Part shown: one piece after another, positions 1-59,552 of the stretch
Layout of the letters: each line of letters opens with the position of its first letter
Position numbering within the stretch: the first letter of the stretch is position 1
Assembly (NCBI GenBank): GCA_003551905.1
Contig: PUNT01000031.1
Span: 1 to 59,552 of the forward strand
Length of the DNA stretch: 59,552 nt
Direction: 5' to 3'
Origin: Halanaerobiales bacterium
Lineage (GTDB): Bacteria; Bacillota; Halanaerobiia; B1SED10-174
Made by a program: the position numbers and the translations under genes
Notes under the pieces: generated by a model
The model's input: the letters and a program-made list of their open reading frames with translations, nothing else
Told to the model about the DNA's origin: nothing
Databases searched by the model: none

Positions 1-146
1 CTGGAGAATATCGGGTCTATGCCTGGATAGATGTTTTAGGAAATGGGGAGATTGACCCAGGGGATTATTTGGTGGAATCTGATGAAATTCTATTCAGCGA
101 AGAAGAAACTCATAGTGTTGACCTTGTTTTAGAAGAATACAAATAG
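1..146 (+). CDS. 3' end of a CDS cut by the window edge; product unknown
   Basis: Frame open from position 3 to TAG 144-146 (...GEYRVYAWIDVLGNGEIDPGDYLVESDEILFSEEETHSVDLVLEEYK*), followed directly by a hairpin/T-run terminator. Confidence 0.4.
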   Translation, partial: GEYRVYAWIDVLGNGEIDPGDYLVESDEILFSEEETHSVDLVLEEYK

Positions 147-170
147 TTCCTTATGTAAGAAGCAGTAAGG

Positions 171-208
171 AAACCCCAGCCTCAAAAAAAGTGCTGGGGT
201 TTTCTTCT
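171..208 (+). terminator. Rho-independent terminator
   Basis: AAACCCCAGC (171-180) pairs with GCTGGGGTTT (193-202); T-rich tail follows. Confidence 0.6.
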
Positions 209-652
209 TAATCCATAATACGTGGGTTTATGAGCCCACTGTTTTTTGAGGCTGTTGTTGAGGAAGAAGACAATGGAGATTGGGAAGTGGTTGAGGTCTT
301 AGTGTGAAGTTGATTGAGTGCATTCTCAGACTGGGAGGAAAAAAGGAATGGGCGATAGAAATTTTAGCTGGGGGTTGATTGCTCTGAAAAGTTCCCAAAA
401 TAGAGCTGATTGTTTTGCTGTTCATGGAAATCGGTAGCATTTTCTAACGACAGGATTGATAGTTATGGTTAAGTGTTTTATATTTGAGCATACTAGGCCT
501 GCAGGAATGTTACGCGAATTGTTATAGGTTAGCCATTGAAATAGGGACAAGAATACTGCCCCTCTGTCCCAGGAAAGATAAGGTATGGGGCAGTGAATAT
601 TTTGGTATGGTTAGAAATAAAAAAACAGCGCTGTAATCAGTTTCATGGGTAC

Positions 653-1663
653 TTATTTTTTGAGGATCTGCCGGTAGACTTCCAGATAGTCCCTGGCCAT
701 ACGCATATCGGAAAAGCGGTTTTCCACTTCCTGTCGGCAGTCTTCTCGCCGCAGCGAAGAAACCTTTTCCACAACACCAGCAGCTTCATCCACGTTCGTA
801 ACCAAAAAGCCCGTCTCCCCATTTTTTATCAGTTCGGGCATACTACCCCGGGTGAAGGCAATAACTGGAGTCCCGCTTGCCATGGCTTCCACCACCGAAA
901 GACCAAAAGGTTCGTTGAAGTTAATAGGATGCAGCAAGGCGTAGGATTTCCCCAGCAATTCATTCCTGTTAATTGGGTCAACACTTCCAATGTATATTAC
1001 ATTTTCTCCGTCCAGATGAGGTTTTATCTCTTTTTCGAAGTAGTGTTGATCCTGGATAATGCCGGCTAGAATTAATTTCCGCTGGGCAATGCGGGCAATA
1101 TCTATGGCTTCCCTGGCCCCCTTATCTTGATGAATCCTCCCGAAAAATAGAAGGTCATGCCCTGGCTGGGGGTTAAAGGTGAAATCATCCAGGTCGATTC
1201 CATGATATATGGTAGCCTGGTAGGAAAGATGTGGAGAACGGTCAGCATTGCTAATGGATACATAATAACACTGGCTGTCGTACTTCTGGTACACTGGCAG
1301 GATTTTGGGAGATGAAAAACCGTGAATAGTAGTTAACACCGGTGTGTTTACCAGGTTGCTGTAAGTTAAAGGTAGAAAGTCAAAATGATTGTGAATAAGG
1401 TCAAATTCTTCTGCGCACTCGAATAGTTCTGAAATATGCAAGCATTCCCACACTTTCGGTTCCAGGGAGGGATCTTCTTCGTAAGCACGAGGGCAAACAG
1501 CGCGAAGTTCAGCGCTGGTTTCAGAATCAGCGGTAGCAAATAAGGTAACATTCACCCCAAGGTCAATAAGCTTCTCGGTTAAAAGCGAGACAACTCTTTC
1601 CCATGGGCCATAATGTCGCGGCGGTGTTCTCCAGGCAATGGGTGAAAGCATAGCAATATGCAA
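653..1663 (-). CDS. GT-B fold glycosyltransferase, family 4 (group 1)
   Basis: 336-aa ORF. N-terminal ...IAWRTPPRHYGPWE... and C-terminal ...EPFGLSVVEAMASGTPVIAFTRGSMPELIKNGETGFLV (E-x7-E type GT4 signature). TTG start preceded by AAGGAGAG. Confidence 0.85.
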   Translation of the reverse strand: MHIAMLSPIAWRTPPRHYGPWERVVSLLTEKLIDLGVNVTLFATADSETSAELRAVCPRAYEEDPSLEPKVWECLHISELFECAEEFDLIHNHFDFLPLTYSNLVNTPVLTTIHGFSSPKILPVYQKYDSQCYYVSISNADRSPHLSYQATIYHGIDLDDFTFNPQPGHDLLFFGRIHQDKGAREAIDIARIAQRKLILAGIIQDQHYFEKEIKPHLDGENVIYIGSVDPINRNELLGKSYALLHPINFNEPFGLSVVEAMASGTPVIAFTRGSMPELIKNGETGFLVTNVDEAAGVVEKVSSLRREDCRQEVENRFSDMRMARDYLEVYRQILKK

Positions 1664-1818
1664 AATAATTCTCTCCTTTTTTCTAGGGGGTAAAAAATAT
1701 TGCCTTAAGGCACAGCTCTCTTAAAAGTGAAATGGAAAACCCGGTTGTATGGTTGTTATAGCCGGGGTGGGATCAAGGACAGTTATTAACAGGTAAAAGC
1801 AATTTTCTAGCTATAGTG

Positions 1819-4089
1819 CTAGTGAAAACGCCCGATGAGCTCCCATCGGTAAAGGGCCACCAGACCAATAATAAAAGAAATGGTGGACTCGGCTCCCTTG
1901 TTTTTGCTTGGACCTTCTTGACTCAGCCCATCAGCACATTCGCCTGTAGAAGGGTTATAGAGGGGTTTGCCCAGGCGATTACGGCCCAGGTACCACTGAA
2001 AGGCGGCGTAAGCCAGATCCAGGTACTTATTTTGTTTGCTCAATGCTGTGGCAAGAAGACAGGTTTCTGTTAGGGACCCTGCGTCCAAAGGTTGCTGGCA
2101 GAACAAGGCCCTTTTTCTCCCTTTGAAGTACCAGCCCTGATTGCCGATGAGGTCAAAAAAACCATTCTGGTACTGGAGATCTATAAGAAAATCAAGGGCT
2201 TCTAGAGCTGTTGTCAGGTAGGCTGGCTCGGAAAAGTGTCTATATCCCAGGAGCAAAGCCTGGGGGAGGCGAGCGTTATCATATGTTAAGAAGTCTTCAA
2301 ACCAGGGCCACGAGCTTGAGGCATTTTCCCGGTAGCGTTTCAAAAGAGAATCAACGAGGAAACGAAGACCATCCTTTACTTCTTTTGATTCGGGATAGTG
2401 TAAAAGATAAGAGGACAGACCGCAAGCGCTATAAGCCTGGGCTCGAGTTTCAGTTAGTTTTTTCAAAGAAGGTATGCTGGCTTCTAACAACTCCTTGCCC
2501 AGTAGTCCCTGGTCACGGTTCTGGACAAGCCTGGCCACAGCGCCCAATCCCCACAAACACCTGCCAAAGGTGTCCTGGCTCAGTTCCTGGGTGGGAAATT
2601 CTCTCTGATAGTTCATATAGTTGTGAAACCACCCGTTTTCCTGCCGGGCATGAGAAAGGAAAGCCATATACTTGTCCACCAGGAATAGGACTGACTTATC
2701 CCTGAACATGTTAAAATAATCAGCGCAGGCCACCAGGGCCCGGGCTGCGTCATCGGAGGAATAATAATGGGAATAGTCCGGAATACCAAAGAGTGTATGC
2801 TGGACGATGCCCGTATCGTCTGTCAATGCCCTCAGGTAATTCAGGTTGATGGCTGGCAGGGTGTGCACACGGCCCTGTCGAAGGGTTTTTTTCTTTTTAG
2901 CCCGGTCCACCAGGTTCTCAAAGACCTCTAAGTACTGTCTGGATACCCGGCTCCAGCCCATCTGCTGGCCTAATATATAAGCCTGTCCGGCCAGGGAATT
3001 TCTCTTCTTGGGATCTTCAATTAGCTTGGTAACTGCTTTGGCCATCCCTGCAGGATCTTTGAAGTTGACCAGCTTACCCCGTCCTCCTGCCAGTGCTTCC
3101 CGGGCATGCAGGTACGGCGTGGAAATAATGGCCTTTCCTCTTCCAAGAGAATTACTTAAAACACCGCTGGTTACCTGCCCCCCAGAGTGATAGGGGCAAA
3201 CCACCACGTCTGCCGCTCCCAGATAGGAACCCAAGGTTTCATCATCAACAAAATCATTTATAAAAAGGACATTTTCCGCAATCCCCAGTTTCTTTACCAG
3301 AGACTCCAGTTTTTCCCGGTATTCTTCACCATGACGTTTTTTCACAACTGGATGAGTTATTCCCAGGACAATATACAGGACTTCTGGATGTTTTTTGACT
3401 ACAGATGGAAGGGCTTCCAGCATGATTTCAATGCCTTTGTTGGGGCTTATGAAGCCGAAAGTCAGGATTACAAAGCGTTCTTTCAGTTGTAGTTGATGCT
3501 TGTAATAGGAAGGGTCGATATATAAAGTGTCAGGAACACCGTGATGGATTAAGTGAATCTTGTCCTGTGGAATATCGTACAGGTCGGTCATAAAAGTAGC
3601 CGCTGTCTTGTTCATCACTACCAGGGCATTAGAAAAGGCAGCTACTTCAATGAATGCTGTATCCTGGCCGGGAGTGGGATTTTCCAGGACTGTATGGAAG
3701 GTTGTTACAACAGGTTTTTGTAAATTACTTAAAAACTCTACAATATTGATGCCATCAGGGCCTCCGAATAACCCAAACTCGTGCTGCAGAGAAACTGCAT
3801 CCACTTCCGAGGAATTGATGATTTCTGTGGCTATTTTGTAGTCTTCTATGTTGTCCTGTTCGATCTGATAGATAACACTGGGGGGATAATCGTAAGATTC
3901 GTTATTATTCAAGGCGACAAAACTGGTGGAACCTTGACCTATAAATTCTTCCAGTGCATTGCTCAAATTAGCCGAGAAAGTGGCGATACCACATTTCCGG
4001 GGCAGACAGGTGCTCACGAAGGCAATCTGTAAACGTTTTTTTACTTCCCGGGGACTGAACTGAGGTAATAACAAGAAAAAACCTCCCAA
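1819..4089 (-). CDS. Two-domain protein: N-terminal GT4-like glycosyltransferase plus ~350-aa C-terminal alpha-helical (six-hairpin/toroid-like) domain
   Basis: 756-aa ORF. Residues ~20-400 look GT-B/GT4 (QIAFVST..., ...VVVCPYHSGGQVTSGVLSNSLGRGKAIISTP...). The C-terminal half is W/Y/L-rich helical repeats (...WPWFEDFLTYDNARLPQALLLGY...). Start uncertain: TTG 4089 contains a GGGAGGT that would serve TTG 4074. Confidence 0.8.
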   Translation of the reverse strand: MGGFFLLLPQFSPREVKKRLQIAFVSTCLPRKCGIATFSANLSNALEEFIGQGSTSFVALNNNESYDYPPSVIYQIEQDNIEDYKIATEIINSSEVDAVSLQHEFGLFGGPDGINIVEFLSNLQKPVVTTFHTVLENPTPGQDTAFIEVAAFSNALVVMNKTAATFMTDLYDIPQDKIHLIHHGVPDTLYIDPSYYKHQLQLKERFVILTFGFISPNKGIEIMLEALPSVVKKHPEVLYIVLGITHPVVKKRHGEEYREKLESLVKKLGIAENVLFINDFVDDETLGSYLGAADVVVCPYHSGGQVTSGVLSNSLGRGKAIISTPYLHAREALAGGRGKLVNFKDPAGMAKAVTKLIEDPKKRNSLAGQAYILGQQMGWSRVSRQYLEVFENLVDRAKKKKTLRQGRVHTLPAINLNYLRALTDDTGIVQHTLFGIPDYSHYYSSDDAARALVACADYFNMFRDKSVLFLVDKYMAFLSHARQENGWFHNYMNYQREFPTQELSQDTFGRCLWGLGAVARLVQNRDQGLLGKELLEASIPSLKKLTETRAQAYSACGLSSYLLHYPESKEVKDGLRFLVDSLLKRYRENASSSWPWFEDFLTYDNARLPQALLLGYRHFSEPAYLTTALEALDFLIDLQYQNGFFDLIGNQGWYFKGRKRALFCQQPLDAGSLTETCLLATALSKQNKYLDLAYAAFQWYLGRNRLGKPLYNPSTGECADGLSQEGPSKNKGAESTISFIIGLVALYRWELIGRFH

Positions 4090-4199
4090 TGATTGGTAGT
4101 GTCATGTATTTTACCGGCTACACTAAATTATATCATATAATAGAGGGGATTATCATCTTTTTAGGGAAGTAAAAGAAAAAAGCTATTGGGGTGGTAGTA

Positions 4200-7100
4200 A
4201 TGACTGAGTTAGAGAATAAATATCGACAATCTATATTGCTAATCATGGAAAAAATATCTAAAGAAGTGGAAGTGGACTTAGTTATTGGCGTACCTTTTGT
4301 TAACAGGGGAAAAGATGTGCAAGGTGTCCTGTCTATTTTGGAGGCAGGCCTTGATACCTATTTCCCCAACCGTACAGTATTAATAATTTGCGCCATTAGC
4401 CCCTTCTCCAGTTCCAGCAAGCAGGTATTAGATAACTATGCCTCTAACCATGAAGAGCGTATTCTGGTAACATATCCGGATAAAGAAATATCTGACCGGG
4501 GGTGGATGATACGTAGCCTAATTGATGTGGCCCATAATTTGACTGCAGATCTGTTAATTCTGGAACCCAGCCTTTTAACTGCAAGAAGCAACGATTCACC
4601 AGAAGGATTGACGACTGACTGGATCGAGCTTATGTACCAACCTATCTACGAGGGTCATGCTAAATTTGTCCTTCCACGCTTCAAGCTGTCCCAGATAATC
4701 AACAACAGCATAGGCCACCACTTCTTATTCCCCCTTATGGCATCCCTTTTTAACCTGGAATTAAGAGGATGTCTGGGCGCGGGGATGGGCATCTCCCGTC
4801 ATTTACTGGGCGATATTGTTAATAAAATATCCAATCTTTCCAGTGATCTTTATGAATACGGCATTGATTACTGGCTCATAATACGGGCTCTGGAGCTAAA
4901 AGCGGATTTTGCCGAGGTGTTCCTGGGAAACAAGCCCTATGTTGCCCCACACATTGGACTTGGCTACATGTTCAGCCAGGCTGCCCAGGTGGTTTTTCAG
5001 TCCATAGGTCAAAGCTCACTTGTTTGGAAAAGAAATCCACAAGCTGTTAGATCAGCACTAACTATTGGCCCCAGAGAAAATCTTTTCCTTCAGGAGATTT
5101 CCCTGGAGCAACGGCCATACTTGAATAACTTCCGCCGGGGCTTTAGCCGGTATTATGATGCCGTCTGGTCCCGTATTTTTTCAGAAGAGCTTTCTATCCA
5201 GATCAGGAAAGCTGCTACCTGTGCCGAAGAAGATTTCTCCTTCCCCGCTGCCCTCTGGGCCGAGGCGACCTATGAATCTCTAATTTCCTATCACTTTAAC
5301 CCCAATCTGGAAAAAGAGGATTTGGCCAACAGTTTGACGCCTCTTTTTGAAGGTAGGCTGGCAGGTTTTTTAGGGGAGCTCGCCACCCCTACCCATTGCG
5401 GACTTGATGGGGTATCCGCCAGGGTTACAGCTTGCCCGTTTAATGCCAATAACAATCTGGCAGTCCAAGATGATGCTTTCATCAGTCGCAGACCTGCTTT
5501 TATAGAAAAATGGATCCCTCATAAAGAAGCCCTGAAACCCTTTTTACCAGAAATCTCTTATTGGGAGTATATCCCAGGGGTTCCCATTATTCTGCCCCAC
5601 ATGGTCCGTTCACCTTCAGGAAAAAGTGCCCGGGTGGCAGAAATTTACGAACAACTGTTGATAGAGTATAAAGAGGAGTTTAAAGTATTCACCCGGAAAA
5701 ATTTGGGGCTTTCCATCAAGGATAATTTTGAAAAAATTGGCCGGGGTGTACGCAATTTGGTGCAAAAAACAGAAGAAAATCTGGACCAGTTTTTATTGCC
5801 GGGCGATGTTCACTCCCAAAAGGATATTCAGGATATGGCGGATAAAATTATTAAACTCTATCCTTTTCCTGAAAGCCTCTCCTTGAATGAAGAGGTGGCC
5901 CAGCGATTGATCCGGGAGCATCCCCCACGAAACCTTATTACCCTCTGGGGTTACCAGGATACGGATGAGTTATTAAAATATCACAACCCCCTTGATGTTC
6001 TAGCCCTGGCTTCCTGGACCGAAGCTGCCCGTTATACTACCTGGAACAGCGAGTGGCTAAGGAAAAACTTGAAACCAGAGCATTTCCAGATGTCCCCCAT
6101 CAAGCCCCTGGTAGTAGATCACCTGGAGTTTCCTGCCCTGCTTGGAATGAAAGAAGCTCCCTCCTTAAACCATCTCACCAGCCGTATTCTCATCAACAAC
6201 CTGAGACCGGGCAGTGGTGGCAGTTTCCCCAAGGTACGCTTTTTGACCATTGTCTTGAAAAATATTATTGAAGCTGAGCAGTTTGGCATGATCTGGGAAT
6301 CATTTCAAAAAGACCATAGTAAAGATTTTGGAGAAAAAGTAGTTAATTCTATCGAAGGGCACTGGGGTACCAGCATGTTCTCGGCCCACAGCATTTTTGA
6401 GAACATTCAACATCGAATTCTTAAGGATAAACTCCTAGAAATTGCACGGCAGGACTGGGGTGTACAAAGTGAAGCTTTGGATGAAGCCCGGGAATTATTG
6501 GTTCAAATGGCTGCAGCGTACCATCTGGGGCTCACTTTACCGGGCGGTCATTTTATCACCTGTTCACTCTGGAGTTGGGCCAGTTACAGCTTTAAAGGAG
6601 GTAAAGGCGTTCCTACACCATTGTCCCTGATGATTGAGCGGCGCTGGTTCAACAGTGAGCTGTTTTTCCGTTGCTACGAAAAAGTAGAAGGAAGCCGCCA
6701 GGAAATATATTCTATAATTGAAGAGCTTATGGGTCAGGGCAGAGAACGAGAAGACCTAGCTGTCTCCTTCCTGGGAGCTCCAACTGATAGTGAGGACGTA
6801 ATTGTATATCAAAAAACCGAAAAAGATCCCCCACCAGCCGGCAAACTGACCCGAGCTCCCGTCAATCCTATTCTAACCCCGGTACCCCAACATCAATGGG
6901 AGTCAAAGTATGTCTTAAACTGTGGAGCTATAAGGGTCAATGGAGATGTTCATATTTTCTACCGGGCAGTAGGGGATGACGGGATCTCCCGTATCGGGCT
7001 TGCTCTTAGTAAGAACGGGTTGCAGGTAGATGAACGTCTCCATGGTCCTATTTTTTGCCCGGACCATGAAAGTGAAAAAATGGGCTGTGAAGATCCCAGG

Positions 7101-7799
7101 CTTATCAGCATGGAAGGCCGTGTATACATGCTCTACACTGCCTACGATGGAGTTACACCTCAAATCGCACTTGCATCTATTACAGAAGACGACCTGATCC
7201 AGCAGCGCTGGCAACACTGGCACCGGCATGGATTGGTTTTTCCCGGATTTCCCAACAAAGATGCAGTCTTGTTTCCGGAACGGTTTGGCGGTAAGCTGGC
7301 CATGTACCACCGCATTGCACCAAGTATCTGGGTGGCCTTCTCCGACACCTTCAATACACCCTGGCCCCGGGATGGTCATAAAATTATCATGGGCAGCCGC
7401 TCTGGCTTGATGTGGGATGCAGTAAAAATTGGTGCTGGCGCTCAGCCTCTTAAAACTCGCTACGGCTGGCTTTTGATTTATCACGGGGTGGACTACGGGC
7501 TCTGCTATCGTCTGGGTGTTTTCCTCACATCCTTAGACGATCCGGTGGAGGTGCTCTACCGCTCTCCCAACCATATCCTGGAGCCGGAAAAGTCTTTTGA
7601 AATTGGGGTTTCAGGCCATAGCTGGGTTCCAAACGTAGTCTTTACCTGTGGAGCCATCCCCGGTAAAGATAAGGCCATCCTGGATGATGACGATGAAATC
7701 CTGGTCTATTACGGGGGAGCAGCCACCGTTATCGGTGTAGCTTCTGCCCGGGTAGCTGATCTCATCCCTGCCAGGATTCGTGAGAATAGATCTGAGTAA
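4200..7799 (+). CDS. ~1200-aa multidomain protein: C-terminal GH130 (beta-mannoside phosphorylase/hydrolase-like) domain, large uncharacterised N-terminal region
   Basis: ORF track 4191..7799; ATG 4200 has a GGGGTGG SD 5 nt upstream. The last ~310 aa carry GH130/DUF377 hallmarks (...VLNCGAIRVNGDVHIFYRAVGDDGISRIGLALSKNG..., ...GCEDPRLISMEGRVYMLYTAYDG..., ...GWLLIYHGVD..., ...ILVYYGGAATVIG). Confidence 0.85.
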   Translation: MTELENKYRQSILLIMEKISKEVEVDLVIGVPFVNRGKDVQGVLSILEAGLDTYFPNRTVLIICAISPFSSSSKQVLDNYASNHEERILVTYPDKEISDRGWMIRSLIDVAHNLTADLLILEPSLLTARSNDSPEGLTTDWIELMYQPIYEGHAKFVLPRFKLSQIINNSIGHHFLFPLMASLFNLELRGCLGAGMGISRHLLGDIVNKISNLSSDLYEYGIDYWLIIRALELKADFAEVFLGNKPYVAPHIGLGYMFSQAAQVVFQSIGQSSLVWKRNPQAVRSALTIGPRENLFLQEISLEQRPYLNNFRRGFSRYYDAVWSRIFSEELSIQIRKAATCAEEDFSFPAALWAEATYESLISYHFNPNLEKEDLANSLTPLFEGRLAGFLGELATPTHCGLDGVSARVTACPFNANNNLAVQDDAFISRRPAFIEKWIPHKEALKPFLPEISYWEYIPGVPIILPHMVRSPSGKSARVAEIYEQLLIEYKEEFKVFTRKNLGLSIKDNFEKIGRGVRNLVQKTEENLDQFLLPGDVHSQKDIQDMADKIIKLYPFPESLSLNEEVAQRLIREHPPRNLITLWGYQDTDELLKYHNPLDVLALASWTEAARYTTWNSEWLRKNLKPEHFQMSPIKPLVVDHLEFPALLGMKEAPSLNHLTSRILINNLRPGSGGSFPKVRFLTIVLKNIIEAEQFGMIWESFQKDHSKDFGEKVVNSIEGHWGTSMFSAHSIFENIQHRILKDKLLEIARQDWGVQSEALDEARELLVQMAAAYHLGLTLPGGHFITCSLWSWASYSFKGGKGVPTPLSLMIERRWFNSELFFRCYEKVEGSRQEIYSIIEELMGQGREREDLAVSFLGAPTDSEDVIVYQKTEKDPPPAGKLTRAPVNPILTPVPQHQWESKYVLNCGAIRVNGDVHIFYRAVGDDGISRIGLALSKNGLQVDERLHGPIFCPDHESEKMGCEDPRLISMEGRVYMLYTAYDGVTPQIALASITEDDLIQQRWQHWHRHGLVFPGFPNKDAVLFPERFGGKLAMYHRIAPSIWVAFSDTFNTPWPRDGHKIIMGSRSGLMWDAVKIGAGAQPLKTRYGWLLIYHGVDYGLCYRLGVFLTSLDDPVEVLYRSPNHILEPEKSFEIGVSGHSWVPNVVFTCGAIPGKDKAILDDDDEILVYYGGAATVIGVASARVADLIPARIRENRSE

Positions 7800-8713
7800 G
7801 CTTGGTGGAACAGTATGGGAATAGAGGTATATTCACAACAAATTTTATTTTCACCGACAAAATAAAGAAAATATTAGGATACTAATTGCATGGATTATAA
7901 AAACTTATGAAGATATTACTTGCAAAAAATAACAAGTGAGAGAATTTCTTATCATGGTCAAGCCTGTTGGTATGTCAGCAATTGTAAAGTTCAACAAAAA
8001 ATATTTATATGAAATTTAAAAACCCCATAAATGGCAGCAGAGTTTTCCAGGTAATTTGGAAATAGGGATAGGATGCATTGGTGGCACCATTGGAGAAAAC
8101 GAATTTTCTATGGAGGCATTAAACAGAGAAGCGAAGAAATAGGGACAGAGGTTGAGTTAATTGAGTGGGATCAACCATTTTCGGTGAGTAGCGATCTGCA
8201 GGTTAGCAATAAAAGTCTTCAAGTAGAAGATAATTTATTCTTAACCTGGTATGAAAGAATGCAGAATATGTGTTTTTCAAGGTAAAGCCAGGAAGAGGCC
8301 TTTTCCAGAAGATTTGCCCGGGCGGTTGATAACAGATTTAGGCTTATTGAGGGACTGTATTGATAAGGGATTGTCAATAGAGGAGGGCCTGATAAGAGGT
8401 ATGGAGATTATATCAAGAGGATCAATACCGGCCAAAGGAATAATCAAGGGAGCAGGAATAGTTGAAATATTAGGAGAGCTCTATAAAAACCATAGGAGAA
8501 AAATAGAACACTTATTATAATAAGGACCAGAAATTTCAACTACACTCTTGGTTATACCCAATAGGAGATTGTTTTTATAATGTGGCAATAAAAATCCCTT
8601 TACTGAGTGGAGGGAGTTTTTTTATGTTTCAAAGGTAATTATCTGAAAATGGTGAATAATAATTTATAGAAATCCCCAATTTCTTTAATAACAAAAGTAT
8701 TGGAGGGTTAAAA

Positions 8714-10240
8714 GTGAATAATCTAAAGCATTTATTTGTGTTGTTGCTGGTTTTACTGGTCGTTTTTATGGTTTTGGGTTGCGGTCTTTTGGGAAAAACC
8801 TATACGCTAACAGTTGGTGTTAATGATGTAGATGGAGGACTGGTGCACATCAACCCCCTGCAGGAAGAGTATTTGTGGGGTACGGTTGTGGAACTAACAG
8901 CAGTTCCATCAGCCGGCTGGCATTTGTTTGAATGGGATGGAGATGCATCAGGGACAGATGAGGTCATTAAAGTAAAGATGAATAAAGATAAATTAATTAT
9001 TGCAGTATTTGATATTATAGAAGAAGAATCAGGTTTTGCTGGTGGTGATGGAACTGAAGAGGAACCTTACCTGATAGGTAATGCAGAACAGCTTTCCCTT
9101 ATGAGGGATAACTTACAGAACCATTTTAAGCAGATTGCCCACATCAATTTAAAGGAATATGATGAAAATGGTGGCTGGGTACCCATAGGAGAGGAAGGGC
9201 AAGAATTCTCTGGATTTTTCGACGGCAATGGTTTTGAGATAATAAATTTAACAATCGACCGTTCTGAAACTAATTCTGTGGGGCTGTTTGGGTATCTAAG
9301 CAGCAATGCTGTAATTAGGGACGTAGCTTTAGAGGCAGCTAGTGTGACCGGAAAATATAATGTAGGAGCCCTTGCTGGTGTGAATAGCGGAACCATCAAG
9401 AATAGTTATGCAGTTATTATTGTGGAAGGGAATGACAATGTAGGTGGGCTTGTGGGATTAAATTCCGGTGGAGAAATAAAGGAAAGTTTTACAAAAGGCC
9501 AGGTTACAGGAGGATCTGAAGTTGGTGGGCTGGTGGGTGATAATCCCGGGGGGCTTATATCCCACAGTTATTCAGAAGCAGAAGTCCATGGAGGAGGTGT
9601 GGCAGGAGGGCTAGTTGGCAGGAGTGCAGGAAATATTGAGTTCAGTCATGCCAAAGGAAATGTGGAGGGGGACAGCTGGGCTGTAGGAGGGCTTGTAGGG
9701 CATATGAGTTCTGGAAACATAGAAGATTGTTATGCTACAGGTGATGTGCTATCTTATGGCTGGTGTGTTGGTGGGTTGGTGGGGAGCAGTTACAGTAGCA
9801 GTAGTATCAGCAGAAGCTATGCAACAGGAAATGTGACAGCTGAAGAAAATTCAGCAATAGGAGGACTTGTAGGAAATAATTCGGGAGATATTGCTGATTC
9901 CTATGCTAGAGGGGAAGTTACAGGACAGAAAGATGTGGGAGGATTTGCTGGAATTAACATCGGTGAGATTGTTAGTAGTTATGCAACAGGAAAAGTTACT
10001 GGTGACTTGAATAAAGGAGGACTTGTTGGCAAAGGGACCGGTCGTGTATTCTTTAGTTACTGGGATATAGAAACATCAGAACAGCCTCAATCTGCTGGTG
10101 GATATGGCCGAAACACTGAACAGATGAAAACAGGGGAAGCCAGTAAAACAGTTCAAGGTGATTTAATGTATGAAGACTGGGATGAAACAATTTGGAATTT
10201 TGGTACTGAGGAAGATTATCCTTACTTTATCTGGCAATAG
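8714..10240 (+). CDS. Surface lipoprotein with InlB-B-repeat-like domain and a long array of GLUG motifs
   Basis: 508 aa. GTG start after GGAGGG. Signal peptide with lipobox (LVVFMVLGC). YTLTV...GG.V...P...G..V.LTA.P..GW.F.EWDGD repeat domain, then about 12 repeats of the type N.G..(V/A)GGLVG (GLUG motif). Confidence 0.8.
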   Translation: MNNLKHLFVLLLVLLVVFMVLGCGLLGKTYTLTVGVNDVDGGLVHINPLQEEYLWGTVVELTAVPSAGWHLFEWDGDASGTDEVIKVKMNKDKLIIAVFDIIEEESGFAGGDGTEEEPYLIGNAEQLSLMRDNLQNHFKQIAHINLKEYDENGGWVPIGEEGQEFSGFFDGNGFEIINLTIDRSETNSVGLFGYLSSNAVIRDVALEAASVTGKYNVGALAGVNSGTIKNSYAVIIVEGNDNVGGLVGLNSGGEIKESFTKGQVTGGSEVGGLVGDNPGGLISHSYSEAEVHGGGVAGGLVGRSAGNIEFSHAKGNVEGDSWAVGGLVGHMSSGNIEDCYATGDVLSYGWCVGGLVGSSYSSSSISRSYATGNVTAEENSAIGGLVGNNSGDIADSYARGEVTGQKDVGGFAGINIGEIVSSYATGKVTGDLNKGGLVGKGTGRVFFSYWDIETSEQPQSAGGYGRNTEQMKTGEASKTVQGDLMYEDWDETIWNFGTEEDYPYFIWQ

Positions 10241-10253
10241 CTATAAAAGGAAA

Positions 10254-10288
10254 AGAGAACCTTAGATGTGGTTGAGGTTCTCTTTTTC
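10254..10288 (+). terminator. Rho-independent terminator
   Basis: AGAGAACC (10254-10261) pairs with GGTTCTCT (10276-10283), followed by TTTTT. Confidence 0.65.
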
Positions 10289-10395
10289 TGTTATGCAAGA
10301 ATAGAATCTTTAATTTTTTGGAGGAAAAATCCTTAAAATGGTGAAGATTAATATTGGTGTTGCTTTTTACTAAAAAATTCTAAGGAGGGTCAAAT

Positions 10396-10581
10396 GTGTT
10401 AAGGAAGCTGTTATATGGGAGCATCGTTGTAGCAGTGGTCGGCCTTATATTTTCTTTCTGGGGTTTTTCAACCCTGAATACCACCCTGCAAACAATTGGT
10501 TTAGTTCTGGTGATAGTTGGTGCGGTAGGATTTTTTGTATGGTATATAGGTTGGTATAGCAAACAGAGCCGCAGTGGCTGA
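10396..10581 (+). CDS. Small two-TM membrane protein (hypothetical)
   Basis: 61-aa ORF. GTG start 6 nt after AAGGAGGG. Two hydrophobic helices (SIVVAVVGLIFSFWGF / IGLVLVIVGAVGFFVWYIGW). Confidence 0.45.
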   Translation: MLRKLLYGSIVVAVVGLIFSFWGFSTLNTTLQTIGLVLVIVGAVGFFVWYIGWYSKQSRSG

Positions 10582-10639
10582 AAAGAAAATTATATTTGAT
10601 GACCCGGGGTATTATTAAATTGATAACTTGCTGTAGAAA

Positions 10640-10672
10640 AAACCTTCTCTAGCTTTATGCTGGAGAAGGTTT
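10640..10672 (-). terminator. Hairpin terminator overlapping the stop codon of the 10655..11443 gene
   Basis: AAACCTTCTC (10640-10649) pairs with GAGAAGGTTT (10663-10672). The A-run at 10636-10639 gives a U-tract on the minus strand. Confidence 0.45.
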
Positions 10673-11443
10673 ACTAGTTCTAATAACCCTGTATATATTA
10701 CCGGCTATTATTATCATACAGATGACAATCACTACAATAACACTAGTTTCTACCGGCTCACTGGCAAGTCTCTGGGATATGATACCCAGGAAAGCCCATA
10801 AGGCAACAAGGCTGTAGATCCAGTCCCTATTTTTCTGCATGAAAACAAGAACTATTACAGTTGCCACCATGGTAATCAGTATCATCCAAAAAGTTTCGGA
10901 TAGGCCAAATCCTCCCCACCCCATATCCACCAGGAAGGCGGTGAAATTGGCAACAGTTGCTATTGTTATCCAGCCAGTATAGATGCTAAAAGCAGGCTTG
11001 ACCAGTGAATTGACCTTTCCCTCACCTGTACTTTCTGTTGCATTCAACCTGTTATAGAGCAGGATTAAATTGGCCAGGAGCAGCAGCATGATTACAAGGG
11101 ATAACCCCACCTGCAGGTAATGCCAGGCGAATATCCAGGCAGCATTTAAAACGCAGGAAGAGAAAAAGAGATAGCCAATGCGGTTGACAAACATAAGCTC
11201 TTCCGGTTTTTTCTCCAGAATATTCTTGGCCTGATACACTACGAAAATACCCAGCAACAGGTAAATAAGGCCCCAGATAGAAAAAGTAAAGCCGGCTGGT
11301 GTGAATAGGTTGGGGTAAAGATCGGATATGTAGCCAGTATCAAGATTGTTGATGGGCAGGTAATTGGCCAGAAAATTAATAAGAACCATGCCTATAAAAC
11401 CCAGTATATTCAAGCCCTGAAAAAGCTTGTAGTTACTTTTCAT
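10655..11443 (-). CDS. Tryptophan-rich multi-pass membrane protein, TspO/MBR-related
   Basis: 262 aa, ~7 TM. N-terminal ...FLANYLPINNLDTGYISDLYPNLFTPAGFTFSIWGLIYLLL... resembles long Firmicute TspO/MBR-family proteins. ATG after GGAGGGA. Confidence 0.55.
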   Translation of the reverse strand: MKSNYKLFQGLNILGFIGMVLINFLANYLPINNLDTGYISDLYPNLFTPAGFTFSIWGLIYLLLGIFVVYQAKNILEKKPEELMFVNRIGYLFFSSCVLNAAWIFAWHYLQVGLSLVIMLLLLANLILLYNRLNATESTGEGKVNSLVKPAFSIYTGWITIATVANFTAFLVDMGWGGFGLSETFWMILITMVATVIVLVFMQKNRDWIYSLVALWAFLGIISQRLASEPVETSVIVVIVICMIIIAGNIYRVIRTSKPSPA

Positions 11444-11527
11444 TATTTTGTCCCTCCAGTTTATTATTTGAAAACATACTAAAAGGTCTCCTTTATCCCT
11501 CCCAGAATTATTTTTTGATTATTGGTG

Positions 11528-12220
11528 TTAAAATAATTTACCCAACCAGGGGCTTTCCGGGTAGATATCCCTGGCTTTTCTTAGCATTTCTTTTGATTTT
11601 TCTTCTTCATACTCATTGGCCAGGAGATTCAAAATTATAAAACTGTAAACAGGATGTTCAGCAGCCAGAATTTTTTGGAAGATTGCAATGCCTTTTTGCT
11701 TATCTCCTCCAGCAATTTTCGGAGCACTGATATAATAATTGGCTTGAAGCAGTAAAGATATATACTGATTTTTGTCCATTGCTATAGCATTCTCCAATAA
11801 ATCCAGGGCTTTACTGGAGTTTCTAATAATAAATAATGTGCTTTTGTAGCTAAATAATCTAGTCAAAGCTTCAGCTGCTAACCTTTTAGCCAGAGCGGTT
11901 TTTTCCAGATCTAGAGCTTTTTGTGCCAGCTCAAAAGCTAGAGAAAAGTGTTGTGCCGGGTCCCCTATACCAGCTATTCTTTTTATCTCTCCCCGGAACA
12001 CCTCTATTTTTGCCATGGATACATAAAAATAATAATCCTTTTGCATTTCCTGCCAGTTTTTTTCTCTTAAGTCCAGCTCGGCCAACGTTTTTTCTGTTTT
12101 CCCTGAACTGAAGAAAATCCGGGCTGGCTCGTCAAGTTCTCCACGGTACTCCACAATATTTTTGGTGTTCCCCAGTTGTGGGACCACCAAAGTGAAGAGA
12201 AGTAGAAAGCTAAAAATCAA
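11528..12220 (-). CDS. Secreted helical-repeat (TPR-like) hypothetical protein
   Basis: 230-aa ORF with hydrophobic N-terminus and an alpha-helical repeat-like body. TTG 12220 has no SD. An in-frame ATT at 12247 lies 8 nt after AGGAG and would add a K-K n-region. Confidence 0.6.
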   Translation of the reverse strand: MIFSFLLLFTLVVPQLGNTKNIVEYRGELDEPARIFFSSGKTEKTLAELDLREKNWQEMQKDYYFYVSMAKIEVFRGEIKRIAGIGDPAQHFSLAFELAQKALDLEKTALAKRLAAEALTRLFSYKSTLFIIRNSSKALDLLENAIAMDKNQYISLLLQANYYISAPKIAGGDKQKGIAIFQKILAAEHPVYSFIILNLLANEYEEEKSKEMLRKARDIYPESPWLGKLF

Positions 12221-12603
12221 TAAGTTTTTTTTGTTAGAAGCACCAATTTGCCAGGCTCCTCTCCAGCCAGGATGAAAGAATAGCTATTATTGGGGGCAGG
12301 TTTTGCATCCATTTTTTCATGTGGAACTTTGTAATTATATCACAATTTTTTTTCATAGGAAAGAAAGAAAAATTGCAATGAAGTTAATAATTTTCTATAT
12401 TTCCTTCAATAGGTAATAAGCTTTTATTTTTCTGACTGCTTGTGATGACAAAAAAAGAGCATTTACCAAAACCGACTGATCTTTGCCGGATTATGGTACA
12501 TGCTCTTGGTGCTTTTGATTTTCTTAGCTTTAGAAGAAACTTCAACCTCAGTTTCTCCCACTTCATAAAGATTTTACAGGGAATAAATGATAGGCCTAAA
12601 AAT

Positions 12604-13668
12604 CTAGCCGGCGACTACCCTATCCTTGCCAGCTTTTTTCCCTTCATACAGGGCTTTATCGCCACGAATTAAAAATTTCTTCAGGTCGTCGTCATCTTTT
12701 ATTCTAGTTATTCCAAAGCTGGCTGTTATTTTGTCTTCTATGGGAGGGAAATAGATCTGGCTAATTTTTTCTCTAATTCGTTCAGCAACCTGCACTGCTG
12801 CTTTTTCGTCAGCTTCTGCTAATATTATGGCAAATTCCTCCCCACCAATCCTGGCTGCCATATCTTCTTGGCGGGTTTCATCCTGGAAAATTTTCCCCAG
12901 GGCAACCAGGACATCATCGCCAACATTGTGGCCATAGGTGTCGTTAATATTTTTGAAATTATCCACATCGGCCACAATAACCGAGAGGGGTTGGGAATGT
13001 CTCTGGGCTCTGGAGACCATTTTCCCCAGATATTCCATGAATGATCGGCGATTGGAGAGGCCGGTTAAGTCATCAGTTCTCAAAAGTTTTTCCATCCTTT
13101 TATGCAATTCTTTCAGTTCCCTGGAATCCTTTATTCCCCTCATTATAAAGTAGGTGACAAAAATATAGATGGGTACAGCTATGGCCTGCAGGGTCAAGCG
13201 GAGAAAAATATTCTCCAGCAGGGGAACTCCATAAGCCCGGTAAAGGAGTATGGGTGTGGAGATGCCAGAGACGACTATATAAGGTATGCTTATAGCTGCA
13301 ATTATAGCTTTAAGACTGAAACTGGCAAAGATGTGATTGTAGATGTATCCTGCCAGAAATCCCCTGGCAATTGAAGTCAGGGTAAAGCTGAAGAGATATT
13401 CATCCATGCCATGCCAGATGGCTACAGAAAGAATGTCATTAAGACCACCTAATATAGCTCCCATCATTGGCCCCAGCAGGATGCCGGCAAACATGGTTAT
13501 TATTGCAGTAAAGCCCAGGCGGAAAGCTTCTTCAAAAGGTGGTATGGAAAACGTCAGGACATTGGCCGGATTTGCCAGGAATACTCCCGAGCACAGGAGA
13601 ATAATAGCTATCTTCCATGTGTTCAGTCTGCTATAGGGATGAACAGTTTTATTGTGTTTTTTGATCAA
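12604..13668 (-). CDS. Membrane-anchored diguanylate cyclase (GGDEF domain, GGEEF active site)
   Basis: 354 aa. ~6 TM N-terminal half, then ...DDLTGLSNRRSF..., ...VIVADVDNFKNINDTYGHNVGD..., ...RIGGEEFAIIL... Confidence 0.85.
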   Translation of the reverse strand: MIKKHNKTVHPYSRLNTWKIAIILLCSGVFLANPANVLTFSIPPFEEAFRLGFTAIITMFAGILLGPMMGAILGGLNDILSVAIWHGMDEYLFSFTLTSIARGFLAGYIYNHIFASFSLKAIIAAISIPYIVVSGISTPILLYRAYGVPLLENIFLRLTLQAIAVPIYIFVTYFIMRGIKDSRELKELHKRMEKLLRTDDLTGLSNRRSFMEYLGKMVSRAQRHSQPLSVIVADVDNFKNINDTYGHNVGDDVLVALGKIFQDETRQEDMAARIGGEEFAIILAEADEKAAVQVAERIREKISQIYFPPIEDKITASFGITRIKDDDDLKKFLIRGDKALYEGKKAGKDRVVAG

Positions 13669-14014
13669 TCTCAGCAGGTAAATGAAAAAAACCCTCTCAT
13701 ATTTTAGATTGCACTTCTTACTGATTCGTTGGGCTATGGTATTATCTTTGGCAAAAAGTTATAATTTCCTCTAGCAAAATTATTTGTTGAGACCATAAGC
13801 AGAGCTGTAATTATTTATTAACCTCCCGGCCCTTTCAAGAAGCTGAATAATAATTTGAAAAAATAATTAAAAATTCGTATCAACTCAGGAGGGAGAAAGA
13901 AAAATAGGGGCGAATTTGTCATAGTAAAAGACAAACAAGGAGGGATTGATGAATTAGTTAGATCCTGTTATGGCTGGTGAAAGAGCAATTTAATTTGAGA
14001 TTGGAGTGAAGTAA

Positions 14015-15472
14015 TTGTTAGAGACGGTTACTGGTGGTAGCCTGAAAGTTCTCAAGGATGGAGACATGCAAGAGATACATCAGGCAACGTTGGATATTAT
14101 GGAAGATACAGGCATAAAAGTTCACAACAAGAGAGCCCTGGAAATATTCGCCAGTCATGGTGCTCAGGTTGATAAGGGAAAAAAGCTGGTTAAGATACCT
14201 CCCTCCATGGTGGAAGATGCTTTAGCCAGCACACCTTCTTCTGTTGTTCTATGCGGTCGAGAAGAAAAATATGACTTGCATCTGAGCAAGACCAATACCT
14301 ACCTGGGAACAGGAGGTACTGTCCTCTCAACTCTAGACCTGGAAACAGGGAAAAAGCGGCCAACAGAAACCAGTGATATTGCCGGCTATGCCAGACTCAC
14401 CGATAGCCTGGAGAATATCGCTTTTTTTGTTATCAACTGTTACCCGGATGATGTGGAGATTGAAGATGTAGATGTAAATAGATTCTATCACTCCCTGGCC
14501 AATACCAGCAAACATGTGATGGGTGGAATCTATACCATGAAGGGCCTGAAGGATGTTATTTCCATGGGGGAGGATATAGCAGGAGGTAAAGAAAAACTCC
14601 TTGCCCGCCCCTTCCTGTCCTTCATAACCCTGATGATGAGTCCTCTGGTAATGGAAACTGACTATACTGATTTTCTCATAGAGGTAGCCCAGTATGGTTT
14701 GCCCATTGCCACACCCTCAGAACCCCTGGCCGGGGCAACATCGCCAGTAACCCTTGCTGGCACCATAACCATCAACAATATCGAATCCCTGGCTGGTCTC
14801 ATACTGGTTCAACTTATCAACAAAGGTAATCCCACCCTCTATGGTTCAACTTCCAGCATCATGGATCCCCGCTCCGGCATATATCTGTCTGGCTGTATTG
14901 AATCTGCCCTCATCAATGCTGGTTGTGCCCAGATGGCCCAGTACTATGACATTCCCATCTACGCAACTGGGGGCATGTCTGATTCCAAGGTAGTGGACTG
15001 TCAGGCTGGCTATGAAAAAGCTGCAACAGCCCTAACAGTAGCACTTTCCGGGGCCAATTTCATCCATGATGCTGCCGGCCTCCTGGAATTCTGTACCACC
15101 CTTTCCTATGAACAGATGGTAATCGATAATGAAATACTGGGTATAGTTCTCAGGGCTACCAGAGGTGTAGAGGTTGACAGTGAAGCTATTGCTGCTGATG
15201 TTATCCGCTCAGTTGGTCCTGGAGGCAATTTCCTGGCTGAAGAACACACTGCTCGCAATGTTCGCAAGGAGTTCTTCATGCCCAAGGTTGCTGATAGGAA
15301 TACCCGGGATAAGTGGGAAAATATGGGTTCGCCAGATACCCATACAAGAGCCAGGGAAAAGGCGCAAAAACTGCTAAGAGAGCACAAGCCCCTGGGATTT
15401 CCTGAAGAGGTTGAAAAACTTCTTGTGGACAGGTACCAGGGCATCAAGAAAAGGAGTGTCCAGGAAAAATGA
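14015..15472 (+). CDS. MttB-superfamily (trimethylamine methyltransferase-like) protein, non-pyrrolysine type
   Basis: 485-aa uninterrupted ORF. Family-typical ...IHQATLDIMEDTGIKV..., ...NTSKHVMGGIYT..., ...GPGGNFLAEEHT... No in-frame TAG. Confidence 0.85.
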   Translation: MLETVTGGSLKVLKDGDMQEIHQATLDIMEDTGIKVHNKRALEIFASHGAQVDKGKKLVKIPPSMVEDALASTPSSVVLCGREEKYDLHLSKTNTYLGTGGTVLSTLDLETGKKRPTETSDIAGYARLTDSLENIAFFVINCYPDDVEIEDVDVNRFYHSLANTSKHVMGGIYTMKGLKDVISMGEDIAGGKEKLLARPFLSFITLMMSPLVMETDYTDFLIEVAQYGLPIATPSEPLAGATSPVTLAGTITINNIESLAGLILVQLINKGNPTLYGSTSSIMDPRSGIYLSGCIESALINAGCAQMAQYYDIPIYATGGMSDSKVVDCQAGYEKAATALTVALSGANFIHDAAGLLEFCTTLSYEQMVIDNEILGIVLRATRGVEVDSEAIAADVIRSVGPGGNFLAEEHTARNVRKEFFMPKVADRNTRDKWENMGSPDTHTRAREKAQKLLREHKPLGFPEEVEKLLVDRYQGIKKRSVQEK

Positions 15473-16917
15473 GTTTTCAGGGTTTCAGCAGCGGTTATTA
15501 CCGCCCCCTATCGGTAAAAGAAGTTGAGCGCATACACAATACCTCCATGCGAATCTTGGAAGAAGTAGGCTTTATGATAGACAACGATAGAGTTCTCAAG
15601 TTTTTGGAGGACTATGGTTGCCAGGTGGACTATGAGAACAAAAGAGTTTTTGTGGAAACTAAATTGCTTCTGAAAACCATCAAAAGAGCCCCAGCCCGAA
15701 TTTTTCTCTGTGCTAGAGATGAAGAGAAAGATCTAATAATAGAACCCAATAAAACATTTTTCAGCAACGGAGGTACCGCCATCAAGATGATAGATCTGGA
15801 TAATGGCAAAAGACGAGATACCTGCCTTAAAGATCTGGCCCAGATTTGCAAGGTAGTGGATATACTAAAGAATATCCATGTGGTTCACCTGCCGGTTTAC
15901 CCCAATGAATTACCCATGGAAACAGTTGATATCCACCGCTTTTTTACAGCCCTGAACAATAATACCAAGCATGTAATGGGAGGACTCTATACACTGCAAG
16001 GGGCCAGAGATGTCATCAGGATTGCCAGCATTATAAACGGGTCAAACAGCCTGGCAGAAAAACCAATAATCAGTTTCATCACTTCACTGATCAGCCCCCT
16101 GAAGATAGAAGGAAATTATGCAGATATAATGTACGAGGCAGCTCAAAACGGTATTCCTGTGGTCACTTCTGTTTGTTCCATAGCTGGTCTTACCACCCCC
16201 ATTACCTTAGCCGGCCAGTTGGCTCAGTTGAATGCCGAAGCCCTGAGCGGTATATTCCTCATGCAGGTCTTTAAAGCCGGGTCGCCAGCTTTTTATAGTG
16301 TGGTTCCAACCATTGCGGACATGCGTTCAATGCAATTTCTCTTTGGGTCAATAGAAAGTGGTCTCATGAACTCAGCCCTGGCCCAGATGGCTTCATTCTA
16401 CAATTTGCCCATGTATTCCACCGGGGGAGTAACAGATTCCAAGACCAGCGATATACAGGCCGGATTTGAAAAAGGCATGAGCAGTTTAATGCTTTCCCTG
16501 GCCGGAGGTCAGCTAATCCACAATTCAGCCGGGCTGCTGGAGGGAAGTATTGTCTTCAGCCTGGAAGAACTCATTATTGATGATGAGATAAATGGTATGG
16601 CCTTGCGAGCTGCCCGGGGTATTGAGATCGATGAACAGACACTGGCTTTTGCAGCCATCAAAGAGGTTGGTCCCGGGGGCAATTATATTACCCATCCCCA
16701 TACCATGAATTATCTGCACTCAGAGAACTTCTTTCCCCAGGTAGCAGAGCGGAGCAACTACGTGGAATGGATACAGAAAGGAGCCTGGACATCGCCAGGT
16801 AAAGCCAATAAGATAAGCAAGGATATTCTGGAAACTCATCATGTACCGCCACTGGAGGATAATGTGCTGGAACAGATAGAGAAAGAGTTTCCCCAGTTAC
16901 AACAGCTAAAGGTATAA
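15469..16917 (+). CDS. Second MttB-superfamily protein, non-pyrrolysine type (paralogue)
   Basis: 482 aa. ATG overlaps the upstream stop (ATGA at 15469-15472). ...IHNTSMRILEEVGF..., ...NNTKHVMGGLYT..., ...GPGGNYITHPHT... Confidence 0.85.
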   Translation: MSFQGFSSGYYRPLSVKEVERIHNTSMRILEEVGFMIDNDRVLKFLEDYGCQVDYENKRVFVETKLLLKTIKRAPARIFLCARDEEKDLIIEPNKTFFSNGGTAIKMIDLDNGKRRDTCLKDLAQICKVVDILKNIHVVHLPVYPNELPMETVDIHRFFTALNNNTKHVMGGLYTLQGARDVIRIASIINGSNSLAEKPIISFITSLISPLKIEGNYADIMYEAAQNGIPVVTSVCSIAGLTTPITLAGQLAQLNAEALSGIFLMQVFKAGSPAFYSVVPTIADMRSMQFLFGSIESGLMNSALAQMASFYNLPMYSTGGVTDSKTSDIQAGFEKGMSSLMLSLAGGQLIHNSAGLLEGSIVFSLEELIIDDEINGMALRAARGIEIDEQTLAFAAIKEVGPGGNYITHPHTMNYLHSENFFPQVAERSNYVEWIQKGAWTSPGKANKISKDILETHHVPPLEDNVLEQIEKEFPQLQQLKV

Positions 16918-16938
16918 AAAACTTGTAGTTAAAACTAG

Positions 16939-16966
16939 AAGCGAGTCTTCGGGCTCGCTTATTCTA
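16939..16966 (+). terminator. Probable terminator after the MttB pair
   Basis: GCGAG(TC) TTCG (GG)CTCGC hairpin at 16941-16958 followed by a T-rich stretch; the U-tract is weak. Confidence 0.45.
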
Positions 16967-17139
16967 TTGTCCGGAATGTAGTTTACCCATTATGGCTAGT
17001 AATGGATGAGGTTCTTAGGGGGCTGCTGTTTTTTTAGGGTGAAAAACTCCTCTTTTTATTTGCCGGGAGCTCACCTGTTCAATATATCATGAACACTTTT
17101 ATAAATGGAGAAGTTGTGATATATTGAAAAAGAAGCTGT

Positions 17140-17874
17140 GTGATGTCAGACAGTGAACAGAGTTCCTGGGGAGGCGAAAAATTGGCAGCGGAAAAGATTC
17201 TTCTGATTGAAGATGAGAAGAACATCTATGAACTGCTCCGCTATAATCTGCAAAAAGAAGGTTATGAATTGCTATGGGCTCAGGATGGCCAGGTGGGGCT
17301 GGACTTATTTGCTCGGGAAAAACCGGACCTAATTCTCCTGGACTTGATGCTCCCCGGTATTGATGGCCTGGAGGTTTGCAAGCAGATAAGGGCTAAAACA
17401 GGCTATGCTGTTCCCATCATTATTCTCACAGCCCGAGGAGATGAAGTGGATAAAGTGGTGGGACTGGAAATGGGCGCTGATGATTATATAACTAAACCAT
17501 TCAGCAACCGAGAAGTCCTGGCCCGGGTCAAAGCTGCTCTGCGCCGCAAGGATGTTTTCCAGGCCCAGGATGTACTAAAGCGAGGCTTTCTGGAATTAAA
17601 ACCTGATGAATTTCAGGCTTACTACCACCAGGAAGAACTGACTTTGACAACCAAGGAATTTGCCCTCCTATATTACCTCTGCAAAAACCCGGGAAAAGTT
17701 GTTACCCGGGAAGAGGCTTTGCAGGAAATCTGGGGGTATGATTATTATGGTGATACCCGCACTGTTGATGTGCATATCCGAAAAATCCGCTATAAACTGG
17801 AGCAGATTAATTCTCAGGACATGCCTGTTGAAACGGTAAGGGGTGTTGGTTACCGCTGGAGGAATAAAAGATGA
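17140..17874 (+). CDS. phoP: OmpR-family response regulator, probable phosphate-regulon regulator
   Basis: Receiver domain (ILLIEDE..., DLILLDLMLPGIDG) plus winged-helix output (...TRTVDVHIRKIR...VRGVGYRW). Lies upstream of a PhoR-like kinase and pstB-phoU. Confidence 0.8.
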   Translation: MMSDSEQSSWGGEKLAAEKILLIEDEKNIYELLRYNLQKEGYELLWAQDGQVGLDLFAREKPDLILLDLMLPGIDGLEVCKQIRAKTGYAVPIIILTARGDEVDKVVGLEMGADDYITKPFSNREVLARVKAALRRKDVFQAQDVLKRGFLELKPDEFQAYYHQEELTLTTKEFALLYYLCKNPGKVVTREEALQEIWGYDYYGDTRTVDVHIRKIRYKLEQINSQDMPVETVRGVGYRWRNKR

Positions 17875-19586
17875 CTTCTCTCCATAACCGGATCTTCGCT
17901 TCTTACTCTATTCTTATTGCCATCATTTTAATCATTCTGGGGATGGTTGTTGCTAATCTTTTAATAGACTTCTATTATCAAAACCTAGAACAACAGTTGG
18001 AAGAAACTGCCTGGCTTTTAGCACAAGAGAATATTTTCCAGGAGGACTGGAAAGGACCTGCTGCTGATATAGGTTTACGCCTTTCAGTTATTGATGATCA
18101 GGGGCAGGTTCTTTTTGATAATGAAGGTCTGGAGGAGGGCATGGATGATCACAGCAGCAGGCCAGAGATAGTAGAGGGTTATGCCGGCCGGGTGGGTATA
18201 AACAATCGTTTCAGCAGTACTCTCCAGCAGGAAATGCTTTATGTGGCTGTCCCGGTATATGATAAAGAAGATAATATAATTGGTGTGGTGAGAGTCTCTC
18301 GTCCCCTGACAGCAATTAATGAAGAGGCAAAACGTATTAGAACTATCATATTCACTGCCATAATATTTGTCCTGCCTTTGATCTGGTTTTTGAGCTTTTT
18401 TATCATTCGCTCCCTGACCAGATCATTGAGCCAGTTAACCAATAGGGCCAGGGCTATTGGCAGTGGTGAGTTTCCCCGGGCCCAGAATGTTTCTTCCTCA
18501 GATGAAATTGGCCAGCTGGAATTGGTTTTCAATGAAATGAGCAATAATCTCAAACACCTGGTTAAAAACCTGGAAAGGGAAAAAGAAAAGACTGTAAACA
18601 TTATTCGCAAGCTGCCGGTAGGTGTTCTGGTTATTGACAGAAAGGGAGAAATTTTAGCCGGCAATCCCCTATTCTACCGCCTGTTAGATATTGTCCCCCC
18701 GGACAGAAATCCCAGTTATTTGCTGAACATTACTCACGAACCTTCTCTTATTGATTTTGTCCGGGATTTATGGAAAGAAGAAGATACCCGGGAAAGAGAA
18801 ATTACACTGGATAATCCAGAGCGGCATCTGAGATTAACAGCAACCCCTCTAGATGCCGATGATTCTATGATTATTGTGGTGCAGGATATGACCAAACTCA
18901 AGAAATTGGAAGAGATGCGCAAGGAATTTGTTGCCAATGTTTCCCATGAATTACGCACCCCCCTCACTGCAATCAAGGGGTTTACCGAAACTCTATGCAG
19001 TGGCGCCTGGAAGGAGGAAGAAGCCTTAAACTTCCTGGATATTATTGAAAAAGAAACCCATCGTCTCTCCCGGCTCATAGATGATTTGCTCATCCTTTCC
19101 CGACTGGAGGCCGGCAATGATTTGACTTCAGGAACTGCCAGTTTGGATAGCTGTACTGGGAGGGCACAGGAAATACTGGGCAAAAATATTGCAGAAAAAG
19201 AACTGGAAATAATAAAAAAAATCCCCTCAGATTTACAGGCCGGGATCAATGAAGATGATATGACTCAGGTTATTTTAAATTTATTGAGCAATGCTGTTAC
19301 CTACTCACCCAGGAAGGGCAAGGTGATTATTGAAGCTGGTATTCAGGAGGGAAAAGTTTACTTCTCCGTGCAGGATGAAGGTCCTGGCATTCCTTACAAG
19401 GATCAACAAAAGGTTTTTCACCGCTTTTATCGGGTAGATAAAGCCCGGAGCAGGGAATCCGGCGGAACTGGGCTGGGCCTGGCCATTGTCAAGCATATAG
19501 CGGAAAGAGCTGGCGGGCAGGTCGAATTAGAAAGTGCTCCCGGCCATGGCAGTAATTTCACCGTTTGGCTTCCATCAATTAGTTAA
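17871..19586 (+). CDS. phoR: Sensor histidine kinase, PhoR-like
   Basis: 571 aa. ATGA overlap with the regulator. 2 TM, HAMP, PAS, H-box SHELRTPLTAIKGF, and G-boxes ...GGTGLGLAIVKHI... Confidence 0.8.
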   Translation: MTSLHNRIFASYSILIAIILIILGMVVANLLIDFYYQNLEQQLEETAWLLAQENIFQEDWKGPAADIGLRLSVIDDQGQVLFDNEGLEEGMDDHSSRPEIVEGYAGRVGINNRFSSTLQQEMLYVAVPVYDKEDNIIGVVRVSRPLTAINEEAKRIRTIIFTAIIFVLPLIWFLSFFIIRSLTRSLSQLTNRARAIGSGEFPRAQNVSSSDEIGQLELVFNEMSNNLKHLVKNLEREKEKTVNIIRKLPVGVLVIDRKGEILAGNPLFYRLLDIVPPDRNPSYLLNITHEPSLIDFVRDLWKEEDTREREITLDNPERHLRLTATPLDADDSMIIVVQDMTKLKKLEEMRKEFVANVSHELRTPLTAIKGFTETLCSGAWKEEEALNFLDIIEKETHRLSRLIDDLLILSRLEAGNDLTSGTASLDSCTGRAQEILGKNIAEKELEIIKKIPSDLQAGINEDDMTQVILNLLSNAVTYSPRKGKVIIEAGIQEGKVYFSVQDEGPGIPYKDQQKVFHRFYRVDKARSRESGGTGLGLAIVKHIAERAGGQVELESAPGHGSNFTVWLPSIS

Positions 19587-19619
19587 CAGAAATTTAACGT
19601 AGAGGAAATCTGCTCATAA

Positions 19620-19665
19620 CAACCCCCCCTTAAAATGGAGTTATCCATGGATGTAAGGGGGGTTG
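19620..19665 (+). promoter_or_regulatory. Strong stem-loop sequestering the pstB Shine-Dalgarno
   Basis: CAAC7TTA (19620-19632) pairs with TAAG6TTG (19654-19665): 12 bp with one bulged C. The 3' arm is the AAGGGGGG SD for GTG 19669. No U-tract follows. Confidence 0.5.
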
Positions 19666-19668
19666 CTC

Positions 19669-20433
19669 GTGGACAACCAAGAATCTGTTTTTAAAATTGA
19701 AGATCTCAACCTCTGGTATGGAGACAAGCATGTATTGAAAGATGTTAACCTGGAAATTCCCCGGCAGGGAGTTACTGCCATAATTGGCCCTTCAGGATGC
19801 GGAAAATCCAGCTTCCTGAAGATACTAAATCGGATGGTTGATCAGGTAAGCTCAGCTCGCTGCTATGGGAAGGTCTGGTTTAATGGCAGGAACATACTGG
19901 ATAATGGTATGGATCTGGTTAAACTTCGGAGTGAAATAGGCATGGTATTTCAACAACCCAACCCTTTTCCCAAGAGTATATTTGAAAATGTGGCATTTGG
20001 TCCCAGAGTTCATGGAGAGAGAAACCGGCAGCATTTGAATGAAATTGTGGAAAAGAGTCTCAGAGCTGCTGCTCTCTGGGATGAAGTAAACGGCAACCTA
20101 TATCACCCGGCTTTTTCCCTTTCTGGCGGACAGCAACAGCGTCTTTGCATTGCTAGAGCTCTGGCTGTAGGGCCGAAAATATTGCTCATGGATGAGCCAT
20201 GTTCAGCACTGGACCCGGTTGCAACTTCCCGGATTGAAGATTTAATTGATAGCTTGCAGGAGACCTATCCCATACTAATTGTTACTCACAACATGCAGCA
20301 GGCAGCCCGAATTTCTCATAAAACTGCTTTCTTCCTGCAGGGGGAAATAATTGAATTCAATTCTACCAGTGAATTTTTCACCAATCCCCGAGATCAGAGA
20401 ACTGAAGATTATATTACCGGACGTTTCGGATAG
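19669..20433 (+). CDS. pstB: Phosphate ABC transporter ATP-binding protein
   Basis: ...[39 protein letters not shown]..., [31 protein letters not shown] track starts at TTG 19663; GTG 19669 has the better SD spacing. Confidence 0.9.
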
Positions 20434-20450
20434 AATTGGGGGTGAAAGAA

Positions 20451-21107
20451 ATGGCCAGGAAGAGTTTCGCCCAGGAGTTAAACAATCTTTTTCAGGAAAT
20501 TTTGTATATGGGAGGTCTGGTTAAAAAAGATATTAAAGATACGGTGGTAGCCCTGAAAAACCATGATCTGGATTTAGCCCAGAAAGTAATTGATGGTGAT
20601 GATAAAATTGATGAACTGGAATTGCAGATTGAAGACAAATGCATGACATTAATTGCCCGACAGCAACCCATGGCCAGGGATCTTCGCCGCATTGGAACCG
20701 CTCTAAAGATAATAACCGACCTGGAGAGGATAGCTGATCATGCCAGCGGGATTGCCAGGATTACCCTTCGTATCGGTCAGGAGCCCCATATCAAACCACT
20801 GGTGGATATTCCCCGGATGGCCAGTATAGCAGAGGAGATGGTGACCAAATCTCTGCAGGCTTTCATCGATGAAGACGTTGAAAAAGCCTATGAAGTATGT
20901 GCCCTTGATGATGAAGTGGATAACCTCCATGAACAAATCATCAGGGAACTGATTACATTTATGATGGAGGATCACCGCAATATTAAACAGGCAACTCAGC
21001 TGCTATTTGTTTCCAGTTATCTGGAAAGGATAGGTGATCATGCTACTAATCTAGGGGAATGGCTGATTTTTATGGTTACAGGAGAACGGAAAGAGCTCAA
21101 TGATTAA
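20451..21107 (+). CDS. phoU: Phosphate signalling complex protein PhoU
   Basis: Two PhoU repeats (...DDKIDELE..., ...DLERIADHA... / ...DDEVDNLH..., ...YLERIGDHATN...). ATG 20451 follows GGGGGTGA. Confidence 0.9.
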   Translation: MARKSFAQELNNLFQEILYMGGLVKKDIKDTVVALKNHDLDLAQKVIDGDDKIDELELQIEDKCMTLIARQQPMARDLRRIGTALKIITDLERIADHASGIARITLRIGQEPHIKPLVDIPRMASIAEEMVTKSLQAFIDEDVEKAYEVCALDDEVDNLHEQIIRELITFMMEDHRNIKQATQLLFVSSYLERIGDHATNLGEWLIFMVTGERKELND

Positions 21108-21133
21108 AGACAGATAAAATTCTTAAGGGTGCA

Positions 21134-21162
21134 AAAAAATCCGGCTCATCACCGGATTTTTT
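21134..21162. terminator. Bidirectional terminator
   Basis: AAAAAATCCGG (21134-21144) pairs with CCGGATTTTTT (21152-21162). A-run and T-run flanks serve phoU (+) and the 21213..21722 gene (-). Confidence 0.7.
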
Positions 21163-21212
21163 ATGTGCATGTTGAATTTTTCATCCCCCCGCTAAGCTCT
21201 TCTCTTGCTCAA

Positions 21213-21722
21213 TTATTTAACCATAAAATTCTGCAGGTAATTGCAGAATTTATCGTTGGTGAGTTTTTTCCGGTGCTGATTCTCCTGTTTTTCATGAAGG
21301 AACCTCTGTATCCCATTATCCAGGGCAGCAAAGAGTTCAGTTATGTGAATGGCCTTGGCCGGGATTTCCTTCCCATCCAGAATTTTTTGCAGAGCTTCTT
21401 TATCCTGATTGCCCCAGGCATAGAAGAGATTTGTTTTGTTGCCGGTTTCTGGCACAATGGAGGTCATGATGGTGCACCTGGCATTGTAGAGTTCTTCTCC
21501 TGTGCACTGCAATGTATTCTCAGGCTTCATGTATTCATTGACCCAGTTGATATAGGCAGTACGGGTGAGTTTTTTGCTTTGCTTGGGCAGGGAAAGCCAT
21601 ACCATGGAATCTATACCAAAGTATATGAGGAGGAGACCAGGAATGATCAGTTTTTTTTCTAGACAAAAATTGATGGCACATAAGAGGTCATAAAGATTTC
21701 TTAATAGCAGGGGAGATAGCAT
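21213..21722 (-). CDS. Hypothetical protein, no family recognised
   Basis: ORF track 21213..21752. The internal ATG at 21722 is preceded by AAGGAGG at 7-nt spacing, giving 169 aa (MLSPLLLRNLYDLLCAINF...). Lower-GC surroundings. Confidence 0.6.
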   Translation of the reverse strand: MLSPLLLRNLYDLLCAINFCLEKKLIIPGLLLIYFGIDSMVWLSLPKQSKKLTRTAYINWVNEYMKPENTLQCTGEELYNARCTIMTSIVPETGNKTNLFYAWGNQDKEALQKILDGKEIPAKAIHITELFAALDNGIQRFLHEKQENQHRKKLTNDKFCNYLQNFMVK

Positions 21723-22016
21723 TGTTTTACCTCCTTTCCTTTTAGTTCCCATTACTCACTTTATCGGTTAATTTTATATTTTTTTTAGTAGCAGGGAATT
21801 AAAACAAATACTGCATAGAAAATGGAAGGAAAATTTTAAATAAAGAGGGTAAAAGGCAGGGGGGAAGAGAAACTTGAATTGTTTTAGAAAGATTATTTGA
21901 AAATATATATAAAAACATCAAGGAAAAAACTATTTCTTACAACATATTAAAGATAAATTTTTCATGAAGGAGTTTCCAGGTCAAGGAAGAAAACAAATAT
22001 AAATAACATTTTTCTC

Positions 22017-22105
22017 AAGCGAAAATGGCAAACCTGCCGAAAGGCAGGGGCGCAAAGCCATGGGCCTAAAACCAGAAGGTTAGGGCAGCCGGTTGCCGCG
22101 GAGGA
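22017..22105 (+). promoter_or_regulatory. c-di-GMP-I (GEMM-I) riboswitch aptamer
   Basis: ...AUGGCAAACCUGCCGAAAGGCAGGGGCGCAAAGCCAUGGGCCUAAAACCAGAAGGUUAGGGCAGCCGGUUGCCGCGG... matches the GEMM-I core as in Vc2 (GGCAAACC-stem-GAAA-stem-GGRCGCAAAGCC...GGCCUAAACC). It lies 5' of a GGDEF/HD-GYP gene. Confidence 0.8.
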
Positions 22106-22127
22106 ATTTAGTTCTGACTTTTTCCCG

Positions 22128-22158
22128 GGGCATCCAAGCTTGTTTTGATGCTCTTTTT
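22128..22158 (+). terminator. Riboswitch expression-platform terminator
   Basis: GGGCATC (22128-22134) pairs with GATGCTC (22147-22153), followed by TTTTT. Located 25 nt before the ATG at 22183. Confidence 0.6.
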
Positions 22159-22182
22159 CCTGTCCAGGAGGGGAAAATATAT

Positions 22183-24444
22183 ATGGAAAAAGAAAAAAGA
22201 GGTCTGACAATTTTTGCTGCAGAGGCGCTGCGAGTAATATTGAATAATATAAATGACGCAATTTTCATTCATGAACTGGATGGAACAATTATAGATGTCA
22301 ATGAAAAGATGCTGGAATTGTACAGGGTAACCAGGGAAGAAGCCCTTAAGTATTCTATTGCCGGCGATTTCTCTACCCCCAGCAATCCCCTGAGAACCCT
22401 GCCCAGAACCTGGGAGAAAGTTGTTGAAGGGGAGAAACAGGTCTTTGAATGGGAAGCCCGCAGGCCTAAAGATGGTTCCATGTTCTATGTTCAGGTGTCC
22501 TTGCATCGCTTGAGCCTGGATGACCGGTACGTGATAATGGCAGTTGTTCAGGATATAACTGAAAGGAAAAATGCTGAAAAAGTTTTGCAGAGAAGTGAGG
22601 AGATGCATCGGACCACCTTTGAAAATACTGGAACAGCCATGGCTACAATTGCTGAGGATGGCAAAATCGCCCTGGTGAATCAACAGATGGAAACCTTTAC
22701 CGGTTATTACAAAAGGGAACTGGCAGGTATGAATTACCGGAAAATAATCCATCCGGATGATCTGATAAAACTGGAACCAATACTGGATGGTGATAGTGAT
22801 GGAGAGGGTGTGGCTGGTCAGTGTGAAATCAGGATAATTAACAGGATGGGAAAGGTAAGACATGTCTTTCTCAATACCAATGTAATACCCCGGACCCGGT
22901 GGAGAGTTATGTCCAAAGTTGATATTACGGAATTTAAAAAGATGGAAAATATGTTAAAGGAAAGTAAGAATAAGGTTCAGAGAATTCACGATGTTGCTGT
23001 GAAGATGGGCAGCACCCGGAGCTGTGAGGATGTCTGTCGTCTCATAGTTGATGCCGCTAAGAGTATTTTGAACATGACCTCCTGTGCTGTTGACCTGGTT
23101 GAAGGTGATATGCTGGTGGTTAAAGCTACATCAGAGGGCGGGTTATCAATTTCTCCCCGGGATATGCCCATAGACCATGGTATAAGCGGGAAAACCTACA
23201 GCACAGGTAAGACCTTTCTCATCAATGATCTAGATGAGATGCCAGAGATAGAAAATCAGGATGACTCCAGTATCCATTCCCTTATCAGCGTACCCATTGG
23301 CAGGGTGGGTATCTTCCAGGCTGTTTCTGACAAAGCAAATGCTTTCAGCAGTCAGGATGTGGAAATGGTAGAACTGCTGGTAGCCCATGCCGCAGAGGCC
23401 ATTAAGAGAATACATTCAGAAGAAAGAATCAGGTACATGAGCTTCCATGACAGCCTTACCGGCCTTTATAATCGGGCTTTCTTTGAAGAGGAATTGAAGA
23501 GACTGGATACTAAACGTCAGCTACCTTTGAGTATTATCATTGCCGATGTCAATGGGCTGAAGCTCATTAATGACACTTTTGGCCATCAGGAGGGTGATAA
23601 AATATTAACCCGGATAACCAAGAGAATACAGGAATCCTGCCGTAAAGAGGATATTGTTTGCCGCTGGGGAGGAGATGAATTTGCCATACTCCTGCCCCGG
23701 ACCCCGGAAGAGACCTGTCAGGATATTGTCAACCGTATTGAAAAAGCTTGCAGCGGGTGTGAGAGAGGCTGGATTCCCCTGAGCATTTCCCTGGGCTGGG
23801 GTGTCAAACTGACAAAAAAGAAGAGGTTTTACGATGTTATAAAGGTAGCTGAAGAAAGAATGTATAGAAAGAAGCTCACAGAGAGTATGAATTATCGTAA
23901 CAAGGTGCTGGAATTTTTAAAAGATCACCTGTTCCAGAAGAGCAATGAAACAGAGGAACATGTGCAAGAGTTACAAAAATTGGGGGAAAGGGTGGGCGAA
24001 GCCCTCTCACTTTCAGAAGGTGAAATAAAAGAAATAAAAAGTCTGGCTGCTCTCCATGATATAGGTCATATTGCAATCCCCGAAAAGATTTTGATGAAGC
24101 CGGATAAGTTGAATGAAGATGAATGGAAAACCATCTGTCAGCACCCGGAAATTGGTTATCGCATCGTTGAAGCCAGTCCGGAAAAAGGTTCAGTTGCCTA
24201 TGGAATACTGGCCCATCACGAATGGTGGAATGGAGAAGGATACCCCCGGGGTCTTAAAGGAAAAGATATTCCCCTGACAGCCCGAATTATTTCCATAATT
24301 GATGCCTATGATGTTATGGTCAGGGGCAGACCTTATAAAGATCCTGTGAGCAAAAAAGAGGCTCTGGAGGAAATTAAAAGATGCGCTGGCAGCCAGTTCG
24401 ATCCGGAACTGGTGGAAGTTTTTTGCCAGATTGTTGAGGAGTGA
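22183..24444 (+). CDS. PAS-PAS-GAF-GGDEF-HD-GYP c-di-GMP turnover protein
   Basis: ATG 22183 after AGGAGGGG; the ORF-track start at 22093 would run through the riboswitch. ...RWGGDEFAILL (GGDEF) and ...LHDIGHIAIP..., ...HHEWWNGEGYPRGL... (HD-GYP). Confidence 0.9.
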   Translation: MEKEKRGLTIFAAEALRVILNNINDAIFIHELDGTIIDVNEKMLELYRVTREEALKYSIAGDFSTPSNPLRTLPRTWEKVVEGEKQVFEWEARRPKDGSMFYVQVSLHRLSLDDRYVIMAVVQDITERKNAEKVLQRSEEMHRTTFENTGTAMATIAEDGKIALVNQQMETFTGYYKRELAGMNYRKIIHPDDLIKLEPILDGDSDGEGVAGQCEIRIINRMGKVRHVFLNTNVIPRTRWRVMSKVDITEFKKMENMLKESKNKVQRIHDVAVKMGSTRSCEDVCRLIVDAAKSILNMTSCAVDLVEGDMLVVKATSEGGLSISPRDMPIDHGISGKTYSTGKTFLINDLDEMPEIENQDDSSIHSLISVPIGRVGIFQAVSDKANAFSSQDVEMVELLVAHAAEAIKRIHSEERIRYMSFHDSLTGLYNRAFFEEELKRLDTKRQLPLSIIIADVNGLKLINDTFGHQEGDKILTRITKRIQESCRKEDIVCRWGGDEFAILLPRTPEETCQDIVNRIEKACSGCERGWIPLSISLGWGVKLTKKKRFYDVIKVAEERMYRKKLTESMNYRNKVLEFLKDHLFQKSNETEEHVQELQKLGERVGEALSLSEGEIKEIKSLAALHDIGHIAIPEKILMKPDKLNEDEWKTICQHPEIGYRIVEASPEKGSVAYGILAHHEWWNGEGYPRGLKGKDIPLTARIISIIDAYDVMVRGRPYKDPVSKKEALEEIKRCAGSQFDPELVEVFCQIVEE

Positions 24445-24527
24445 AGGAGCAGGGTTAGATACAAAAGAAGGATATAAAGGTTCCCTGTTGAAAAATAAGG
24501 AATAGTTTGTTTTAGAAGGTGAAGTAG

Positions 24528-25628
24528 TTGAAATTAGGCCCATTTACCTTTAATTTTCCAGAACTGGCTGGGTCAACAGGGGATTGGGGGGTCTTGCTTC
24601 CCCTTGCAGCAGGTTACATTGTAGTGTGCGGTCTGGAGCCTGCTGGATTTCTTTTCGTTATTGGTCTGGCTAACCTGCTGACCGGTCTCATATTCCGCCT
24701 GCCTCTTTCCATAGAGCCCATGAAGGTGCTGGCTATAGTTGCCATTGCTCAGGCCTGGTCTCCTTCCATGATCTATTCAGCTGCTTTTGCCATGGGCGGG
24801 TTGTGGCTTTTTTTTGCGTTTTCCGGTTTGATGCAGTGGGTAGCCAGAATAACTCCGGATCCTGTGGTTATAGGCATACAGGTTTCCCTGGGTATAATTC
24901 TCATTATCAAGGCTATGGAAATGCTTTCCAGCTGGTGGATTTTAGGAATTATCTGCATTCTCATAATACTGCTTATGCGTAAAAGTAAGGTTGCACCTGC
25001 TGCCCTTGTCCTGATGATTATGGGGGGAATAATCATATGGTCCACCGGAGAATTTCAATTTTCCCGGCTTTCATTAACAGTGCCGCCTCTAACCCAATTT
25101 TACTGGCAGGACGTATGGGATAGCCTGGTGCGAGCAGGATTTGCTCAGATTCCTCTAACTGCTGCCAATGCAGTTATAGCAACTTCGGTACTGATAAAAG
25201 GGTACTGGCCGCAGCAGCAGGTACAGCCAAGGGACCTGGCCTTGAGTATGGGGTGTATTAACCTGGCTTCTTCCTTTTTAGGGGGCATACCTCTCTGCCA
25301 TGGCGCTGGTGGGCTGGCAGGCAAACATTATTTTGGGGCCAGAACTGGTGGTGCCAATATAATGGAAGGCATTATCTTCATCCTTATGGGCCTTTTTATA
25401 GCCTCATCCCTGGCAGATCTTTTTTTGATTTTCCCTGAGGCCATAATCGGGGCCATGCTTTTTATGGTGGGAGGAGAACTGATAAAGTCTGTGAAAGGCA
25501 CTGCTCCAGACTGGCAGCTCTTTCCTCTCCTCATTACAGTACTCCTTTCTGTATTTATGAATATGGCCTATGGTTTTCTAGCCGGGATTGTGGTATATTA
25601 TAGCTTAAAAAGGTGCTGGAATAAATGA
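24528..25628 (+). CDS. MOT1/SulP-related putative molybdate/sulfate transporter
   Basis: 366 aa, ~10 TM. N-terminal ...ELAGSTGDWGVLLPLAAGY... and ...LCHGAGGLAGKHYFGARTGG... are typical of the MFS_MOT1 family. TTG start after AAGGTGA. Confidence 0.65.
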   Translation: MKLGPFTFNFPELAGSTGDWGVLLPLAAGYIVVCGLEPAGFLFVIGLANLLTGLIFRLPLSIEPMKVLAIVAIAQAWSPSMIYSAAFAMGGLWLFFAFSGLMQWVARITPDPVVIGIQVSLGIILIIKAMEMLSSWWILGIICILIILLMRKSKVAPAALVLMIMGGIIIWSTGEFQFSRLSLTVPPLTQFYWQDVWDSLVRAGFAQIPLTAANAVIATSVLIKGYWPQQQVQPRDLALSMGCINLASSFLGGIPLCHGAGGLAGKHYFGARTGGANIMEGIIFILMGLFIASSLADLFLIFPEAIIGAMLFMVGGELIKSVKGTAPDWQLFPLLITVLLSVFMNMAYGFLAGIVVYYSLKRCWNK

Positions 25629-25643
25629 AGAAAGGGGGTAAGG

Positions 25644-26276
25644 GTGATGTGGGACGATCTGGAACCTGCCTGGCAGCAGGCCTTCCTGCAAGCCTGGCAA
25701 GCCTTTCTGTCTGGCTCGGTGCCAATCGGCGCTGTTATTACTGATGAAGAAGGCAGTATAATTGCCAGGGGCAGGAATCAGATTCATGAAGAGAACCCTT
25801 CAGGAGGACAGGTTTATGGCAGTGTCCTGGCCCATGCCGAGCTTAATGCCCTCTTACACCTGAAAAATAATTGGCAAACTCATTCTTACACCCTTTATAC
25901 TACCATGGAACCCTGCCCCTTATGTTTTGGCGCTCTTTATATGTCCGGGGTTAGAAATCTGATATTTGCAGCCAGAGACCGGTGGGCCGGCAGTACCGAT
26001 CTATATAATGCCACTCCCTACATGAGTAAGAAAACGTTGCAAATATCCGGACCCATAACTGCCCTGGAAGGGGTACAGATAGCTCTAAAGACCTACTTTA
26101 TACTCAATAGCTTCCCGGAAAATAGGTCAATCCTGGAATACTGGAAACAGGATGCTCCCAGGGGAGTATCACTGGGAGAACTGTGGTATAGGAAAAAGCG
26201 TTTAAGAGATATTCAGGACCGTGAGGGCATGGATAGAATTTTTGATGAAATGGTAAAGGAACTGGATCAACTCTAA
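25644..26276 (+). CDS. CMP/dCMP-type zinc deaminase (nucleoside/tRNA-adenosine/guanine deaminase family)
   Basis: ...LAHAELNAL... and ...TMEPCPLCFGAL... (H-A-E / PC-x2-C zinc motifs); ~70-aa C-terminal extension. Confidence 0.8.
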   Translation: MMWDDLEPAWQQAFLQAWQAFLSGSVPIGAVITDEEGSIIARGRNQIHEENPSGGQVYGSVLAHAELNALLHLKNNWQTHSYTLYTTMEPCPLCFGALYMSGVRNLIFAARDRWAGSTDLYNATPYMSKKTLQISGPITALEGVQIALKTYFILNSFPENRSILEYWKQDAPRGVSLGELWYRKKRLRDIQDREGMDRIFDEMVKELDQL

Positions 26277-26291
26277 AAGGAGGAGGAGAAG

Positions 26292-27293
26292 ATGGCAAAA
26301 AAAAGAGTTTTTTCTGGCATTCAACCTACAGGAAATATTCACATAGGCAACTACCTGGGGGCAATATCCCGGTGGGTAGCCACACAAAAGGAATATGAAA
26401 ATATCTTCTGCATTGTAGATCTCCATGCTATAACAGTTCCTCAGGACCCCACAGAACTCAAGAGTAAAACCCGGGAACTGCTAGGTCTTTTGCTGGCAGC
26501 AGGGATTGACCCGGACATGTCCACGTTGTTTGTGCAATCCCATGTCAAGGAACATGCAGAGCTAGCCTGGATTTTAAACTGTTTTATTCCCATGGGCTGG
26601 ATGCAGCGCATGACTCAATTTAAGGAAAAATCTCAGAAACAAAAGGAACAGGTAAGTGTTGGCCTGTTCGATTATCCGGCTCTCATGGCTTCAGATATAC
26701 TTCTCTATGACACGGATCTGGTGCCTGTGGGGGATGATCAAAAACAGCACGTGGAGCTCACCCGGGACGTGGCCCAGCGTTTTAATAGCATATATGGTCC
26801 TACCTTCAAAATTCCTGAACCCCTTATTCCTCAGGTGGGAGCGCGAATTATGGGTCTTGATGATCCCACCAGCAAGATGAGCAAGAGCGAGGATAAGCCC
26901 AGTCATGCCGTTCATCTCCTGGACACACCTGATGAAATATTGAATAAGATTCGCCGGGCTACCACTGATTCCCAGAAAGAAGTAAAATTTGATGAAAGTC
27001 GCCCGGGCATAAATAATCTCCTGGTAATATATGAGCTCTTTTCCCATAAATCCCGGCAGGAAATTGAAGATCATTTTGCCGGCAAGGGATATGCAGAAGT
27101 AAAGAATGAGCTGGCTGAACTAGTTATTGAGGGGCTAAGGCCACTGCAGGAACGCTATAAGGAGCTGACTGAAGATCCCAATGAAATTGATAGGCTGATG
27201 GAAAAAGGAGCAGAGAAGGTTAAACCAGTAGCTGCAGCTAAAGTATCTGAAGTGAAGGAAAAAGTAGGACTGGCTAGAATCTGCCAGGGATGA
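26292..27293 (+). CDS. trpS: Tryptophan--tRNA ligase
   Basis: ...[18 protein letters not shown]... (HIGH-type) and ...KMSKS... motifs. 333 aa. SD AAAGGAGGAGG. Confidence 0.95.
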
Positions 27294-27369
27294 AAAAAGG
27301 TTAGATTTGATCTTATGCAGCAACGACAGAAATTTAACAGCAATGCTCGGACTAAAAGGAGGAAACAAA

Positions 27370-28533
27370 ATGGCTACATTATTCAAGATGCCCAAATTTG
27401 GCCTGACCATGACTGAAGGGACTGTAGAAAACTGGCTGGTGGAAGAAGGTGATGAAGTAAAGGAAGGAGATCTTATAGTTGAAATATCTACAGAAAAAAT
27501 AACCAACAGTGTTGAAGCTCCAGCCACAGGGATTTTGAGGAAAAAGCTGGCAGCAGAAGGGGAAACTCTACCGGTTCAGGCTAACATTGGAGTAATTGCT
27601 GAACCTGATGAAGATATAACTCACCTCCTGGAAGATGGAGAAGAGGCTACAGCTGAAGAGGAGTTGCAGGCAGAATCAAAAGCTCAGCAAGAAGAGGAAA
27701 TTGAAAAAGAAGCAGAGGTAATTATTTCCCACCTGGCCAGGAAGTTAATTGACAAACATAAGATCAAGGATATTCATAAAATAGAAAGAAGCGGGCCACA
27801 AAACTCCATAACTAAAGGAGACGTAGAAAAGTACCTCAAAGGATTAAAAAAAGATCAGGAACAAACATTCAAGGAGAAAGAGTGGACGGAAAGAAGAAAA
27901 GTAATTGCCAGAAGAATGATGGAAAGCCTTGAGTCATCAGCCCAAACCACCCTGACAATGGACATTGATGTGACTGAACTGGTGAAGAAATATGCTCAGA
28001 AAAAACAGGAACTGGAAAGACAAGGCCTAAGGTTGACCTATACAGCTATCTTCGTCAAAAAAGTAGCAGAAGCTTTAGAAGAGCATCCAGCTCTCCTGAC
28101 AATAATTGAAGATGGCAAATTGCAAGAATTTAAGTCAATAAATATCGGTGTGGCTGTAGATGATGAAGAAGGCCTTATAGTGCCAGTAATTAAAGGTGTG
28201 GAAAAAATGGATTTACAAGCTGTCTCTAAAGAACTAACAGAGATTCAGAAAAAAATTCAGGAGAAAAAGCTCTCCCTGGCTGATCTGCAAGGAGGGGTAA
28301 TGACAGTTTCCAATCTGGGGATGCTGGGAATAAAATATTTTACCCCCATTCTCAACAGTCCTGAAAGCGCAATACTTGGCCTGGGCCGCATACAGGAAAA
28401 ACCGCTGATTGTGGAGGGAGAGATGGAAATAAGGTCAGTTCTGTACGCCAGTTTAACCCATGATCACAGGGTGTTTGATGGGGGAGAAGGAGCCCGTTTT
28501 CTCAACACTTTTGCTCGCCTATTGAATTCTTAG
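27370..28533 (+). CDS. Dihydrolipoamide acyltransferase (E2 component of a 2-oxoacid/acetoin dehydrogenase complex)
   Basis: Lipoyl domain (...IVEISTEKITNSVEAPATG...), E3/E1-binding domain (...SHLARKLIDKHKI...) and catalytic domain ending ...SLTHDHRVFDGGEGARFL. ATG 27370 follows AAAGGAGGA. Confidence 0.85.
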   Translation: MATLFKMPKFGLTMTEGTVENWLVEEGDEVKEGDLIVEISTEKITNSVEAPATGILRKKLAAEGETLPVQANIGVIAEPDEDITHLLEDGEEATAEEELQAESKAQQEEEIEKEAEVIISHLARKLIDKHKIKDIHKIERSGPQNSITKGDVEKYLKGLKKDQEQTFKEKEWTERRKVIARRMMESLESSAQTTLTMDIDVTELVKKYAQKKQELERQGLRLTYTAIFVKKVAEALEEHPALLTIIEDGKLQEFKSINIGVAVDDEEGLIVPVIKGVEKMDLQAVSKELTEIQKKIQEKKLSLADLQGGVMTVSNLGMLGIKYFTPILNSPESAILGLGRIQEKPLIVEGEMEIRSVLYASLTHDHRVFDGGEGARFLNTFARLLNS

Positions 28534-28677
28534 AAATTACCTAAGAAATAAATTTTGTGCCAATTTTTCCCAAGTCATCTTCCTCCTTGTCATAATAAGT
28601 GCAGTATTCTAACCCGGGTTCAGGGAAAACTAATACTGCTGGGAAGTATCTATTTATTATGAGGAGGTTGATGCTCC

Positions 28678-28998
28678 ATTCCAAGGCGCAATAGAATCAT
28701 CAATCCCCTGGCCAGAAGAGCCCTGGATGCCATGAAGTATGAAATAGCTGGCGAACTGGGCTACTTTAATCCCCAGGCTGATAAACCGGATGAGGAATAC
28801 CGTAAAGCCCTGGAAAGAATGAAGTACGAAGTAGCCGGGGAACTGGGAATTCCTCTAGATGGAAATTATAATGGGGATCTGAAAACCAGGGAAGCTGGAA
28901 TGATTGGTGGAAGACTGGGAGGCTATATTGGTGGTAATATGGTCCGCAGGATGATTAAAGATGCTGAGGAAAGGATGGCAGAGGATACCAGAAAATAA
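28678..28998 (+). CDS. Alpha/beta-type small acid-soluble spore protein, atypical (duplicated motifs)
   Basis: ...ALDAMKYEIAGELG... and ...ALERMKYEVAGELGIPL...TREAGMIGG...GGNMVRRMI match SASP signatures. Homology extends upstream of ATG 28732 (..NRIINPLARRALDA). The only plausible initiator after GAGGAGG (28661-28667) and the in-frame TGA (28669-28671) is ATT 28678. Confidence 0.7.
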   Translation: MPRRNRIINPLARRALDAMKYEIAGELGYFNPQADKPDEEYRKALERMKYEVAGELGIPLDGNYNGDLKTREAGMIGGRLGGYIGGNMVRRMIKDAEERMAEDTRK

Positions 28999-29015
28999 AT
29001 CTTGATGCTTCCCAT

Positions 29016-29047
29016 AGAGGAGAAGGATAATGCCTTCTCCTCTTTCA
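29016..29047 (+). terminator. Terminator after the SASP gene
   Basis: AGAGGAGAAGG (29016-29026) pairs with CCTTCTCCTCT (29033-29043), then TTTC. Confidence 0.6.
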
Positions 29048-29254
29048 ACTCTCTAAGGGGGATAATTAGTTTGTTTATCAAGAAATGGTGGAAGAGAACA
29101 AGAGTATATATTTATGGATCATCTCAGGAGATTGACTGGTTGTATTACGTGGTAGACGATGAATCTCGCGACGGGAGAGGAGAATATTGACGGATTAACA
29201 CAAATATTGTAAAATAAAACAATAGAACATATGAATATATGACGAGGTGTAAAA

Positions 29255-31114
29255 ATGAACACAGTTATAAAGATAATCATTCTGGGTACAGGCATACTGG
29301 GTGGCCAGTTACTGCTGCACCTTGACTATTTAGCTTTATACAGGGGACTCATGTTAGCTACCATAATAATTGGTGGCGGAGATCTGGCTTTTAAAGGTTT
29401 TCGGGCCCTGTTACAAAGGCAGATAGGCTTGAATCTCTTGATGACCATTGCAGTGACTGGAGCTATCCTCCTGGGAGAACTCTTCGAGGGGGCTCTGGTC
29501 CTTTTTCTTTTCAATATAGGATCATTCCTGGAGAGCCGGGCAGTGGAAAAGACCAGAAGTTCAGTGGAAGACTTGCTGGCCTTATCTCCTCTCCAGGCCC
29601 GGGTGATCAAATCAGGCGGACAGGAGGAGAAATGCCTGGTAGAAAATGTCCCCATCGGTTCTACAATTCTTATCAAGCCAGGTGAACGGATTCCCCTGGA
29701 TGGTCAGGTCAAAACCGGGGAAGCCTGGGTAGACCAATCAGCAATTACCGGTGAGGCTGGCGTTGTTTTTAAGGCTAATGGAGATGAAGTGTTCTCTGGT
29801 TCAGTACTGGAAAACGGTTTTCTGGAGGTTAAGACAACCCGAACAGCGTCTAATAGCACACTGGCCAGGGTGGCCAGGCTGGTGGAGGAGGCTCAGGATT
29901 CCAAGGGGCCCAGGCAGCGATTTATGGATAGATTTGCTGCCCTCTACACACCATGGGTAATTGCTTTTTCCATTGCCATAATGCTGGTTCCGCCACTTTT
30001 ACTGGGGTTGGATTTTCGTCCCTGGGTATACAGGGGACTTGCTCTCCTGATAGTTGCCTGTCCCTGTGCCATGGTGATTTCCATTCCGGTTGCCATTGTC
30101 ACTGCCTTAGGTCGGGGAGCCCGGGAAGGCATTCTAATCAAGGGAGGGCAGTATCTGGAGATCCTGGGTAATCTTAAAGCCATGGCTTTTGATAAGACCG
30201 GGACCCTGACCAGGGGACAGCCTGTTATTGCCAAAGTATATTGTGTATCGGGATGGAGCAGGGATGAGGTTTTGTCCCTGGCTGCCAGTGTGGAAGCTCG
30301 TTCCCAGCATCCCCTGGCCCGGGCTGTTCTAAAAGAGGCTGAGGCCAGTAATGTTTCTTATAAAACGGTAAAAAATTTTTCCAACTACGAGGGTCTGGGT
30401 GCTTCTGGTGGCCAGGAAGAAAATAGTATTTTGATCGGCAGTCCCAAATTCATGGAGTACCGACAGGTGGACACAAGGCAGCTGCAGGAAAAAGAACAAA
30501 GGTTGGATCAATCCGGGTTAACCCCGGCATATGTGGCTAAAGATGGCAGAGCAGTTGGTCTTTTAGGCGCCCTGGATCCCCTGCAGGAGGATGCTCACAG
30601 CATGCTACGGGAGATAAAGAAGCTGGGATTGGAGGAAGTGGTTATTCTAACCGGTGATAGAAACAGTGTTGCTTCTTCTATGGCCAGAGACCTAGAAGGC
30701 ATAAAGTTTGCTGCTGAGCTTCTGCCTCAGGATAAGCAGCGACTCATTTCTGAGATGAGCAGGAGTTATGGCAATGTGGCCATGGTAGGTGATGGGATAA
30801 ATGATGCACCAGCCCTGGCCCGGGCTCCTGTTGGTATGGCCATTGGTGTTCGCGGATCCCATATTGCCATGGAATCTGCAGGGGTAGTAATCATGGGCGA
30901 AGGCATAGGCCTGGTTGCCCGGGCTCTGCATCTGGGCAAAGAGGCACTTTCAATTATCCGGCAGAATATTGTCCTTTCCATAGGTTTAAAGGTCCTGGCT
31001 CTATTTTTGATTTCTGCTGGTTTCCTGGGGCTCTGGATGGCTGTTCTTGCTGATACAGGTGTAACACTTCTGGTAGTTCTTAACAGCCTGCGCTTGAACT
31101 ATATAAAATTCTGA
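29255..31114 (+). CDS. Heavy-metal (Zn/Cd/Co-type) P1B-ATPase without N-terminal HMA domain
   Basis: ...ACPCAMVISIP... (CPC), ...AFDKTGTLT..., ...SQHPLA..., ...GDGINDAPAL... 619 aa, starting directly with TM helices. Confidence 0.9.
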   Translation: MNTVIKIIILGTGILGGQLLLHLDYLALYRGLMLATIIIGGGDLAFKGFRALLQRQIGLNLLMTIAVTGAILLGELFEGALVLFLFNIGSFLESRAVEKTRSSVEDLLALSPLQARVIKSGGQEEKCLVENVPIGSTILIKPGERIPLDGQVKTGEAWVDQSAITGEAGVVFKANGDEVFSGSVLENGFLEVKTTRTASNSTLARVARLVEEAQDSKGPRQRFMDRFAALYTPWVIAFSIAIMLVPPLLLGLDFRPWVYRGLALLIVACPCAMVISIPVAIVTALGRGAREGILIKGGQYLEILGNLKAMAFDKTGTLTRGQPVIAKVYCVSGWSRDEVLSLAASVEARSQHPLARAVLKEAEASNVSYKTVKNFSNYEGLGASGGQEENSILIGSPKFMEYRQVDTRQLQEKEQRLDQSGLTPAYVAKDGRAVGLLGALDPLQEDAHSMLREIKKLGLEEVVILTGDRNSVASSMARDLEGIKFAAELLPQDKQRLISEMSRSYGNVAMVGDGINDAPALARAPVGMAIGVRGSHIAMESAGVVIMGEGIGLVARALHLGKEALSIIRQNIVLSIGLKVLALFLISAGFLGLWMAVLADTGVTLLVVLNSLRLNYIKF

Positions 31115-31123
31115 TACAAGGAG

Positions 31124-31435
31124 GTGGTGGGCCTGGATTGTCAGGAAAAACAACAGGTAATCGAGCTGATGTCAGCTATATTCAAGAGTCTAGGAGAACC
31201 AACCAGGTTAACCATCCTGCTCACCCTTATACAGGGAGAAAAAAAAGTTGAATCGCTGGCAGCTATAATGGGGGTTAGTTCCTCTACCATTTCACATCAT
31301 TTGCGGGTTTTGCGAAATTTGCGTGTGGTCAAGTATCGCAGGCAGGGAAGGCATGTTTATTACAATCTGGATGATGAGCATATCAAAAATATAGTATTAC
31401 AGGGTCTGGCCCATGTTAAGGAGGATGAGGTATAA
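31124..31435 (+). CDS. ArsR/SmtB-family metalloregulator with alpha5-type site
   Basis: ...LGEPTRLTILLTL..., ...SSSTISHHLRVLRNLRVV..., and C-terminal D-E-H-x10-H-x2-E (DDEHIKNIVLQGLAHVKE) as in CzrA/SmtB alpha5 sites. Exact start uncertain because the SD abuts GTG 31124. Confidence 0.8.
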   Translation: MVGLDCQEKQQVIELMSAIFKSLGEPTRLTILLTLIQGEKKVESLAAIMGVSSSTISHHLRVLRNLRVVKYRRQGRHVYYNLDDEHIKNIVLQGLAHVKEDEV

Positions 31436-31442
31436 GTAGGTA

Positions 31443-31624
31443 CCTCCACTTATAGAAGTGATGGCTTGCGGTGAAACCAACAAGACATAAGCCACAAGCT
31501 GACTAGCCTGAGCTCTAAGAGAGCTACGTTATCTTAGTTATGATACCTTCGGATGATGCCCTGGTTCGTTGGCTAAACAATTTCATCCCTCACTTACGCT
31601 TTGCTTAGAAGTAGGGGGCTTTTT
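31443..31624 (+). ncRNA. Candidate structured RNA (rod-like, 6S-like) or an unusually long structured 3'UTR/terminator
   Basis: Five collinear helices pair 31443-31481 with 31568-31618 (CCTCC/GGGGG, ACTT/AAGT, AAGTGA/TCACTT, TGAAA/TTTCA, CCAAC/GTTGG). Apical hairpin AGCTC-TAAGA-GAGCT at 31511-31525. The 3' arm ends in GGGGGCTTTTT. Confidence 0.3.
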
Positions 31625-31684
31625 GCCAAAAGCGGTTAAAAGGAAAAAAAGGTCGAAAGTCGAAAGAAAGTAGGGAGGGGGAAG

Positions 31685-33865
31685 GTGCCCGTGGATAAAA
31701 GAATTCTGTTAATAGCAACAGTAACCATATTTTACATATTTACCATGCTTTCTGTGCCCTGTATTAAAGCTCAGGATAGTGTGCCGGTTCATATTGAAGG
31801 CAGGGATACCGGTCATCATGGTCACATGTGGGATGGCACATTCTTTATACCCATACGGGCACTGGAGCAGGATTTTGCAATGGAAATGCAGTGGCTGGGT
31901 AGTTTGAAACTCCTGCATGTTAAATTAGATGGGGTGAATTTCCGCATTCGGGAAGGTGATGGCAACATGCAGGTAGAATCCAGCCTGGTTAAGATAACTC
32001 CTCCCCGAATACATGAAGACAAGATCTGGATTCCTGCATCAGATGTCCTGGATGTTCTTGATTACACTGTTGAATTCGATCCGGAGAAGAATATTTTACA
32101 TATAGGCAAAGAGCCAAAGATAATTGCCGGAGTGGAGTTTGATCCTCAGGAGCAAACTCTAACCGTATCAGCAGAAGAACCTATTAGATACAATGTTCTG
32201 GAGAGGGATTCCTTTGTGCTCCAGCTTTATCAGGTGGACACCTGTGATGATTTTGAGCTGATTTTTGCTGATGAGGAAGGTGACCTGCAGAAAGATTTCC
32301 CCTGGAATATGCGGATTGCCATGCCGACCCTACCAGGTCCCAGGGAGGTTCTGGAAGTTGAAGATGATGAAGGGTACAGCCTTATTTTCAAGTTTCCCAG
32401 CCGTCTTGTTGGGCTGGATTACTCAAAGGAGCGTTTACAGGTAAAAACAGCAGGTACCATTGAAGATTATAGGATAATTGAGGTTGATGATGGGGACAGG
32501 CTTGTGTTAGAGTTGGAAGGTGTTATTGTCGGTAAGGGGCTGGAAACTGGCCAGGGAGTACAGATAGAACAGGTTAAAACCGACCCTCCCGTTATACAGA
32601 TAGAAATACCTTTTGCAGACAAGATGGAATACAGTTTACATAAGCCGGATAATAAAAGCATTATTGTAGAGCTGGGAAAACAGAATTACATAGAAGATAT
32701 CAGGTGGTCAAAAGAAAAAGGGCTGGAGATAGTATCCAGCAAGGCAGTTTCTTTAAATTCTTTTACCCTGGAAGAACCCCTGCGGAAGGTATTTGATATT
32801 CCTGCTACCAGGCTGGCAGGCAATGCTTCAACTATAGATGTGGATGATGGGACTATTGAAAGGATCAGATATTCTCAGTTTGACCAGGAAACAGTCCGGG
32901 TTGTCCTGGATTTAAATTATCTGCCAGAGTATAGGGTTGAAGAGTGGCAGGAGAGGACAGGCAGTACCCGAATTGCTTTCCAGCACAGGGTTTTCCAGAT
33001 TGCCCAGGAAGAAGAATTAACCAAAGAACTTTATCACATAAAATTAACCGGTGAGGCCGAATATGATGTTCATTACCTATCTTCACCTTACCGGGTGGTG
33101 GTGGATATCAAAAACGCAGTTTTAGGCATGGAAGAGGACATGCCCCGGGAAACTGAACTCCTCCGGGGATTGCGGGCCAGTCAGTTTTCCAGAGATCCTG
33201 ATGTTGTCAGGGTGGTCTTTGATCTTGCCCATAATCCCAAGAATAGCATACTCAGTTCCCCCCGTAGCGACACAATAACCCTGGAATTTACCAAGTCGCC
33301 TTTTTTGGGCAGGGTTATTGTTATCGATCCCGGCCATGGAGGATTTGACCCGGGAGCTATTGGACCAGCAGGAACTTATGAAAAGGATATAGTTCTGGAT
33401 ATCAGCTTGCGTTTGCGAGAACTTTTGCAGCCAACAGGCGTCCGGATAATAATGACCCGGGACAAAGATGAATTTGTATCCCTCTGGGCCCGGACCGAGC
33501 TGGCCAATAAGGTGAATGCAGATGCTTTTATCAGCGTGCATGCCAATGCCCATGTCCGGGGTATTCCTGAAGGGATTGAGACCTACATAAGTCCCAGATG
33601 TCATCAGTATTCTTTTAGGCTGGCTGAATTTGTGCATAGAGAAGTTGTTAGGGAACTGGGCCTCAGGGACCGGGGGGTAAAACAGGAGAACTATAAGATA
33701 ATAGATCCCTTGAAGGTGCCGGGCATACTGCTGGAAGTGGCTTTTCTATCCAACCCGCTGGAAGAGAGAATTCTCAGGGATGCAAACAGAAGGCAGGATA
33801 TTGCTGAAGCCATATTCCGGGGACTGAATGAATACTTCACACAATTACGCCGGGAGGGAAGATAA
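31685..33865 (+). CDS. N-acetylmuramoyl-L-alanine amidase (Amidase_3) with stalk and AMIN-like repeats
   Basis: 726 aa. GTG after GGGAGGGGG. Signal anchor and a copper-amine-oxidase-N-like stalk. C-terminal ...VIVIDPGHGGFDPGAIGPAG..., ...FISVHANA..., ...PGILLEVAFLSNP... Confidence 0.85.
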   Translation: MPVDKRILLIATVTIFYIFTMLSVPCIKAQDSVPVHIEGRDTGHHGHMWDGTFFIPIRALEQDFAMEMQWLGSLKLLHVKLDGVNFRIREGDGNMQVESSLVKITPPRIHEDKIWIPASDVLDVLDYTVEFDPEKNILHIGKEPKIIAGVEFDPQEQTLTVSAEEPIRYNVLERDSFVLQLYQVDTCDDFELIFADEEGDLQKDFPWNMRIAMPTLPGPREVLEVEDDEGYSLIFKFPSRLVGLDYSKERLQVKTAGTIEDYRIIEVDDGDRLVLELEGVIVGKGLETGQGVQIEQVKTDPPVIQIEIPFADKMEYSLHKPDNKSIIVELGKQNYIEDIRWSKEKGLEIVSSKAVSLNSFTLEEPLRKVFDIPATRLAGNASTIDVDDGTIERIRYSQFDQETVRVVLDLNYLPEYRVEEWQERTGSTRIAFQHRVFQIAQEEELTKELYHIKLTGEAEYDVHYLSSPYRVVVDIKNAVLGMEEDMPRETELLRGLRASQFSRDPDVVRVVFDLAHNPKNSILSSPRSDTITLEFTKSPFLGRVIVIDPGHGGFDPGAIGPAGTYEKDIVLDISLRLRELLQPTGVRIIMTRDKDEFVSLWARTELANKVNADAFISVHANAHVRGIPEGIETYISPRCHQYSFRLAEFVHREVVRELGLRDRGVKQENYKIIDPLKVPGILLEVAFLSNPLEERILRDANRRQDIAEAIFRGLNEYFTQLRREGR

Positions 33866-33867
33866 AG

Positions 33868-34410
33868 ATGCAGGAATATGCTTTGCAATATGCGCATATT
33901 TTATTTCCCATAGGCATTTTTTTTCTCAGAATCATCGATGTTTCCCTGGGCACCATAAGGATTATAATGATTTTCCGGGGGAAAAAAGCTCATGCTGCTT
34001 TCATTGGTTTTGTAGAGATAACCATATTCATTGTTGCTCTGGGGACTGTTGTTACCAACCTGGATAATTTGTGGAACATACTGGCGTACTCAGGTGGGTT
34101 TGCCGGCGGGACACTATTGGGTAGTTATATTGAGGAGAAGCTGGCTCTGGGCTTTATGACTGTTCAGTTGATTCCTACCAGAGATGCCGGCAAATTATCA
34201 TGTAAACTGAGGGAGGAGGGCTTTGGTGTTACCTGTTTCGATGCCTGGGGCAAGGAAGGTCAAAAAACGGTGCTCAACCTTCATCTTTTCCGGCGGGATT
34301 GGGATAAATTGCGCCGGTTTCTGGAAGTTGCAGACCCCGGGGCCTTTGTTGCTGTAATGGACACCCGCAGCACCAAAGGGGGTTATCTGAAGCTCTTGAA
34401 GAAGAGATGA
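33868..34410 (+). CDS. UPF0316 family membrane protein (DUF2179 C-terminal domain)
   Basis: ...FFLRIIDVSLGTIRIIMIFRGKK... plus 3 TM and a soluble C-terminal domain. 180 aa, as in B. subtilis YebE-type proteins. Confidence 0.7.
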   Translation: MQEYALQYAHILFPIGIFFLRIIDVSLGTIRIIMIFRGKKAHAAFIGFVEITIFIVALGTVVTNLDNLWNILAYSGGFAGGTLLGSYIEEKLALGFMTVQLIPTRDAGKLSCKLREEGFGVTCFDAWGKEGQKTVLNLHLFRRDWDKLRRFLEVADPGAFVAVMDTRSTKGGYLKLLKKR

Positions 34411-34895
34411 CCCAAGTTCTTATTTGGTTATTAACAGTAATTCTTATACTAGCAGGTTTTTTGGGAACTCTTTTGCCTATTTTACCGGGGCCTTTCCTGG
34501 TCTGGTTGGGTATTTTTCTTTTTGCAGCCCTGGATGGATTTACAAGTGTCAGCATCATTCATGTTAGCTATCAGGCGCTTCTTGCGGTTCTCACTGTTCT
34601 GGTGGACTGGGCAAGCCAGGTTTTGGGAATTAAGAGGCAGGGTGGCTCCCGAGGTGCAGTATGGGGAGCGGTTTTGGGAGCAATCATTGGTCCCTTTCTC
34701 CTGGGCATAATAGGTTTAGTTGTTGGCCCCCTGGTAATGGCTTTCCTGGTGGAATTGCTGATAAAGAAAAGCCCCCTGAAGGCCTTAAAGGTAAGCCTGG
34801 GGACTTTAATTGGTTTGTTAGGGGGAACATTTTTAAAGATTTTTATCGTAATTATCATGATTGTGTTGTTTTTTTACAATGCTGTAATCCTATGA
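34407..34895 (+). CDS. DUF456 family membrane protein
   Basis: 162 aa, 4 TM. ...GFLGTLLPILPGPFLVWLG... motif. ATGA overlap with the upstream gene. Confidence 0.65.
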   Translation: MTQVLIWLLTVILILAGFLGTLLPILPGPFLVWLGIFLFAALDGFTSVSIIHVSYQALLAVLTVLVDWASQVLGIKRQGGSRGAVWGAVLGAIIGPFLLGIIGLVVGPLVMAFLVELLIKKSPLKALKVSLGTLIGLLGGTFLKIFIVIIMIVLFFYNAVIL

Positions 34896-36185
34896 GCGGG
34901 GGATATTAAAACTGTTGGCCATGCGTCTTATTTCTTCTGCTACATGGAAGACAGTTTTACTGGTTTTTTCAACCTCTTCATAAATTGCTGATTGTTCTTT
35001 GGTGAGATCTACAGTTTCCCCGGCTCGGGTGTTGATGGTTTCGGAAAAATCTGCCAGATCTTCTAGTGAAGATAGCAGTTTGGAAGTGTCCTGGGATATA
35101 ATATTAGATGATGTGCTGATCTCTTTATTTCTTTCGGTAATGCCCTGGATGCTGTTGAGAATCCGGTCAAATCTGGTCCTGGTAGTTCGGAGAGTTTCCC
35201 CGCCCTGAGTAACCCGGCTGCGGGTTTCTCCTATGTAATGGGATATTTCTTTTATGGTTTCTTGAGTTTCTTCGATGGTTTCAGTGATGTTGCCGGTTGC
35301 TTGTGATGCTTCCTGGGAGAGCTCACGAATTCTTGTGGCTACTATGGCAAAACTGGAACCGTGTTCTCCAGCCCGGGCTGCTTCGATGGCTGCATTTAAA
35401 GCCAGGAGATGGGTTTGCTTGGAAATATCATTGATGGTGTTAATAATTTCTTCTATGCGTTGAGAGGCTTTTTCCAGAGAAGCCAATGTGTCCACCGATT
35501 TCTGGGTGGTTTCATCCATGAGGCTGAATCGGTCTTCAGCCGCTTCTAAAGATTCAGTGCCTTCTTTGGCCAGAAGTTCCATGTTTTGAGATGTGGTTAG
35601 AGATTTTTCTGTGAGATTGGTTACATTATTGATGTTTTTGGCCAGATTGTCCAGGAGTTCCAGGTTCTTTTTGATGTTTTCTCCCTGTTCTTCAGCTTCC
35701 TGGGCAAAATCTTCAATAGCACGGGCTACCTGTGTATTGGTTTTGCTGGAGGTGCTGATGTTCTGGGACAGATAGCTGGCAGTCTTGTTCAATTCCTCCA
35801 CCTGCTCCTGATAGCGGGAAAATGTATTGAGCAAATTCTCCCGCATAATTTCCAGACCTTTTAGAGCTCCTTCCATTTCCTTGGAACGGATATCTTCCAA
35901 ACTAGCCGAAAGATCGAAGTTGCCAATGGATCTGGCAAAGTTGCCTATGGCATAGGCAGGAAGGGTGTACTGCCTGAAACTCCTCACACCAGCACTGAAT
36001 GTAAGGATAAAAGCAAAGGCCAGTCCCAGGAGGGCGCCCAGAAAATACTGTTCACGGGTAGGGGCTTCAACTACAGCAAAGACTACGAACAGACCGGCAA
36101 TCAGCCCCCCCGGAAGGGTGATTATGGATGTTCGGAGGAGAAAAAGCCAGCCTTCCGGGTAGAAAAAGAAATTTTCGCGTTTCAT
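34890..36185 (-). CDS. Methyl-accepting chemotaxis protein (no periplasmic sensor domain)
   Basis: ...QTHLLALNAAIEAARAGEHGSSFAIVATRIRELS... signalling hairpin. 2 TM plus HAMP-like. ATG 36185 follows GGGAGGA (ORF track 36200). Confidence 0.85.
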   Translation of the reverse strand: MKRENFFFYPEGWLFLLRTSIITLPGGLIAGLFVVFAVVEAPTREQYFLGALLGLAFAFILTFSAGVRSFRQYTLPAYAIGNFARSIGNFDLSASLEDIRSKEMEGALKGLEIMRENLLNTFSRYQEQVEELNKTASYLSQNISTSSKTNTQVARAIEDFAQEAEEQGENIKKNLELLDNLAKNINNVTNLTEKSLTTSQNMELLAKEGTESLEAAEDRFSLMDETTQKSVDTLASLEKASQRIEEIINTINDISKQTHLLALNAAIEAARAGEHGSSFAIVATRIRELSQEASQATGNITETIEETQETIKEISHYIGETRSRVTQGGETLRTTRTRFDRILNSIQGITERNKEISTSSNIISQDTSKLLSSLEDLADFSETINTRAGETVDLTKEQSAIYEEVEKTSKTVFHVAEEIRRMANSFNIPRS

Positions 36186-36619
36186 CCGATATCCTCCCAT
36201 TATATTTATTTTAATCCAATTTATTGGGCAAGCAGGAAAAATAGTAGCTTTTATAGGGACATTTGTTGTACAATGTCATAAGTTGCAGGTAGGGAAGTAT
36301 GATTTATAATTCTACAATATGGAAGACATGTCCTGCTTTTGTGGTAATTTCTACATTCCCAATGAGGCCTTGTGAGTAAGTAAGTAACTGAATTTGCAAA
36401 ACAGCTAAAGGAAAGCTATAAAAATCTCAACATTAAATTATTTCGTGTCCGCATTGGATTATCCTGCCTTTTTAAATCGAATTAGTATAAAACAGTACAA
36501 TAATATAGATTATAGAGATACCAATACCGGGGAATAAGTTAGCAGCATGAGGATTAACAGTGTTTTGAACTACTGATCCGGCAAAAAACCTATCAGATAT
36601 CAGAAAAGGAGTGGAAGTT

Positions 36620-37432
36620 ATGTCAGATCAGCCCCTAGGCATATTTGATTCAGGAGTAGGTGGATTAACTGTCACCAGGGAAATTGTTAAAGTTTTGCCC
36701 GGGGAAAATATAATATACTTTGGTGATACTCTCCACCGTCCTTATGGATCAAAATCCCTGAAAAATATCCGGTATTATACTGAATATATTGCCCGTTACC
36801 TGCTGGAAGAAAGGGGTTGCAAGGCCCTCATAATAGCCTGTAATATTGCCTCCATAGCTGGCCAGAAGACTGTGGAAAATAAGTACTCCAGGCCCATTAT
36901 GGGGCCGGTGGAAGCAGGAGTTAGGGAAGCCATGAAGATGACCCGGAATAATAGGGTGGGAGTAGTTGCTACCAGCGGTACAGCTGAAAGCGGTGTTTAT
37001 CAAAAACTAATGAGCAGCATGAATGGTCAGGTTCAGGTTTTTGCAAAGGGAGCGCCTTGTTTTGTTTCCTTTGTTGAAAATGGTGTTTTTACTGGCAAAG
37101 CTGTTCAAGCCGCTGCTGAAAAATATCTTGGGAGCTTTAAAGGAACGGAGATAGATACTTTAATTCTGGGATGTACCCATTTTCCCTATCTGCAGGAGGT
37201 AATTCAGAAAGTGGTGGGACCGGACATTAATCTAATATTTCCAGGACTCACCATGGCCCTTGACCTTAAGGCAACTCTCTCCCAAAAGGGCTTGCTAAGG
37301 GAAAGCACTAAAGCTGGCGACCGAGAATTTTTGGTCAGTGACCTGAAATCACTTTTCCCCGGATTTATTAAATATGGGGAAAAATTCCTGGGCATGGGCA
37401 GCCTTTTTTTCAAAGAGGAATCCATCTACTAG
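36620..37432 (+). CDS. murI: Glutamate racemase
   Basis: ...IGIFDSGVGGLTV..., ...IIACNIAS..., ...LILGCTHFPYL... ATG 36620 is 8 nt after AAAGGAG. Confidence 0.9.
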   Translation: MSDQPLGIFDSGVGGLTVTREIVKVLPGENIIYFGDTLHRPYGSKSLKNIRYYTEYIARYLLEERGCKALIIACNIASIAGQKTVENKYSRPIMGPVEAGVREAMKMTRNNRVGVVATSGTAESGVYQKLMSSMNGQVQVFAKGAPCFVSFVENGVFTGKAVQAAAEKYLGSFKGTEIDTLILGCTHFPYLQEVIQKVVGPDINLIFPGLTMALDLKATLSQKGLLRESTKAGDREFLVSDLKSLFPGFIKYGEKFLGMGSLFFKEESIY

Positions 37433-37543
37433 AGGTCCTGTTTTTTGACAAGTCAACTGTTTTTGGAGTAAGATAATAGATATCCTTTATTTTTTCCAGG
37501 GTATCAAGGGTCATAAATAAAGATAAAGGGGAAGGGGATTATC

Positions 37544-38374
37544 TTGTCACAGTTTATTAGAAGGGATGGCAGAAAAACTGAAGAGCCCAGGGAGATTAAA
37601 ATAACCAGGAATTTCACCAGATTTGCTGAAGGCTCGATACTGGTAGAAACAGGAGATACGGTTGTTCTCTGTAATGCCTCTGTTGAGGATAAGATACCTC
37701 CTTTTCTAAGAGGGCAGGGACAGGGCTGGGTAACTGCTGAATATTCTCTCTTGCCCCGGTCAACAGAAAATCGGACCATTAGAGAGATTTCCCGGGGAAG
37801 AGCTTCAGGGAGGACTTTAGAAATCCAACGCCTTATCGGTCGATGCCTCCGGTCAGTGGTGGATCTCAAGGAACTGGGGGAGAACACCATATGGCTGGAC
37901 TGCGATGTTATACAGGCTGATGGAGGAACCAGATCAGCTTCCATTTCCGGGTCTTTTGTAGCCCTGGTGGATGCCGTGGATTATATGCTCAAAAATCAAA
38001 TTATCACCAATTCACCATTGAAATCCTTCCTGGCTGCTACCAGTGTAGGTATTGTTGATGGTATTAACCTTCTGGACCTGAGTTTTGAAGAAGATGCCCG
38101 GGCTCAGGTGGACCTCAACATGGTGATGACAGAAACAGGTGATATTATTGAGATTCAGGGAACAGCAGAAGGTTCTCCTTTTTCCCGGTATGAACTGGAA
38201 AACCTCCTTGATCTGGGTTTCTTGGGCATAGAAAAGATGGTGCTGAAGCAGAAAGAGAGCCTGGGAGAGCTGGTGGAGCTAGTGGGTAAAAAGGAAAATG
38301 CTTCACGAGAAAATGAGGGGGATAAAGAAGGTGAACAGCAAGAAGATAAGGGAGATAGTCCTGGCAACCAATAA
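37544..38374 (+). CDS. rph: Ribonuclease PH with ~35-aa acidic C-terminal extension
   Basis: ...RRDGRKTEEPREIKITRNF..., ...GWVTAEYSLLPRST..., ...RGRASGRTLEIQRLIGR..., ...DCDVIQADGGTR... TTG start after GGGGAAGGGGA. Confidence 0.9.
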   Translation: MSQFIRRDGRKTEEPREIKITRNFTRFAEGSILVETGDTVVLCNASVEDKIPPFLRGQGQGWVTAEYSLLPRSTENRTIREISRGRASGRTLEIQRLIGRCLRSVVDLKELGENTIWLDCDVIQADGGTRSASISGSFVALVDAVDYMLKNQIITNSPLKSFLAATSVGIVDGINLLDLSFEEDARAQVDLNMVMTETGDIIEIQGTAEGSPFSRYELENLLDLGFLGIEKMVLKQKESLGELVELVGKKENASRENEGDKEGEQQEDKGDSPGNQ

Positions 38375-38942
38375 TCAAGGGAAGGTCCGGGAAATTGAGA
38401 AGATTCTCTCCCCCCTGTCAGTAGAATTTCTTAACCTGGAAAGTTTTCCTGCCCTAAAACCTCCTGAAGAAACAGGAGAAACTTTCGCTGAGAATGCACT
38501 TTTAAAAGCTCAGTACTACTTTGATAGACTGAAAAAGCCAGCCCTTGCTGATGATTCAGGTCTGGAAGTTCAATACCTAGGTGGTGGGCCGGGTGTCTTT
38601 ACTGCCAGGTTTGCCGGGGACAATATTACAGATGAGGAACGTAATGAAGCCCTTCTGCAGAAGCTGCAGGGTGTGCCTCTAGAGCAAAGAGGAGCCTCCT
38701 TTGTATGTGTTGCGGCCCTGGTCCTACCCTGGGGAGAGCATATTATCACCCGGGGAGAGCTTAAAGGTTTCATAGCCACTGCCCCTGAGGGTGAAGATGG
38801 TTTTGGGTTTGACCCGGTTTTTTTTCTGCCCCATTATGACCAAACCATGGCCCAGATTGGCCAGGAAAAAAATAGGATCAGTCACAGGGCCCGGGCCATG
38901 AAAGCCATGCGGGAGAAGATTATTGAAATGGATCTTCTCTAG
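38331..38942 (+). CDS. rdgB: Non-canonical purine NTP pyrophosphatase (RdgB/HAM1)
   Basis: ...IVLATNNQGKVREI..., ...ADDSGLEV..., ...GFGFDPVF..., ...SHRARA... ORF track starts at 38298. GTG 38331 lies 9 nt after GAGGGGG and gives the usual ~200-aa length. Confidence 0.85.
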   Translation: MNSKKIREIVLATNNQGKVREIEKILSPLSVEFLNLESFPALKPPEETGETFAENALLKAQYYFDRLKKPALADDSGLEVQYLGGGPGVFTARFAGDNITDEERNEALLQKLQGVPLEQRGASFVCVAALVLPWGEHIITRGELKGFIATAPEGEDGFGFDPVFFLPHYDQTMAQIGQEKNRISHRARAMKAMREKIIEMDLL

Positions 38943-38956
38943 TTAATTTTGTCCTC

Positions 38957-38985
38957 TTGACCAGCAGATGATTTTCGGTTATACT
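38957..38985 (+). promoter_or_regulatory. Sigma-A-type promoter of the tRNA cluster
   Basis: TTGACC (38957-38962) - 17 nt - TATACT (38980-38985), ~20 nt upstream of tRNA-Pro. Confidence 0.55.
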
Positions 38986-39004
38986 TTTAGTGGGATTAGG
39001 ACTT

Positions 39005-39082
39005 CGGAGCGTAGCGCAGCTTGGCTAGCGCGCCTGCTTTGGGAGCAGGAGGTCGAAGGTTCAAATCCTTTCGCTCCGACCA
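39005..39082 (+). tRNA. tRNA-Pro (anticodon TGG), CCA encoded
   Basis: Cloverleaf folded by hand. Acceptor CGGAGCG/CGCTCCG, anticodon arm CCTGC-TT[TGG]GA-GCAGG, T-loop TTCAAAT, 3' ACCA. Confidence 0.9.
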
Positions 39083-39095
39083 TTTTTCCCTAAGG

Positions 39096-39172
39096 GCGGG
39101 AGTAGCTCAGCTGGCTAGAGCATCAGCCTTCCAAGCTGAGGGTCGCGGGTTCGAATCCCGTCTCCCGCTCCA
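39096..39172 (+). tRNA. tRNA-Gly (anticodon TCC), CCA encoded
   Basis: Acceptor GCGGGAG/CTCCCGC, anticodon arm TCAGC-CT[TCC]AA-GCTGA, T-loop TTCGAAT. Confidence 0.9.
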
Positions 39173-39177
39173 ATTTT

Positions 39178-39253
39178 GCGCCTGTAGCTCAGGGGAAAGA
39201 GCAGTGGACTTCTAATCCATTGGTCGGGGGTTCGAATCCTCCCAGGCGCACCA
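39178..39253 (+). tRNA. tRNA-Arg (anticodon TCT), CCA encoded
   Basis: Acceptor GCGCCTG/CAGGCGC, anticodon arm GTGGA-CT[TCT]AA-TCCAT, T-loop TTCGAAT. Confidence 0.9.
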
Positions 39254-39270
39254 GCGAAAATAAAGTTTGC

Positions 39271-39348
39271 GGTGGGTGTAGCTCAGGTGGTTAGAGCGCA
39301 GGATTGTGGCTCCTGAGGCCGTGGGTTCAAGTCCCATCACTCACCCCA
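39271..39348 (+). tRNA. tRNA-His (anticodon GTG) with encoded G-1, CCA encoded
   Basis: Extra 5' G pairing with discriminator C. Acceptor GTGGGTG/CACTCAC, anticodon arm CAGGA-TT[GTG]GC-TCCTG, T-loop TTCAAGT. Confidence 0.9.
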
Positions 39349-39379
39349 ATATGAAAATTATAGATTTATTAAATAAAAG

Positions 39380-39411
39380 AGATGCCCTCCTGAGGAGCGG
39401 CATCTTTTTTT
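39380..39411 (+). terminator. Rho-independent terminator of the tRNA cluster
   Basis: AGATGCC CTCC TGA GGAG C GGCATCT hairpin (39380-39405), followed by TTTTTT. Confidence 0.75.
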
Positions 39412-39484
39412 CTTAATATTTGCAGGTGATTAAGGATGATTCTGGAATTATATATTACTCTTAAAAATTCAAGGAGGTGATGGG

Positions 39485-39865
39485 ATGAAAAGAGCTGCTT
39501 TAGTCGTCCTAATATTCTTTCTTGCTCTATCTTTTACCGCTTGCGATAATGTTCTGCACCAAATATACATAAATGCATTGCTGGATCAGTATGCCCTATG
39601 CAAAGTGGCAGGTGATGCTGAAGGATTGGCAGAAATAACCAACAGGGATGTGGTATTCTGGGAAGCCAGGTTTAGTGATCGGAATGTAATCAGTTATGTT
39701 TTGACAGAAAGAAAGTTCTATTTTGAAAGTGAAAATGAAGCCAGTGTAGATGCCAGAGAGATTGCAGAAATAGTTGAAGATGGTGAAACTAAAAATATTG
39801 ATAGGTTGGTTGTTGTTCCCCTGAAAAAGGAAGATGTTATAGACTGGATTATCTTGATTTATTGA
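39485..39865 (+). CDS. Small lipoprotein, unknown family (paralogue A)
   Basis: 126 aa. AAGGAGG SD. Signal peptide plus lipobox LSFTAC. Paralogous to 40058..40438 (same length, shared ...LDQYA..., ...VEDGE..., ...WIILI C-terminus). Confidence 0.75.
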   Translation: MKRAALVVLIFFLALSFTACDNVLHQIYINALLDQYALCKVAGDAEGLAEITNRDVVFWEARFSDRNVISYVLTERKFYFESENEASVDAREIAEIVEDGETKNIDRLVVVPLKKEDVIDWIILIY

Positions 39866-40057
39866 TCTAAAGTTAGCCGGAGCTTATATTAATGCCCGTA
39901 TACTTGCCAGCTGGCATTTTTTGTGCATAGGATATCCTGCTAAAAGAATAAGCTTTTTTCACCCCAGGGAAAAGTCACTATTTCAGAAAAAAAGAAGGTA
40001 GCCCAGAATAATTCTGGAATTTAATAATAGCTTTAAAAATTAAGAGGAGGTGAAGAA

Positions 40058-40438
40058 ATGAAAAAAGCTGGCCTGGCAGCAGTTATTTTACTCCTGGCAT
40101 TCTCATTCACAGCCTGTGATGGTATTCTGGATGAGTTTATCATCAATTTTACACTTGATCAGTATGCAGATTCCCTGGTTGGAGAAGACACTGCTGGTCT
40201 GGTGTTGGTGACGGACAAAAATGTTATGTACTGGGAGAATGAGTTCAAGAACATAGAGTATAAAACATACCAAATACTGGATAGGAAAATCGAAATTTAT
40301 GATGAAAACGAAGCTATGGTCCAGGCAAGAGTGGTGGCAGACGTAGTTGAAGATGGGGTAGCTGATGAATGGGATTTTGAAACTGTCCTGTATCTGCAAA
40401 AAATGGATTATTTCAACTGGATCATCTTGATTGACTAA
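40058..40438 (+). CDS. Small lipoprotein, unknown family (paralogue B)
   Basis: 126 aa. GAGGAGG SD. Lipobox FSFTAC. Roughly 35-45% identical by eye to paralogue A. Confidence 0.75.
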   Translation: MKKAGLAAVILLLAFSFTACDGILDEFIINFTLDQYADSLVGEDTAGLVLVTDKNVMYWENEFKNIEYKTYQILDRKIEIYDENEAMVQARVVADVVEDGVADEWDFETVLYLQKMDYFNWIILID

Positions 40439-40651
40439 GCTAAACCAAAAATCTAAGGAGTGTCAGTGCAACTCCAGGCACTCCTTTACCATTTCTTTTA
40501 TCTAATTTTGGGTAAAAAATGTTCCCCGGAGAAAAGGACCTTTAAAGCTATTGAAAAGGCGCTTTTTTTCTGGTACAATACATATGTACTTATGAATCTC
40601 CCCGCCAGGTTTTAACCTGCGGGGTATTGCATGATAAAGAGGAGGTAAGGA

Positions 40652-41947
40652 ATGAAGATTGAAAAGGAAGTTCTGGAGAAAAATTGCTTAAAGCTGTCTA
40701 TAGAGATTGAGCCGGATGAGGTGGAGCAGGCTTTAAATCAGGCTTACCGGCAGGTAGTTAAGGATTTGAAGATGCCGGGGTTCCGCAAGGGGAAAATACC
40801 CAGAAAGATTTTAGAAGCCAGGCTGGGCAAGGATGTTCTCCATCAGGATGCCCTGGAAATACTGGTTCCCAAGGCTCTCATGATAGCCATAAGGGAACAT
40901 GATGTGGAACCCATAGATCGGCCGGAACTCAAGTCTTATGAAATTGATGAAGGCCAGCCTGGCAAGCTGGAATTAACTATAGAGGTTAAGCCTGAAGTGG
41001 AGCTGGGTAAGTATACTGGCCTGGAAGTGGATAAAGAAAAGGTAGAAATAGAGGAAGAACAGGTAGAGCAGGTGCTGGAAAATATTAGGGATCAGCAAGC
41101 AACTCTGATGGCCTCGGAAAAGGAATTGGTGGAGGACGAGGATTATGTGGTAATAGATTTTACCGGCTACCTGGATGGTGAGCCTGTGGAAGGAGCCAGT
41201 GGTGAGGACTTTGTCCTGAATATAGGCAGCAATACTTTTGTACCCGGTTTTGAAAAGCAACTCATTGGTGCCCGGGTAGGTGAGGAAAAAGAAATAAAGG
41301 TTACTTTCCCGGAGGATTACCGGGAAGAGAGTCTGGCCGGGCAAGAGGTTCTCTTCAAGGTAAAAATTAAAGAAATAAAGGAAAAAGAACTGCCTTCAGC
41401 AGATGATGATCTGGCAAAGACGGTGGGGGAGTATGAAACCATTGAGGAGTTGAAGGATGATGTAAGGGAAAAAATTGAGGAGGAAGCCCGGGATAAAGTG
41501 CGGGTAAAATTTGAAAACGATGTCATGGATGCCGTTGCTGGCAACGTTACCCTGGAAGTGCCGGAAAAGATGGTAGAGGATCGAGTGGAAGAGATTTACA
41601 GGGAAACTGCCAGCAGCATGGAACAGAGAGGTATGAAGATGGAAGATTACCTGGCAGCCATAGGCAGCAGTGTTGATGACTGGAAGGAGAAGAACAAGCC
41701 TGCAGCTGAACGACAGGTACGTAACCGTTTAATACTGGAAAAAGTTGTGGCAGAGGAAGGAATTGAAGCTAAACCCGAAGAAATTGATGAAGAGATAGAA
41801 AAAATCATTGAGGGAACAGATTTTGAATTTGCTGACTTTAAACAGAGACTGGAAGCCCAGGGTTATCTCACAGGAATTGGAGAAGACATAAAAAGACGCA
41901 AAGCTCTTGAGCTTTTGATGGAAAAAAATGAAGCCCGGAAGGAATAA
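40652..41947 (+). CDS. tig: Trigger factor
   Basis: ...MPGFRKGKIPRKILE... ribosome-binding motif, FKBP-type PPIase middle domain. 431 aa, upstream of clpP-clpX. Confidence 0.95.
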   Translation: MKIEKEVLEKNCLKLSIEIEPDEVEQALNQAYRQVVKDLKMPGFRKGKIPRKILEARLGKDVLHQDALEILVPKALMIAIREHDVEPIDRPELKSYEIDEGQPGKLELTIEVKPEVELGKYTGLEVDKEKVEIEEEQVEQVLENIRDQQATLMASEKELVEDEDYVVIDFTGYLDGEPVEGASGEDFVLNIGSNTFVPGFEKQLIGARVGEEKEIKVTFPEDYREESLAGQEVLFKVKIKEIKEKELPSADDDLAKTVGEYETIEELKDDVREKIEEEARDKVRVKFENDVMDAVAGNVTLEVPEKMVEDRVEEIYRETASSMEQRGMKMEDYLAAIGSSVDDWKEKNKPAAERQVRNRLILEKVVAEEGIEAKPEEIDEEIEKIIEGTDFEFADFKQRLEAQGYLTGIGEDIKRRKALELLMEKNEARKE

Positions 41948-41989
41948 CTTTGATACCTTCTGGAATAATATAGTGAGGAGTGATTATAA

Positions 41990-42583
41990 ATGGCACTGGT
42001 GCCTATTGTTGTAGAACAGACCAGTCGCGGCGAGAGATCATATGACATATATTCCCGACTTCTTAAGGACCGAATCGTTTTTCTAGGGCAGGAAGTTGAT
42101 GATATCACTTCCAACCTGGTTATTGCCCAGCTTTTATTTCTGGAAGCTGAGGATCCGGAAAAAGATATTTTCCTCTACATTAATTCGCCAGGAGGTTCCA
42201 TATATTCAGGTCTGGCCATATATGATACCATGCAGTATATCAAGCCGGATGTTTCAACCATATGCGTGGGCATGGCTGCCAGTATGGGAGCCCTTCTCCT
42301 GGCTGCAGGAACCAAGGGAAAGAGATTCTCCCTTCCTTACTCCCGGATCATGCTCCATCAGCCCACAGGGGGAACTCGGGGCCAGGCAACGGATATTGAG
42401 ATTCATGCCAGGGAAATTCTCAAGTTGAAAAAAGAATTGAATGAAATTTTGGTTCACCACACCGAAAAACCTATGGAGAAAATAGAGAAAGATGTGGAAA
42501 GAGATTTCTTCATGTCCTCCCAGGAAGCCATGGAATATGGTATAATAGACAAAGTAATCAGAAGACAGGAAGAACGGAAATAG
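41990..42583 (+). CDS. clpP: ATP-dependent Clp protease proteolytic subunit
   Basis: ...[31 protein letters not shown]..., ...GMAASMGA..., ...MLHQP... Confidence 0.97.
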
Positions 42584-42605
42584 CCTGTTTAAAGAGGGTG
42601 ATAAG

Positions 42606-43856
42606 ATGCTTAAGTACGGAGACGAAAAGGGACAGCTGAAGTGTTCCTTCTGCGGGAAGATACAGGAACAGGTTAAAAAGCTTGTTGCTGGCCCCGGAGT
42701 GTATATTTGCGATGAGTGCATTGAACTCTGTAACGAAATAATCGAGGAAGAACTGGCCGATGAAATGGATTTTGGGATGCAGAGTATTCCTAAGCCCAAG
42801 GAGATCAAGGATATTCTTGATCAGTATGTTATTGGCCAGGAAGATGCCAAGAAGTCCCTTGCCGTCGCCGTTTATAACCATTACAAAAGGGTTAATAGCG
42901 GTATGAAAGTGGATGAGGTGGAATTGCAGAAGAGCAATATTCTACTGGTGGGGCCAACCGGCTGTGGAAAAACCCTCCTGGCCCAGACACTGGCCAGGAT
43001 CTTGGATGTTCCTTTTGCCATTGCTGATGCCACATCTCTTACGGAAGCAGGTTATGTGGGTGAAGATGTGGAGAACATCCTTCTGAAGCTTATTCAAGCG
43101 GCAGATTACGATGTTGAGAAAGCAGAAAAAGGAATTATCTATATTGACGAAATAGACAAAATTGCTCGCAAATCGGAAAATCCATCCATAACCCGGGATG
43201 TATCAGGAGAAGGAGTTCAGCAGGCATTGCTGAAGATTTTAGAAGGTACAGTTGCTTCTGTGCCTCCTCAGGGAGGACGCAAGCATCCCCATCAGGAATT
43301 TATTCAGCTGGACACCACTAACATCCTGTTTATTTGCGGTGGAGCTTTTGATGGTCTGGAAAAGATTATCAAGGGCCGGGTTAAGAGCAAGGTAATGGGT
43401 TTTGGTGCAGACATTAAAAAACCCAAAGACGAAAATATAGGGGAAATATTGAAAGAAGTTCTGCCCCAGGATCTCTTACGCTATGGGCTTATTCCCGAAT
43501 TCATTGGCCGTCTGCCCATTGTTGTTACCCTGGACGCTCTTACAGAAGAGGACATGGTGCTTATCCTCACCAAACCTCGCAATGCTCTGGTTAAACAGTA
43601 CCAGAAGTTCTTTGAACTTGACAATGTAACACTGGAGTTTACAGAAGAATCCCTTAGGGCTATAGCCCAGATGGCTATAAAAAGGGATATTGGTGCTCGT
43701 GGTCTGCGTTCCATCGTGGAGGATTCCATATTAGATGTTATGTACGAGATTCCTTCCAGTGAAAATGTAGCCACGGTGCGCATAGGCGAGGAAGTTATAA
43801 ATAAAGGTGGAGAGCCGGAGATCATTAGGGTTCAGAGGAAGAGTGAACCAGCTTGA
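42606..43856 (+). CDS. clpX: ATP-dependent Clp protease ATP-binding subunit ClpX
   Basis: Zn finger CSFCGK...CDEC, Walker A GPTGCGKT, ...[10 protein letters not shown]... Confidence 0.97.
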
Positions 43857-43865
43857 TGACTCATC

Positions 43866-43896
43866 AAACCCTGAGGGGAAAACCTTCAGGGTTTTT
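43866..43896 (+). terminator. Rho-independent terminator after clpX
   Basis: AAACCCTGAGG / CCTTCAGGGTTT hairpin followed by TTTTT. Confidence 0.7.
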
Positions 43897-43973
43897 AATT
43901 TTTCGACCAGGTGGAAATAAAATGCAGTACAAATGGTTATAATATGGGCAGATAAATCAAAAGGAGTGGTCCC

Positions 43974-45626
43974 ATGGATATGTTTTTTTTCTGGGCCATT
44001 CAGCTGGTTATAGTGGCAGTTATTGGACTGTACATTTACAGACTAATGCACAGGCAGCGGGGGAGTCGAAAAAAAGTGGTGCGGGATTCACAAAAAGAGC
44101 TGGACAAGCTTGAACAGATGCGGCAAAAAAGTTTAAGTGAACCTCTTTCGGAGAAAACCAGGCCAGCCAGTTTTTCTGAAATAATTGGTCAGGAAGAGAG
44201 CCTGGAAGCGCTGGAGGCATCCCTCTGTGGGCCCAATCCCCAGCATGTTTTGATCTATGGCCCTCCTGGTGTTGGGAAAACTGCTGCTGCCCGACTGGTC
44301 CTGGAAATAGCCAAGAGAAACCGGATTTCACCTTTTAAGGAGGATGCCAGGTTTGTAGAAATGGATGCTACCACAGCCCGTTTTGATGAAAGAGGTATAG
44401 CAGATCCCCTCATCGGATCGGTGCACGATCCCATCTATCAGGGAGCAGGTGCCATGGGGGTAGCAGGGATACCTCAACCCAAACCTGGAGCTGTAACCAG
44501 GGCTCATGGGGGCATCTTATTCATCGATGAAATTGGCGAGTTGCATCCTATACAGATGAATAAACTCCTCAAGGTCTTAGAGGATCGGAAAGTTTTCCTG
44601 GAAAGCGCTTACTATAACGAGGAGGATAGAAACATTCCCCAGTATGTCCACGAGATATTTAAGAAAGGTTTACCGGCTGATTTCAGGTTAGTAGGAGCCA
44701 CTACCCGATCAGCTCAAGACATTCCCCCAGCTATCAGATCTCGGTGCCTGGAAATTTATTTCCGGGGGCTTACCCCGGATGAAGTGAGCAGTATTGTAGT
44801 CCGGGCAGCGGAAAAGATCCAGGTGCAGATAGAATCTGCTGCCCTGGAAGTAATTAAAAAGTATGCCAGCAATGGTCGGGAAGGTGTGAACATAGTTCAG
44901 ATTGCTGCTGGAATTGCTGCTGTGAAAGGCAGAGTAGCCATAATCAGGGAGGATGTGGAAAGGGTAATTAACAGCGGTCAGTACAGCCCCAGACTGGACA
45001 AGAAAATTAATTCCCAACCCAAGGTGGGGATTGCCCATGGATTGGCTGTGCAAGGACCAAATATGGGCATATTACTGGACGTAGAGGTTGTTACTGCCCA
45101 AGCCAAAGAAGGAGAAGGCAGGTTAAAAATTACTGGAGTAATTGAGGAAGAAGAGATCGGGAGCAGGGGCCATGTTCTCAAGAGAAAATCGATGGTTAAA
45201 AACTCACTGGAAATAGTCCTTACGGTACTGGATTCTCTGCTTTCCCAGGGGACAGAGTCTTTCCACATTCATGTTAATTTTCCCGGGGGCATACCTATCG
45301 ATGGACCTTCAGCAGGATTGACACTGGCTGTTGCCATTTATTCTTCATTGACCGGTAAACCTGTAGATAATAAGATAGCCATGACCGGCGAAATATCCCT
45401 GGGAGGAGAGATAAAGGGGGTAGGAGGTGTTGGGGCTAAAATTGAAGCAGCTCGCCAGGCTGGTGCAAAAAAGATTCTAATTCCCCAGGAGAACTGGCAG
45501 GAGAGCTATGCTTTTTTGGAAGGTGCCCAGGTTAAAGGAGTTATTTCCCTGGAAGAGGCTCTGAAGGAGGCTCTTATCAGTACAGTTCCTCCTCTTCCTC
45601 CTCTTCCTCTGCCGGGGTCCCTCTGA
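43974..45626 (+). CDS. lonB: Sporulation-type Lon-like protease LonB
   Basis: N-terminal TM helix, AAA+ GPPGVGKT, and a C-terminal Lon protease domain ...PIDGPSAGLTLAVAIYSSLTG... 550 aa, positioned between clpX and lon as in Bacillus. Confidence 0.85.
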   Translation: MDMFFFWAIQLVIVAVIGLYIYRLMHRQRGSRKKVVRDSQKELDKLEQMRQKSLSEPLSEKTRPASFSEIIGQEESLEALEASLCGPNPQHVLIYGPPGVGKTAAARLVLEIAKRNRISPFKEDARFVEMDATTARFDERGIADPLIGSVHDPIYQGAGAMGVAGIPQPKPGAVTRAHGGILFIDEIGELHPIQMNKLLKVLEDRKVFLESAYYNEEDRNIPQYVHEIFKKGLPADFRLVGATTRSAQDIPPAIRSRCLEIYFRGLTPDEVSSIVVRAAEKIQVQIESAALEVIKKYASNGREGVNIVQIAAGIAAVKGRVAIIREDVERVINSGQYSPRLDKKINSQPKVGIAHGLAVQGPNMGILLDVEVVTAQAKEGEGRLKITGVIEEEEIGSRGHVLKRKSMVKNSLEIVLTVLDSLLSQGTESFHIHVNFPGGIPIDGPSAGLTLAVAIYSSLTGKPVDNKIAMTGEISLGGEIKGVGGVGAKIEAARQAGAKKILIPQENWQESYAFLEGAQVKGVISLEEALKEALISTVPPLPPLPLPGSL

Positions 45627-46386
45627 GCCTGCGATTATACAGGAAAAACCCCAGGTTCAATAGCAAGAATACCGAGTTCCAGAGTAGAAGGTGAAAGAGT
45701 ACTGATGTATACTGAAGAGGAGGTGGTGGTTTTACTGTCCCTGCCTGTTGCAAGCTTTGCAGGTGAGCAGTGTTGTAGGAAACACCGCTTTTTTGCAGAA
45801 AACTTTCCAGAGTTTCCAGGTCAATAGCCAGTGTCCTGGTTTTCTCGTTGCGACGCAGAGACAGAGTATTTACCCCTATAACCAGGCCCTCTGAAGTCAT
45901 GAGAGGGCTGCCGCTTACACCAGGAAAAGCTGTTATGTCAGTAGCCACCAGGCTCAGTCCGGCATATTTCACACCAGTATCAGTTATAGTTCCTCTGCTC
46001 ACTGTTCCCTTCTGTCCCAGGGGGGAAGAAATGGTGAAGACGGATTTTCCTGCAGTGATTTCCTCAGAGGAAGCCAGGGGCAAAGAAGGGGTGTTTGTGA
46101 GAGATGTTTCGTATAAGGCCAGGTCCAGAGCTTCTTCTGCGTAAACCAGGCTGGCTTCAAATTTCCGATCATCAGCGATCCTGATACTGGCCATGGTGCT
46201 ACCCTTGGTTACATGATAATTGGTTATAAAATAACCTTGGGAATTTATGAAGAAACCACTGCCCTGACCGCTGATATTCTCAACAGTTACCATTGCCCAT
46301 TCCTGGAAATAATGGTTTTGTTGAGCCCAGGAGGGCAGGGGAAAAAGCAAGATTAAAATTGTAAGAAATAAGGATAAAATGGTCAT
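45577..46386 (-). CDS. Trypsin-like (S1C) serine protease with C-terminal TM anchor and poly-Glu tail
   Basis: Signal peptide. H (FITNYHV), D (ALDLAL) and S (FPGVSGSPL) triad. C-terminal TM and ...AEEEEEEEELY. The 3' end overlaps lonB by 50 nt. Confidence 0.75.
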   Translation of the reverse strand: MTILSLFLTILILLFPLPSWAQQNHYFQEWAMVTVENISGQGSGFFINSQGYFITNYHVTKGSTMASIRIADDRKFEASLVYAEEALDLALYETSLTNTPSLPLASSEEITAGKSVFTISSPLGQKGTVSRGTITDTGVKYAGLSLVATDITAFPGVSGSPLMTSEGLVIGVNTLSLRRNEKTRTLAIDLETLESFLQKSGVSYNTAHLQSLQQAGTVKPPPPLQYTSVLFHLLLWNSVFLLLNLGFFLYNRRLRGTPAEEEEEEEELY

Positions 46387-46522
46387 TTTCCGGGAACCTC
46401 CCAGGAGAAGAATTCGCCATGCTTAGGAGAAAAACCTTTTAACCAGGCATACATAAATCCATGCAGGATTTATGTACAGGTAGAAGAATACCTTAATGAA
46501 GGTGGAGTTAGGGAGGTGTATT

Positions 46523-48856
46523 ATGAAAAATAATGGAAAAAAGCAAATGCCATTGCTGCCCCTGCGAGGTGTTGTGGTTTTCCCCAATATGGTAATGCCC
46601 CTTATGGTTGGTAGACCCAAATCCATGGCTGCCCTGGAAAAGGCAATGGTAGATGAAAGATTTATTCTTTTATGTGCCCAGAAGGAAGATAGTTTGGATG
46701 AACCTGGACCTGTTGATATCTATAATATTGGAACGGTGGCAGAGATAAAGCAGCTAATCAAGCTTCCTGATGGGTCCATAAAGATTATTGTTGAGGGCCT
46801 TTACCGGGCCCAGATTCATGATTTTCTGGATGAAGAATCTCATTTTGAGGTAGAAGTAAAAGAAGTTGAAGAAGAGGAAGAGAAGACGCCAGAAATAGAA
46901 GCCATGATGCGCATGGTGGTGGATTGCTTTGAAGAAATTGTCAAAGTGAGTAAAAAGATTCCCACAGAAGTTGTTGTGACCATTTCCAACATGGAGGATG
47001 GAGGCCGCTTAGCAGATGTCCTGGTAACTCACCTGAACCTGAAGGTAAAGGAGCAGCAGGAAATTCTGGAGGCCTTGTCCTCTCTGGACAGACTGGAGAA
47101 ACTGTATAAGATCCTGGAAAAAGAACATGAAATAATTTCTGTGGAGCAGAAAATCGAATCTAGGATTCGCAAGCAAGTGGAAAAAACCCAGAAAGAATAT
47201 TATTTGCGCGAACAGTTGAAAGCCATAAAGGAAGAACTGGGCAATTATGGTGAAGAAGATGATGAGATAAATGAGTATCGCAACCGCATGGAAGAAATTG
47301 ACATGCCGGAAGACGTGCAGGAAAAGGTGGAAAAGGAAATGGAAAAGTTGAGCAATATGCCACCTATGAGTGCCGAAGCGGTTGTGGTTAGAAATTATTT
47401 AGACTGCATACTGGAACTTCCCTGGAGTCAGGTATCTGAAGATCGCCTGGATATTGAAATAGCCAAGAAAATTTTAGATGAGGATCATTATGCTCTGGAG
47501 GATGTGAAAGACCGGATACTGGAATATCTGGCTGTGCGTCAGCTTTCACCCGATCTCAAGAGCCCAGTATTGTGTTTGGTGGGGGCTCCCGGGGTAGGAA
47601 AAACCTCCCTGGCCAAGTCCATAGCCAGGGCCCTTGAGAAGAAATTCCTGCGAATTTCCCTGGGAGGGGTAAGGGATGAAGCAGAGATTAGAGGCCACCG
47701 GCGAACCTATGTAGGTTCACGTCCCGGACGCATTATTAACGCAATGCGCAATGCCGGGGTGGGCAATCCCCTGTTCCTCCTGGATGAAATAGACAAGATG
47801 AGCACCGACTTCCGGGGCGATCCTTCTGCAGCACTCCTGGAAGTCCTTGACCCGGAACAGAATCATGAGTTCAGCGACCATTATCTGGAAGTACCCTTTG
47901 ACCTGTCTAAAGTATTCTTCATTACCACAGCTAACGTTGAATACACCATACCTCCTGCTCTACTGGACCGGATGGAAGTCATCCACCTGCCAGGTTATAC
48001 TGAGGAGGAGAAGGTGCAGATTGCAAAAAATCATTTGATCCCCAGGCAGTTAAAAGAACACTCCCTCAACAGTGATGGCTTGAAATTTACTGATGAAGGA
48101 CTGCAGGGAATTATAAAGCTCTATACCAGAGAAGCCGGCGTGCGAACTCTGGAGAAAAAGCTGGCTACCATAATGCGCAAGGTTGCCAGGTCCATGGTGG
48201 AACAGGATGTGACTAATATAGTAATTCAAGAGGATAATGTGAGCATCTACCTGGGCCCACCCCTTTACAGGCAGAGCCTGGTTCAGGGGGAGAAGAGGAT
48301 AGGAGTGGCTACAGGAGTTGCCTATACAGAAACAGGTGGAGATATACTGGATATAGAGGTGGCTGTGGTTCCTGGCAGTGGCAAACTTATCCTGACCGGT
48401 CAACTTGGTGATATTATGAAGGAATCTGCCAAAGCGGCCTTGAGTTATGCCCGAGCCCGGCAAAAAGTTTTGGGTCTGCCAGAAGGGTTTCACAATGAGA
48501 AGGATGTTCATATTCATGTTCCCCAGGGTGCAGTTCCCAAGGATGGTCCTTCAGCAGGTATTACCATTGCTGTGGCTTTAATTTCTGCCCTGGGAGAAAA
48601 AAATATTCCCGGTGATGTGGCCATGAGTGGTGAGATAACCCTCAGGGGTAGAGTGTTAAATGTAGGAGGTATAAAGACAAAGGTTCTGGCTGCTCACCGG
48701 GGCGGTATCCTAACCATCATACTCCCCAGGGAAAACGAGCCTCAATTGCAGGAAGTGCCTGACTATATCAAGAAAGAAATGAATTTTGTCCTGGTTAATC
48801 ACATGGATGAGGTTATGGATTTTTTACTGGGGGAAGAGGAAAGAGATAATGAGTGA
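46523..48856 (+). CDS. lon: ATP-dependent protease Lon (LonA)
   Basis: ...[23 protein letters not shown]..., GPPGVGKTS-type Walker A (GAPGVGKTS), ...[19 protein letters not shown]... ATG 46523 follows GGGAGG. Confidence 0.97.
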
Positions 48857-49433
48857 AAACACCTGTTTATTGAAGATGACTACAAGTAAAAAGGATTATC
48901 CCCAGCTGGAACTGCCAGAAGTTGCCCTGGCTGGCCGGTCCAATGTGGGAAAGTCTTCTTTGATCAATGCCCTTGTCAGCAGGCGAAATCTTGCCTATAT
49001 TAGCGGTCGTCCGGGCAAGACCAGAACCATAAATTTTTACAAAATAGAGGATAAGTTCATCCTGGTTGACCTCCCTGGATATGGATATGCCCGAGTTTCT
49101 AAGGGGGAAAGGATGAAGTGGGGGCAGATGATAGACGAATATCTTAATAACAGGGATAATCTCAGGGGGATAGTTCAGATCCTGGATATCCGTCATGAAC
49201 CAACAGAACTTGATCAAAAGATGTTTAACTGGATAAAGACAGTAGGTATTCCTTTCCTTCTGGTGGCCACCAAATGCGATAAGATAAGCAAGGGTAAATG
49301 GCAGCACCATAGTATGAGGATTATAAATAGCCTGGATAAAAGTATTGAGTGGGACAAACTGGTACCGTTTTCTGCTGTCAAAGGCACCGGCCGCAATGAA
49401 GTATGGGGGTTTTTAACTAATGTCACATCATAA
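48849..49433 (+). CDS. engB: Ribosome-biogenesis GTPase EngB/YsxC
   Basis: ...PEVALAGRSNVGKSSLINAL..., ...LVDLPGYGYA..., ...ATKCDK... ATG 48849 overlaps the lon stop. Confidence 0.9.
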   Translation: MSENTCLLKMTTSKKDYPQLELPEVALAGRSNVGKSSLINALVSRRNLAYISGRPGKTRTINFYKIEDKFILVDLPGYGYARVSKGERMKWGQMIDEYLNNRDNLRGIVQILDIRHEPTELDQKMFNWIKTVGIPFLLVATKCDKISKGKWQHHSMRIINSLDKSIEWDKLVPFSAVKGTGRNEVWGFLTNVTS

Positions 49434-50187
49434 GAATTATCAAGGGGATGAGCCCTATAGTGTTCTGGCCAGGTTCTATGATGACTTGATGAAGGTTGTT
49501 GATTATGAAGGCTGGCTGGATTACCTGGAAAAACTCCTGAAGCATTACCGGCTGGTCCCCCGAACCATACTTGATCTGGCTTGTGGTACCGGTAATATGG
49601 CCATTCCCCTGGCTCAAAAGGGCTACAAGGTTTATGGGGTGGATAGGTCCAGGGACATGTTAGAGATGGCAGAGAAGAAAAAAACAGATAAGAGTAATCC
49701 AGTATTTATATGTCAGGACATGCGTCAGTTAGCCTTAGCTGAGAGGGTTGACCTGGTAGTTTCTTTCTACGACAGCGTCAATTATATTAAGAGTTTTGAT
49801 GAGCTTATCATCACCTTCAAAAATGTGGAGAAGGTTTTGCATCCGGGTGGTTATTTTATTTTTGACTTCAATACTGCTCACCGCATAAAAAGTATAAAAG
49901 AAGGTATTCATATTTATGAGGGGAATAACTATACATGTTTCTGGCGAGATAGGATTGACCGGGAGAAATGTTACTGGTGGGCAGAATTAACCATCTTTCT
50001 CCGGGAGGGGAGAGAGAATTATCGACGCTACAGGGAAGTTCACCTGGAAAGGGGGTATTCTGCTGGTGAAATGGCCCGGGCTGTCATGGCAGGAGGTCTA
50101 AAAAAAATAGGCAGCCTGGAAGCCTATACTTTTGAAAAAGGCTGGGATAATTGTGACCGGTTGTTTTTTATTTGCCAGAAAGTTTGA
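49420..50187 (+). CDS. Class I SAM-dependent methyltransferase
   Basis: ...ILDLACGTGNMAIPLAQKGYKVYGVDRS... (motif I), ...DLVVSFYDS..., ...LHPGGYFIFD... Confidence 0.8.
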   Translation: MSHHKNYQGDEPYSVLARFYDDLMKVVDYEGWLDYLEKLLKHYRLVPRTILDLACGTGNMAIPLAQKGYKVYGVDRSRDMLEMAEKKKTDKSNPVFICQDMRQLALAERVDLVVSFYDSVNYIKSFDELIITFKNVEKVLHPGGYFIFDFNTAHRIKSIKEGIHIYEGNNYTCFWRDRIDREKCYWWAELTIFLREGRENYRRYREVHLERGYSAGEMARAVMAGGLKKIGSLEAYTFEKGWDNCDRLFFICQKV

Positions 50188-50217
50188 GGATAATAAGGGG
50201 TGTGAGGAGTTGATTGA

Positions 50218-51888
50218 GTGAATAAGGGGAGTTCTTTTGCAGTTCTATTAATAGTTCTCTTACTGATGGTTTTTTTTAATTTTTCTTCAGTATCTGCTGC
50301 CCCGCGATTTCTAATAATTCATGTTGATGCAATTTCATCGGAGTTATTCTTTGAACAAATGGAAGCCGGAGGACTTCCAAACCTGGAACGGGTTTTTTCC
50401 CGAGGCAGCATGATCAGATATGGAATGACTTCTTTTCCCGGGGGTACTGAAACTACTCTTACTCGTCTTAAAGACAGCTTAAATACTGATGAAGGGAATA
50501 TTGTTAGTTATACCATGCTTGATCAGGGTGAGGGAGGTAGGGTTGAAGATAATATTCAAGGTTTGTTTAACATAATGCCTGATGCTGGTAAGGATGCCCT
50601 TATGCTATGGAATATATTACCCAATTTGCAGCGCCGTTCCCTGAGCCATGTCATATATGGCATACCTGTTTTTGATATTCTGGGAGGACTGGCCTTACAT
50701 AATGTGCCTAGACTCCTGGAGAAATACAACATAGTGGAGTTTTACTGGTTCAGCAGTGATGGGGTTGGCCATATATTTGGTAGAGATGCTCAGCTCAAGA
50801 ATCTACAGAGATTTGACAGCTATTTTGGCAACATGATAGATAGGCTCAACTGCCTGGAGAATTTGAATATTATTGTATATGCAGATCATGGCATGTCCTA
50901 TGGAGATATGGTGCATGTACAGACCAGCCAGGAAGCAAAGGATGCCGCTGGCGATAAATTATTATACTTTTCCTATCCCCATGTCTATCTGTCAGATGAT
51001 GCTGATATAGAAGCAATAGCTAAAAAAATAGCCTGGGAAAAAGAATTTGATTATGCTTTTTACCGGCAAGCTCCTGATGTGGTAACTGGTTTTCATGAAG
51101 AGGGAAGCCATCTAACATTTAAAGGGGGGGAAGAGGGTATTAGTTACTCATTTACCGGTGAGGATACCCTGGGGTATTATAATATGGGTTACGAAGGCGA
51201 GTATTTAACAGGTGAAGAATGGTTAACTATAACCAGGGAAATGGAATATCCGGCAGTTCCACCTGCAGTGTATAACCTTTTAATGAATCCCCACTCCGGC
51301 CATGTGGTGGCAGTTATTAACCCCCCTCGGATACCTGCAAATTTGGCGTTACAGCATGGAAGTCATTCAGGGTTTTCCAGCACCTGTCTCATGGTTCCCA
51401 TTCTACTTAAGGGGCCGGAATTGGAGCATTTGTACCAGAAAGAAGAGCTGTGGTTATATCAGACTTTTCCCCTGATAGAGGGGATGGATTTCAATAATTT
51501 TGAGCCAGGAAGAGAATACCATACTGTGCGGATCTGGTCCAACAGGGATGGTGAAATAGGTGGGAGCTTATCGTTTTCGCCGACCTACCGCTGGCGTCTG
51601 GGACTGGAATACAATGATTACTACAAGGCCTGGGGGGAATATGATTTCTTCAGCACCTTTTTAACCAGATTATGGTTGGGGGCAGGGTTGCAGTACCGGG
51701 ATGATCAATTAAGTCCTCTGGGAGGAATGAAAGTAGAATTTACTGTTGGCAACTTAACTCTGAATTATCAGGGGCAGACCACCGGCCAGGGCTGGGATTC
51801 TTCTACCTATATATCGTACCAGATATTGCCCCGGTTATCCATGGAAACCATATTTAATGGAGCTCTGGGTATGCAGTATGAGTGGTAA
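50218..51888 (+). CDS. Secreted alkaline-phosphatase-superfamily phosphodiesterase/nucleotide pyrophosphatase fused to a C-terminal beta-barrel-like module (paralogue 1)
   Basis: 556 aa. GTG after GAGGAG. Signal peptide ...SSVSA. Motifs LIIHVDAIS, FPGGTETT, SSDGVGHIFG and YADHGMS in NPP order. The last ~130 aa are amphipathic strands ending ...GALGMQYEW. Confidence 0.8.
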   Translation: MNKGSSFAVLLIVLLLMVFFNFSSVSAAPRFLIIHVDAISSELFFEQMEAGGLPNLERVFSRGSMIRYGMTSFPGGTETTLTRLKDSLNTDEGNIVSYTMLDQGEGGRVEDNIQGLFNIMPDAGKDALMLWNILPNLQRRSLSHVIYGIPVFDILGGLALHNVPRLLEKYNIVEFYWFSSDGVGHIFGRDAQLKNLQRFDSYFGNMIDRLNCLENLNIIVYADHGMSYGDMVHVQTSQEAKDAAGDKLLYFSYPHVYLSDDADIEAIAKKIAWEKEFDYAFYRQAPDVVTGFHEEGSHLTFKGGEEGISYSFTGEDTLGYYNMGYEGEYLTGEEWLTITREMEYPAVPPAVYNLLMNPHSGHVVAVINPPRIPANLALQHGSHSGFSSTCLMVPILLKGPELEHLYQKEELWLYQTFPLIEGMDFNNFEPGREYHTVRIWSNRDGEIGGSLSFSPTYRWRLGLEYNDYYKAWGEYDFFSTFLTRLWLGAGLQYRDDQLSPLGGMKVEFTVGNLTLNYQGQTTGQGWDSSTYISYQILPRLSMETIFNGALGMQYEW

Positions 51889-51933
51889 ATTAGCTTCAAT
51901 GCTTGTTTAAAAAATACACAAGGAGCTGATAAA

Positions 51934-53562
51934 GTGCCAATTACCAGGCTAAGAAAGGCGGTAATGATTGCACTCTTGTTAATTTTCTGCTTTAACCTCT
52001 CAGCTATGTCCAGTTCACCAAAGTTTTTAATAATTCATGTAGACGGGGTTTCGGCAGATTTTTTCTTTGAAGCGATGGAAGCTGGCGGTTTTCCCAACAT
52101 GGAAAGGGTATTTTCTGATGGTAATATGATTAAACATGGTCTAACTCTTTTCCCCGGGGGCACTGAAACCATACTAACCCGTTTTAAAGAGGGGAAAGAT
52201 ACCAGTGAAGGTGATATTGTGAGCTGGGCAATATTTGATCGGGAAGAAGAGCGTATAGTAGGTAGAGATGCCCTGGTTTTTCTCAATATTTTGCCCAATG
52301 TTGCCCGTCGTTCTTTGGGTCTTTTTTTCTACGGTATTTTTGTTTTTGATGTCTTTGGTGGGGTGGCAATGCATAACGTGCCCAGTCTTCTGGAAAAGTA
52401 CAATGTGGTGGAGTATTACTGGTACAGCAGTGATGGGGTTGGTCACATATTTGGCCAGAAAGCCCAGCTAGAAAACTTAAAGCGGTTTGACAGTTATTTC
52501 GGTGATATGGTTGAGCGCCTGGGGGATATAGACGATTTGAACATTATACTGTACGGAGATCATGGCATGTCCTATGGCGATGTTATTCATGTGCCCACTC
52601 CGGATGAGGCAGAAGCTGCAGCAGGAGATGACTTCCTGGCTTTCTCCTATCCCCACATATATTTGGCAGAGGGCGCTGATGCAGAAAATATTGCAGAAAA
52701 AGCTGCCACAGAGAGAGACTTTGATTATGCCTTTTATCGAGGTTCTGAGAATATGGTAATTGGTTTCCATGAAAGTGGCAATGAATTAAGGTTCAAGGGT
52801 AGTGAAGCAGGGATTAGTTATACCTATGAAGGTGAGGATACCCTGGGGTACTATGACCTGGGTTATGATTGTGAATACCTCTCGCATAATGAATGGCTGG
52901 CATTAACCCGAGATGCAGAGTATCCAGCAACTCCTCCATTGATCTACAACTTGATTATGAATCCCAATTCAGGTGATGTGCTGGCTATTGTAAATCCTCC
53001 CAGAATCCCCAGCAACATTCTTCTCCGGGAAGCCAATCATGCAGGTCTTTCCCGCACCTGTTTAATGGTACCAATACTTCTCAGGGGGCCAGATTTAGAA
53101 CATCTTTATCATGAAGAGGAGATGTGGCTCCATGAACTTCTTGTCCAGATTGATGCCCTGGACTTTGCCGAGAAAAACCCCAGAAGAGAGAATCATTCCT
53201 TGCGAGTCTGGTGGGATCTTGATGGTCAATTAGGTGGGAGTTTATCCTTTTCTCCCGCTTACCGGTGGAGAATAGGGGTTGAATATGATGAGGATTATAA
53301 AGCATGGGGCGAATTTGACATTTTGAGTACCTATCTTGCCCGGATCTGGCTTGCTGCCGGTTTGCAGTACAGTGACAATAAACTAGCCCCTTTGGGGGGC
53401 TGTAAGGTAGAATTCACTGTAGGTAATCTCTCACTGAATTACAGGGGAGAAACCGGTGGAGAAGAATGGGATTCTGCTGTGTATCTTTCCTACCGGCTTT
53501 TGCCAGAATTTTCTCTGGAAGCATTGCTTGATGGAGCAGTGGGATTACGCTGGGAGTGGTAA
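51934..53562 (+). CDS. Secreted AP-superfamily phosphodiesterase fused to a C-terminal beta-barrel-like module (paralogue 2)
   Basis: 542 aa. GTG after AAGGAG. Signal peptide ...LSAMS. Motifs LIIHVDGVS, FPGGTETI, SSDGVGHIFG and YGDHGMS. C-terminus ...GAVGLRWEW. Confidence 0.8.
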   Translation: MPITRLRKAVMIALLLIFCFNLSAMSSSPKFLIIHVDGVSADFFFEAMEAGGFPNMERVFSDGNMIKHGLTLFPGGTETILTRFKEGKDTSEGDIVSWAIFDREEERIVGRDALVFLNILPNVARRSLGLFFYGIFVFDVFGGVAMHNVPSLLEKYNVVEYYWYSSDGVGHIFGQKAQLENLKRFDSYFGDMVERLGDIDDLNIILYGDHGMSYGDVIHVPTPDEAEAAAGDDFLAFSYPHIYLAEGADAENIAEKAATERDFDYAFYRGSENMVIGFHESGNELRFKGSEAGISYTYEGEDTLGYYDLGYDCEYLSHNEWLALTRDAEYPATPPLIYNLIMNPNSGDVLAIVNPPRIPSNILLREANHAGLSRTCLMVPILLRGPDLEHLYHEEEMWLHELLVQIDALDFAEKNPRRENHSLRVWWDLDGQLGGSLSFSPAYRWRIGVEYDEDYKAWGEFDILSTYLARIWLAAGLQYSDNKLAPLGGCKVEFTVGNLSLNYRGETGGEEWDSAVYLSYRLLPEFSLEALLDGAVGLRWEW

Positions 53563-54587
53563 AAATACCGCATAAATAGGAAATATGAGATTCCCAGGAA
53601 AAAAGCCCAGATAAGAGTATAGGTGTATTTATTGTTCCAGAGCAGGGAAACCTGGATCTGGGTTTCCCATGTTAAAGATTCATAAAGATCTTCAGGACCG
53701 ATAAAGGCTAAGGTAAAAGGTATCTCTTCAAATATGACCACTTCTTCTCCCTGGGAGATATCCAGGTCCTTCATAATTCCTTTTTCCAGGAATGGATAAT
53801 TCAGAACACTGAAGATACTGTTCTTATTGGGAGTACACCTGACCCAGCCTTTCTCAGGGTCATGATACTCTACCCAGTAATGAAGGAGAGGTGTTCTGGT
53901 GATAGAGGGGAAAGATGGAGAAAGGTAAAGGCCTTCAATAAGCCGGCTGGGAATTCCTCGGGTGCGGGCCAGGGCAGTTAGCAGGAGAGCTTTATCCTTC
54001 TCACTGCCTTCTCTGTTGTTTAAAGCTTCCAAAGCAGAGGAATAATCACCGTCATCTTTTTCCTGGATGCTACCTGCAATGAATCTCTGCAGAATATTGA
54101 TATTTTCTTCTTTGGAATTATCCAGTTCTGTAAGGTTTCTGGCAGCACTGACTATCTGGGGATGGGAGGTTTCTATCCCTTCTGATGGGCCCAGATACAA
54201 CTGGTATGGAAGTGAATGCATTTCAGGTCGAGGGTGATCTTTTAGGATTACCTGGTAAGATAATCTCATGGTATTTTTGCCGGGAGGGAGGTCAAGGGGG
54301 TCAAGGAGATAATATTTCTGACCATTGGTTTCTTCCAGAATCTTTCTGGCAGGAGTGGTTTCGTTGATCTTTAGTGCAGCATCCACTATCTCTTGATTAT
54401 GATTCGAAGGTGGCATGAAAAAAAGGCCCCGGTTAAACAAAAGGGGTTTTTTTTCTTCCATGTGTAATTTTTCTACTACATAATAGGTGCTGCTGCCGGG
54501 AATCAACATGAATATAAGGGCTGTACCGGTTGTTAGTAGGGTGATTACAATAATTAAGGAAATAAGTAGCAAATTTCTTGTGGGCAA
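53490..54587 (-). CDS. Membrane-anchored transglutaminase-like domain protein with degenerate catalytic triad
   Basis: ORF track to 54626; TTG 54587 lies 6 nt after AGGAGGA. N- and C-terminal TM helices. Core ...GSEKDKALLLTALARTRGIPSRLIEG...LHYWVEYHDPEKGWVRCTP aligns to G-x-C...GIPAR...H-x-W-x-E...W...DP, with Cys->Glu and Asp->Thr. Confidence 0.7.
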   Translation of the reverse strand: MPTRNLLLISLIIVITLLTTGTALIFMLIPGSSTYYVVEKLHMEEKKPLLFNRGLFFMPPSNHNQEIVDAALKINETTPARKILEETNGQKYYLLDPLDLPPGKNTMRLSYQVILKDHPRPEMHSLPYQLYLGPSEGIETSHPQIVSAARNLTELDNSKEENINILQRFIAGSIQEKDDGDYSSALEALNNREGSEKDKALLLTALARTRGIPSRLIEGLYLSPSFPSITRTPLLHYWVEYHDPEKGWVRCTPNKNSIFSVLNYPFLEKGIMKDLDISQGEEVVIFEEIPFTLAFIGPEDLYESLTWETQIQVSLLWNNKYTYTLIWAFFLGISYFLFMRYFYHSQRNPTAPSSNASRENSGKSR

Positions 54588-54655
54588 GGCTATTCCTCCT
54601 CTTGCGAGCTTTATAGATATTTCCACGGTTTTAGATGATTATCCTTCCTGGGAAA

Positions 54656-54723
54656 GCAAAAAAAATACCCCGATTACTCAGGGTATTTTTTGCTTTGGTT
54701 AAGGGGATATAATCCCCTTAACC
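54656..54723 (-). terminator. Two tandem hairpins (terminator region, partly bidirectional)
   Basis: GGTTAAGGGGA / TCCCCTTAACC (54697-54723) and AAAAATACCC / GGGTATTTTT (54661-54690), flanked by A- and T-runs. Confidence 0.65.
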
Positions 54724-54792
54724 AAGCAGTCTGATTCTTTCCTTTGCATATACCCTGCTGTCATAGAGCAAGGTATCATGCAGCTTTATTTT

Positions 54793-54996
54793 TTAATCCC
54801 ACACCTCGTTTCCTAAATCGTCATCGTCCATGTCATCCCAGTCATTCCACTCTTCGTCATCCAGGGTGGGGTCATCCATGGGGTCGCCCTCATCAAATTC
54901 TATTTCTTCTTCATCTGGAGGTGCACACCCTACGGTTAAGAACCCAAGTACCAGAAGAGCTACTAGCAGCAGGATGAATTTCTTGTTGTAAAACAT
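54793..54996 (-). CDS. Hyper-acidic mini-lipoprotein
   Basis: ATG 54996 after AAGGAGG. MFYNKKFILLLVALLVLGFLTVGC lipobox, then 43 residues with more than half D/E and three Trp (APPDEEEIEFDEGDPMDDPTLDDEEWNDWDDMDDDDLGNEVWD). Confidence 0.7.
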   Translation of the reverse strand: MFYNKKFILLLVALLVLGFLTVGCAPPDEEEIEFDEGDPMDDPTLDDEEWNDWDDMDDDDLGNEVWD

Positions 54997-55090
54997 CAGG
55001 CGTTCCTCCTTTCCTGATTCTCTTTTCATGATCAATTCTATAGCATAGTTGTGAAATTTTTGTGAAATAAGCTAGAGAAAATGATGAACT

Positions 55091-56851
55091 TTATTGTGAA
55101 TCAAGGAGGAAACCAAATGTTGAACCCTGGCCAGTCTCACTTTCCATAAATACCTGGCCACCATGCTGCTCAACTATTTGCTTCACGATGGCCAATCCCA
55201 GACCTGTCCCTTTATTCTTCCAGGCCCTGGATTTGTCTATCTTGTAGAACCTTTCCCAGATATTATGCTGTTCCTCTTTAGATATGCCCGGTCCCTCATC
55301 TTTAACCCAGAAACGAATTTTACTGTTTTCTCTATTTGCTCCAATTATAATTTGGCTGTTATCCGGGGAGAACTTATTGGCATTATCCAGAAGGTTGAGC
55401 AGAACCTGCTTTATTTTTAGCTTATTGGCCTTAAAAAGGATCTCTTCTTTGGGGGTTTTTGTTTCCAATCGCTTGTCGCCATCCTTTATACTTTTTTGGA
55501 ATATAAAGCTGACATTTTCTATAAGCTCCCCGGCTTCAACTGTTTCAAAACGAAGCTCTGGTGTTCGGGAATCATATTCAGCAAGATTTAATATGCCGTT
55601 TGTCAGCTCGGTCAGGCGATTTGATTCTTCCAGTATGATGTTCAGGTAATTTTCTTTTTCTTTGGGGTTTTTAAGGACTCCCTCTATAAGTACTTCTGCA
55701 GCTCCCCTGATAGAAGACAGGGGGGTTTTTAGTTCATGAGATACATTGGTGACAAAATCTTTCTGCAGCTGCTCAAAACGCCAGCGCTCACTGATATCCT
55801 GGAACAAACCCACAGCTCCCAGGACATTATCTTTTCGACCATAAAGTGGGGTGCAGTGAAGGATAATAACCCGGTTATTGATGGTTAGTTCTGTTTCCCA
55901 GGGAGAGCCTGTTTCAATGGTTTTGAGAAATTGTTGTTGAATATCCTCATCCAGACCGGATCTTGCCAGTTTTTCCCCTACAATATTTTTATTTTCCAGA
56001 TTTGTAATGTTGAGGAGTGAGTTGTTGGTAAGAATTACATCCTTGTCCTTGTTAACCGCCAGCACACCTTCCTGCATGCTGCTGAGAATATATTTTAGTT
56101 TGTTACGCTCATTGACCAGTTCGTTTACTGTGTCCTCCAGTTTAAGAGAAAGCTGATTGATTGTTTTTGTCAGGCTGTCAATTTCCTTGCTGCTTTTTTT
56201 GTCTGCTGGCAGGAGCTTTCCATAAGAACCCTCACTGAGTTCCATGGCAACATCACTTATCCTTCTCAGGGGAGAAGAGAGAGTTCTGGCCCAGAGATAG
56301 GCAAAGAGAAAGGCCAGCAGAATGGCCAGAATTGAGGAATAGAGCATGAGGTTTCCTACCTGACGAATGGTAGAATTAATACCAGCCACAGAGGTAAAGA
56401 CCAGAAGACCTCCTTTTATTTCCTGGGAAGAAAAAAGGGGTAGGCCTACCAGCAACATGGGTCTCTCAAAATATGGGGAGCCTACCCGCTGAGAAATGGT
56501 TTCACCTGTAAGCATTTGCTCCAGGTGAGTAAAGTATATCTGCGGTCTTTTTTCTTCAGGGAAAGGAGGGTGACTCATGAGCAGAAAACCACGTTCGTCC
56601 AGAACCCAGGCCTGTCCTTTCTGGGTTTCTGCAACAACTTCCAGCCAGAGGGAAACTTCCTGCCAGTTCTTTTCAGTTAGAGCTTGTGTTAGATAGTCAG
56701 CCATGGCCAGGCTTTGCTCTTTTATCTCTTCTTCCCTTTTTTCAAAGTAAAAGTTTTCGAAAAAATATATTGTGGAAAAACCTAAAACGGTTATTATGAT
56801 GAGGGCAATGAGTATAAAGCGTATGAGAAGCTTGCTAAAAAGGCTAAGCAT
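55091..56851 (-). CDS. Sensor histidine kinase (TM-extracytoplasmic domain-TM-HAMP-PAS-HisKA-HATPase)
   Basis: 586 aa. H-box SHELKTPLSSIRG, G-boxes ...GTGLGLAIVKQIVEQHGG... Overlaps the regulator stop by 8 nt. Confidence 0.9.
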   Translation of the reverse strand: MLSLFSKLLIRFILIALIIITVLGFSTIYFFENFYFEKREEEIKEQSLAMADYLTQALTEKNWQEVSLWLEVVAETQKGQAWVLDERGFLLMSHPPFPEEKRPQIYFTHLEQMLTGETISQRVGSPYFERPMLLVGLPLFSSQEIKGGLLVFTSVAGINSTIRQVGNLMLYSSILAILLAFLFAYLWARTLSSPLRRISDVAMELSEGSYGKLLPADKKSSKEIDSLTKTINQLSLKLEDTVNELVNERNKLKYILSSMQEGVLAVNKDKDVILTNNSLLNITNLENKNIVGEKLARSGLDEDIQQQFLKTIETGSPWETELTINNRVIILHCTPLYGRKDNVLGAVGLFQDISERWRFEQLQKDFVTNVSHELKTPLSSIRGAAEVLIEGVLKNPKEKENYLNIILEESNRLTELTNGILNLAEYDSRTPELRFETVEAGELIENVSFIFQKSIKDGDKRLETKTPKEEILFKANKLKIKQVLLNLLDNANKFSPDNSQIIIGANRENSKIRFWVKDEGPGISKEEQHNIWERFYKIDKSRAWKNKGTGLGLAIVKQIVEQHGGQVFMESETGQGSTFGFLLDSQ

Positions 56852-57530
56852 CTTTACTCACCTCGAACTTGTAACCAACCCCCCATACAGTTTTGATGTA
56901 ATCACGAGCAGGTTTACCTAACTTGTTCCGCAGAGACTTAATGTGGGTATCAAGTGTTCGACTATCGCCTAGAAAACTATATCCCCAGATCATTTCTAGC
57001 AACATGTCCCGTTGAAAAACCTGCCGGGGGGAAGAGGCTAGAAGCCAGAAGAGTTCAAATTCCTTGGGAGTTAGCCCAACCTCCCTGCTGTTGACCTGCA
57101 CAGATCTTTCTTCTTTATTTAGCTTGAGATCAGGAAATTCTATCATGCTTTCCTCTTTCTCCTGCCGGGTTCTCCTGAGCAGAGCTTTAACCCTGGCAAC
57201 CACTTCTTTGGGACTGAATGGTTTGGTGACATAATCATCAGCACCCAGTTCCAGCCCGGTAATTCTGTCAGTATCCTTATCCTTGGCACTGAGCATAATT
57301 ATAGGGATGTCATCGGCCGGCCGTAAACGCTGGCAGATATCCCAACCATCAACTTCTGGCAGCATAATATCCAGGATAATCACATGGGGTTTTTCCTGTT
57401 TTATTTTTTCCAGTCCTTCATTGCCGGAATGGGCAACAGCTACCTCATAACCTTCATATTCGAAATAATCTTTTAATATGCGGCAGATATTTTCATCATC
57501 ATCAATTATGAGAACTTTTTGTTTTTCCAT
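56844..57530 (-). CDS. OmpR-family response regulator
   Basis: ...VLIIDDDENI..., ...VIILDIMLPEVDG..., ...TLDTHIKSLRNKL...VWGVGYKF. ATG 57530 follows GAGGTGA (ORF track 57539 GTG). Confidence 0.9.
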   Translation of the reverse strand: MEKQKVLIIDDDENICRILKDYFEYEGYEVAVAHSGNEGLEKIKQEKPHVIILDIMLPEVDGWDICQRLRPADDIPIIMLSAKDKDTDRITGLELGADDYVTKPFSPKEVVARVKALLRRTRQEKEESMIEFPDLKLNKEERSVQVNSREVGLTPKEFELFWLLASSPRQVFQRDMLLEMIWGYSFLGDSRTLDTHIKSLRNKLGKPARDYIKTVWGVGYKFEVSKDA

Positions 57531-57761
57531 GTTTTTCACCTCAAAGACTATAATTATTTATGGAACCTAAATAAAGCAGGTTTCTTTACTAGTGTAACAG
57601 TATTAACAAGTAGTGTCCAATTGAGGAAATGTCCTGTAATTTCTTGAATGACAGGAAGGTGGGAAGTAGAGGAAATAACCGGGAATATCCGACTCTAACT
57701 GCTGTAAGCTGGTCCTTATTTAAGTATGTTTCGCCTTGCTACTACTCAAAAAAACAGGGTG

Positions 57762-57790
57762 TTGAAAAAATATTCTCCATAGGTTATTAT
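57762..57790 (+). promoter_or_regulatory. Sigma-A-type promoter of tRNA-Arg(CCT)
   Basis: TTGAAA (57762-57767) - 17 nt - TATTAT (57785-57790), 13 nt before the tRNA 5' end. Confidence 0.55.
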
Positions 57791-57803
57791 ATAGATGGTA
57801 GGT

Positions 57804-57880
57804 GGGGCTATAGCTCAGTAGGATAGAGCGGCAGATTCCTAATCTGTAGGTCGCAGGTTCGATTCCTGCTAGCCCTACCA
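57804..57880 (+). tRNA. tRNA-Arg (anticodon CCT), CCA encoded
   Basis: Acceptor GGGGCTA/TAGCCCT (G1-U72), anticodon arm GCAGA-TT[CCT]AA-TCTGT, T-arm GCAGG-TTCGATT-CCTGC. Confidence 0.9.
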
Positions 57881-57922
57881 CTTAAAAAGCAGGTAATGAT
57901 GAGGGTTTGAAGCAATAAAGAG

Positions 57923-57947
57923 AACCGCCTAAGACAGGCGGTTTTTG
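57923..57947 (+). terminator. Rho-independent terminator after tRNA-Arg
   Basis: AACCGCC (57923-57929) pairs with GGCGGTT (57937-57943), followed by TTTTT. Confidence 0.7.
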
Positions 57948-57978
57948 CGTTTACTGACCTATAACTGACCATTCAAGA

Positions 57979-58167
57979 TCATTTAGTACGCCTTAAAATT
58001 TCACTGGCCCTGGTGGTGATTGCCTTTTTTCTCTTGTTGTAACTTTTGACATAAGTGTCTACAGTAAAGGAAGGGCCATGGTGTCCTAGTATCTCCTGCA
58101 AAGATTTTATATCTCCTTTTTCAGCTGCAAGGGAGGCAAAAGAGTGGTGTAACCCATGAAGTGTAAC
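57979..58167 (-). pseudogene. 3' remnant of a tyrosine recombinase (phage-type integrase) gene
   Basis: Hand translation of the minus strand gives VTLHGLHHSFASLAAEKGDIKSLQEILGHHGPSFTVDTYVKSYNKRKKAITTRASEILRRTK*, i.e. integrase box II (H-x-L-R-H...LGH...Y) with R->H. The frame is closed by a stop at 58168-58170, so about 300 aa of N-terminus are missing. Confidence 0.7.
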
Positions 58168-58212
58168 CTATGTGGTGGACTTCAACAATTATGTTCTAAA
58201 GGAGGAAGCTAT

Positions 58213-58380
58213 ATGATTGTAGTATATAATAAAGAAACAGGGAAAATCATATATACCGTAGAATCAAGCAGAATGGATTTTTTAAATGGAAAACTAATGG
58301 ATGAGCAAGAAATTCTATACAGTACAGATAAAAAAGTTAGATCATCCACACATAAAGTTAATTTGGATAAAAAAAAATAG
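58213..58380 (+). CDS. Small hypothetical protein (island-associated)
   Basis: ATG 58213 lies 6 nt after AAAGGAGGAAG. 55 aa (MIVVYNKETGKIIYTVESS...NLDKKK*). Ends in an A9 run. Confidence 0.4.
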   Translation: MIVVYNKETGKIIYTVESSRMDFLNGKLMDEQEILYSTDKKVRSSTHKVNLDKKK

Positions 58381-58547
58381 AAAGAAAAGATCCGGGGGAG
58401 CGGCGGGAAGAGATAGAAGTAAGGAAACGAGCTGCCAACAGGGCTAAAGAAGCGATTAAGAAGCTGCAAATAGAAGGAAGCAAAAAAGTTGAAAAACTGG
58501 AAGAAAGGATACAAGAGCTTGAATCCAAAATGGAGGGGGGCTAAAAT

Positions 58548-59291
58548 ATCAGAACAAGTATATTATTAATAACGGTTTTGCTGGTTTTAGCCACAACAAC
58601 CACTCCTGCTTATAGTTGTGTGGGGAGCAGGCCGCTAGGCATGGGAGGGGCCTTCATTGCTGTCGCTGATGATGTTAACACACTATATTGGAACCCGGCC
58701 GGTGTCGCTACAGCAAGAGAAGGCATTATTTACTTTATAACCCTGACTAGTCCTGACCAGATGGGGTACAGGCACTTCATAGGTGTTAATAAAAAACTGG
58801 ATGGTCAGGGAATAGGTTTTTCTTATATACAAAGAATAAGGCCCTGGGATAAAGCAGAAGAAAATTGGTATGTTGTCTCCTTTGGTACTGAAATAATTGA
58901 AGGAATTTCTTTTGGGTTGAACTACCGTTATAAGGAAGACAAACAGGGTGGAAGCTATAACCAACAGGACTTAGGATTCCTTTGGAGGATCAATGACAAT
59001 ATTTCAGCAGGAGCATTATATCAATCGCTAAATAATCTTAGGCTTGGGATTTCCTATTCAAATGCTGATGAGGGTATTTTGCTGTCAGCAGATGTATATG
59101 ATGCACTTGACTACAGAAGATATATGATAGGGGCTGAGTACAGCCTGGATGAATGGGCTATCCGTACAGGACTATATAATAAAGACCCGACTATAGGTAT
59201 TGGTTATAATTTTAAACGGTTTTCTTTTGACATAGCAGTTATGTTCAGGAATACAAACATAGTTAAAACCAGTTTCACTTATGAGTTTTAA
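58548..59291 (+). CDS. Putative outer-membrane beta-barrel protein with FadL/PorV-like N-terminal motif
   Basis: ...GMGGAFIAVADDVNTLYWNPAGV... then alternating-pattern strands ending ...VKTSFTYEF (beta-signal). ORF track starts at TTG 58578 with no SD. In-frame ATC 58548 lies 7 nt after GGAGGGGGG and restores a full signal peptide (IRTSILLITVLLVLATTTTPAYS). Confidence 0.7.
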   Translation: MRTSILLITVLLVLATTTTPAYSCVGSRPLGMGGAFIAVADDVNTLYWNPAGVATAREGIIYFITLTSPDQMGYRHFIGVNKKLDGQGIGFSYIQRIRPWDKAEENWYVVSFGTEIIEGISFGLNYRYKEDKQGGSYNQQDLGFLWRINDNISAGALYQSLNNLRLGISYSNADEGILLSADVYDALDYRRYMIGAEYSLDEWAIRTGLYNKDPTIGIGYNFKRFSFDIAVMFRNTNIVKTSFTYEF

Positions 59292-59304
59292 TAAGGGGAA
59301 AAGT

Positions 59305-59329
59305 AGCCGTCCAAAAGGGCGGTTTTTTA
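59305..59329 (+). terminator. Rho-independent terminator
   Basis: CCGTCC (59307-59312) AAAA GGGCGG (59317-59322), followed by TTTTTT. Confidence 0.7.
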
Positions 59330-59354
59330 TTATAAAAAGGAAAGGAGTATATCT

Positions 59355-59489
59355 ATGGACATAGTTTTTCCCATTTTCTCCTCTGCCTTCTTCTGGCTTC
59401 TCCTCATCTATCTCCGCTATAAGCTCATCCAACGCCATTTTCTTGCCTGCAAGATTAGAACCAACGACATAGCAGGAAATAGTACTTAA
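59355..59489 (+). CDS. 44-aa hydrophobic peptide with basic tail (below the ORF-track cutoff)
   Basis: AAAGGAG - 7 nt - ATG 59355. MDIVFPIFSSAFFWLLLIYLRYKLIQRHFLACKIRTNDIAGNST*. Confidence 0.35.
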   Translation: MDIVFPIFSSAFFWLLLIYLRYKLIQRHFLACKIRTNDIAGNST

Positions 59490-59552
59490 CAAAACTGTTG
59501 GATGCTGTCGGTTTGTTTACAACTACTTTCTAAAATTGAATATTGACCAATA

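Follow-up and report, generated by a model that had tools for sequence, protein, structure and literature searches.

The source and the role of bacterial β-1,2-mannosides are an open question: Chiku et al. (2014) did not find where the substrate of their phosphorylases comes from, and Ladeveze et al. (2025) did not settle what the transferase activity of GH130 enzymes means physiologically. GH130 phosphorylases carry an invariant catalytic Asp together with basic residues that hold the phosphate, whereas Glu is found instead in β-1,2-mannosidases (PMC4599007). The cluster encoding the phosphorylases Teth514_1788 and Teth514_1789 also contains a Man-1-P guanylyltransferase (ManC), a GT4 and hypothetical proteins (PMC4264767); for Teth514_1785, Teth514_1786 and Teth514_1791 nothing was found in the supplements of that paper. 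The GT4 enzyme TeGSS uses UDP-glucose as donor for cytoplasmic oligosaccharides induced by stress, the catalytic residues of its group are Tyr18 and Arg179 and also Lys184 and Glu256, and relatives of this type act on soluble acceptors (PMC9909042). The module described here is a concrete candidate for endogenous β-1,2-mannoside synthesis, because a β-1,2-mannoside phosphorylase is joined to transferase-fold modules and, in relatives, is placed in GDP-mannose operons. It moreover brings three unstudied protein parts into view: a GT4 subfamily without the EX7E glutamates, a YPO2471-like barrel and a domain of about 430 residues.

The analysed window is the whole contig PUNT01000031.1 (59,552 nt) of the Halanaerobiales bacterium assembly GCA_003551905.1. 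Three open reading frames around a divergent spacer had been reported in a preliminary description of this DNA, and their coordinates were verified as 653-1663 (minus strand, 336 aa), 1819-4089 (minus strand, 756 aa as listed) and 4191-7799 (plus strand, 1202 aa as listed). The likely true starts were inferred from ribosome-binding sites. The gene of the small GT4 starts with TTG at 1663, with the Shine-Dalgarno sequence AAAGGAGAG upstream; the probable start of the GT4-toroid fusion is TTG 4074 after GGGAGG (751 aa), and that of the giant protein is ATG 4200 (1199 aa), which matches the recorded gene call P0004. Residue numbers follow the listed ORFs, for the toroid that of 756 aa beginning at TTG 4089 (P0002) and for GH130 that of 1202 aa beginning at GTG 4191 (P0003). 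The spacer, to which no strand is assigned, measures 110 bp with the listed starts and 125 bp (4075-4199) with the probable ones. It contains an extended -10 element, TGATATAAT, on the minus strand at about 4127-4135 inside the palindrome TTATATCATATAA, which would serve the GT4-toroid transcription unit; 10 related loci likewise have TGnTATAAT (ATTATAnCA on the plus strand) in their corresponding spacers (L004, L005, L009, L010, L012, L014, L016, L018, L023 and L061). On the left flank the end of a convergent gene (3-146) is followed by a terminator-like hairpin (222-239), and since the window is the whole contig, the locus here comprises three genes only.

No hydrophobic N-terminus, signal peptide or membrane segment was found in the three proteins with 19-residue Kyte-Doolittle windows, the mean being at most 1.42 for every stretch, which agrees with the earlier view that signal peptides are missing and that the chemistry is cytoplasmic. 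Recent horizontal transfer as judged by composition was rejected, the GC content of the locus giving no signal (0.466 compared with 0.445 ± 0.026 for the genome, with 23% of the 7-kb windows being higher). The giant protein was encoded in 0 of 12 genomes of the same class, and the phyletic pattern alone suggests transfer of the locus.

The C-terminal module of the giant protein (module 3; 6831-7799, plus strand) was recognized by Pfam, NCBIfam and PDB comparisons as a GH130 five-bladed propeller of the β-1,2-mannoside phosphorylase type. Glyco_hydro_130 (PF04041) matched residues 902-1191 with 162.5 bits (cut-off 26), and NCBIfam NF052550 (β-1,2-mannobiose phosphorylase) scored 250.6 bits, below its equivalog cut-off of 450 bits; by these scores β-1,2-mannobiose phosphorylase is the nearest family to the module, not its equivalog. 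Identity to β-1,2-mannoside phosphorylases is roughly 40-45%, the nearest subfamily is GH130_6, and the comparisons with PDB 9fj8 (Teth514_1788) and 7fip gave 1.5e-58 and 1.2e-55, respectively. The motifs EDPR (with the catalytic Asp), NKD, HR, YHG and YRLG are shared with Teth514_1788 and Teth514_1789 in pairwise alignment, and E967, D968, R970, K1023, H1040, R1041, H1098 and Y1106 are invariant in 22 GH130 homologues. The residues are those of a phosphorylase and not of a hydrolase, the phosphate contacts being mapped by motif and not by structure. Because all motifs of the proven phosphorylases are present, the module would interconvert a β-1,2-mannoside plus phosphate with α-mannose-1-phosphate plus acceptor.

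Residues 1-880 of the giant protein had previously been taken as a single unknown block; they instead comprise a decayed GT-A module and a second, undescribed domain. Module 1 (4200-5534, plus strand, residues 1-445) combines, in the AF2 model (pLDDT 88), a Rossmann-like GT-A fold with a helical subdomain, and its best Foldseek matches were the mannosylglycerate synthase structures 2y4j, 2y4k and 2y4m (E 1e-8, TM 0.70-0.71 normalised to the targets of 377-380 residues). A PDB profile search with the N-terminal part yielded no GT78 match and only weak GT2 matches at residues 21-128. In GT-A enzymes the central strand ends in a DxD motif that binds the metal. This motif is missing here, where LEPSL is found compared with LEADL in distant homologues (Asp 91% conserved), D124 being the Asp of this xED/DxD strand. 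All module 1 positions conserved to at least 85% in the distant homologues (E36, G66, G70, G99, D124, D155, H164 and K253) are substituted. Judged from these sequences, module 1 is catalytically decayed in this clade, having lost its nucleotide and metal residues, and its transferase activity may be absent or different; in other lineages it probably remains active as a primer-forming transferase of the mannosylglycerate-synthase kind.

Module 2 (5535-6830, plus strand, residues 446-877, about 430 residues) holds the most conserved motifs of the family, PPxNL, KGxGGxFPK, SAHxIFEN and WSWASYSFKGGKGxPTPLSL. It had no sequence match in Pfam, NCBIfam or PDB and no PDB fold match among the best 50 listed for the whole N-terminal model. 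From about residue 474 to 750 it shows homology to a stand-alone family of about 420 aa (hhalign 99.8%, E 2e-29), for which Pfam and NCBIfam hold no model. The stand-alone relatives (n=4) lie beside sugar-phosphate or nucleotide-sugar genes, following PfkB sugar kinases in pentose-phosphate operons, a ribulose-phosphate 3-epimerase or a nucleotidyltransferase, and one relative of module 2 is fused to a nucleotidyltransferase.

The family signature of GT4 enzymes is EX7E, with two donor-contacting glutamates. Both minus-strand proteins had been described as retaining GT-B transferases, and both are GT4 by Pfam Glycos_transf_1 (74.4 bits for the fusion protein and 84.2 bits for the small GT4, cut-off 26.4); they are not equivalent ordinary enzymes, since the fused one lacks both EX7E glutamates, as do all of its homologues. 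In its divergent GT4 domain (2890-4074, minus strand) the PimA glutamates, which we take to be E274 and E282 in M. smegmatis numbering, are replaced by Q and N (GGQVTSGVLSN; alignment to PimA 4n9w/2gej), and of GR....KG the Arg is gone while the Lys is retained. Nearly all of the 55 aligned partner GT4s, be they fused, split or of the Dehalococcoidia type, have Q at the first EX7E position. The best solved match of the domain is PimA, with a weak E-value of 4e-14 and over the nucleotide-binding half only. These replacements suggest that the transferase activity of the fused GT4 may be absent or different.

The C-terminal 356 residues of the fusion protein (1819-2889 including the stop codon, minus strand) form an (α/α)6 six-hairpin barrel in the AF2 model (pLDDT 91.7, pTM 0.91). 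A Foldseek run on this model, as foreseen in the preliminary description, placed YPO2471 (7tem) first (E 1e-14, TM 0.78), followed by AGE epimerases and GH9, and the profile comparison with 7tem gave E 6.6e-21 with DD and GAEST motifs in common; the toroid and three slices of the giant N-terminal part had nothing below E 0.1 in Pfam. The earlier domain calls (GT4, GT4-toroid fusion and C-terminal GH130) were upheld by Pfam, AF2 model and Foldseek. Six-hairpin glycoside hydrolases (GH9, GH15, GH125) have a carboxylate acid/base pair at the barrel mouth. In an alignment of 36 toroid domains the invariant polar residues are D446, D447, R450, R510, Y603, N605, Q665, Q666, D720, N730 and E734, which map to the N-terminal ends of the barrel helices; this placement, including that of the carboxylates D446, D447, D720 and E734, is taken from the model and not from a liganded superposition. 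Enzymes of the AGE superfamily (cellobiose 2-epimerase, mannose isomerase) use a catalytic histidine pair. The possibility that the toroid is such an epimerase, working with GH130 in the manner of mannan catabolism, was rejected: the fold fits (E 2e-8, TM about 0.7), but none of the histidines is invariant or near-invariant among the 36 toroid domains. A homologue of MmpH was likewise rejected, MmpH being absent from the sequence and fold matches of the toroid, and was kept as an analogy. GT4 and toroid are encoded in a single ORF in 21 loci and in two adjacent ORFs in 11.

The small GT4 (653-1663, minus strand) was identified by Pfam, PDB match and motifs as being of the glucosylsucrose-synthase (TeGSS) type. 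It aligns with TeGSS (PDB 7fg9/8x3q) over 332 positions with 43.7% identity (E 1e-77), keeps EX7E with both glutamates (EPFGLSVVE) as well as GR....KG, and conserves TeGSS Y18, R179, K184, E256 and the second EX7E glutamate. Full-length similarity and the four key residues are those of the glucosylsucrose-synthase/BH4-glucosyltransferase group; the protein belongs to the glucosylsucrose-synthase group, in which soluble sugars are extended by α-1,2 transfer from a nucleotide sugar. It may transfer glucose and not mannose, glucose being the candidate because of the 44% identity to a UDP-glucose:sucrose α-1,2-glucosyltransferase. Orthologues were found in 35 of 401 genomes of the phylum, 33 of which also have the toroid. 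That the small GT4 compensates for the decayed GT-A module was considered and found unsupported, since orthologues are also found in genome families with distant-type giants and in genomes that have the toroid but no giant.

For the analysis of conservation 80 related loci were fetched, each of which encodes the complete giant with its three modules. Neighbourhood counts used 81 loci, 41 of them with 3 kb or more on each side; a partner GT4 was present in 56 of the 81. Within 10 kb of the giant gene, the 41 well-flanked loci had a partner GT4 in 33 and a toroid in 25 cases, so the co-occurrence of the trio, on which the earlier reading depended, holds as a conserved neighbourhood. ManC was encoded in 16, PMM in 16 and PMI in 10 of these 41 loci. 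The commonest gene order is PMM< ManC< PMI< GT4-toroid< GIANT>, with the same divergent layout as here. The module of relatives lies in one operon with the three enzymes leading from fructose-6-P to mannose-1-P and GDP-mannose, which lends independent support to the mannose reading of the preliminary description. Among the 401 phylum genomes, the toroid was found in 45 of 51 with the giant compared with 47 of 350 without it. The module ranges over Bacillota, Dehalococcoidia and other anaerobes, with soda-lake and thermophilic anaerobes among the carriers; two carriers, Tepidanaerobacter acetatoxydans and Anoxynatronum buryatiense, grow in culture. In the present genome ManC is located on another contig, the GDP-mannose genes are not adjacent to the locus, and no close PMM was found. 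In the loci compared, the conserved neighbours of the giant include no flippase, polymerase, lipid-carrier, acyltransferase or membrane-protein gene, nor any gene for a phosphatase or related to glycerate.

Taken together, we favour, with a probability of roughly 55%, a cytoplasmic module in which a soluble oligosaccharide or glycoside, 1,2-linked and containing mannose, is built and recycled by phosphorolysis. The GT4s would build or prime a glycoside from nucleotide sugars, and the GH130 module, by adding or removing β-1,2-mannose, would connect the pool with mannose-1-P at no cost in ATP. The six-hairpin domain on the divergent GT4 would trim or cleave the product, either to generate primers or for turnover, the decayed GT-A module might now be a binding or scaffolding part of the giant, and the undescribed middle domain might bind or convert a sugar phosphate or nucleotide sugar. 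As had been stated before, no characterised pathway was found for the trio; a synthesis/recycling cycle is its most likely function. Phosphorylases are, however, mostly catabolic. Counterpoints to the cycle are that the GDP-mannose genes are non-adjacent here, that two of the supposed transferases, the fused GT4 and the GT-A module, may be inactive or have another activity, and that the nearest characterised relative of the small GT4 uses UDP-glucose (PMC9909042); GH130 transferase activity is possibly without physiological role according to the authors of PMC12814180.

More tentatively, and with a low probability, the module could be a bacterial counterpart of Leishmania mannogen, that is, an intracellular β-1,2-mannan or short mannoside reserve primed by GT4 or GT-A and elongated and mobilised by GH130, with the middle domain as a new enzyme of sugar phosphates or nucleotide sugars that would channel mannose-1-P. 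We know of no bacterial β-1,2-mannan reserve. If this were true, the stand-alone relatives of the middle domain would account for a step that is still unassigned in the sugar-phosphate operons of bacteria with small genomes.

Among the alternatives to a biosynthetic cycle, catabolic salvage is unlikely; here imported β-1,2-mannosides would be phosphorolysed to mannose-1-P, which would enter GDP-mannose or glycolysis, and the GT4s would serve unrelated glycan synthesis. The GH130_6 relatives are phosphorylases, for whose Thermoanaerobacter cluster a salvage model was proposed (PMC4264767), and PMM and PMI adjoining the giant fit a route from mannose-1-P to fructose-6-P. However, in the 81 loci neither a solute-binding protein nor a sugar permease is conserved near the giant, and linkage of GT4, toroid and GH130 parts extends over these loci; the anabolic ManC occurs as often as PMM, and salvage does not explain why a transferase-fold module is part of a fusion of 1,199 residues. 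The recurrent ABC ATPase near the giant, presumably of the MacB/LolD exporter-like kind by its sequence, also counts against salvage.

In fold, module 1 matches Rhodothermus mannosylglycerate synthase best, the helical subdomain included (TM 0.70), and this raises the quite unlikely reading of a mannosylglycerate-type compatible solute, for which the GT-A module or a GT4 would attach mannose to glycerate or a comparable small acid and the other parts would extend and recycle the product. Soda-lake and thermophilic anaerobes as carriers would suit such a solute, TeGSS-type enzymes make stress solutes (PMC9909042), and GT4 mannosyltransferases make mannosylglucosylglycerate (PMC3736172). Yet the conserved acidic and His residues of GT-A are lost in this clade, similarity to GT78 is undetected at the sequence level, glycerate-related or phosphatase genes are not conserved nearby, and a β-1,2-mannoside phosphorylase has no role in the known pathways of that kind. 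MggA (mannosylglucosyl-3-phosphoglycerate synthase) was dropped as a GH130/DUF377 lead, since PMC3736172 classes it as GT4. Very improbable, finally, is a cell-envelope glycolipid or glycoconjugate, in which a membrane lipid would receive mannose from PimA-like GT4s on the cytoplasmic side and GH130 would edit the chain: PimA, the best solved match of the fused GT4, is a lipid mannosyltransferase and envelope glycan loci typically have GDP-mannose genes, but that match is weak (E 4e-14) and confined to the nucleotide-binding half, flippase, polymerase, acyltransferase and membrane protein are not conserved in the loci, the three proteins have no membrane segment, relatives of the small GT4 use soluble acceptors (PMC9909042), and nothing in the present evidence favours a glycolipid product.

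The GH130 module aligns end to end with Teth514_1788 (1,2-β-oligomannan phosphorylase) and Teth514_1789 (β-1,2-mannobiose phosphorylase), the GH130_6 enzymes of Thermoanaerobacter sp. X-514, which are single-domain proteins of about 300 aa, whereas here GH130 makes up the final third of a fusion protein of 1,199 aa; the Thermoanaerobacter cluster features an ABC importer and a GH5, both missing here. Teth514_1789 has a Trp that blocks subsite +3; with an assumed 11-residue tag offset, the alignment shows a gap at this position in the GH130 module, as in Teth514_1788. Module 1 matches Rhodothermus marinus mannosylglycerate synthase (GT78) from residue 1 to about 440 in GT-A core and helical subdomain, but shares 12% identity with it and is fused to two further modules. 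The small GT4 resembles TeGSS (tll1591 of Thermosynechococcus elongatus; PDB 7fg9/7fga/8x3u/8x3q) over its full length, while the acceptor-stacking Trp10 is out of register (A10/W11) and the genomic partner is the toroid/GH130 module instead of sucrose-phosphate synthase. YPO2471 of Yersinia pestis (PDB 7tem), the sole solved sequence relative of the toroid, is a stand-alone structural-genomics 'putative exported protein' with 19% identity, for which a literature search found no paper, whereas the toroid here is cytoplasmic and fused to a GT4. The mannogen cycle of Leishmania, cited in PMC12814180 and PMC10913872, concerns a cytoplasmic β-1,2-mannan whose synthesis and breakdown by enzymes of GH130-like fold involve GDP-mannose, mannose-1-P and phosphate, but it is eukaryotic and relies on mannosyltransferase/phosphorylases of another family, GT108, without GT4, toroid or extra modules. 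Although ManT and MmpH of the mycobacterial methylmannose polysaccharide (PMC9883506) are unfused, have no GH130 partner and deal with α-1,4 linkages, so that they serve as an analogy only, the module would follow the same logic, in which a PimA/MshA-like GT4 elongates an intracellular mannose polymer and an (α/α)6-barrel hydrolase recycles it into primers.

The three open reading frames that the preliminary description had placed at 653-1663 and 1819-4089 on the minus strand and at 4191-7799 on the plus strand were borne out, and for each a ribosome-binding site indicated the probable start codon: TTG at 1663 for the small GT4, TTG at 4074 for the fusion of a GT4 with a toroid, i.e. an (alpha/alpha)6 six-hairpin domain (751 aa), and ATG at 4200 for the giant GH130-fusion protein (1199 aa in the gene call on record). 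The divergent genes are separated by a spacer of 110-125 bp, depending on the starts, which contains an extended -10 element serving the minus-strand unit (TGATATAAT); ten related loci have the same element in their corresponding spacer. A perfect palindrome in the spacer, TTATATCATATAA (4127-4142), overlaps the -10 element of either direction and may just as well serve as a binding site for a regulator. To the left, the small GT4 gene is bordered by the end of a convergent gene and a terminator-like hairpin; to the right of the giant gene lies a 0.9-kb stretch of 34% GC (7800-8713; genome 44.5%). Since the window covers the whole contig and includes both of these borders, the locus here consists of the trio alone. 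The stretch 7800-8713, directly downstream of the giant gene, holds no ORF of at least 100 aa, and a terminator-like hairpin stands after low-GC sequence at 8595-8615.

The C-terminal 320 residues of the giant protein form a GH130 domain (Pfam, 162.5 bits), which was aligned end to end with Teth514_1788 and Teth514_1789 of Thermoanaerobacter sp. X-514 (E 1.5e-58 and 1.2e-55). The EDPR (catalytic Asp), NKD, HR, YHG and YRLG motifs of the giant protein are identical to those of these two enzymes and did not vary among 22 homologues. In GH130 hydrolases the basic phosphate-binding residues are replaced by glutamates (PMC4599007); because the basic phosphate-site motifs are kept in the giant protein, its sequence identifies the domain as a predicted beta-1,2-mannoside phosphorylase-type enzyme. 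The module scored below the NCBIfam equivalog cut-off (250 vs 450 bits). The small GT4 is identified by sequence as a putative TeGSS-type transferase with a soluble acceptor: it shares 43.7% identity with the glucosylsucrose synthase TeGSS over the whole length (E 1e-77), and Tyr18, Arg179 and Lys184 of TeGSS as well as both glutamates of the EX7E motif are kept, the acceptor-stacking Trp10 being out of register.

For residues 1-877 of the giant protein an AlphaFold model was built from 63 homologues (pLDDT 88). The best fold match of the first ~440 residues was mannosylglycerate synthase (GT78), helical subdomain included (E 1e-8, TM 0.70 on the target), followed by other GT-A enzymes. Eight positions of this GT-A module (residues 1-445) are 89-100% conserved across 44 distant homologues, which come from Dehalococcoidia, Tepidanaerobacter, Syntrophomonadaceae and other groups: the Glu of IPFYNE, both Gly of the G-x-P-x-G loop, G99, the LEAD Asp at the DxD position, D155, H164 and K253. 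As a set they resemble the active site of a functional GT-A enzyme. All eight are substituted in the window protein, which has LEPSL, and in its 18 closer relatives, while the remainder of the module is still about 40-50% identical. We therefore read the GT-A module of the window's clade as having probably lost catalysis and retained a structural or binding role.

The following residues, ~446-877, had no match in Pfam or among PDB sequences, and the 50 best PDB fold matches of the 1-877 model were all nucleotide-sugar or GT-A-type enzymes. A profile of 446-877 gave 392 matches among 1.84 billion representative proteins, including, besides giant proteins, a set of proteins about 420 aa long (E 1e-21 to 1e-10) for which neither Pfam nor NCBIfam has a model. 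Homology with this set was confirmed by profile-profile comparison, with 274 aligned columns (probability 99.8%, E 2e-29), and a His...Glu motif is common to both (SAHxIFEN in the giant protein, PHxNPE in the stand-alone family); by these profiles the middle domain represents a new family, to which the stand-alone proteins are distantly related. Neighbouring genes were read for four stand-alone members whose contigs extend past the gene (L082:2635-3894, L083:4001-5263, L084:6001-7266 and L086:3049-4272). In two cases the gene stands in a pentose-phosphate operon, directly after the one for a PfkB sugar kinase; a third member follows a ribulose-phosphate 3-epimerase and the fourth a nucleotidyltransferase in a glycopolymer cluster; in other members, nucleotidyltransferase, DHH, LOG, methyltransferase or glucan-synthase-like domains are fused. 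These contexts are hints, no more, of sugar-phosphate or nucleotide-sugar handling. The operons with the PfkB kinase also hold genes for transketolase, ribulose-P epimerase, RpiB and GAPDH, and the stand-alone family could represent a sugar-phosphate enzyme of small-genome bacteria to which no gene has been assigned.

The GT4 half of the fusion was matched by the Pfam GT4 model and weakly by PimA. Gln and Asn stand at its two EX7E glutamate positions, and the Gln with the following Ser-Gly is kept in nearly all of 55 aligned partner GT4s (fused, split and of a 453-aa Dehalococcoidia type), which on alignment form a distinct GT4 subfamily, here called Q-type; the donor may be no ordinary nucleotide sugar, and with the EX7E glutamates lost it could be a sugar-1-phosphate. 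The C-terminal 356 residues were modelled as an (alpha/alpha)6 barrel (pLDDT 91.7), whose sole solved sequence relative is YPO2471 (7tem; profile E 6.6e-21, fold TM 0.78), a protein without assigned function; AGE epimerases and GH9 were next, by fold only. An AGE-type mechanism was ruled out because the toroid has no conserved histidine. Its invariant residues (Asp-Asp, Arg, Tyr, Asn, Gln-Gln, Asp and Glu) lie at helix N-termini, which in six-hairpin enzymes form the sugar-binding site.

About 60 full-length relatives of the giant protein (1180-1240 aa) were found in the protein database, unnamed or named 'glycosidase'. The full three-module protein is encoded in each of 80 retrieved loci, whose source genomes belong to Bacillota (Dethiobacter, Anoxynatronum, Tepidanaerobacter, Syntrophomonadaceae, Peptococcaceae), to Dehalococcoidia and to a small number of other bins. 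ORF clustering gave GT4-toroid, PMM/PGM, mannose-1-phosphate guanylyltransferase (ManC), PMI cupin, small GT4 and stand-alone GH130 as recurrent neighbours, most frequently in the order PMM< ManC< PMI< GT4-toroid< GIANT>, with the divergent layout of the window; the locus most similar to that of the window (L001, 70% identity) has its seven genes all on the same strand. Where at least 3 kb were available on both flanks (n=41), the partner GT4 was present in 33 loci, the toroid in 25, and ManC and PMM in 16 each; in 21 loci a single ORF encodes both GT4 and toroid, and in 11 they are split over two neighbouring ORFs. The module is genetically linked to GDP-mannose supply in relatives. One Dethiobacteria locus (L017) carries a fused GT4-toroid gene (14408-16648) and a second, unfused Q-type GT4 (20464-21702), the latter after PMI-ManC-PMM genes. 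In Tepidanaerobacteraceae-type loci (L057, L060, L063, L064, L067) the giant gene has a conserved block downstream, in which a gene for a MacB/LolD-like ABC ATPase is accompanied by three others, of about 290, 380 and 410-440 aa.

A sample of 401 genomes from the phylum of the window contained 51 with the giant protein, concentrated in a few families, and the toroid occurred in 45 of these compared with 47 of the 350 others; 33 of the 35 genomes with a small GT4 orthologue also had the toroid. Two full-length giant paralogues at separate places were seen in six of the 51 (G257, G270, G296, G322, G373, G397). Neither the giant protein nor an orthologue of the small GT4 was found in the 12 sampled same-class genomes (96-100% complete), and the toroid gave a weak partial match in one only. 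This absence, together with best matches in another family of the phylum (f81), suggests acquisition by transfer; the base composition of the locus gave no sign of a recent one. The genome to which the window belongs is 93.6% complete; its ManC gene is on a different contig, and neither a close PMM nor a second GH130 was found in it.

Taken together, the trio is read, with a probability of roughly 55%, as making and phosphorolytically recycling a soluble mannose-containing glycoside in the cytoplasm. The nucleotide-sugar-dependent GT4s would prime or build the glycoside, the GH130 module would reversibly add or remove beta-1,2-mannose against mannose-1-P and phosphate, and the six-hairpin domain would trim or cleave the product. 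Binding of a substrate or partner, or channelling of a sugar phosphate, may fall to the middle domain and the decayed GT-A module. Pure salvage is regarded as unlikely, and a mannosylglycerate-type solute as slightly less likely again. An envelope glycolipid is quite improbable. A sequence scan detected no hydrophobic N-terminus or membrane-like segment in any of the three proteins, which are predicted to be cytoplasmic.

In the literature and family libraries consulted, no characterised member was found of the giant family, the Q-type GT4 subfamily, the YPO2471-like barrel family or the middle-domain family. The nearest described system is the Thermoanaerobacter Teth514_1785-1796 cluster, in which GH130_6 phosphorylases, ManC and a GT4 likewise stand together; it differs in that its enzymes are single-domain and that it has an importer (PMC4264767). 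The mycobacterial ManT/MmpH pair and the Leishmania mannogen cycle, neither of them a relative, are functional analogies to the module.

Follow-up and report, generated by a model that had tools for sequence, protein, structure and literature searches.

The enzymes closest to the proteins described here are the NPPs of the alkaline phosphatase (AP) superfamily, such as the Xanthomonas NPP (2GSN) and ENPP1-7 (PF01663). They combine an alpha/beta fold with a two-metal site (Asp/Asp-His/Asp-His/His) and a Thr nucleophile, and the phosphoryl group is bound by a conserved Asn located about 21 residues downstream of the nucleophile. PF01663 also includes GPI ethanolamine-phosphate transferases. We know of no NPP with a C-terminal membrane barrel.

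Several outer membrane (OM) proteins share parts of such a design. OmpM of diderm Firmicutes and OmpA/OprF unite a BAM-inserted barrel and a periplasm-facing soluble domain in one polypeptide; their periplasmic domain is a non-enzymatic peptidoglycan binder, and it is joined to a barrel of 8 or 16 strands. In the esterase autotransporter EstA and in PlpD (patatin-POTRA-Omp85), a hydrolase is N-terminal to an OM barrel in a single chain, and 12- or 16-strand barrels with a pore-spanning linker or POTRA export the enzyme. Type V autotransporters have a 12-strand (PF03797) or a 16-strand Omp85 barrel, together with a pore-spanning linker helix or POTRA. PagP, PagL, LpxR, OMPLA and OmpT/Pla are small or medium-sized barrels that place a catalytic activity in the outer membrane; there the active site is part of the barrel itself and points towards the outer leaflet or the exterior. 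The barrel of Pla has 10 strands. The lineages of the proteins studied here also have OmpM, whose SLH domain is N-terminal and whose barrel is C-terminal (PMC10628300, PMC5007114).

Here, we describe a family of AP-barrel proteins which, unlike OmpM and OmpA/OprF, carry a catalytic AP-superfamily domain in front of a predicted barrel of 10 strands with minimal loops. The order of hydrolase and barrel is that of EstA and PlpD, and a lipid theme recurs, since a patatin-like phospholipase adjoins the family in Atribacterota, but the pore-spanning linker and POTRA are absent. With Pla the family shares the number of strands; in contrast to the OM-embedded lipid enzymes, its barrel seems to act passively, as an anchor, with the active site predicted in a separate periplasmic domain. 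The explanation that we favour, and hold to be probable though by no means certain, is that of a Sec-exported bipartite OM protein, with a periplasmic NPP-type enzyme sitting on its own 10-strand barrel anchor.

The tandem gene pair

The window, i.e. the whole stretch of 59,552 nucleotides analysed, contains two adjacent genes for such proteins, with the following features:

49420..50187, + strand: class I SAM-dependent methyltransferase (Pfam Methyltransf_25/11), 30 nt upstream of gene A, given as context only
50218..51888, + strand: gene A, AP-barrel fusion protein of 556 aa; open reading frame with GTG start and GAGGAG 8 nt upstream
50218..50298, + strand: gene A, signal peptide, aa 1-27 (MNKGSSFAVLLIVLLLMVFFNFSSVSA, followed by A), read from the sequence; Sec/SPase I type without lipobox
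50299..51453, + strand: gene A, NPP-type domain, aa 28-412 (PF01663, conservation in 40 homologues, Foldseek, family profile)
51454..51522, + strand: gene A, linker, aa 413-435, with near-invariant P430-x-R432-E433 (conservation in 107 members; pLDDT 81-92)
51523..51885, + strand: gene A, predicted C-terminal 10-stranded beta-barrel, aa 436-556 (AF2, Foldseek, conservation)
51934..53562, + strand: gene B, paralogue of gene A, 542 aa; open reading frame with GTG start and AAGGAG 8 nt upstream
51934..52011, + strand: gene B, signal peptide, about aa 1-26 (MPITRLRKAVMIALLLIFCFNLSAMS), read from the sequence
52012..53127, + strand: gene B, NPP-type domain, about aa 27-398 (PF01663; residues aligned to gene A)
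53197..53559, + strand: gene B, predicted C-terminal beta-barrel, aa 422-542, ending in G-L-R-W-E-W (aligned to the gene A barrel)

Gene A and gene B share 324 of 548 aligned residues (59% identity, 80% positives in BLASTP) and are sister sequences in the family tree. By sequence comparison, the pair appears as a lineage-specific duplication with the catalytic set intact in both copies. The genes upstream are arranged in the order lon-engB-methyltransferase, and a gap of 45 nt separates gene A from gene B. Convergent with the pair is a transglutaminase-like gene, after which come the genes for an acidic lipoprotein and a two-component system; the 3' ends of gene B and of the convergent ORF overlap by 73 nt (53490-53562). 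An earlier note, made from the letters alone, had already described the two ORFs, the identity of well over half of their aligned residues, the gaps of 30-45 nt and all of these neighbours, and in each of these points it was correct; the motifs IIHVD, FPGGTET, DGVGHIFG and DHGMS and the endings GALGMQYEW and GAVGLRWEW that it had listed are all found in the sequence. Pfam, AF2, Foldseek and conservation also support its three-part architecture of signal peptide, NPP-type AP core and C-terminal OM barrel with beta-signal.

Both N-termini have n, h and c regions, with predicted cleavage at VSA/A in gene A and at LSA/AMS in gene B, and hydrophobic N-termini are seen throughout the family in an alignment of 40 homologues. 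The full-length AF2 model of the gene A protein (pLDDT 89.8, pTM 0.89) has an N-terminal helix at residues 3-20.

The enzyme domain

PF01663 scored 38.9 bits for gene A and 40.7 bits for gene B, which is above the cut-off (gathering score) of 23 bits in both proteins, but the match spans only residues ~155-235, corresponding to profile positions 158-230 of 342 (~70 residues). The family assignment expected in the earlier note is therefore right, but not the span of residues ~30-400 that it had predicted; outside residues ~155-235 the fold assignment comes from structure comparison (AF2, Foldseek) and not from PF01663. Among the matches listed, 75 of 79 proteins carry a precomputed PF01663 label. 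Foldseek comparison of the AF2 model gave ENPP1, ENPP6, ENPP3 and Xac NPP at E values of 9e-10 to 3e-8 with a probability of 1.0, and target-normalised TM values against single-domain NPPs of 0.52-0.60. With ENPP4, the family profile aligned the ligand and the nucleophile motifs (E 3.7e-9). NPPs are thus the best matches of the family in structure (E ~1e-9) as well as in sequence, although identity is only 12-15%.

The putative metal ligands of gene A (D37, D181, H185, D223, H224, H383) and the putative nucleophile T77 follow each other in the same order as in the NPPs, and the alignment to gene A revealed an intact set in gene B (D37, T77, D167, H171, D209, H210, H369). In 40 homologues H35, D37, D181, H185, D223, H224 and H383 are invariant and T77 is conserved to at least 90%. 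The family differs from the NPPs by a helical insertion of ~80 residues after the nucleophile helix (gene A, ~aa 85-169) and by invariant residues of its own in the enzyme domain, i.e. H35, two residues before the first metal Asp, R139 and N162. With this insertion intervening after T77, the invariant D102, R139 and N162 are candidates for the equivalent of the NPP-typical Asn. As judged from sequence and model, both proteins are best described as divergent NPP-type members of the AP superfamily with a complete two-metal site and a Thr nucleophile. With such a site, the enzyme would be expected to act on a phosphodiester or pyrophosphate bond, by cleavage or by transfer, through a covalent phospho-threonine intermediate.

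The predicted C-terminal barrel and the probable orientation of the enzyme

Modelled alone with AF2 (pLDDT 93.1), the C-terminal domain of gene A has ten antiparallel strands and loops of 2-5 residues. In all ten strands one face is 0-10% charged and the opposite face is polar; the polar face carries D476, R484, W486, G488 and G490, which are invariant in 107 sequences. The protein ends in the beta-signal G551-M-Q-Y-E-W556, in which G551 (position -5) is invariant in the same 107 sequences, and W or F is terminal in 71 of the 77 long (>480 aa) family ORFs. The barrel of gene B is the second-best match of the barrel profile (E 1.8e-38). All 50 of the listed Foldseek PDB matches to the gene A barrel are transmembrane beta-barrels, OprF, OmpA, PagL, Pla and OmpW among them, and none is a soluble sandwich or a FABP-type barrel; the best ones, over the full length, are the designed 10-strand barrel 8uzl (TM 0.52) and the designed barrel 6x9z (TM ~0.5). 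The ten-strand model, these fold matches and the beta-signal support the OM-barrel-like module proposed in the earlier note. From the fold matches (E 1e-4, TM ~0.5), all of them to closed barrels, we infer that strand b1 closes the barrel with b10, and also where the active site would lie relative to the membrane; the covariation signal for closure is noisy at Neff 69.

The barrel module has no match in Pfam, NCBIfam or PDB sequences, and its profile, searched against 1.84 billion representative proteins, gave 58 matches that occur only in the enzyme-barrel fusion. Autotransporter, POTRA or Omp85 domains were not matched in Pfam at E values up to 1 with the full-length proteins or up to 10 with the barrel alone, and AF2 predicted neither a helical or extended plug segment inside the barrel nor a helix between enzyme and barrel. 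A type V autotransporter (Va, Vd) was rejected in view of the ten strands, the missing linker helix and the lack of a PF03797, POTRA or Omp85 match. The C-terminal sorting domain (CTD) of type IX secretion (T9SS), a beta-sandwich of ~80-100 aa (NCBIfam/TIGR04183-type) in T9SS-bearing Bacteroidota, was rejected as well: a CTD match was found neither in NCBIfam nor in Pfam, and the fold matches are membrane barrels. To our knowledge, most of the family hosts (Halanaerobiales, Atribacterota, Trueperaceae) do not belong to T9SS lineages.

Indels in the 107 sequences are confined to the connections L1-L4, with means of up to 3.5 inserted residues, and one homologue (P0067) has a charged insert of ~30 aa among them. 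The turns T1-T4 have zero indels, and T1 (SPxYR) and the PxRE linker are invariant. Since the number of strands is even, the barrel directly follows the enzyme, indels are found only in the odd connections and the even turns are invariant, the enzyme probably faces the periplasm, i.e. the inner face of the OM, and not the cell surface. After removal of the signal peptide by signal peptidase I, BamA would read the terminal G-x-x-aromatic-x-W/F beta-signal of the C-terminal ~120 residues and fold this segment as a minimal barrel whose 10 strands are joined by very short loops. Both barrel termini would then be periplasmic and the N-terminal enzyme domain would be retained in the periplasm, where the PxRE linker and the SPxYR turn may dock it onto the rim of its barrel. 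The barrel would thereby serve as a protein anchor that keeps the enzyme activity fixed to the inner side of the OM.

The best-known cases of an enzyme placed in front of an OM barrel are autotransporters (EstA) and type Vd proteins (PlpD), and one could imagine the barrel as a miniature autotransporter beta-domain that displays the NPP domain on the cell surface, for the scavenging of phosphate or nucleotides present in the medium. The 23-residue linker before strand 1 would be in line with this, and many host taxa inhabit soda-lake or saline sediments, where phosphate scavenging would be expected to matter. We consider surface display unlikely, because the barrel has 10 strands instead of 12 or 16, a polar lumen tightly packed with invariant Gly, Arg, Asp and Trp, no predicted plug and no autotransporter or POTRA match; moreover, the connections on the enzyme side would be L1-L4, the most variable ones with large charged insertions, whereas the opposite turns are invariant. 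Surface phosphate or nucleotide scavenging, which the earlier note had suggested, is thus disfavoured by the topology. That the module is a soluble barrel or sandwich (e.g. ligand- or carbohydrate-binding) of an otherwise ordinary secreted or periplasmic phosphodiesterase is the most improbable reading: alternation of hydrophobic and polar residues alone would equally fit a soluble beta domain, and barrel closure is derived from fold matches rather than from coordinates, but the listed fold matches include zero soluble proteins, the conserved Gly-rich face is the polar one while the hydrophobic face is nearly free of charge, the terminal W/F and the Gly at -5 fit a BAM beta-signal, the family is essentially restricted to OM-bearing lineages and its gene adjoins tamB-bamA in Atribacterota.

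The invariant polar and aromatic residues lining the presumed lumen, the restriction of the barrel module to the enzyme fusion and the pTM of the full-length model, suggestive of a fixed enzyme-barrel geometry, would also suit a coupled channel-enzyme, in which D476, R484 and W486 pass a small phosphoester or nucleotide from outside through a narrow conduit to the periplasmic active site. This is very unlikely: the short loops form no obvious binding vestibule, and barrels of 8-10 strands whose interior is packed with Gly, Arg and Asp, such as OmpA and OmpX, are as a rule closed. Only a slim chance is given to a phosphotransferase, in which a non-water acceptor resolves the Thr-phospho intermediate and an envelope glycan or lipid gains a phospho-headgroup, as with EptA, BcsG, LtaS or OpgB. 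The ethanolamine-phosphate transferases within PF01663 and the family-unique H35 speak for it, but the known bacterial head-group transferases of the superfamily belong to the sulfatase-type branch and are anchored in the inner membrane. Phospholipid head-group transfer by membrane-anchored AP-superfamily enzymes is, according to a preprint (bioRxiv 10.64898/2026.09.23.753746), well known. On the other hand, the closest sequence and structure matches are all hydrolytic ENPPs, and acceptor-pathway genes are not conserved in the neighbourhoods of the family loci.

Distribution, gene neighbourhoods and possible role

The closest named relatives of the ClpX encoded in the window are from Halanaerobiales, which are diderm and have an LPS outer membrane and BamA/TamB/Skp (PMC5007114). 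Genes for a PorV-like OM protein and for an AMIN-domain amidase are likewise present in the window, and the LonB encoded there scores above the TIGR02902 spore_lonB cut-off. An OM barrel is expected in this host because the Halanaerobiales-like lineage is known to be diderm, LPS-bearing and endospore-forming. The earlier note was right in presuming a spore-forming Firmicute, but the fusion is not, as it had put it, doubly unusual in this background. The 99 genomic relatives are from Atribacterota, Halanaerobiales, Limnochordia, Balneolaceae, Trueperaceae and Sumerlaeota. The fusion thus occurs essentially only in diderm lineages, although some of the MAGs with a homologue bear just the label 'Bacillota' or 'Clostridiales', which does not specify the type of envelope. 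A description of the enzyme-barrel family was not found in the literature, which agrees with the note's impression of an undescribed family; from the searches above, the design appears to be that of a rare, unnamed protein family.

In Atribacterota the AP-barrel gene follows a gene for an exported patatin-like phospholipase, with a 4-nt overlap in locus L002, and L086 has the order AP-barrel, tamB, bamA. tamB is also downstream of the AP-barrel gene in L001, L003, L006, L008 and L015. In L088 the AP-barrel gene is preceded, at a distance of 17 nt, by an Exo_endo_phos gene, and in L084 a lipase-like alpha/beta hydrolase is divergently adjacent. Outside Atribacterota, a few loci share this lipid-related neighbourhood. 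The window lacks it and contains no patatin homologue; Halanaerobiales isolates, in which the neighbourhoods vary, lack it too. Homologues of the methyltransferase (neighbour cluster 16) adjoin the AP-barrel gene in four other Firmicute-type loci (L049, L055, L060, L027); any functional link is hypothetical and we regard this gene as context only.

The patatin-like phospholipase and tamB-bamA neighbours in Atribacterota hint at a role in the turnover of envelope-lipid phosphodiesters, and with these neighbours the envelope phosphodiester remodelling considered in the earlier note fits better than surface scavenging. The most likely substrates would be envelope phosphodiesters located in or close to the inner leaflet of the OM, namely phospholipid, lysophospholipid or glycerophosphodiester head groups; periplasmic nucleotides or oligonucleotides would be the main alternative. 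It is tempting, though still doubtful, to see in the periplasmic, barrel-anchored enzyme an unrecognised player in OM lipid homeostasis of deep-branching/Terrabacteria-type diderms, a head-group-removing, periplasm-facing phosphodiesterase that would act with an exported patatin-like phospholipase and TamB/BamA. If this is true, the two copies could help to remodel the OM while an endospore-forming diderm sporulates or germinates.

Genes A and B and their surroundings

Two tandem paralogous genes encode proteins of one fusion family, called AP-barrel here, in which a signal peptide is followed by an NPP-type enzyme of the alkaline phosphatase (AP) superfamily and a C-terminal outer-membrane (OM) barrel. 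This architecture is real, it is conserved, and it has not been described before: a new OM barrel would serve an NPP-type enzyme as its dedicated anchor, and the enzyme probably acts in the periplasm. Both ORFs were confirmed at the coordinates reported in the earlier note:

50218-51888, forward strand: gene A, GTG start, 556 aa, Shine-Dalgarno-like hexamer GAGGAG 8 nt 5' of the start
51934-53562, forward strand: gene B, GTG start, 542 aa, Shine-Dalgarno-like hexamer AAGGAG 8 nt 5' of the start

Over their full length the products share 59% identical (324/548) and 80% similar residues, in line with the previous estimate by eye of well over half, and the motifs and C-terminal endings quoted at that time were found in both translations. 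The gaps are indeed short, 30 nt from the methyltransferase gene to gene A and 45 nt from A to B. The genes 5' of the pair are tig, clpP, clpX and lonB, then a minus-strand gene encoding a trypsin-like protease, and after it lon, engB and the gene for a class I SAM methyltransferase. The 3' flank is convergent and encodes a membrane protein with a transglutaminase core, a small, acidic lipoprotein-like product and a two-component pair of histidine kinase and OmpR-type regulator. The 3' ends of gene B and of the convergent transglutaminase-core ORF (53490-54626, minus strand) overlap by 73 nt (53490-53562). A terminator-like hairpin is found inside gene B (53401-53385, minus strand); promoter and terminator scans stayed at shuffle level and defined no operon boundaries. 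The neighboring kinase has similar, below-cut-off scores against the WalK, PnpS and PhoR models, as does the regulator against MtrA, YycF and PhoB, and these scores single out no PhoR/PhoB assignment that would place the pair in a Pho regulon. An exact look-up in public assemblies gave no record of the gene A product. Genes A and B are sisters in the family tree and the duplication is therefore lineage-specific; tandem pairs are rare elsewhere in the family, with one other, partial, case at L008, a homologous locus in another genome.

Other features of the window are:

8714-10240, forward strand: 508-aa GLUG-motif/InlB-B-repeat protein
14015-15472, forward strand: MttB-family methyltransferase, 485 aa
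15469-16917, forward strand: MttB-family methyltransferase, 482 aa, in tandem with the former (4-nt overlap)
22017-22100, forward strand: c-di-GMP-I riboswitch, 79.6 bits, directly 5' of the following ORF
22093-24444, forward strand: 783-aa PAS-GAF-GGDEF-HD (HD-GYP-like) protein
39005-39345, forward strand: four tRNA genes within 340 nt
57804-57877, forward strand: lone tRNA gene between the two-component operon and a PorV-like gene

The riboswitch, which senses c-di-GMP, would control an enzyme that makes or breaks c-di-GMP, and this looks like a feedback loop. The first MttB gene contains an Rfam match to the pyrrolysine insertion element PYLIS_3 (14975-15074, 49 bits); it has no in-frame stop, and probably encodes an MttB homologue without Pyl in which a PYLIS-like sequence has persisted. 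The GLUG-motif protein, presumably a repetitive surface protein, coincides with a GC-skew spike of 0.377 at 8001-10000, compared to about 0.0-0.3 elsewhere in the window.

The enzyme domain and its barrel

The Pfam model for type I phosphodiesterase/nucleotide pyrophosphatase (PF01663) matches the products of A and B with 38.9 and 40.7 bits (gathering score 23). The match expected for residues ~30-400 is thus above threshold, but it spans only about 70 residues around the DxxGH...DHG core. NCBIfam models gave nothing meaningful for either product. An alignment of 40 full-length homologues upheld the metal and nucleophile motifs read previously from the sequence: H35, D37, D181, H185, D223, H224 and H383 (numbering of the gene A product) are invariant, T77 is conserved in at least 90%, and the six metal ligands and the Thr nucleophile of canonical NPPs are intact, in canonical order, in both paralogues. 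The full-length AlphaFold2 model built on this alignment has a mean pLDDT of 89.8 and a pTM of 0.89, and Foldseek matched it in the PDB to ENPP1, ENPP6, ENPP3, autotaxin and the Xanthomonas NPP (E ~1e-9, probability 1.0). The family profile matches ENPP4 (E 3.7e-9), and in this match the motifs of the first Asp and of the nucleophile line up. Identity to NPPs is 12-15%, a helical insertion of ~80 residues lies behind the nucleophile helix, and H35, R139 and N162 are the family's own invariant residues in the enzyme domain. Residue conservation, the model and the ENPP matches together argue for a divergent NPP-type member of the AP superfamily with a predicted catalytically complete residue set.

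Residues 436-555 form ten consecutive beta-strands in the full-length model, and the same ten strands were obtained with the module modelled alone (21 sequences; pLDDT 93.1, pTM 0.81). All 50 Foldseek matches listed from the PDB are transmembrane beta-barrels. Two of them are designed, namely 8uzl, the 10-strand barrel TMB10_163, which aligns over the whole length (E 1.4e-4, TM 0.52), and 6x9z; FapF, the intimin beta-domain, Pla, KdgM, OmpW, OprF and OmpA are also among the 50. A soluble sandwich, a lipocalin or an FABP-type barrel was not among these 50. In 107 family members, one face of each strand is 0-10% charged and 57-99% hydrophobic, and the other face is polar and holds the invariant D476, R484, W486, G488 and G490. 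Such a distribution is typical of a small barrel in the membrane, with polar residues packed in its lumen, and not of a soluble domain, in which the hydrophobic core would be the conserved part. G551, the position five from the end, is invariant in the 107 members, and 71 of the 77 long family ORFs (>480 aa) end in W or F; the invariant Gly and the terminal W/F fit the consensus of the BAM beta-signal. The modelled strands, the Foldseek barrels and this ending bear out the OM-barrel-like module proposed in the earlier note. Judged by the fold matches, strand 1 would close the barrel on strand 10; APC-corrected mutual information, applied to this pairing, picked up some hairpin pairs at a noise level (Neff 69) too high for a reading of closure.

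Is the enzyme inside or outside? A linker of 23 residues separates it from the barrel, and the number of strands is even. As a general rule, even-stranded barrels inserted by BAM have both termini in the periplasm, and the enzyme would therefore be periplasmic, barring a segment threaded through the pore. Neither a helix nor a plug is predicted in the barrel, whose lumen is packed and, at ten strands, offers little space. Among 107 sequences, indels are confined to the odd strand connections L1-L4, and the protein P0067 has an acidic insertion of ~30 residues in an odd connection; the even connections T1-T4 have zero indels. T1 (S454-P455-x-Y457-R458) and the linker motif P430-x-R432-E433 are invariant. 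OM barrels classically vary in their external loops and keep their periplasmic turns tight, as is the case here, and the conserved side of the barrel is the side next to the enzyme. The pTM is high, which suggests that enzyme and barrel meet at a fixed interface. A periplasm-facing enzyme is favored; scavenging at the cell surface, as suggested before, is disfavored by the even strand number, the missing plug and the restriction of indels to L1-L4.

Hosts and gene neighborhoods

Among named sequences, the ClpX encoded in the window is closest (≤79% identity) to those of Anoxybacter fermentans, Halanaerobiales MAGs, Iocasia, Natroniella, Fuchsiella and Orenia. LonB (43974-45626, forward strand) reaches 841.6 bits with the spore_lonB model TIGR02902, for which the cut-off is 723.3, and the gene order tig-clpP-clpX-lonB-lon-engB is Bacillus-like. 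Together they point to an endospore-forming Firmicute, as described earlier, of the Halanaerobiales type. The surprise voiced at finding an OM barrel in such a host is gone, since Halanaerobiales are known diderms with an LPS outer membrane, BamA, TamB, Skp, OmpM and also LolA; the idea that the barrel anchor substitutes for an absent Lol lipoprotein route was dropped because of these LolA homologues (PMC5007114). Two further envelope genes are found in the window:

31685-33865, forward strand: 726-aa N-acetylmuramoyl-L-alanine amidase with AMIN and Cu_amine_oxidN1 domains
58578-59291, forward strand: 237-aa ORF ending in FTYEF; its N-terminus matches the PorV/PorQ family at 45 bits, under the cut-off, and there is a weak match to Porin_4; the true start may lie upstream or downstream of the one given

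An AMIN domain is a usual feature of envelope proteins in diderms, and the amidase is consistent with an outer membrane in the host. The second ORF is a predicted OM barrel, in a Firmicute, of the PorV/PorQ type named after the T9SS of Bacteroidota.

A scan of 185,579 species, with one genome per species, found 99 AP-barrel relatives. The closest (37-43% identity) are from Atribacterota; other hosts are Halanaerobiales, Limnochordia, unclassified 'Bacillota' MAGs, Balneolaceae, Trueperaceae and Sumerlaeota. So far as is known, each of them is a diderm lineage. Four hosts are cultured: Halonatronum saccharophilum, Fuchsiella alkaliacetigena, Natroniella sulfidigena and Halanaerobium polyolivorans. 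The AP-barrel genes of contigs deposited as Promethearchaeota, Actinomycetota, 'uncultured archaeon' and Spirochaetes MAGs (L003, L005, L006 and L015) nest in the Atribacterota clade, and tamB-like ORFs lie 3' of AP-barrel in L003, L006 and L015; these contigs are probably mis-binned.

All-versus-all clustering of the ORFs at 81 loci revealed no neighborhood common to every lineage; partners are clade-specific. In one Atribacterota clade, a gene for a patatin-like phospholipase with a signal peptide lies directly 5' on the same strand (L002, with a 4-nt overlap, L006, L008, L026 and L081; shortened in L005, L009 and L078), and mazG and tamB come after AP-barrel. The order in L086 is mazG, AP-barrel, tamB, bamA. 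The Atribacterota arrangements are:

L002, 3802-6467: patatin/tamB locus
L006, 6940-9605: patatin/tamB locus
L008, 1018-3711: patatin/tamB locus
L081, 5497-8316: patatin/tamB locus
L086, 4641-12865: mazG/tamB-bamA locus

They attach the AP-barrel gene to a core OM-biogenesis locus. Another Atribacterota clade carries genes for DUF2207 and LemA on the 5' side instead. At single loci, an Exo_endo_phos phosphoesterase gene is located 17 nt 5' (L088), a lipase-like alpha/beta hydrolase gene adjoins divergently (L084), and a BamD-like gene and secA lie 5' (L087). A SAM methyltransferase gene adjoins AP-barrel in the window and in four other Firmicute-type loci; a patatin homologue was not found within the window.

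The patatin, tamB-bamA, phosphoesterase and lipase neighbors are a hint that the family may act on phospholipid-derived phosphodiesters, as do ENPP6, ENPP2 and ENPP7 of animals. Hydrolysis of nucleotides in the periplasm is a serious alternative.

Relation to known systems and significance

The module has no match in Pfam, NCBIfam or the PDB sequences, and a description of an NPP-OM-barrel fusion was not found in the literature searched, which agrees with the earlier view that this is not a described family. A search of 1.84 billion representative proteins with the barrel profile gave only 58 proteins, which are the enzyme-barrel fusion or its fragments with one exception; this sole other architecture, P0249 (895 aa, C-type-lectin-like repeats; E 5.8e-4), is treated as a false positive. 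Short barrel-only matches were rejected as stand-alone barrels, being fragments that start within the enzyme domain. Since the profile finds the module in the AP-barrel fusion alone, the barrel is private to it. The catalytic likeness is to NPPs. Bipartite OM proteins of the OmpM/OmpA type also combine a periplasmic domain with a barrel, but the soluble part of AP-barrel is an enzyme. Enzyme fusions of autotransporters and type Vd systems have a 12- or 16-strand barrel with a linker helix or a POTRA domain, none of which is present in AP-barrel, and in PagP, PagL, OMPLA and OmpT, unlike AP-barrel, the barrel itself is the enzyme. Readings of the module as an autotransporter (no Pfam match) or as a T9SS CTD (no NCBIfam or Pfam match) were rejected.

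The OMs of Halanaerobiales, Limnochordia, Atribacterota and Deinococcota bear on the origin and loss of the outer membrane, an active topic, and to our knowledge few components of non-proteobacterial diderm OMs are known besides BamA, TamB, Skp and OmpM. The AP-barrel family is a further conserved, unannotated component of such membranes. Its design is unusual, in that a soluble metallo-enzyme would be tethered to the OM on its inner face, through a minimal barrel of its own and not through a lipid anchor. Minimal transmembrane barrels have only lately been built by protein designers, and the 10-strand barrel with its loops of 2-5 residues is a natural counterpart. If the link to lipids seen in Atribacterota (patatin, tamB-bamA) is true, a hypothesis that the four cultured hosts make testable, these proteins would form a new class of enzymes for the turnover of OM lipids.
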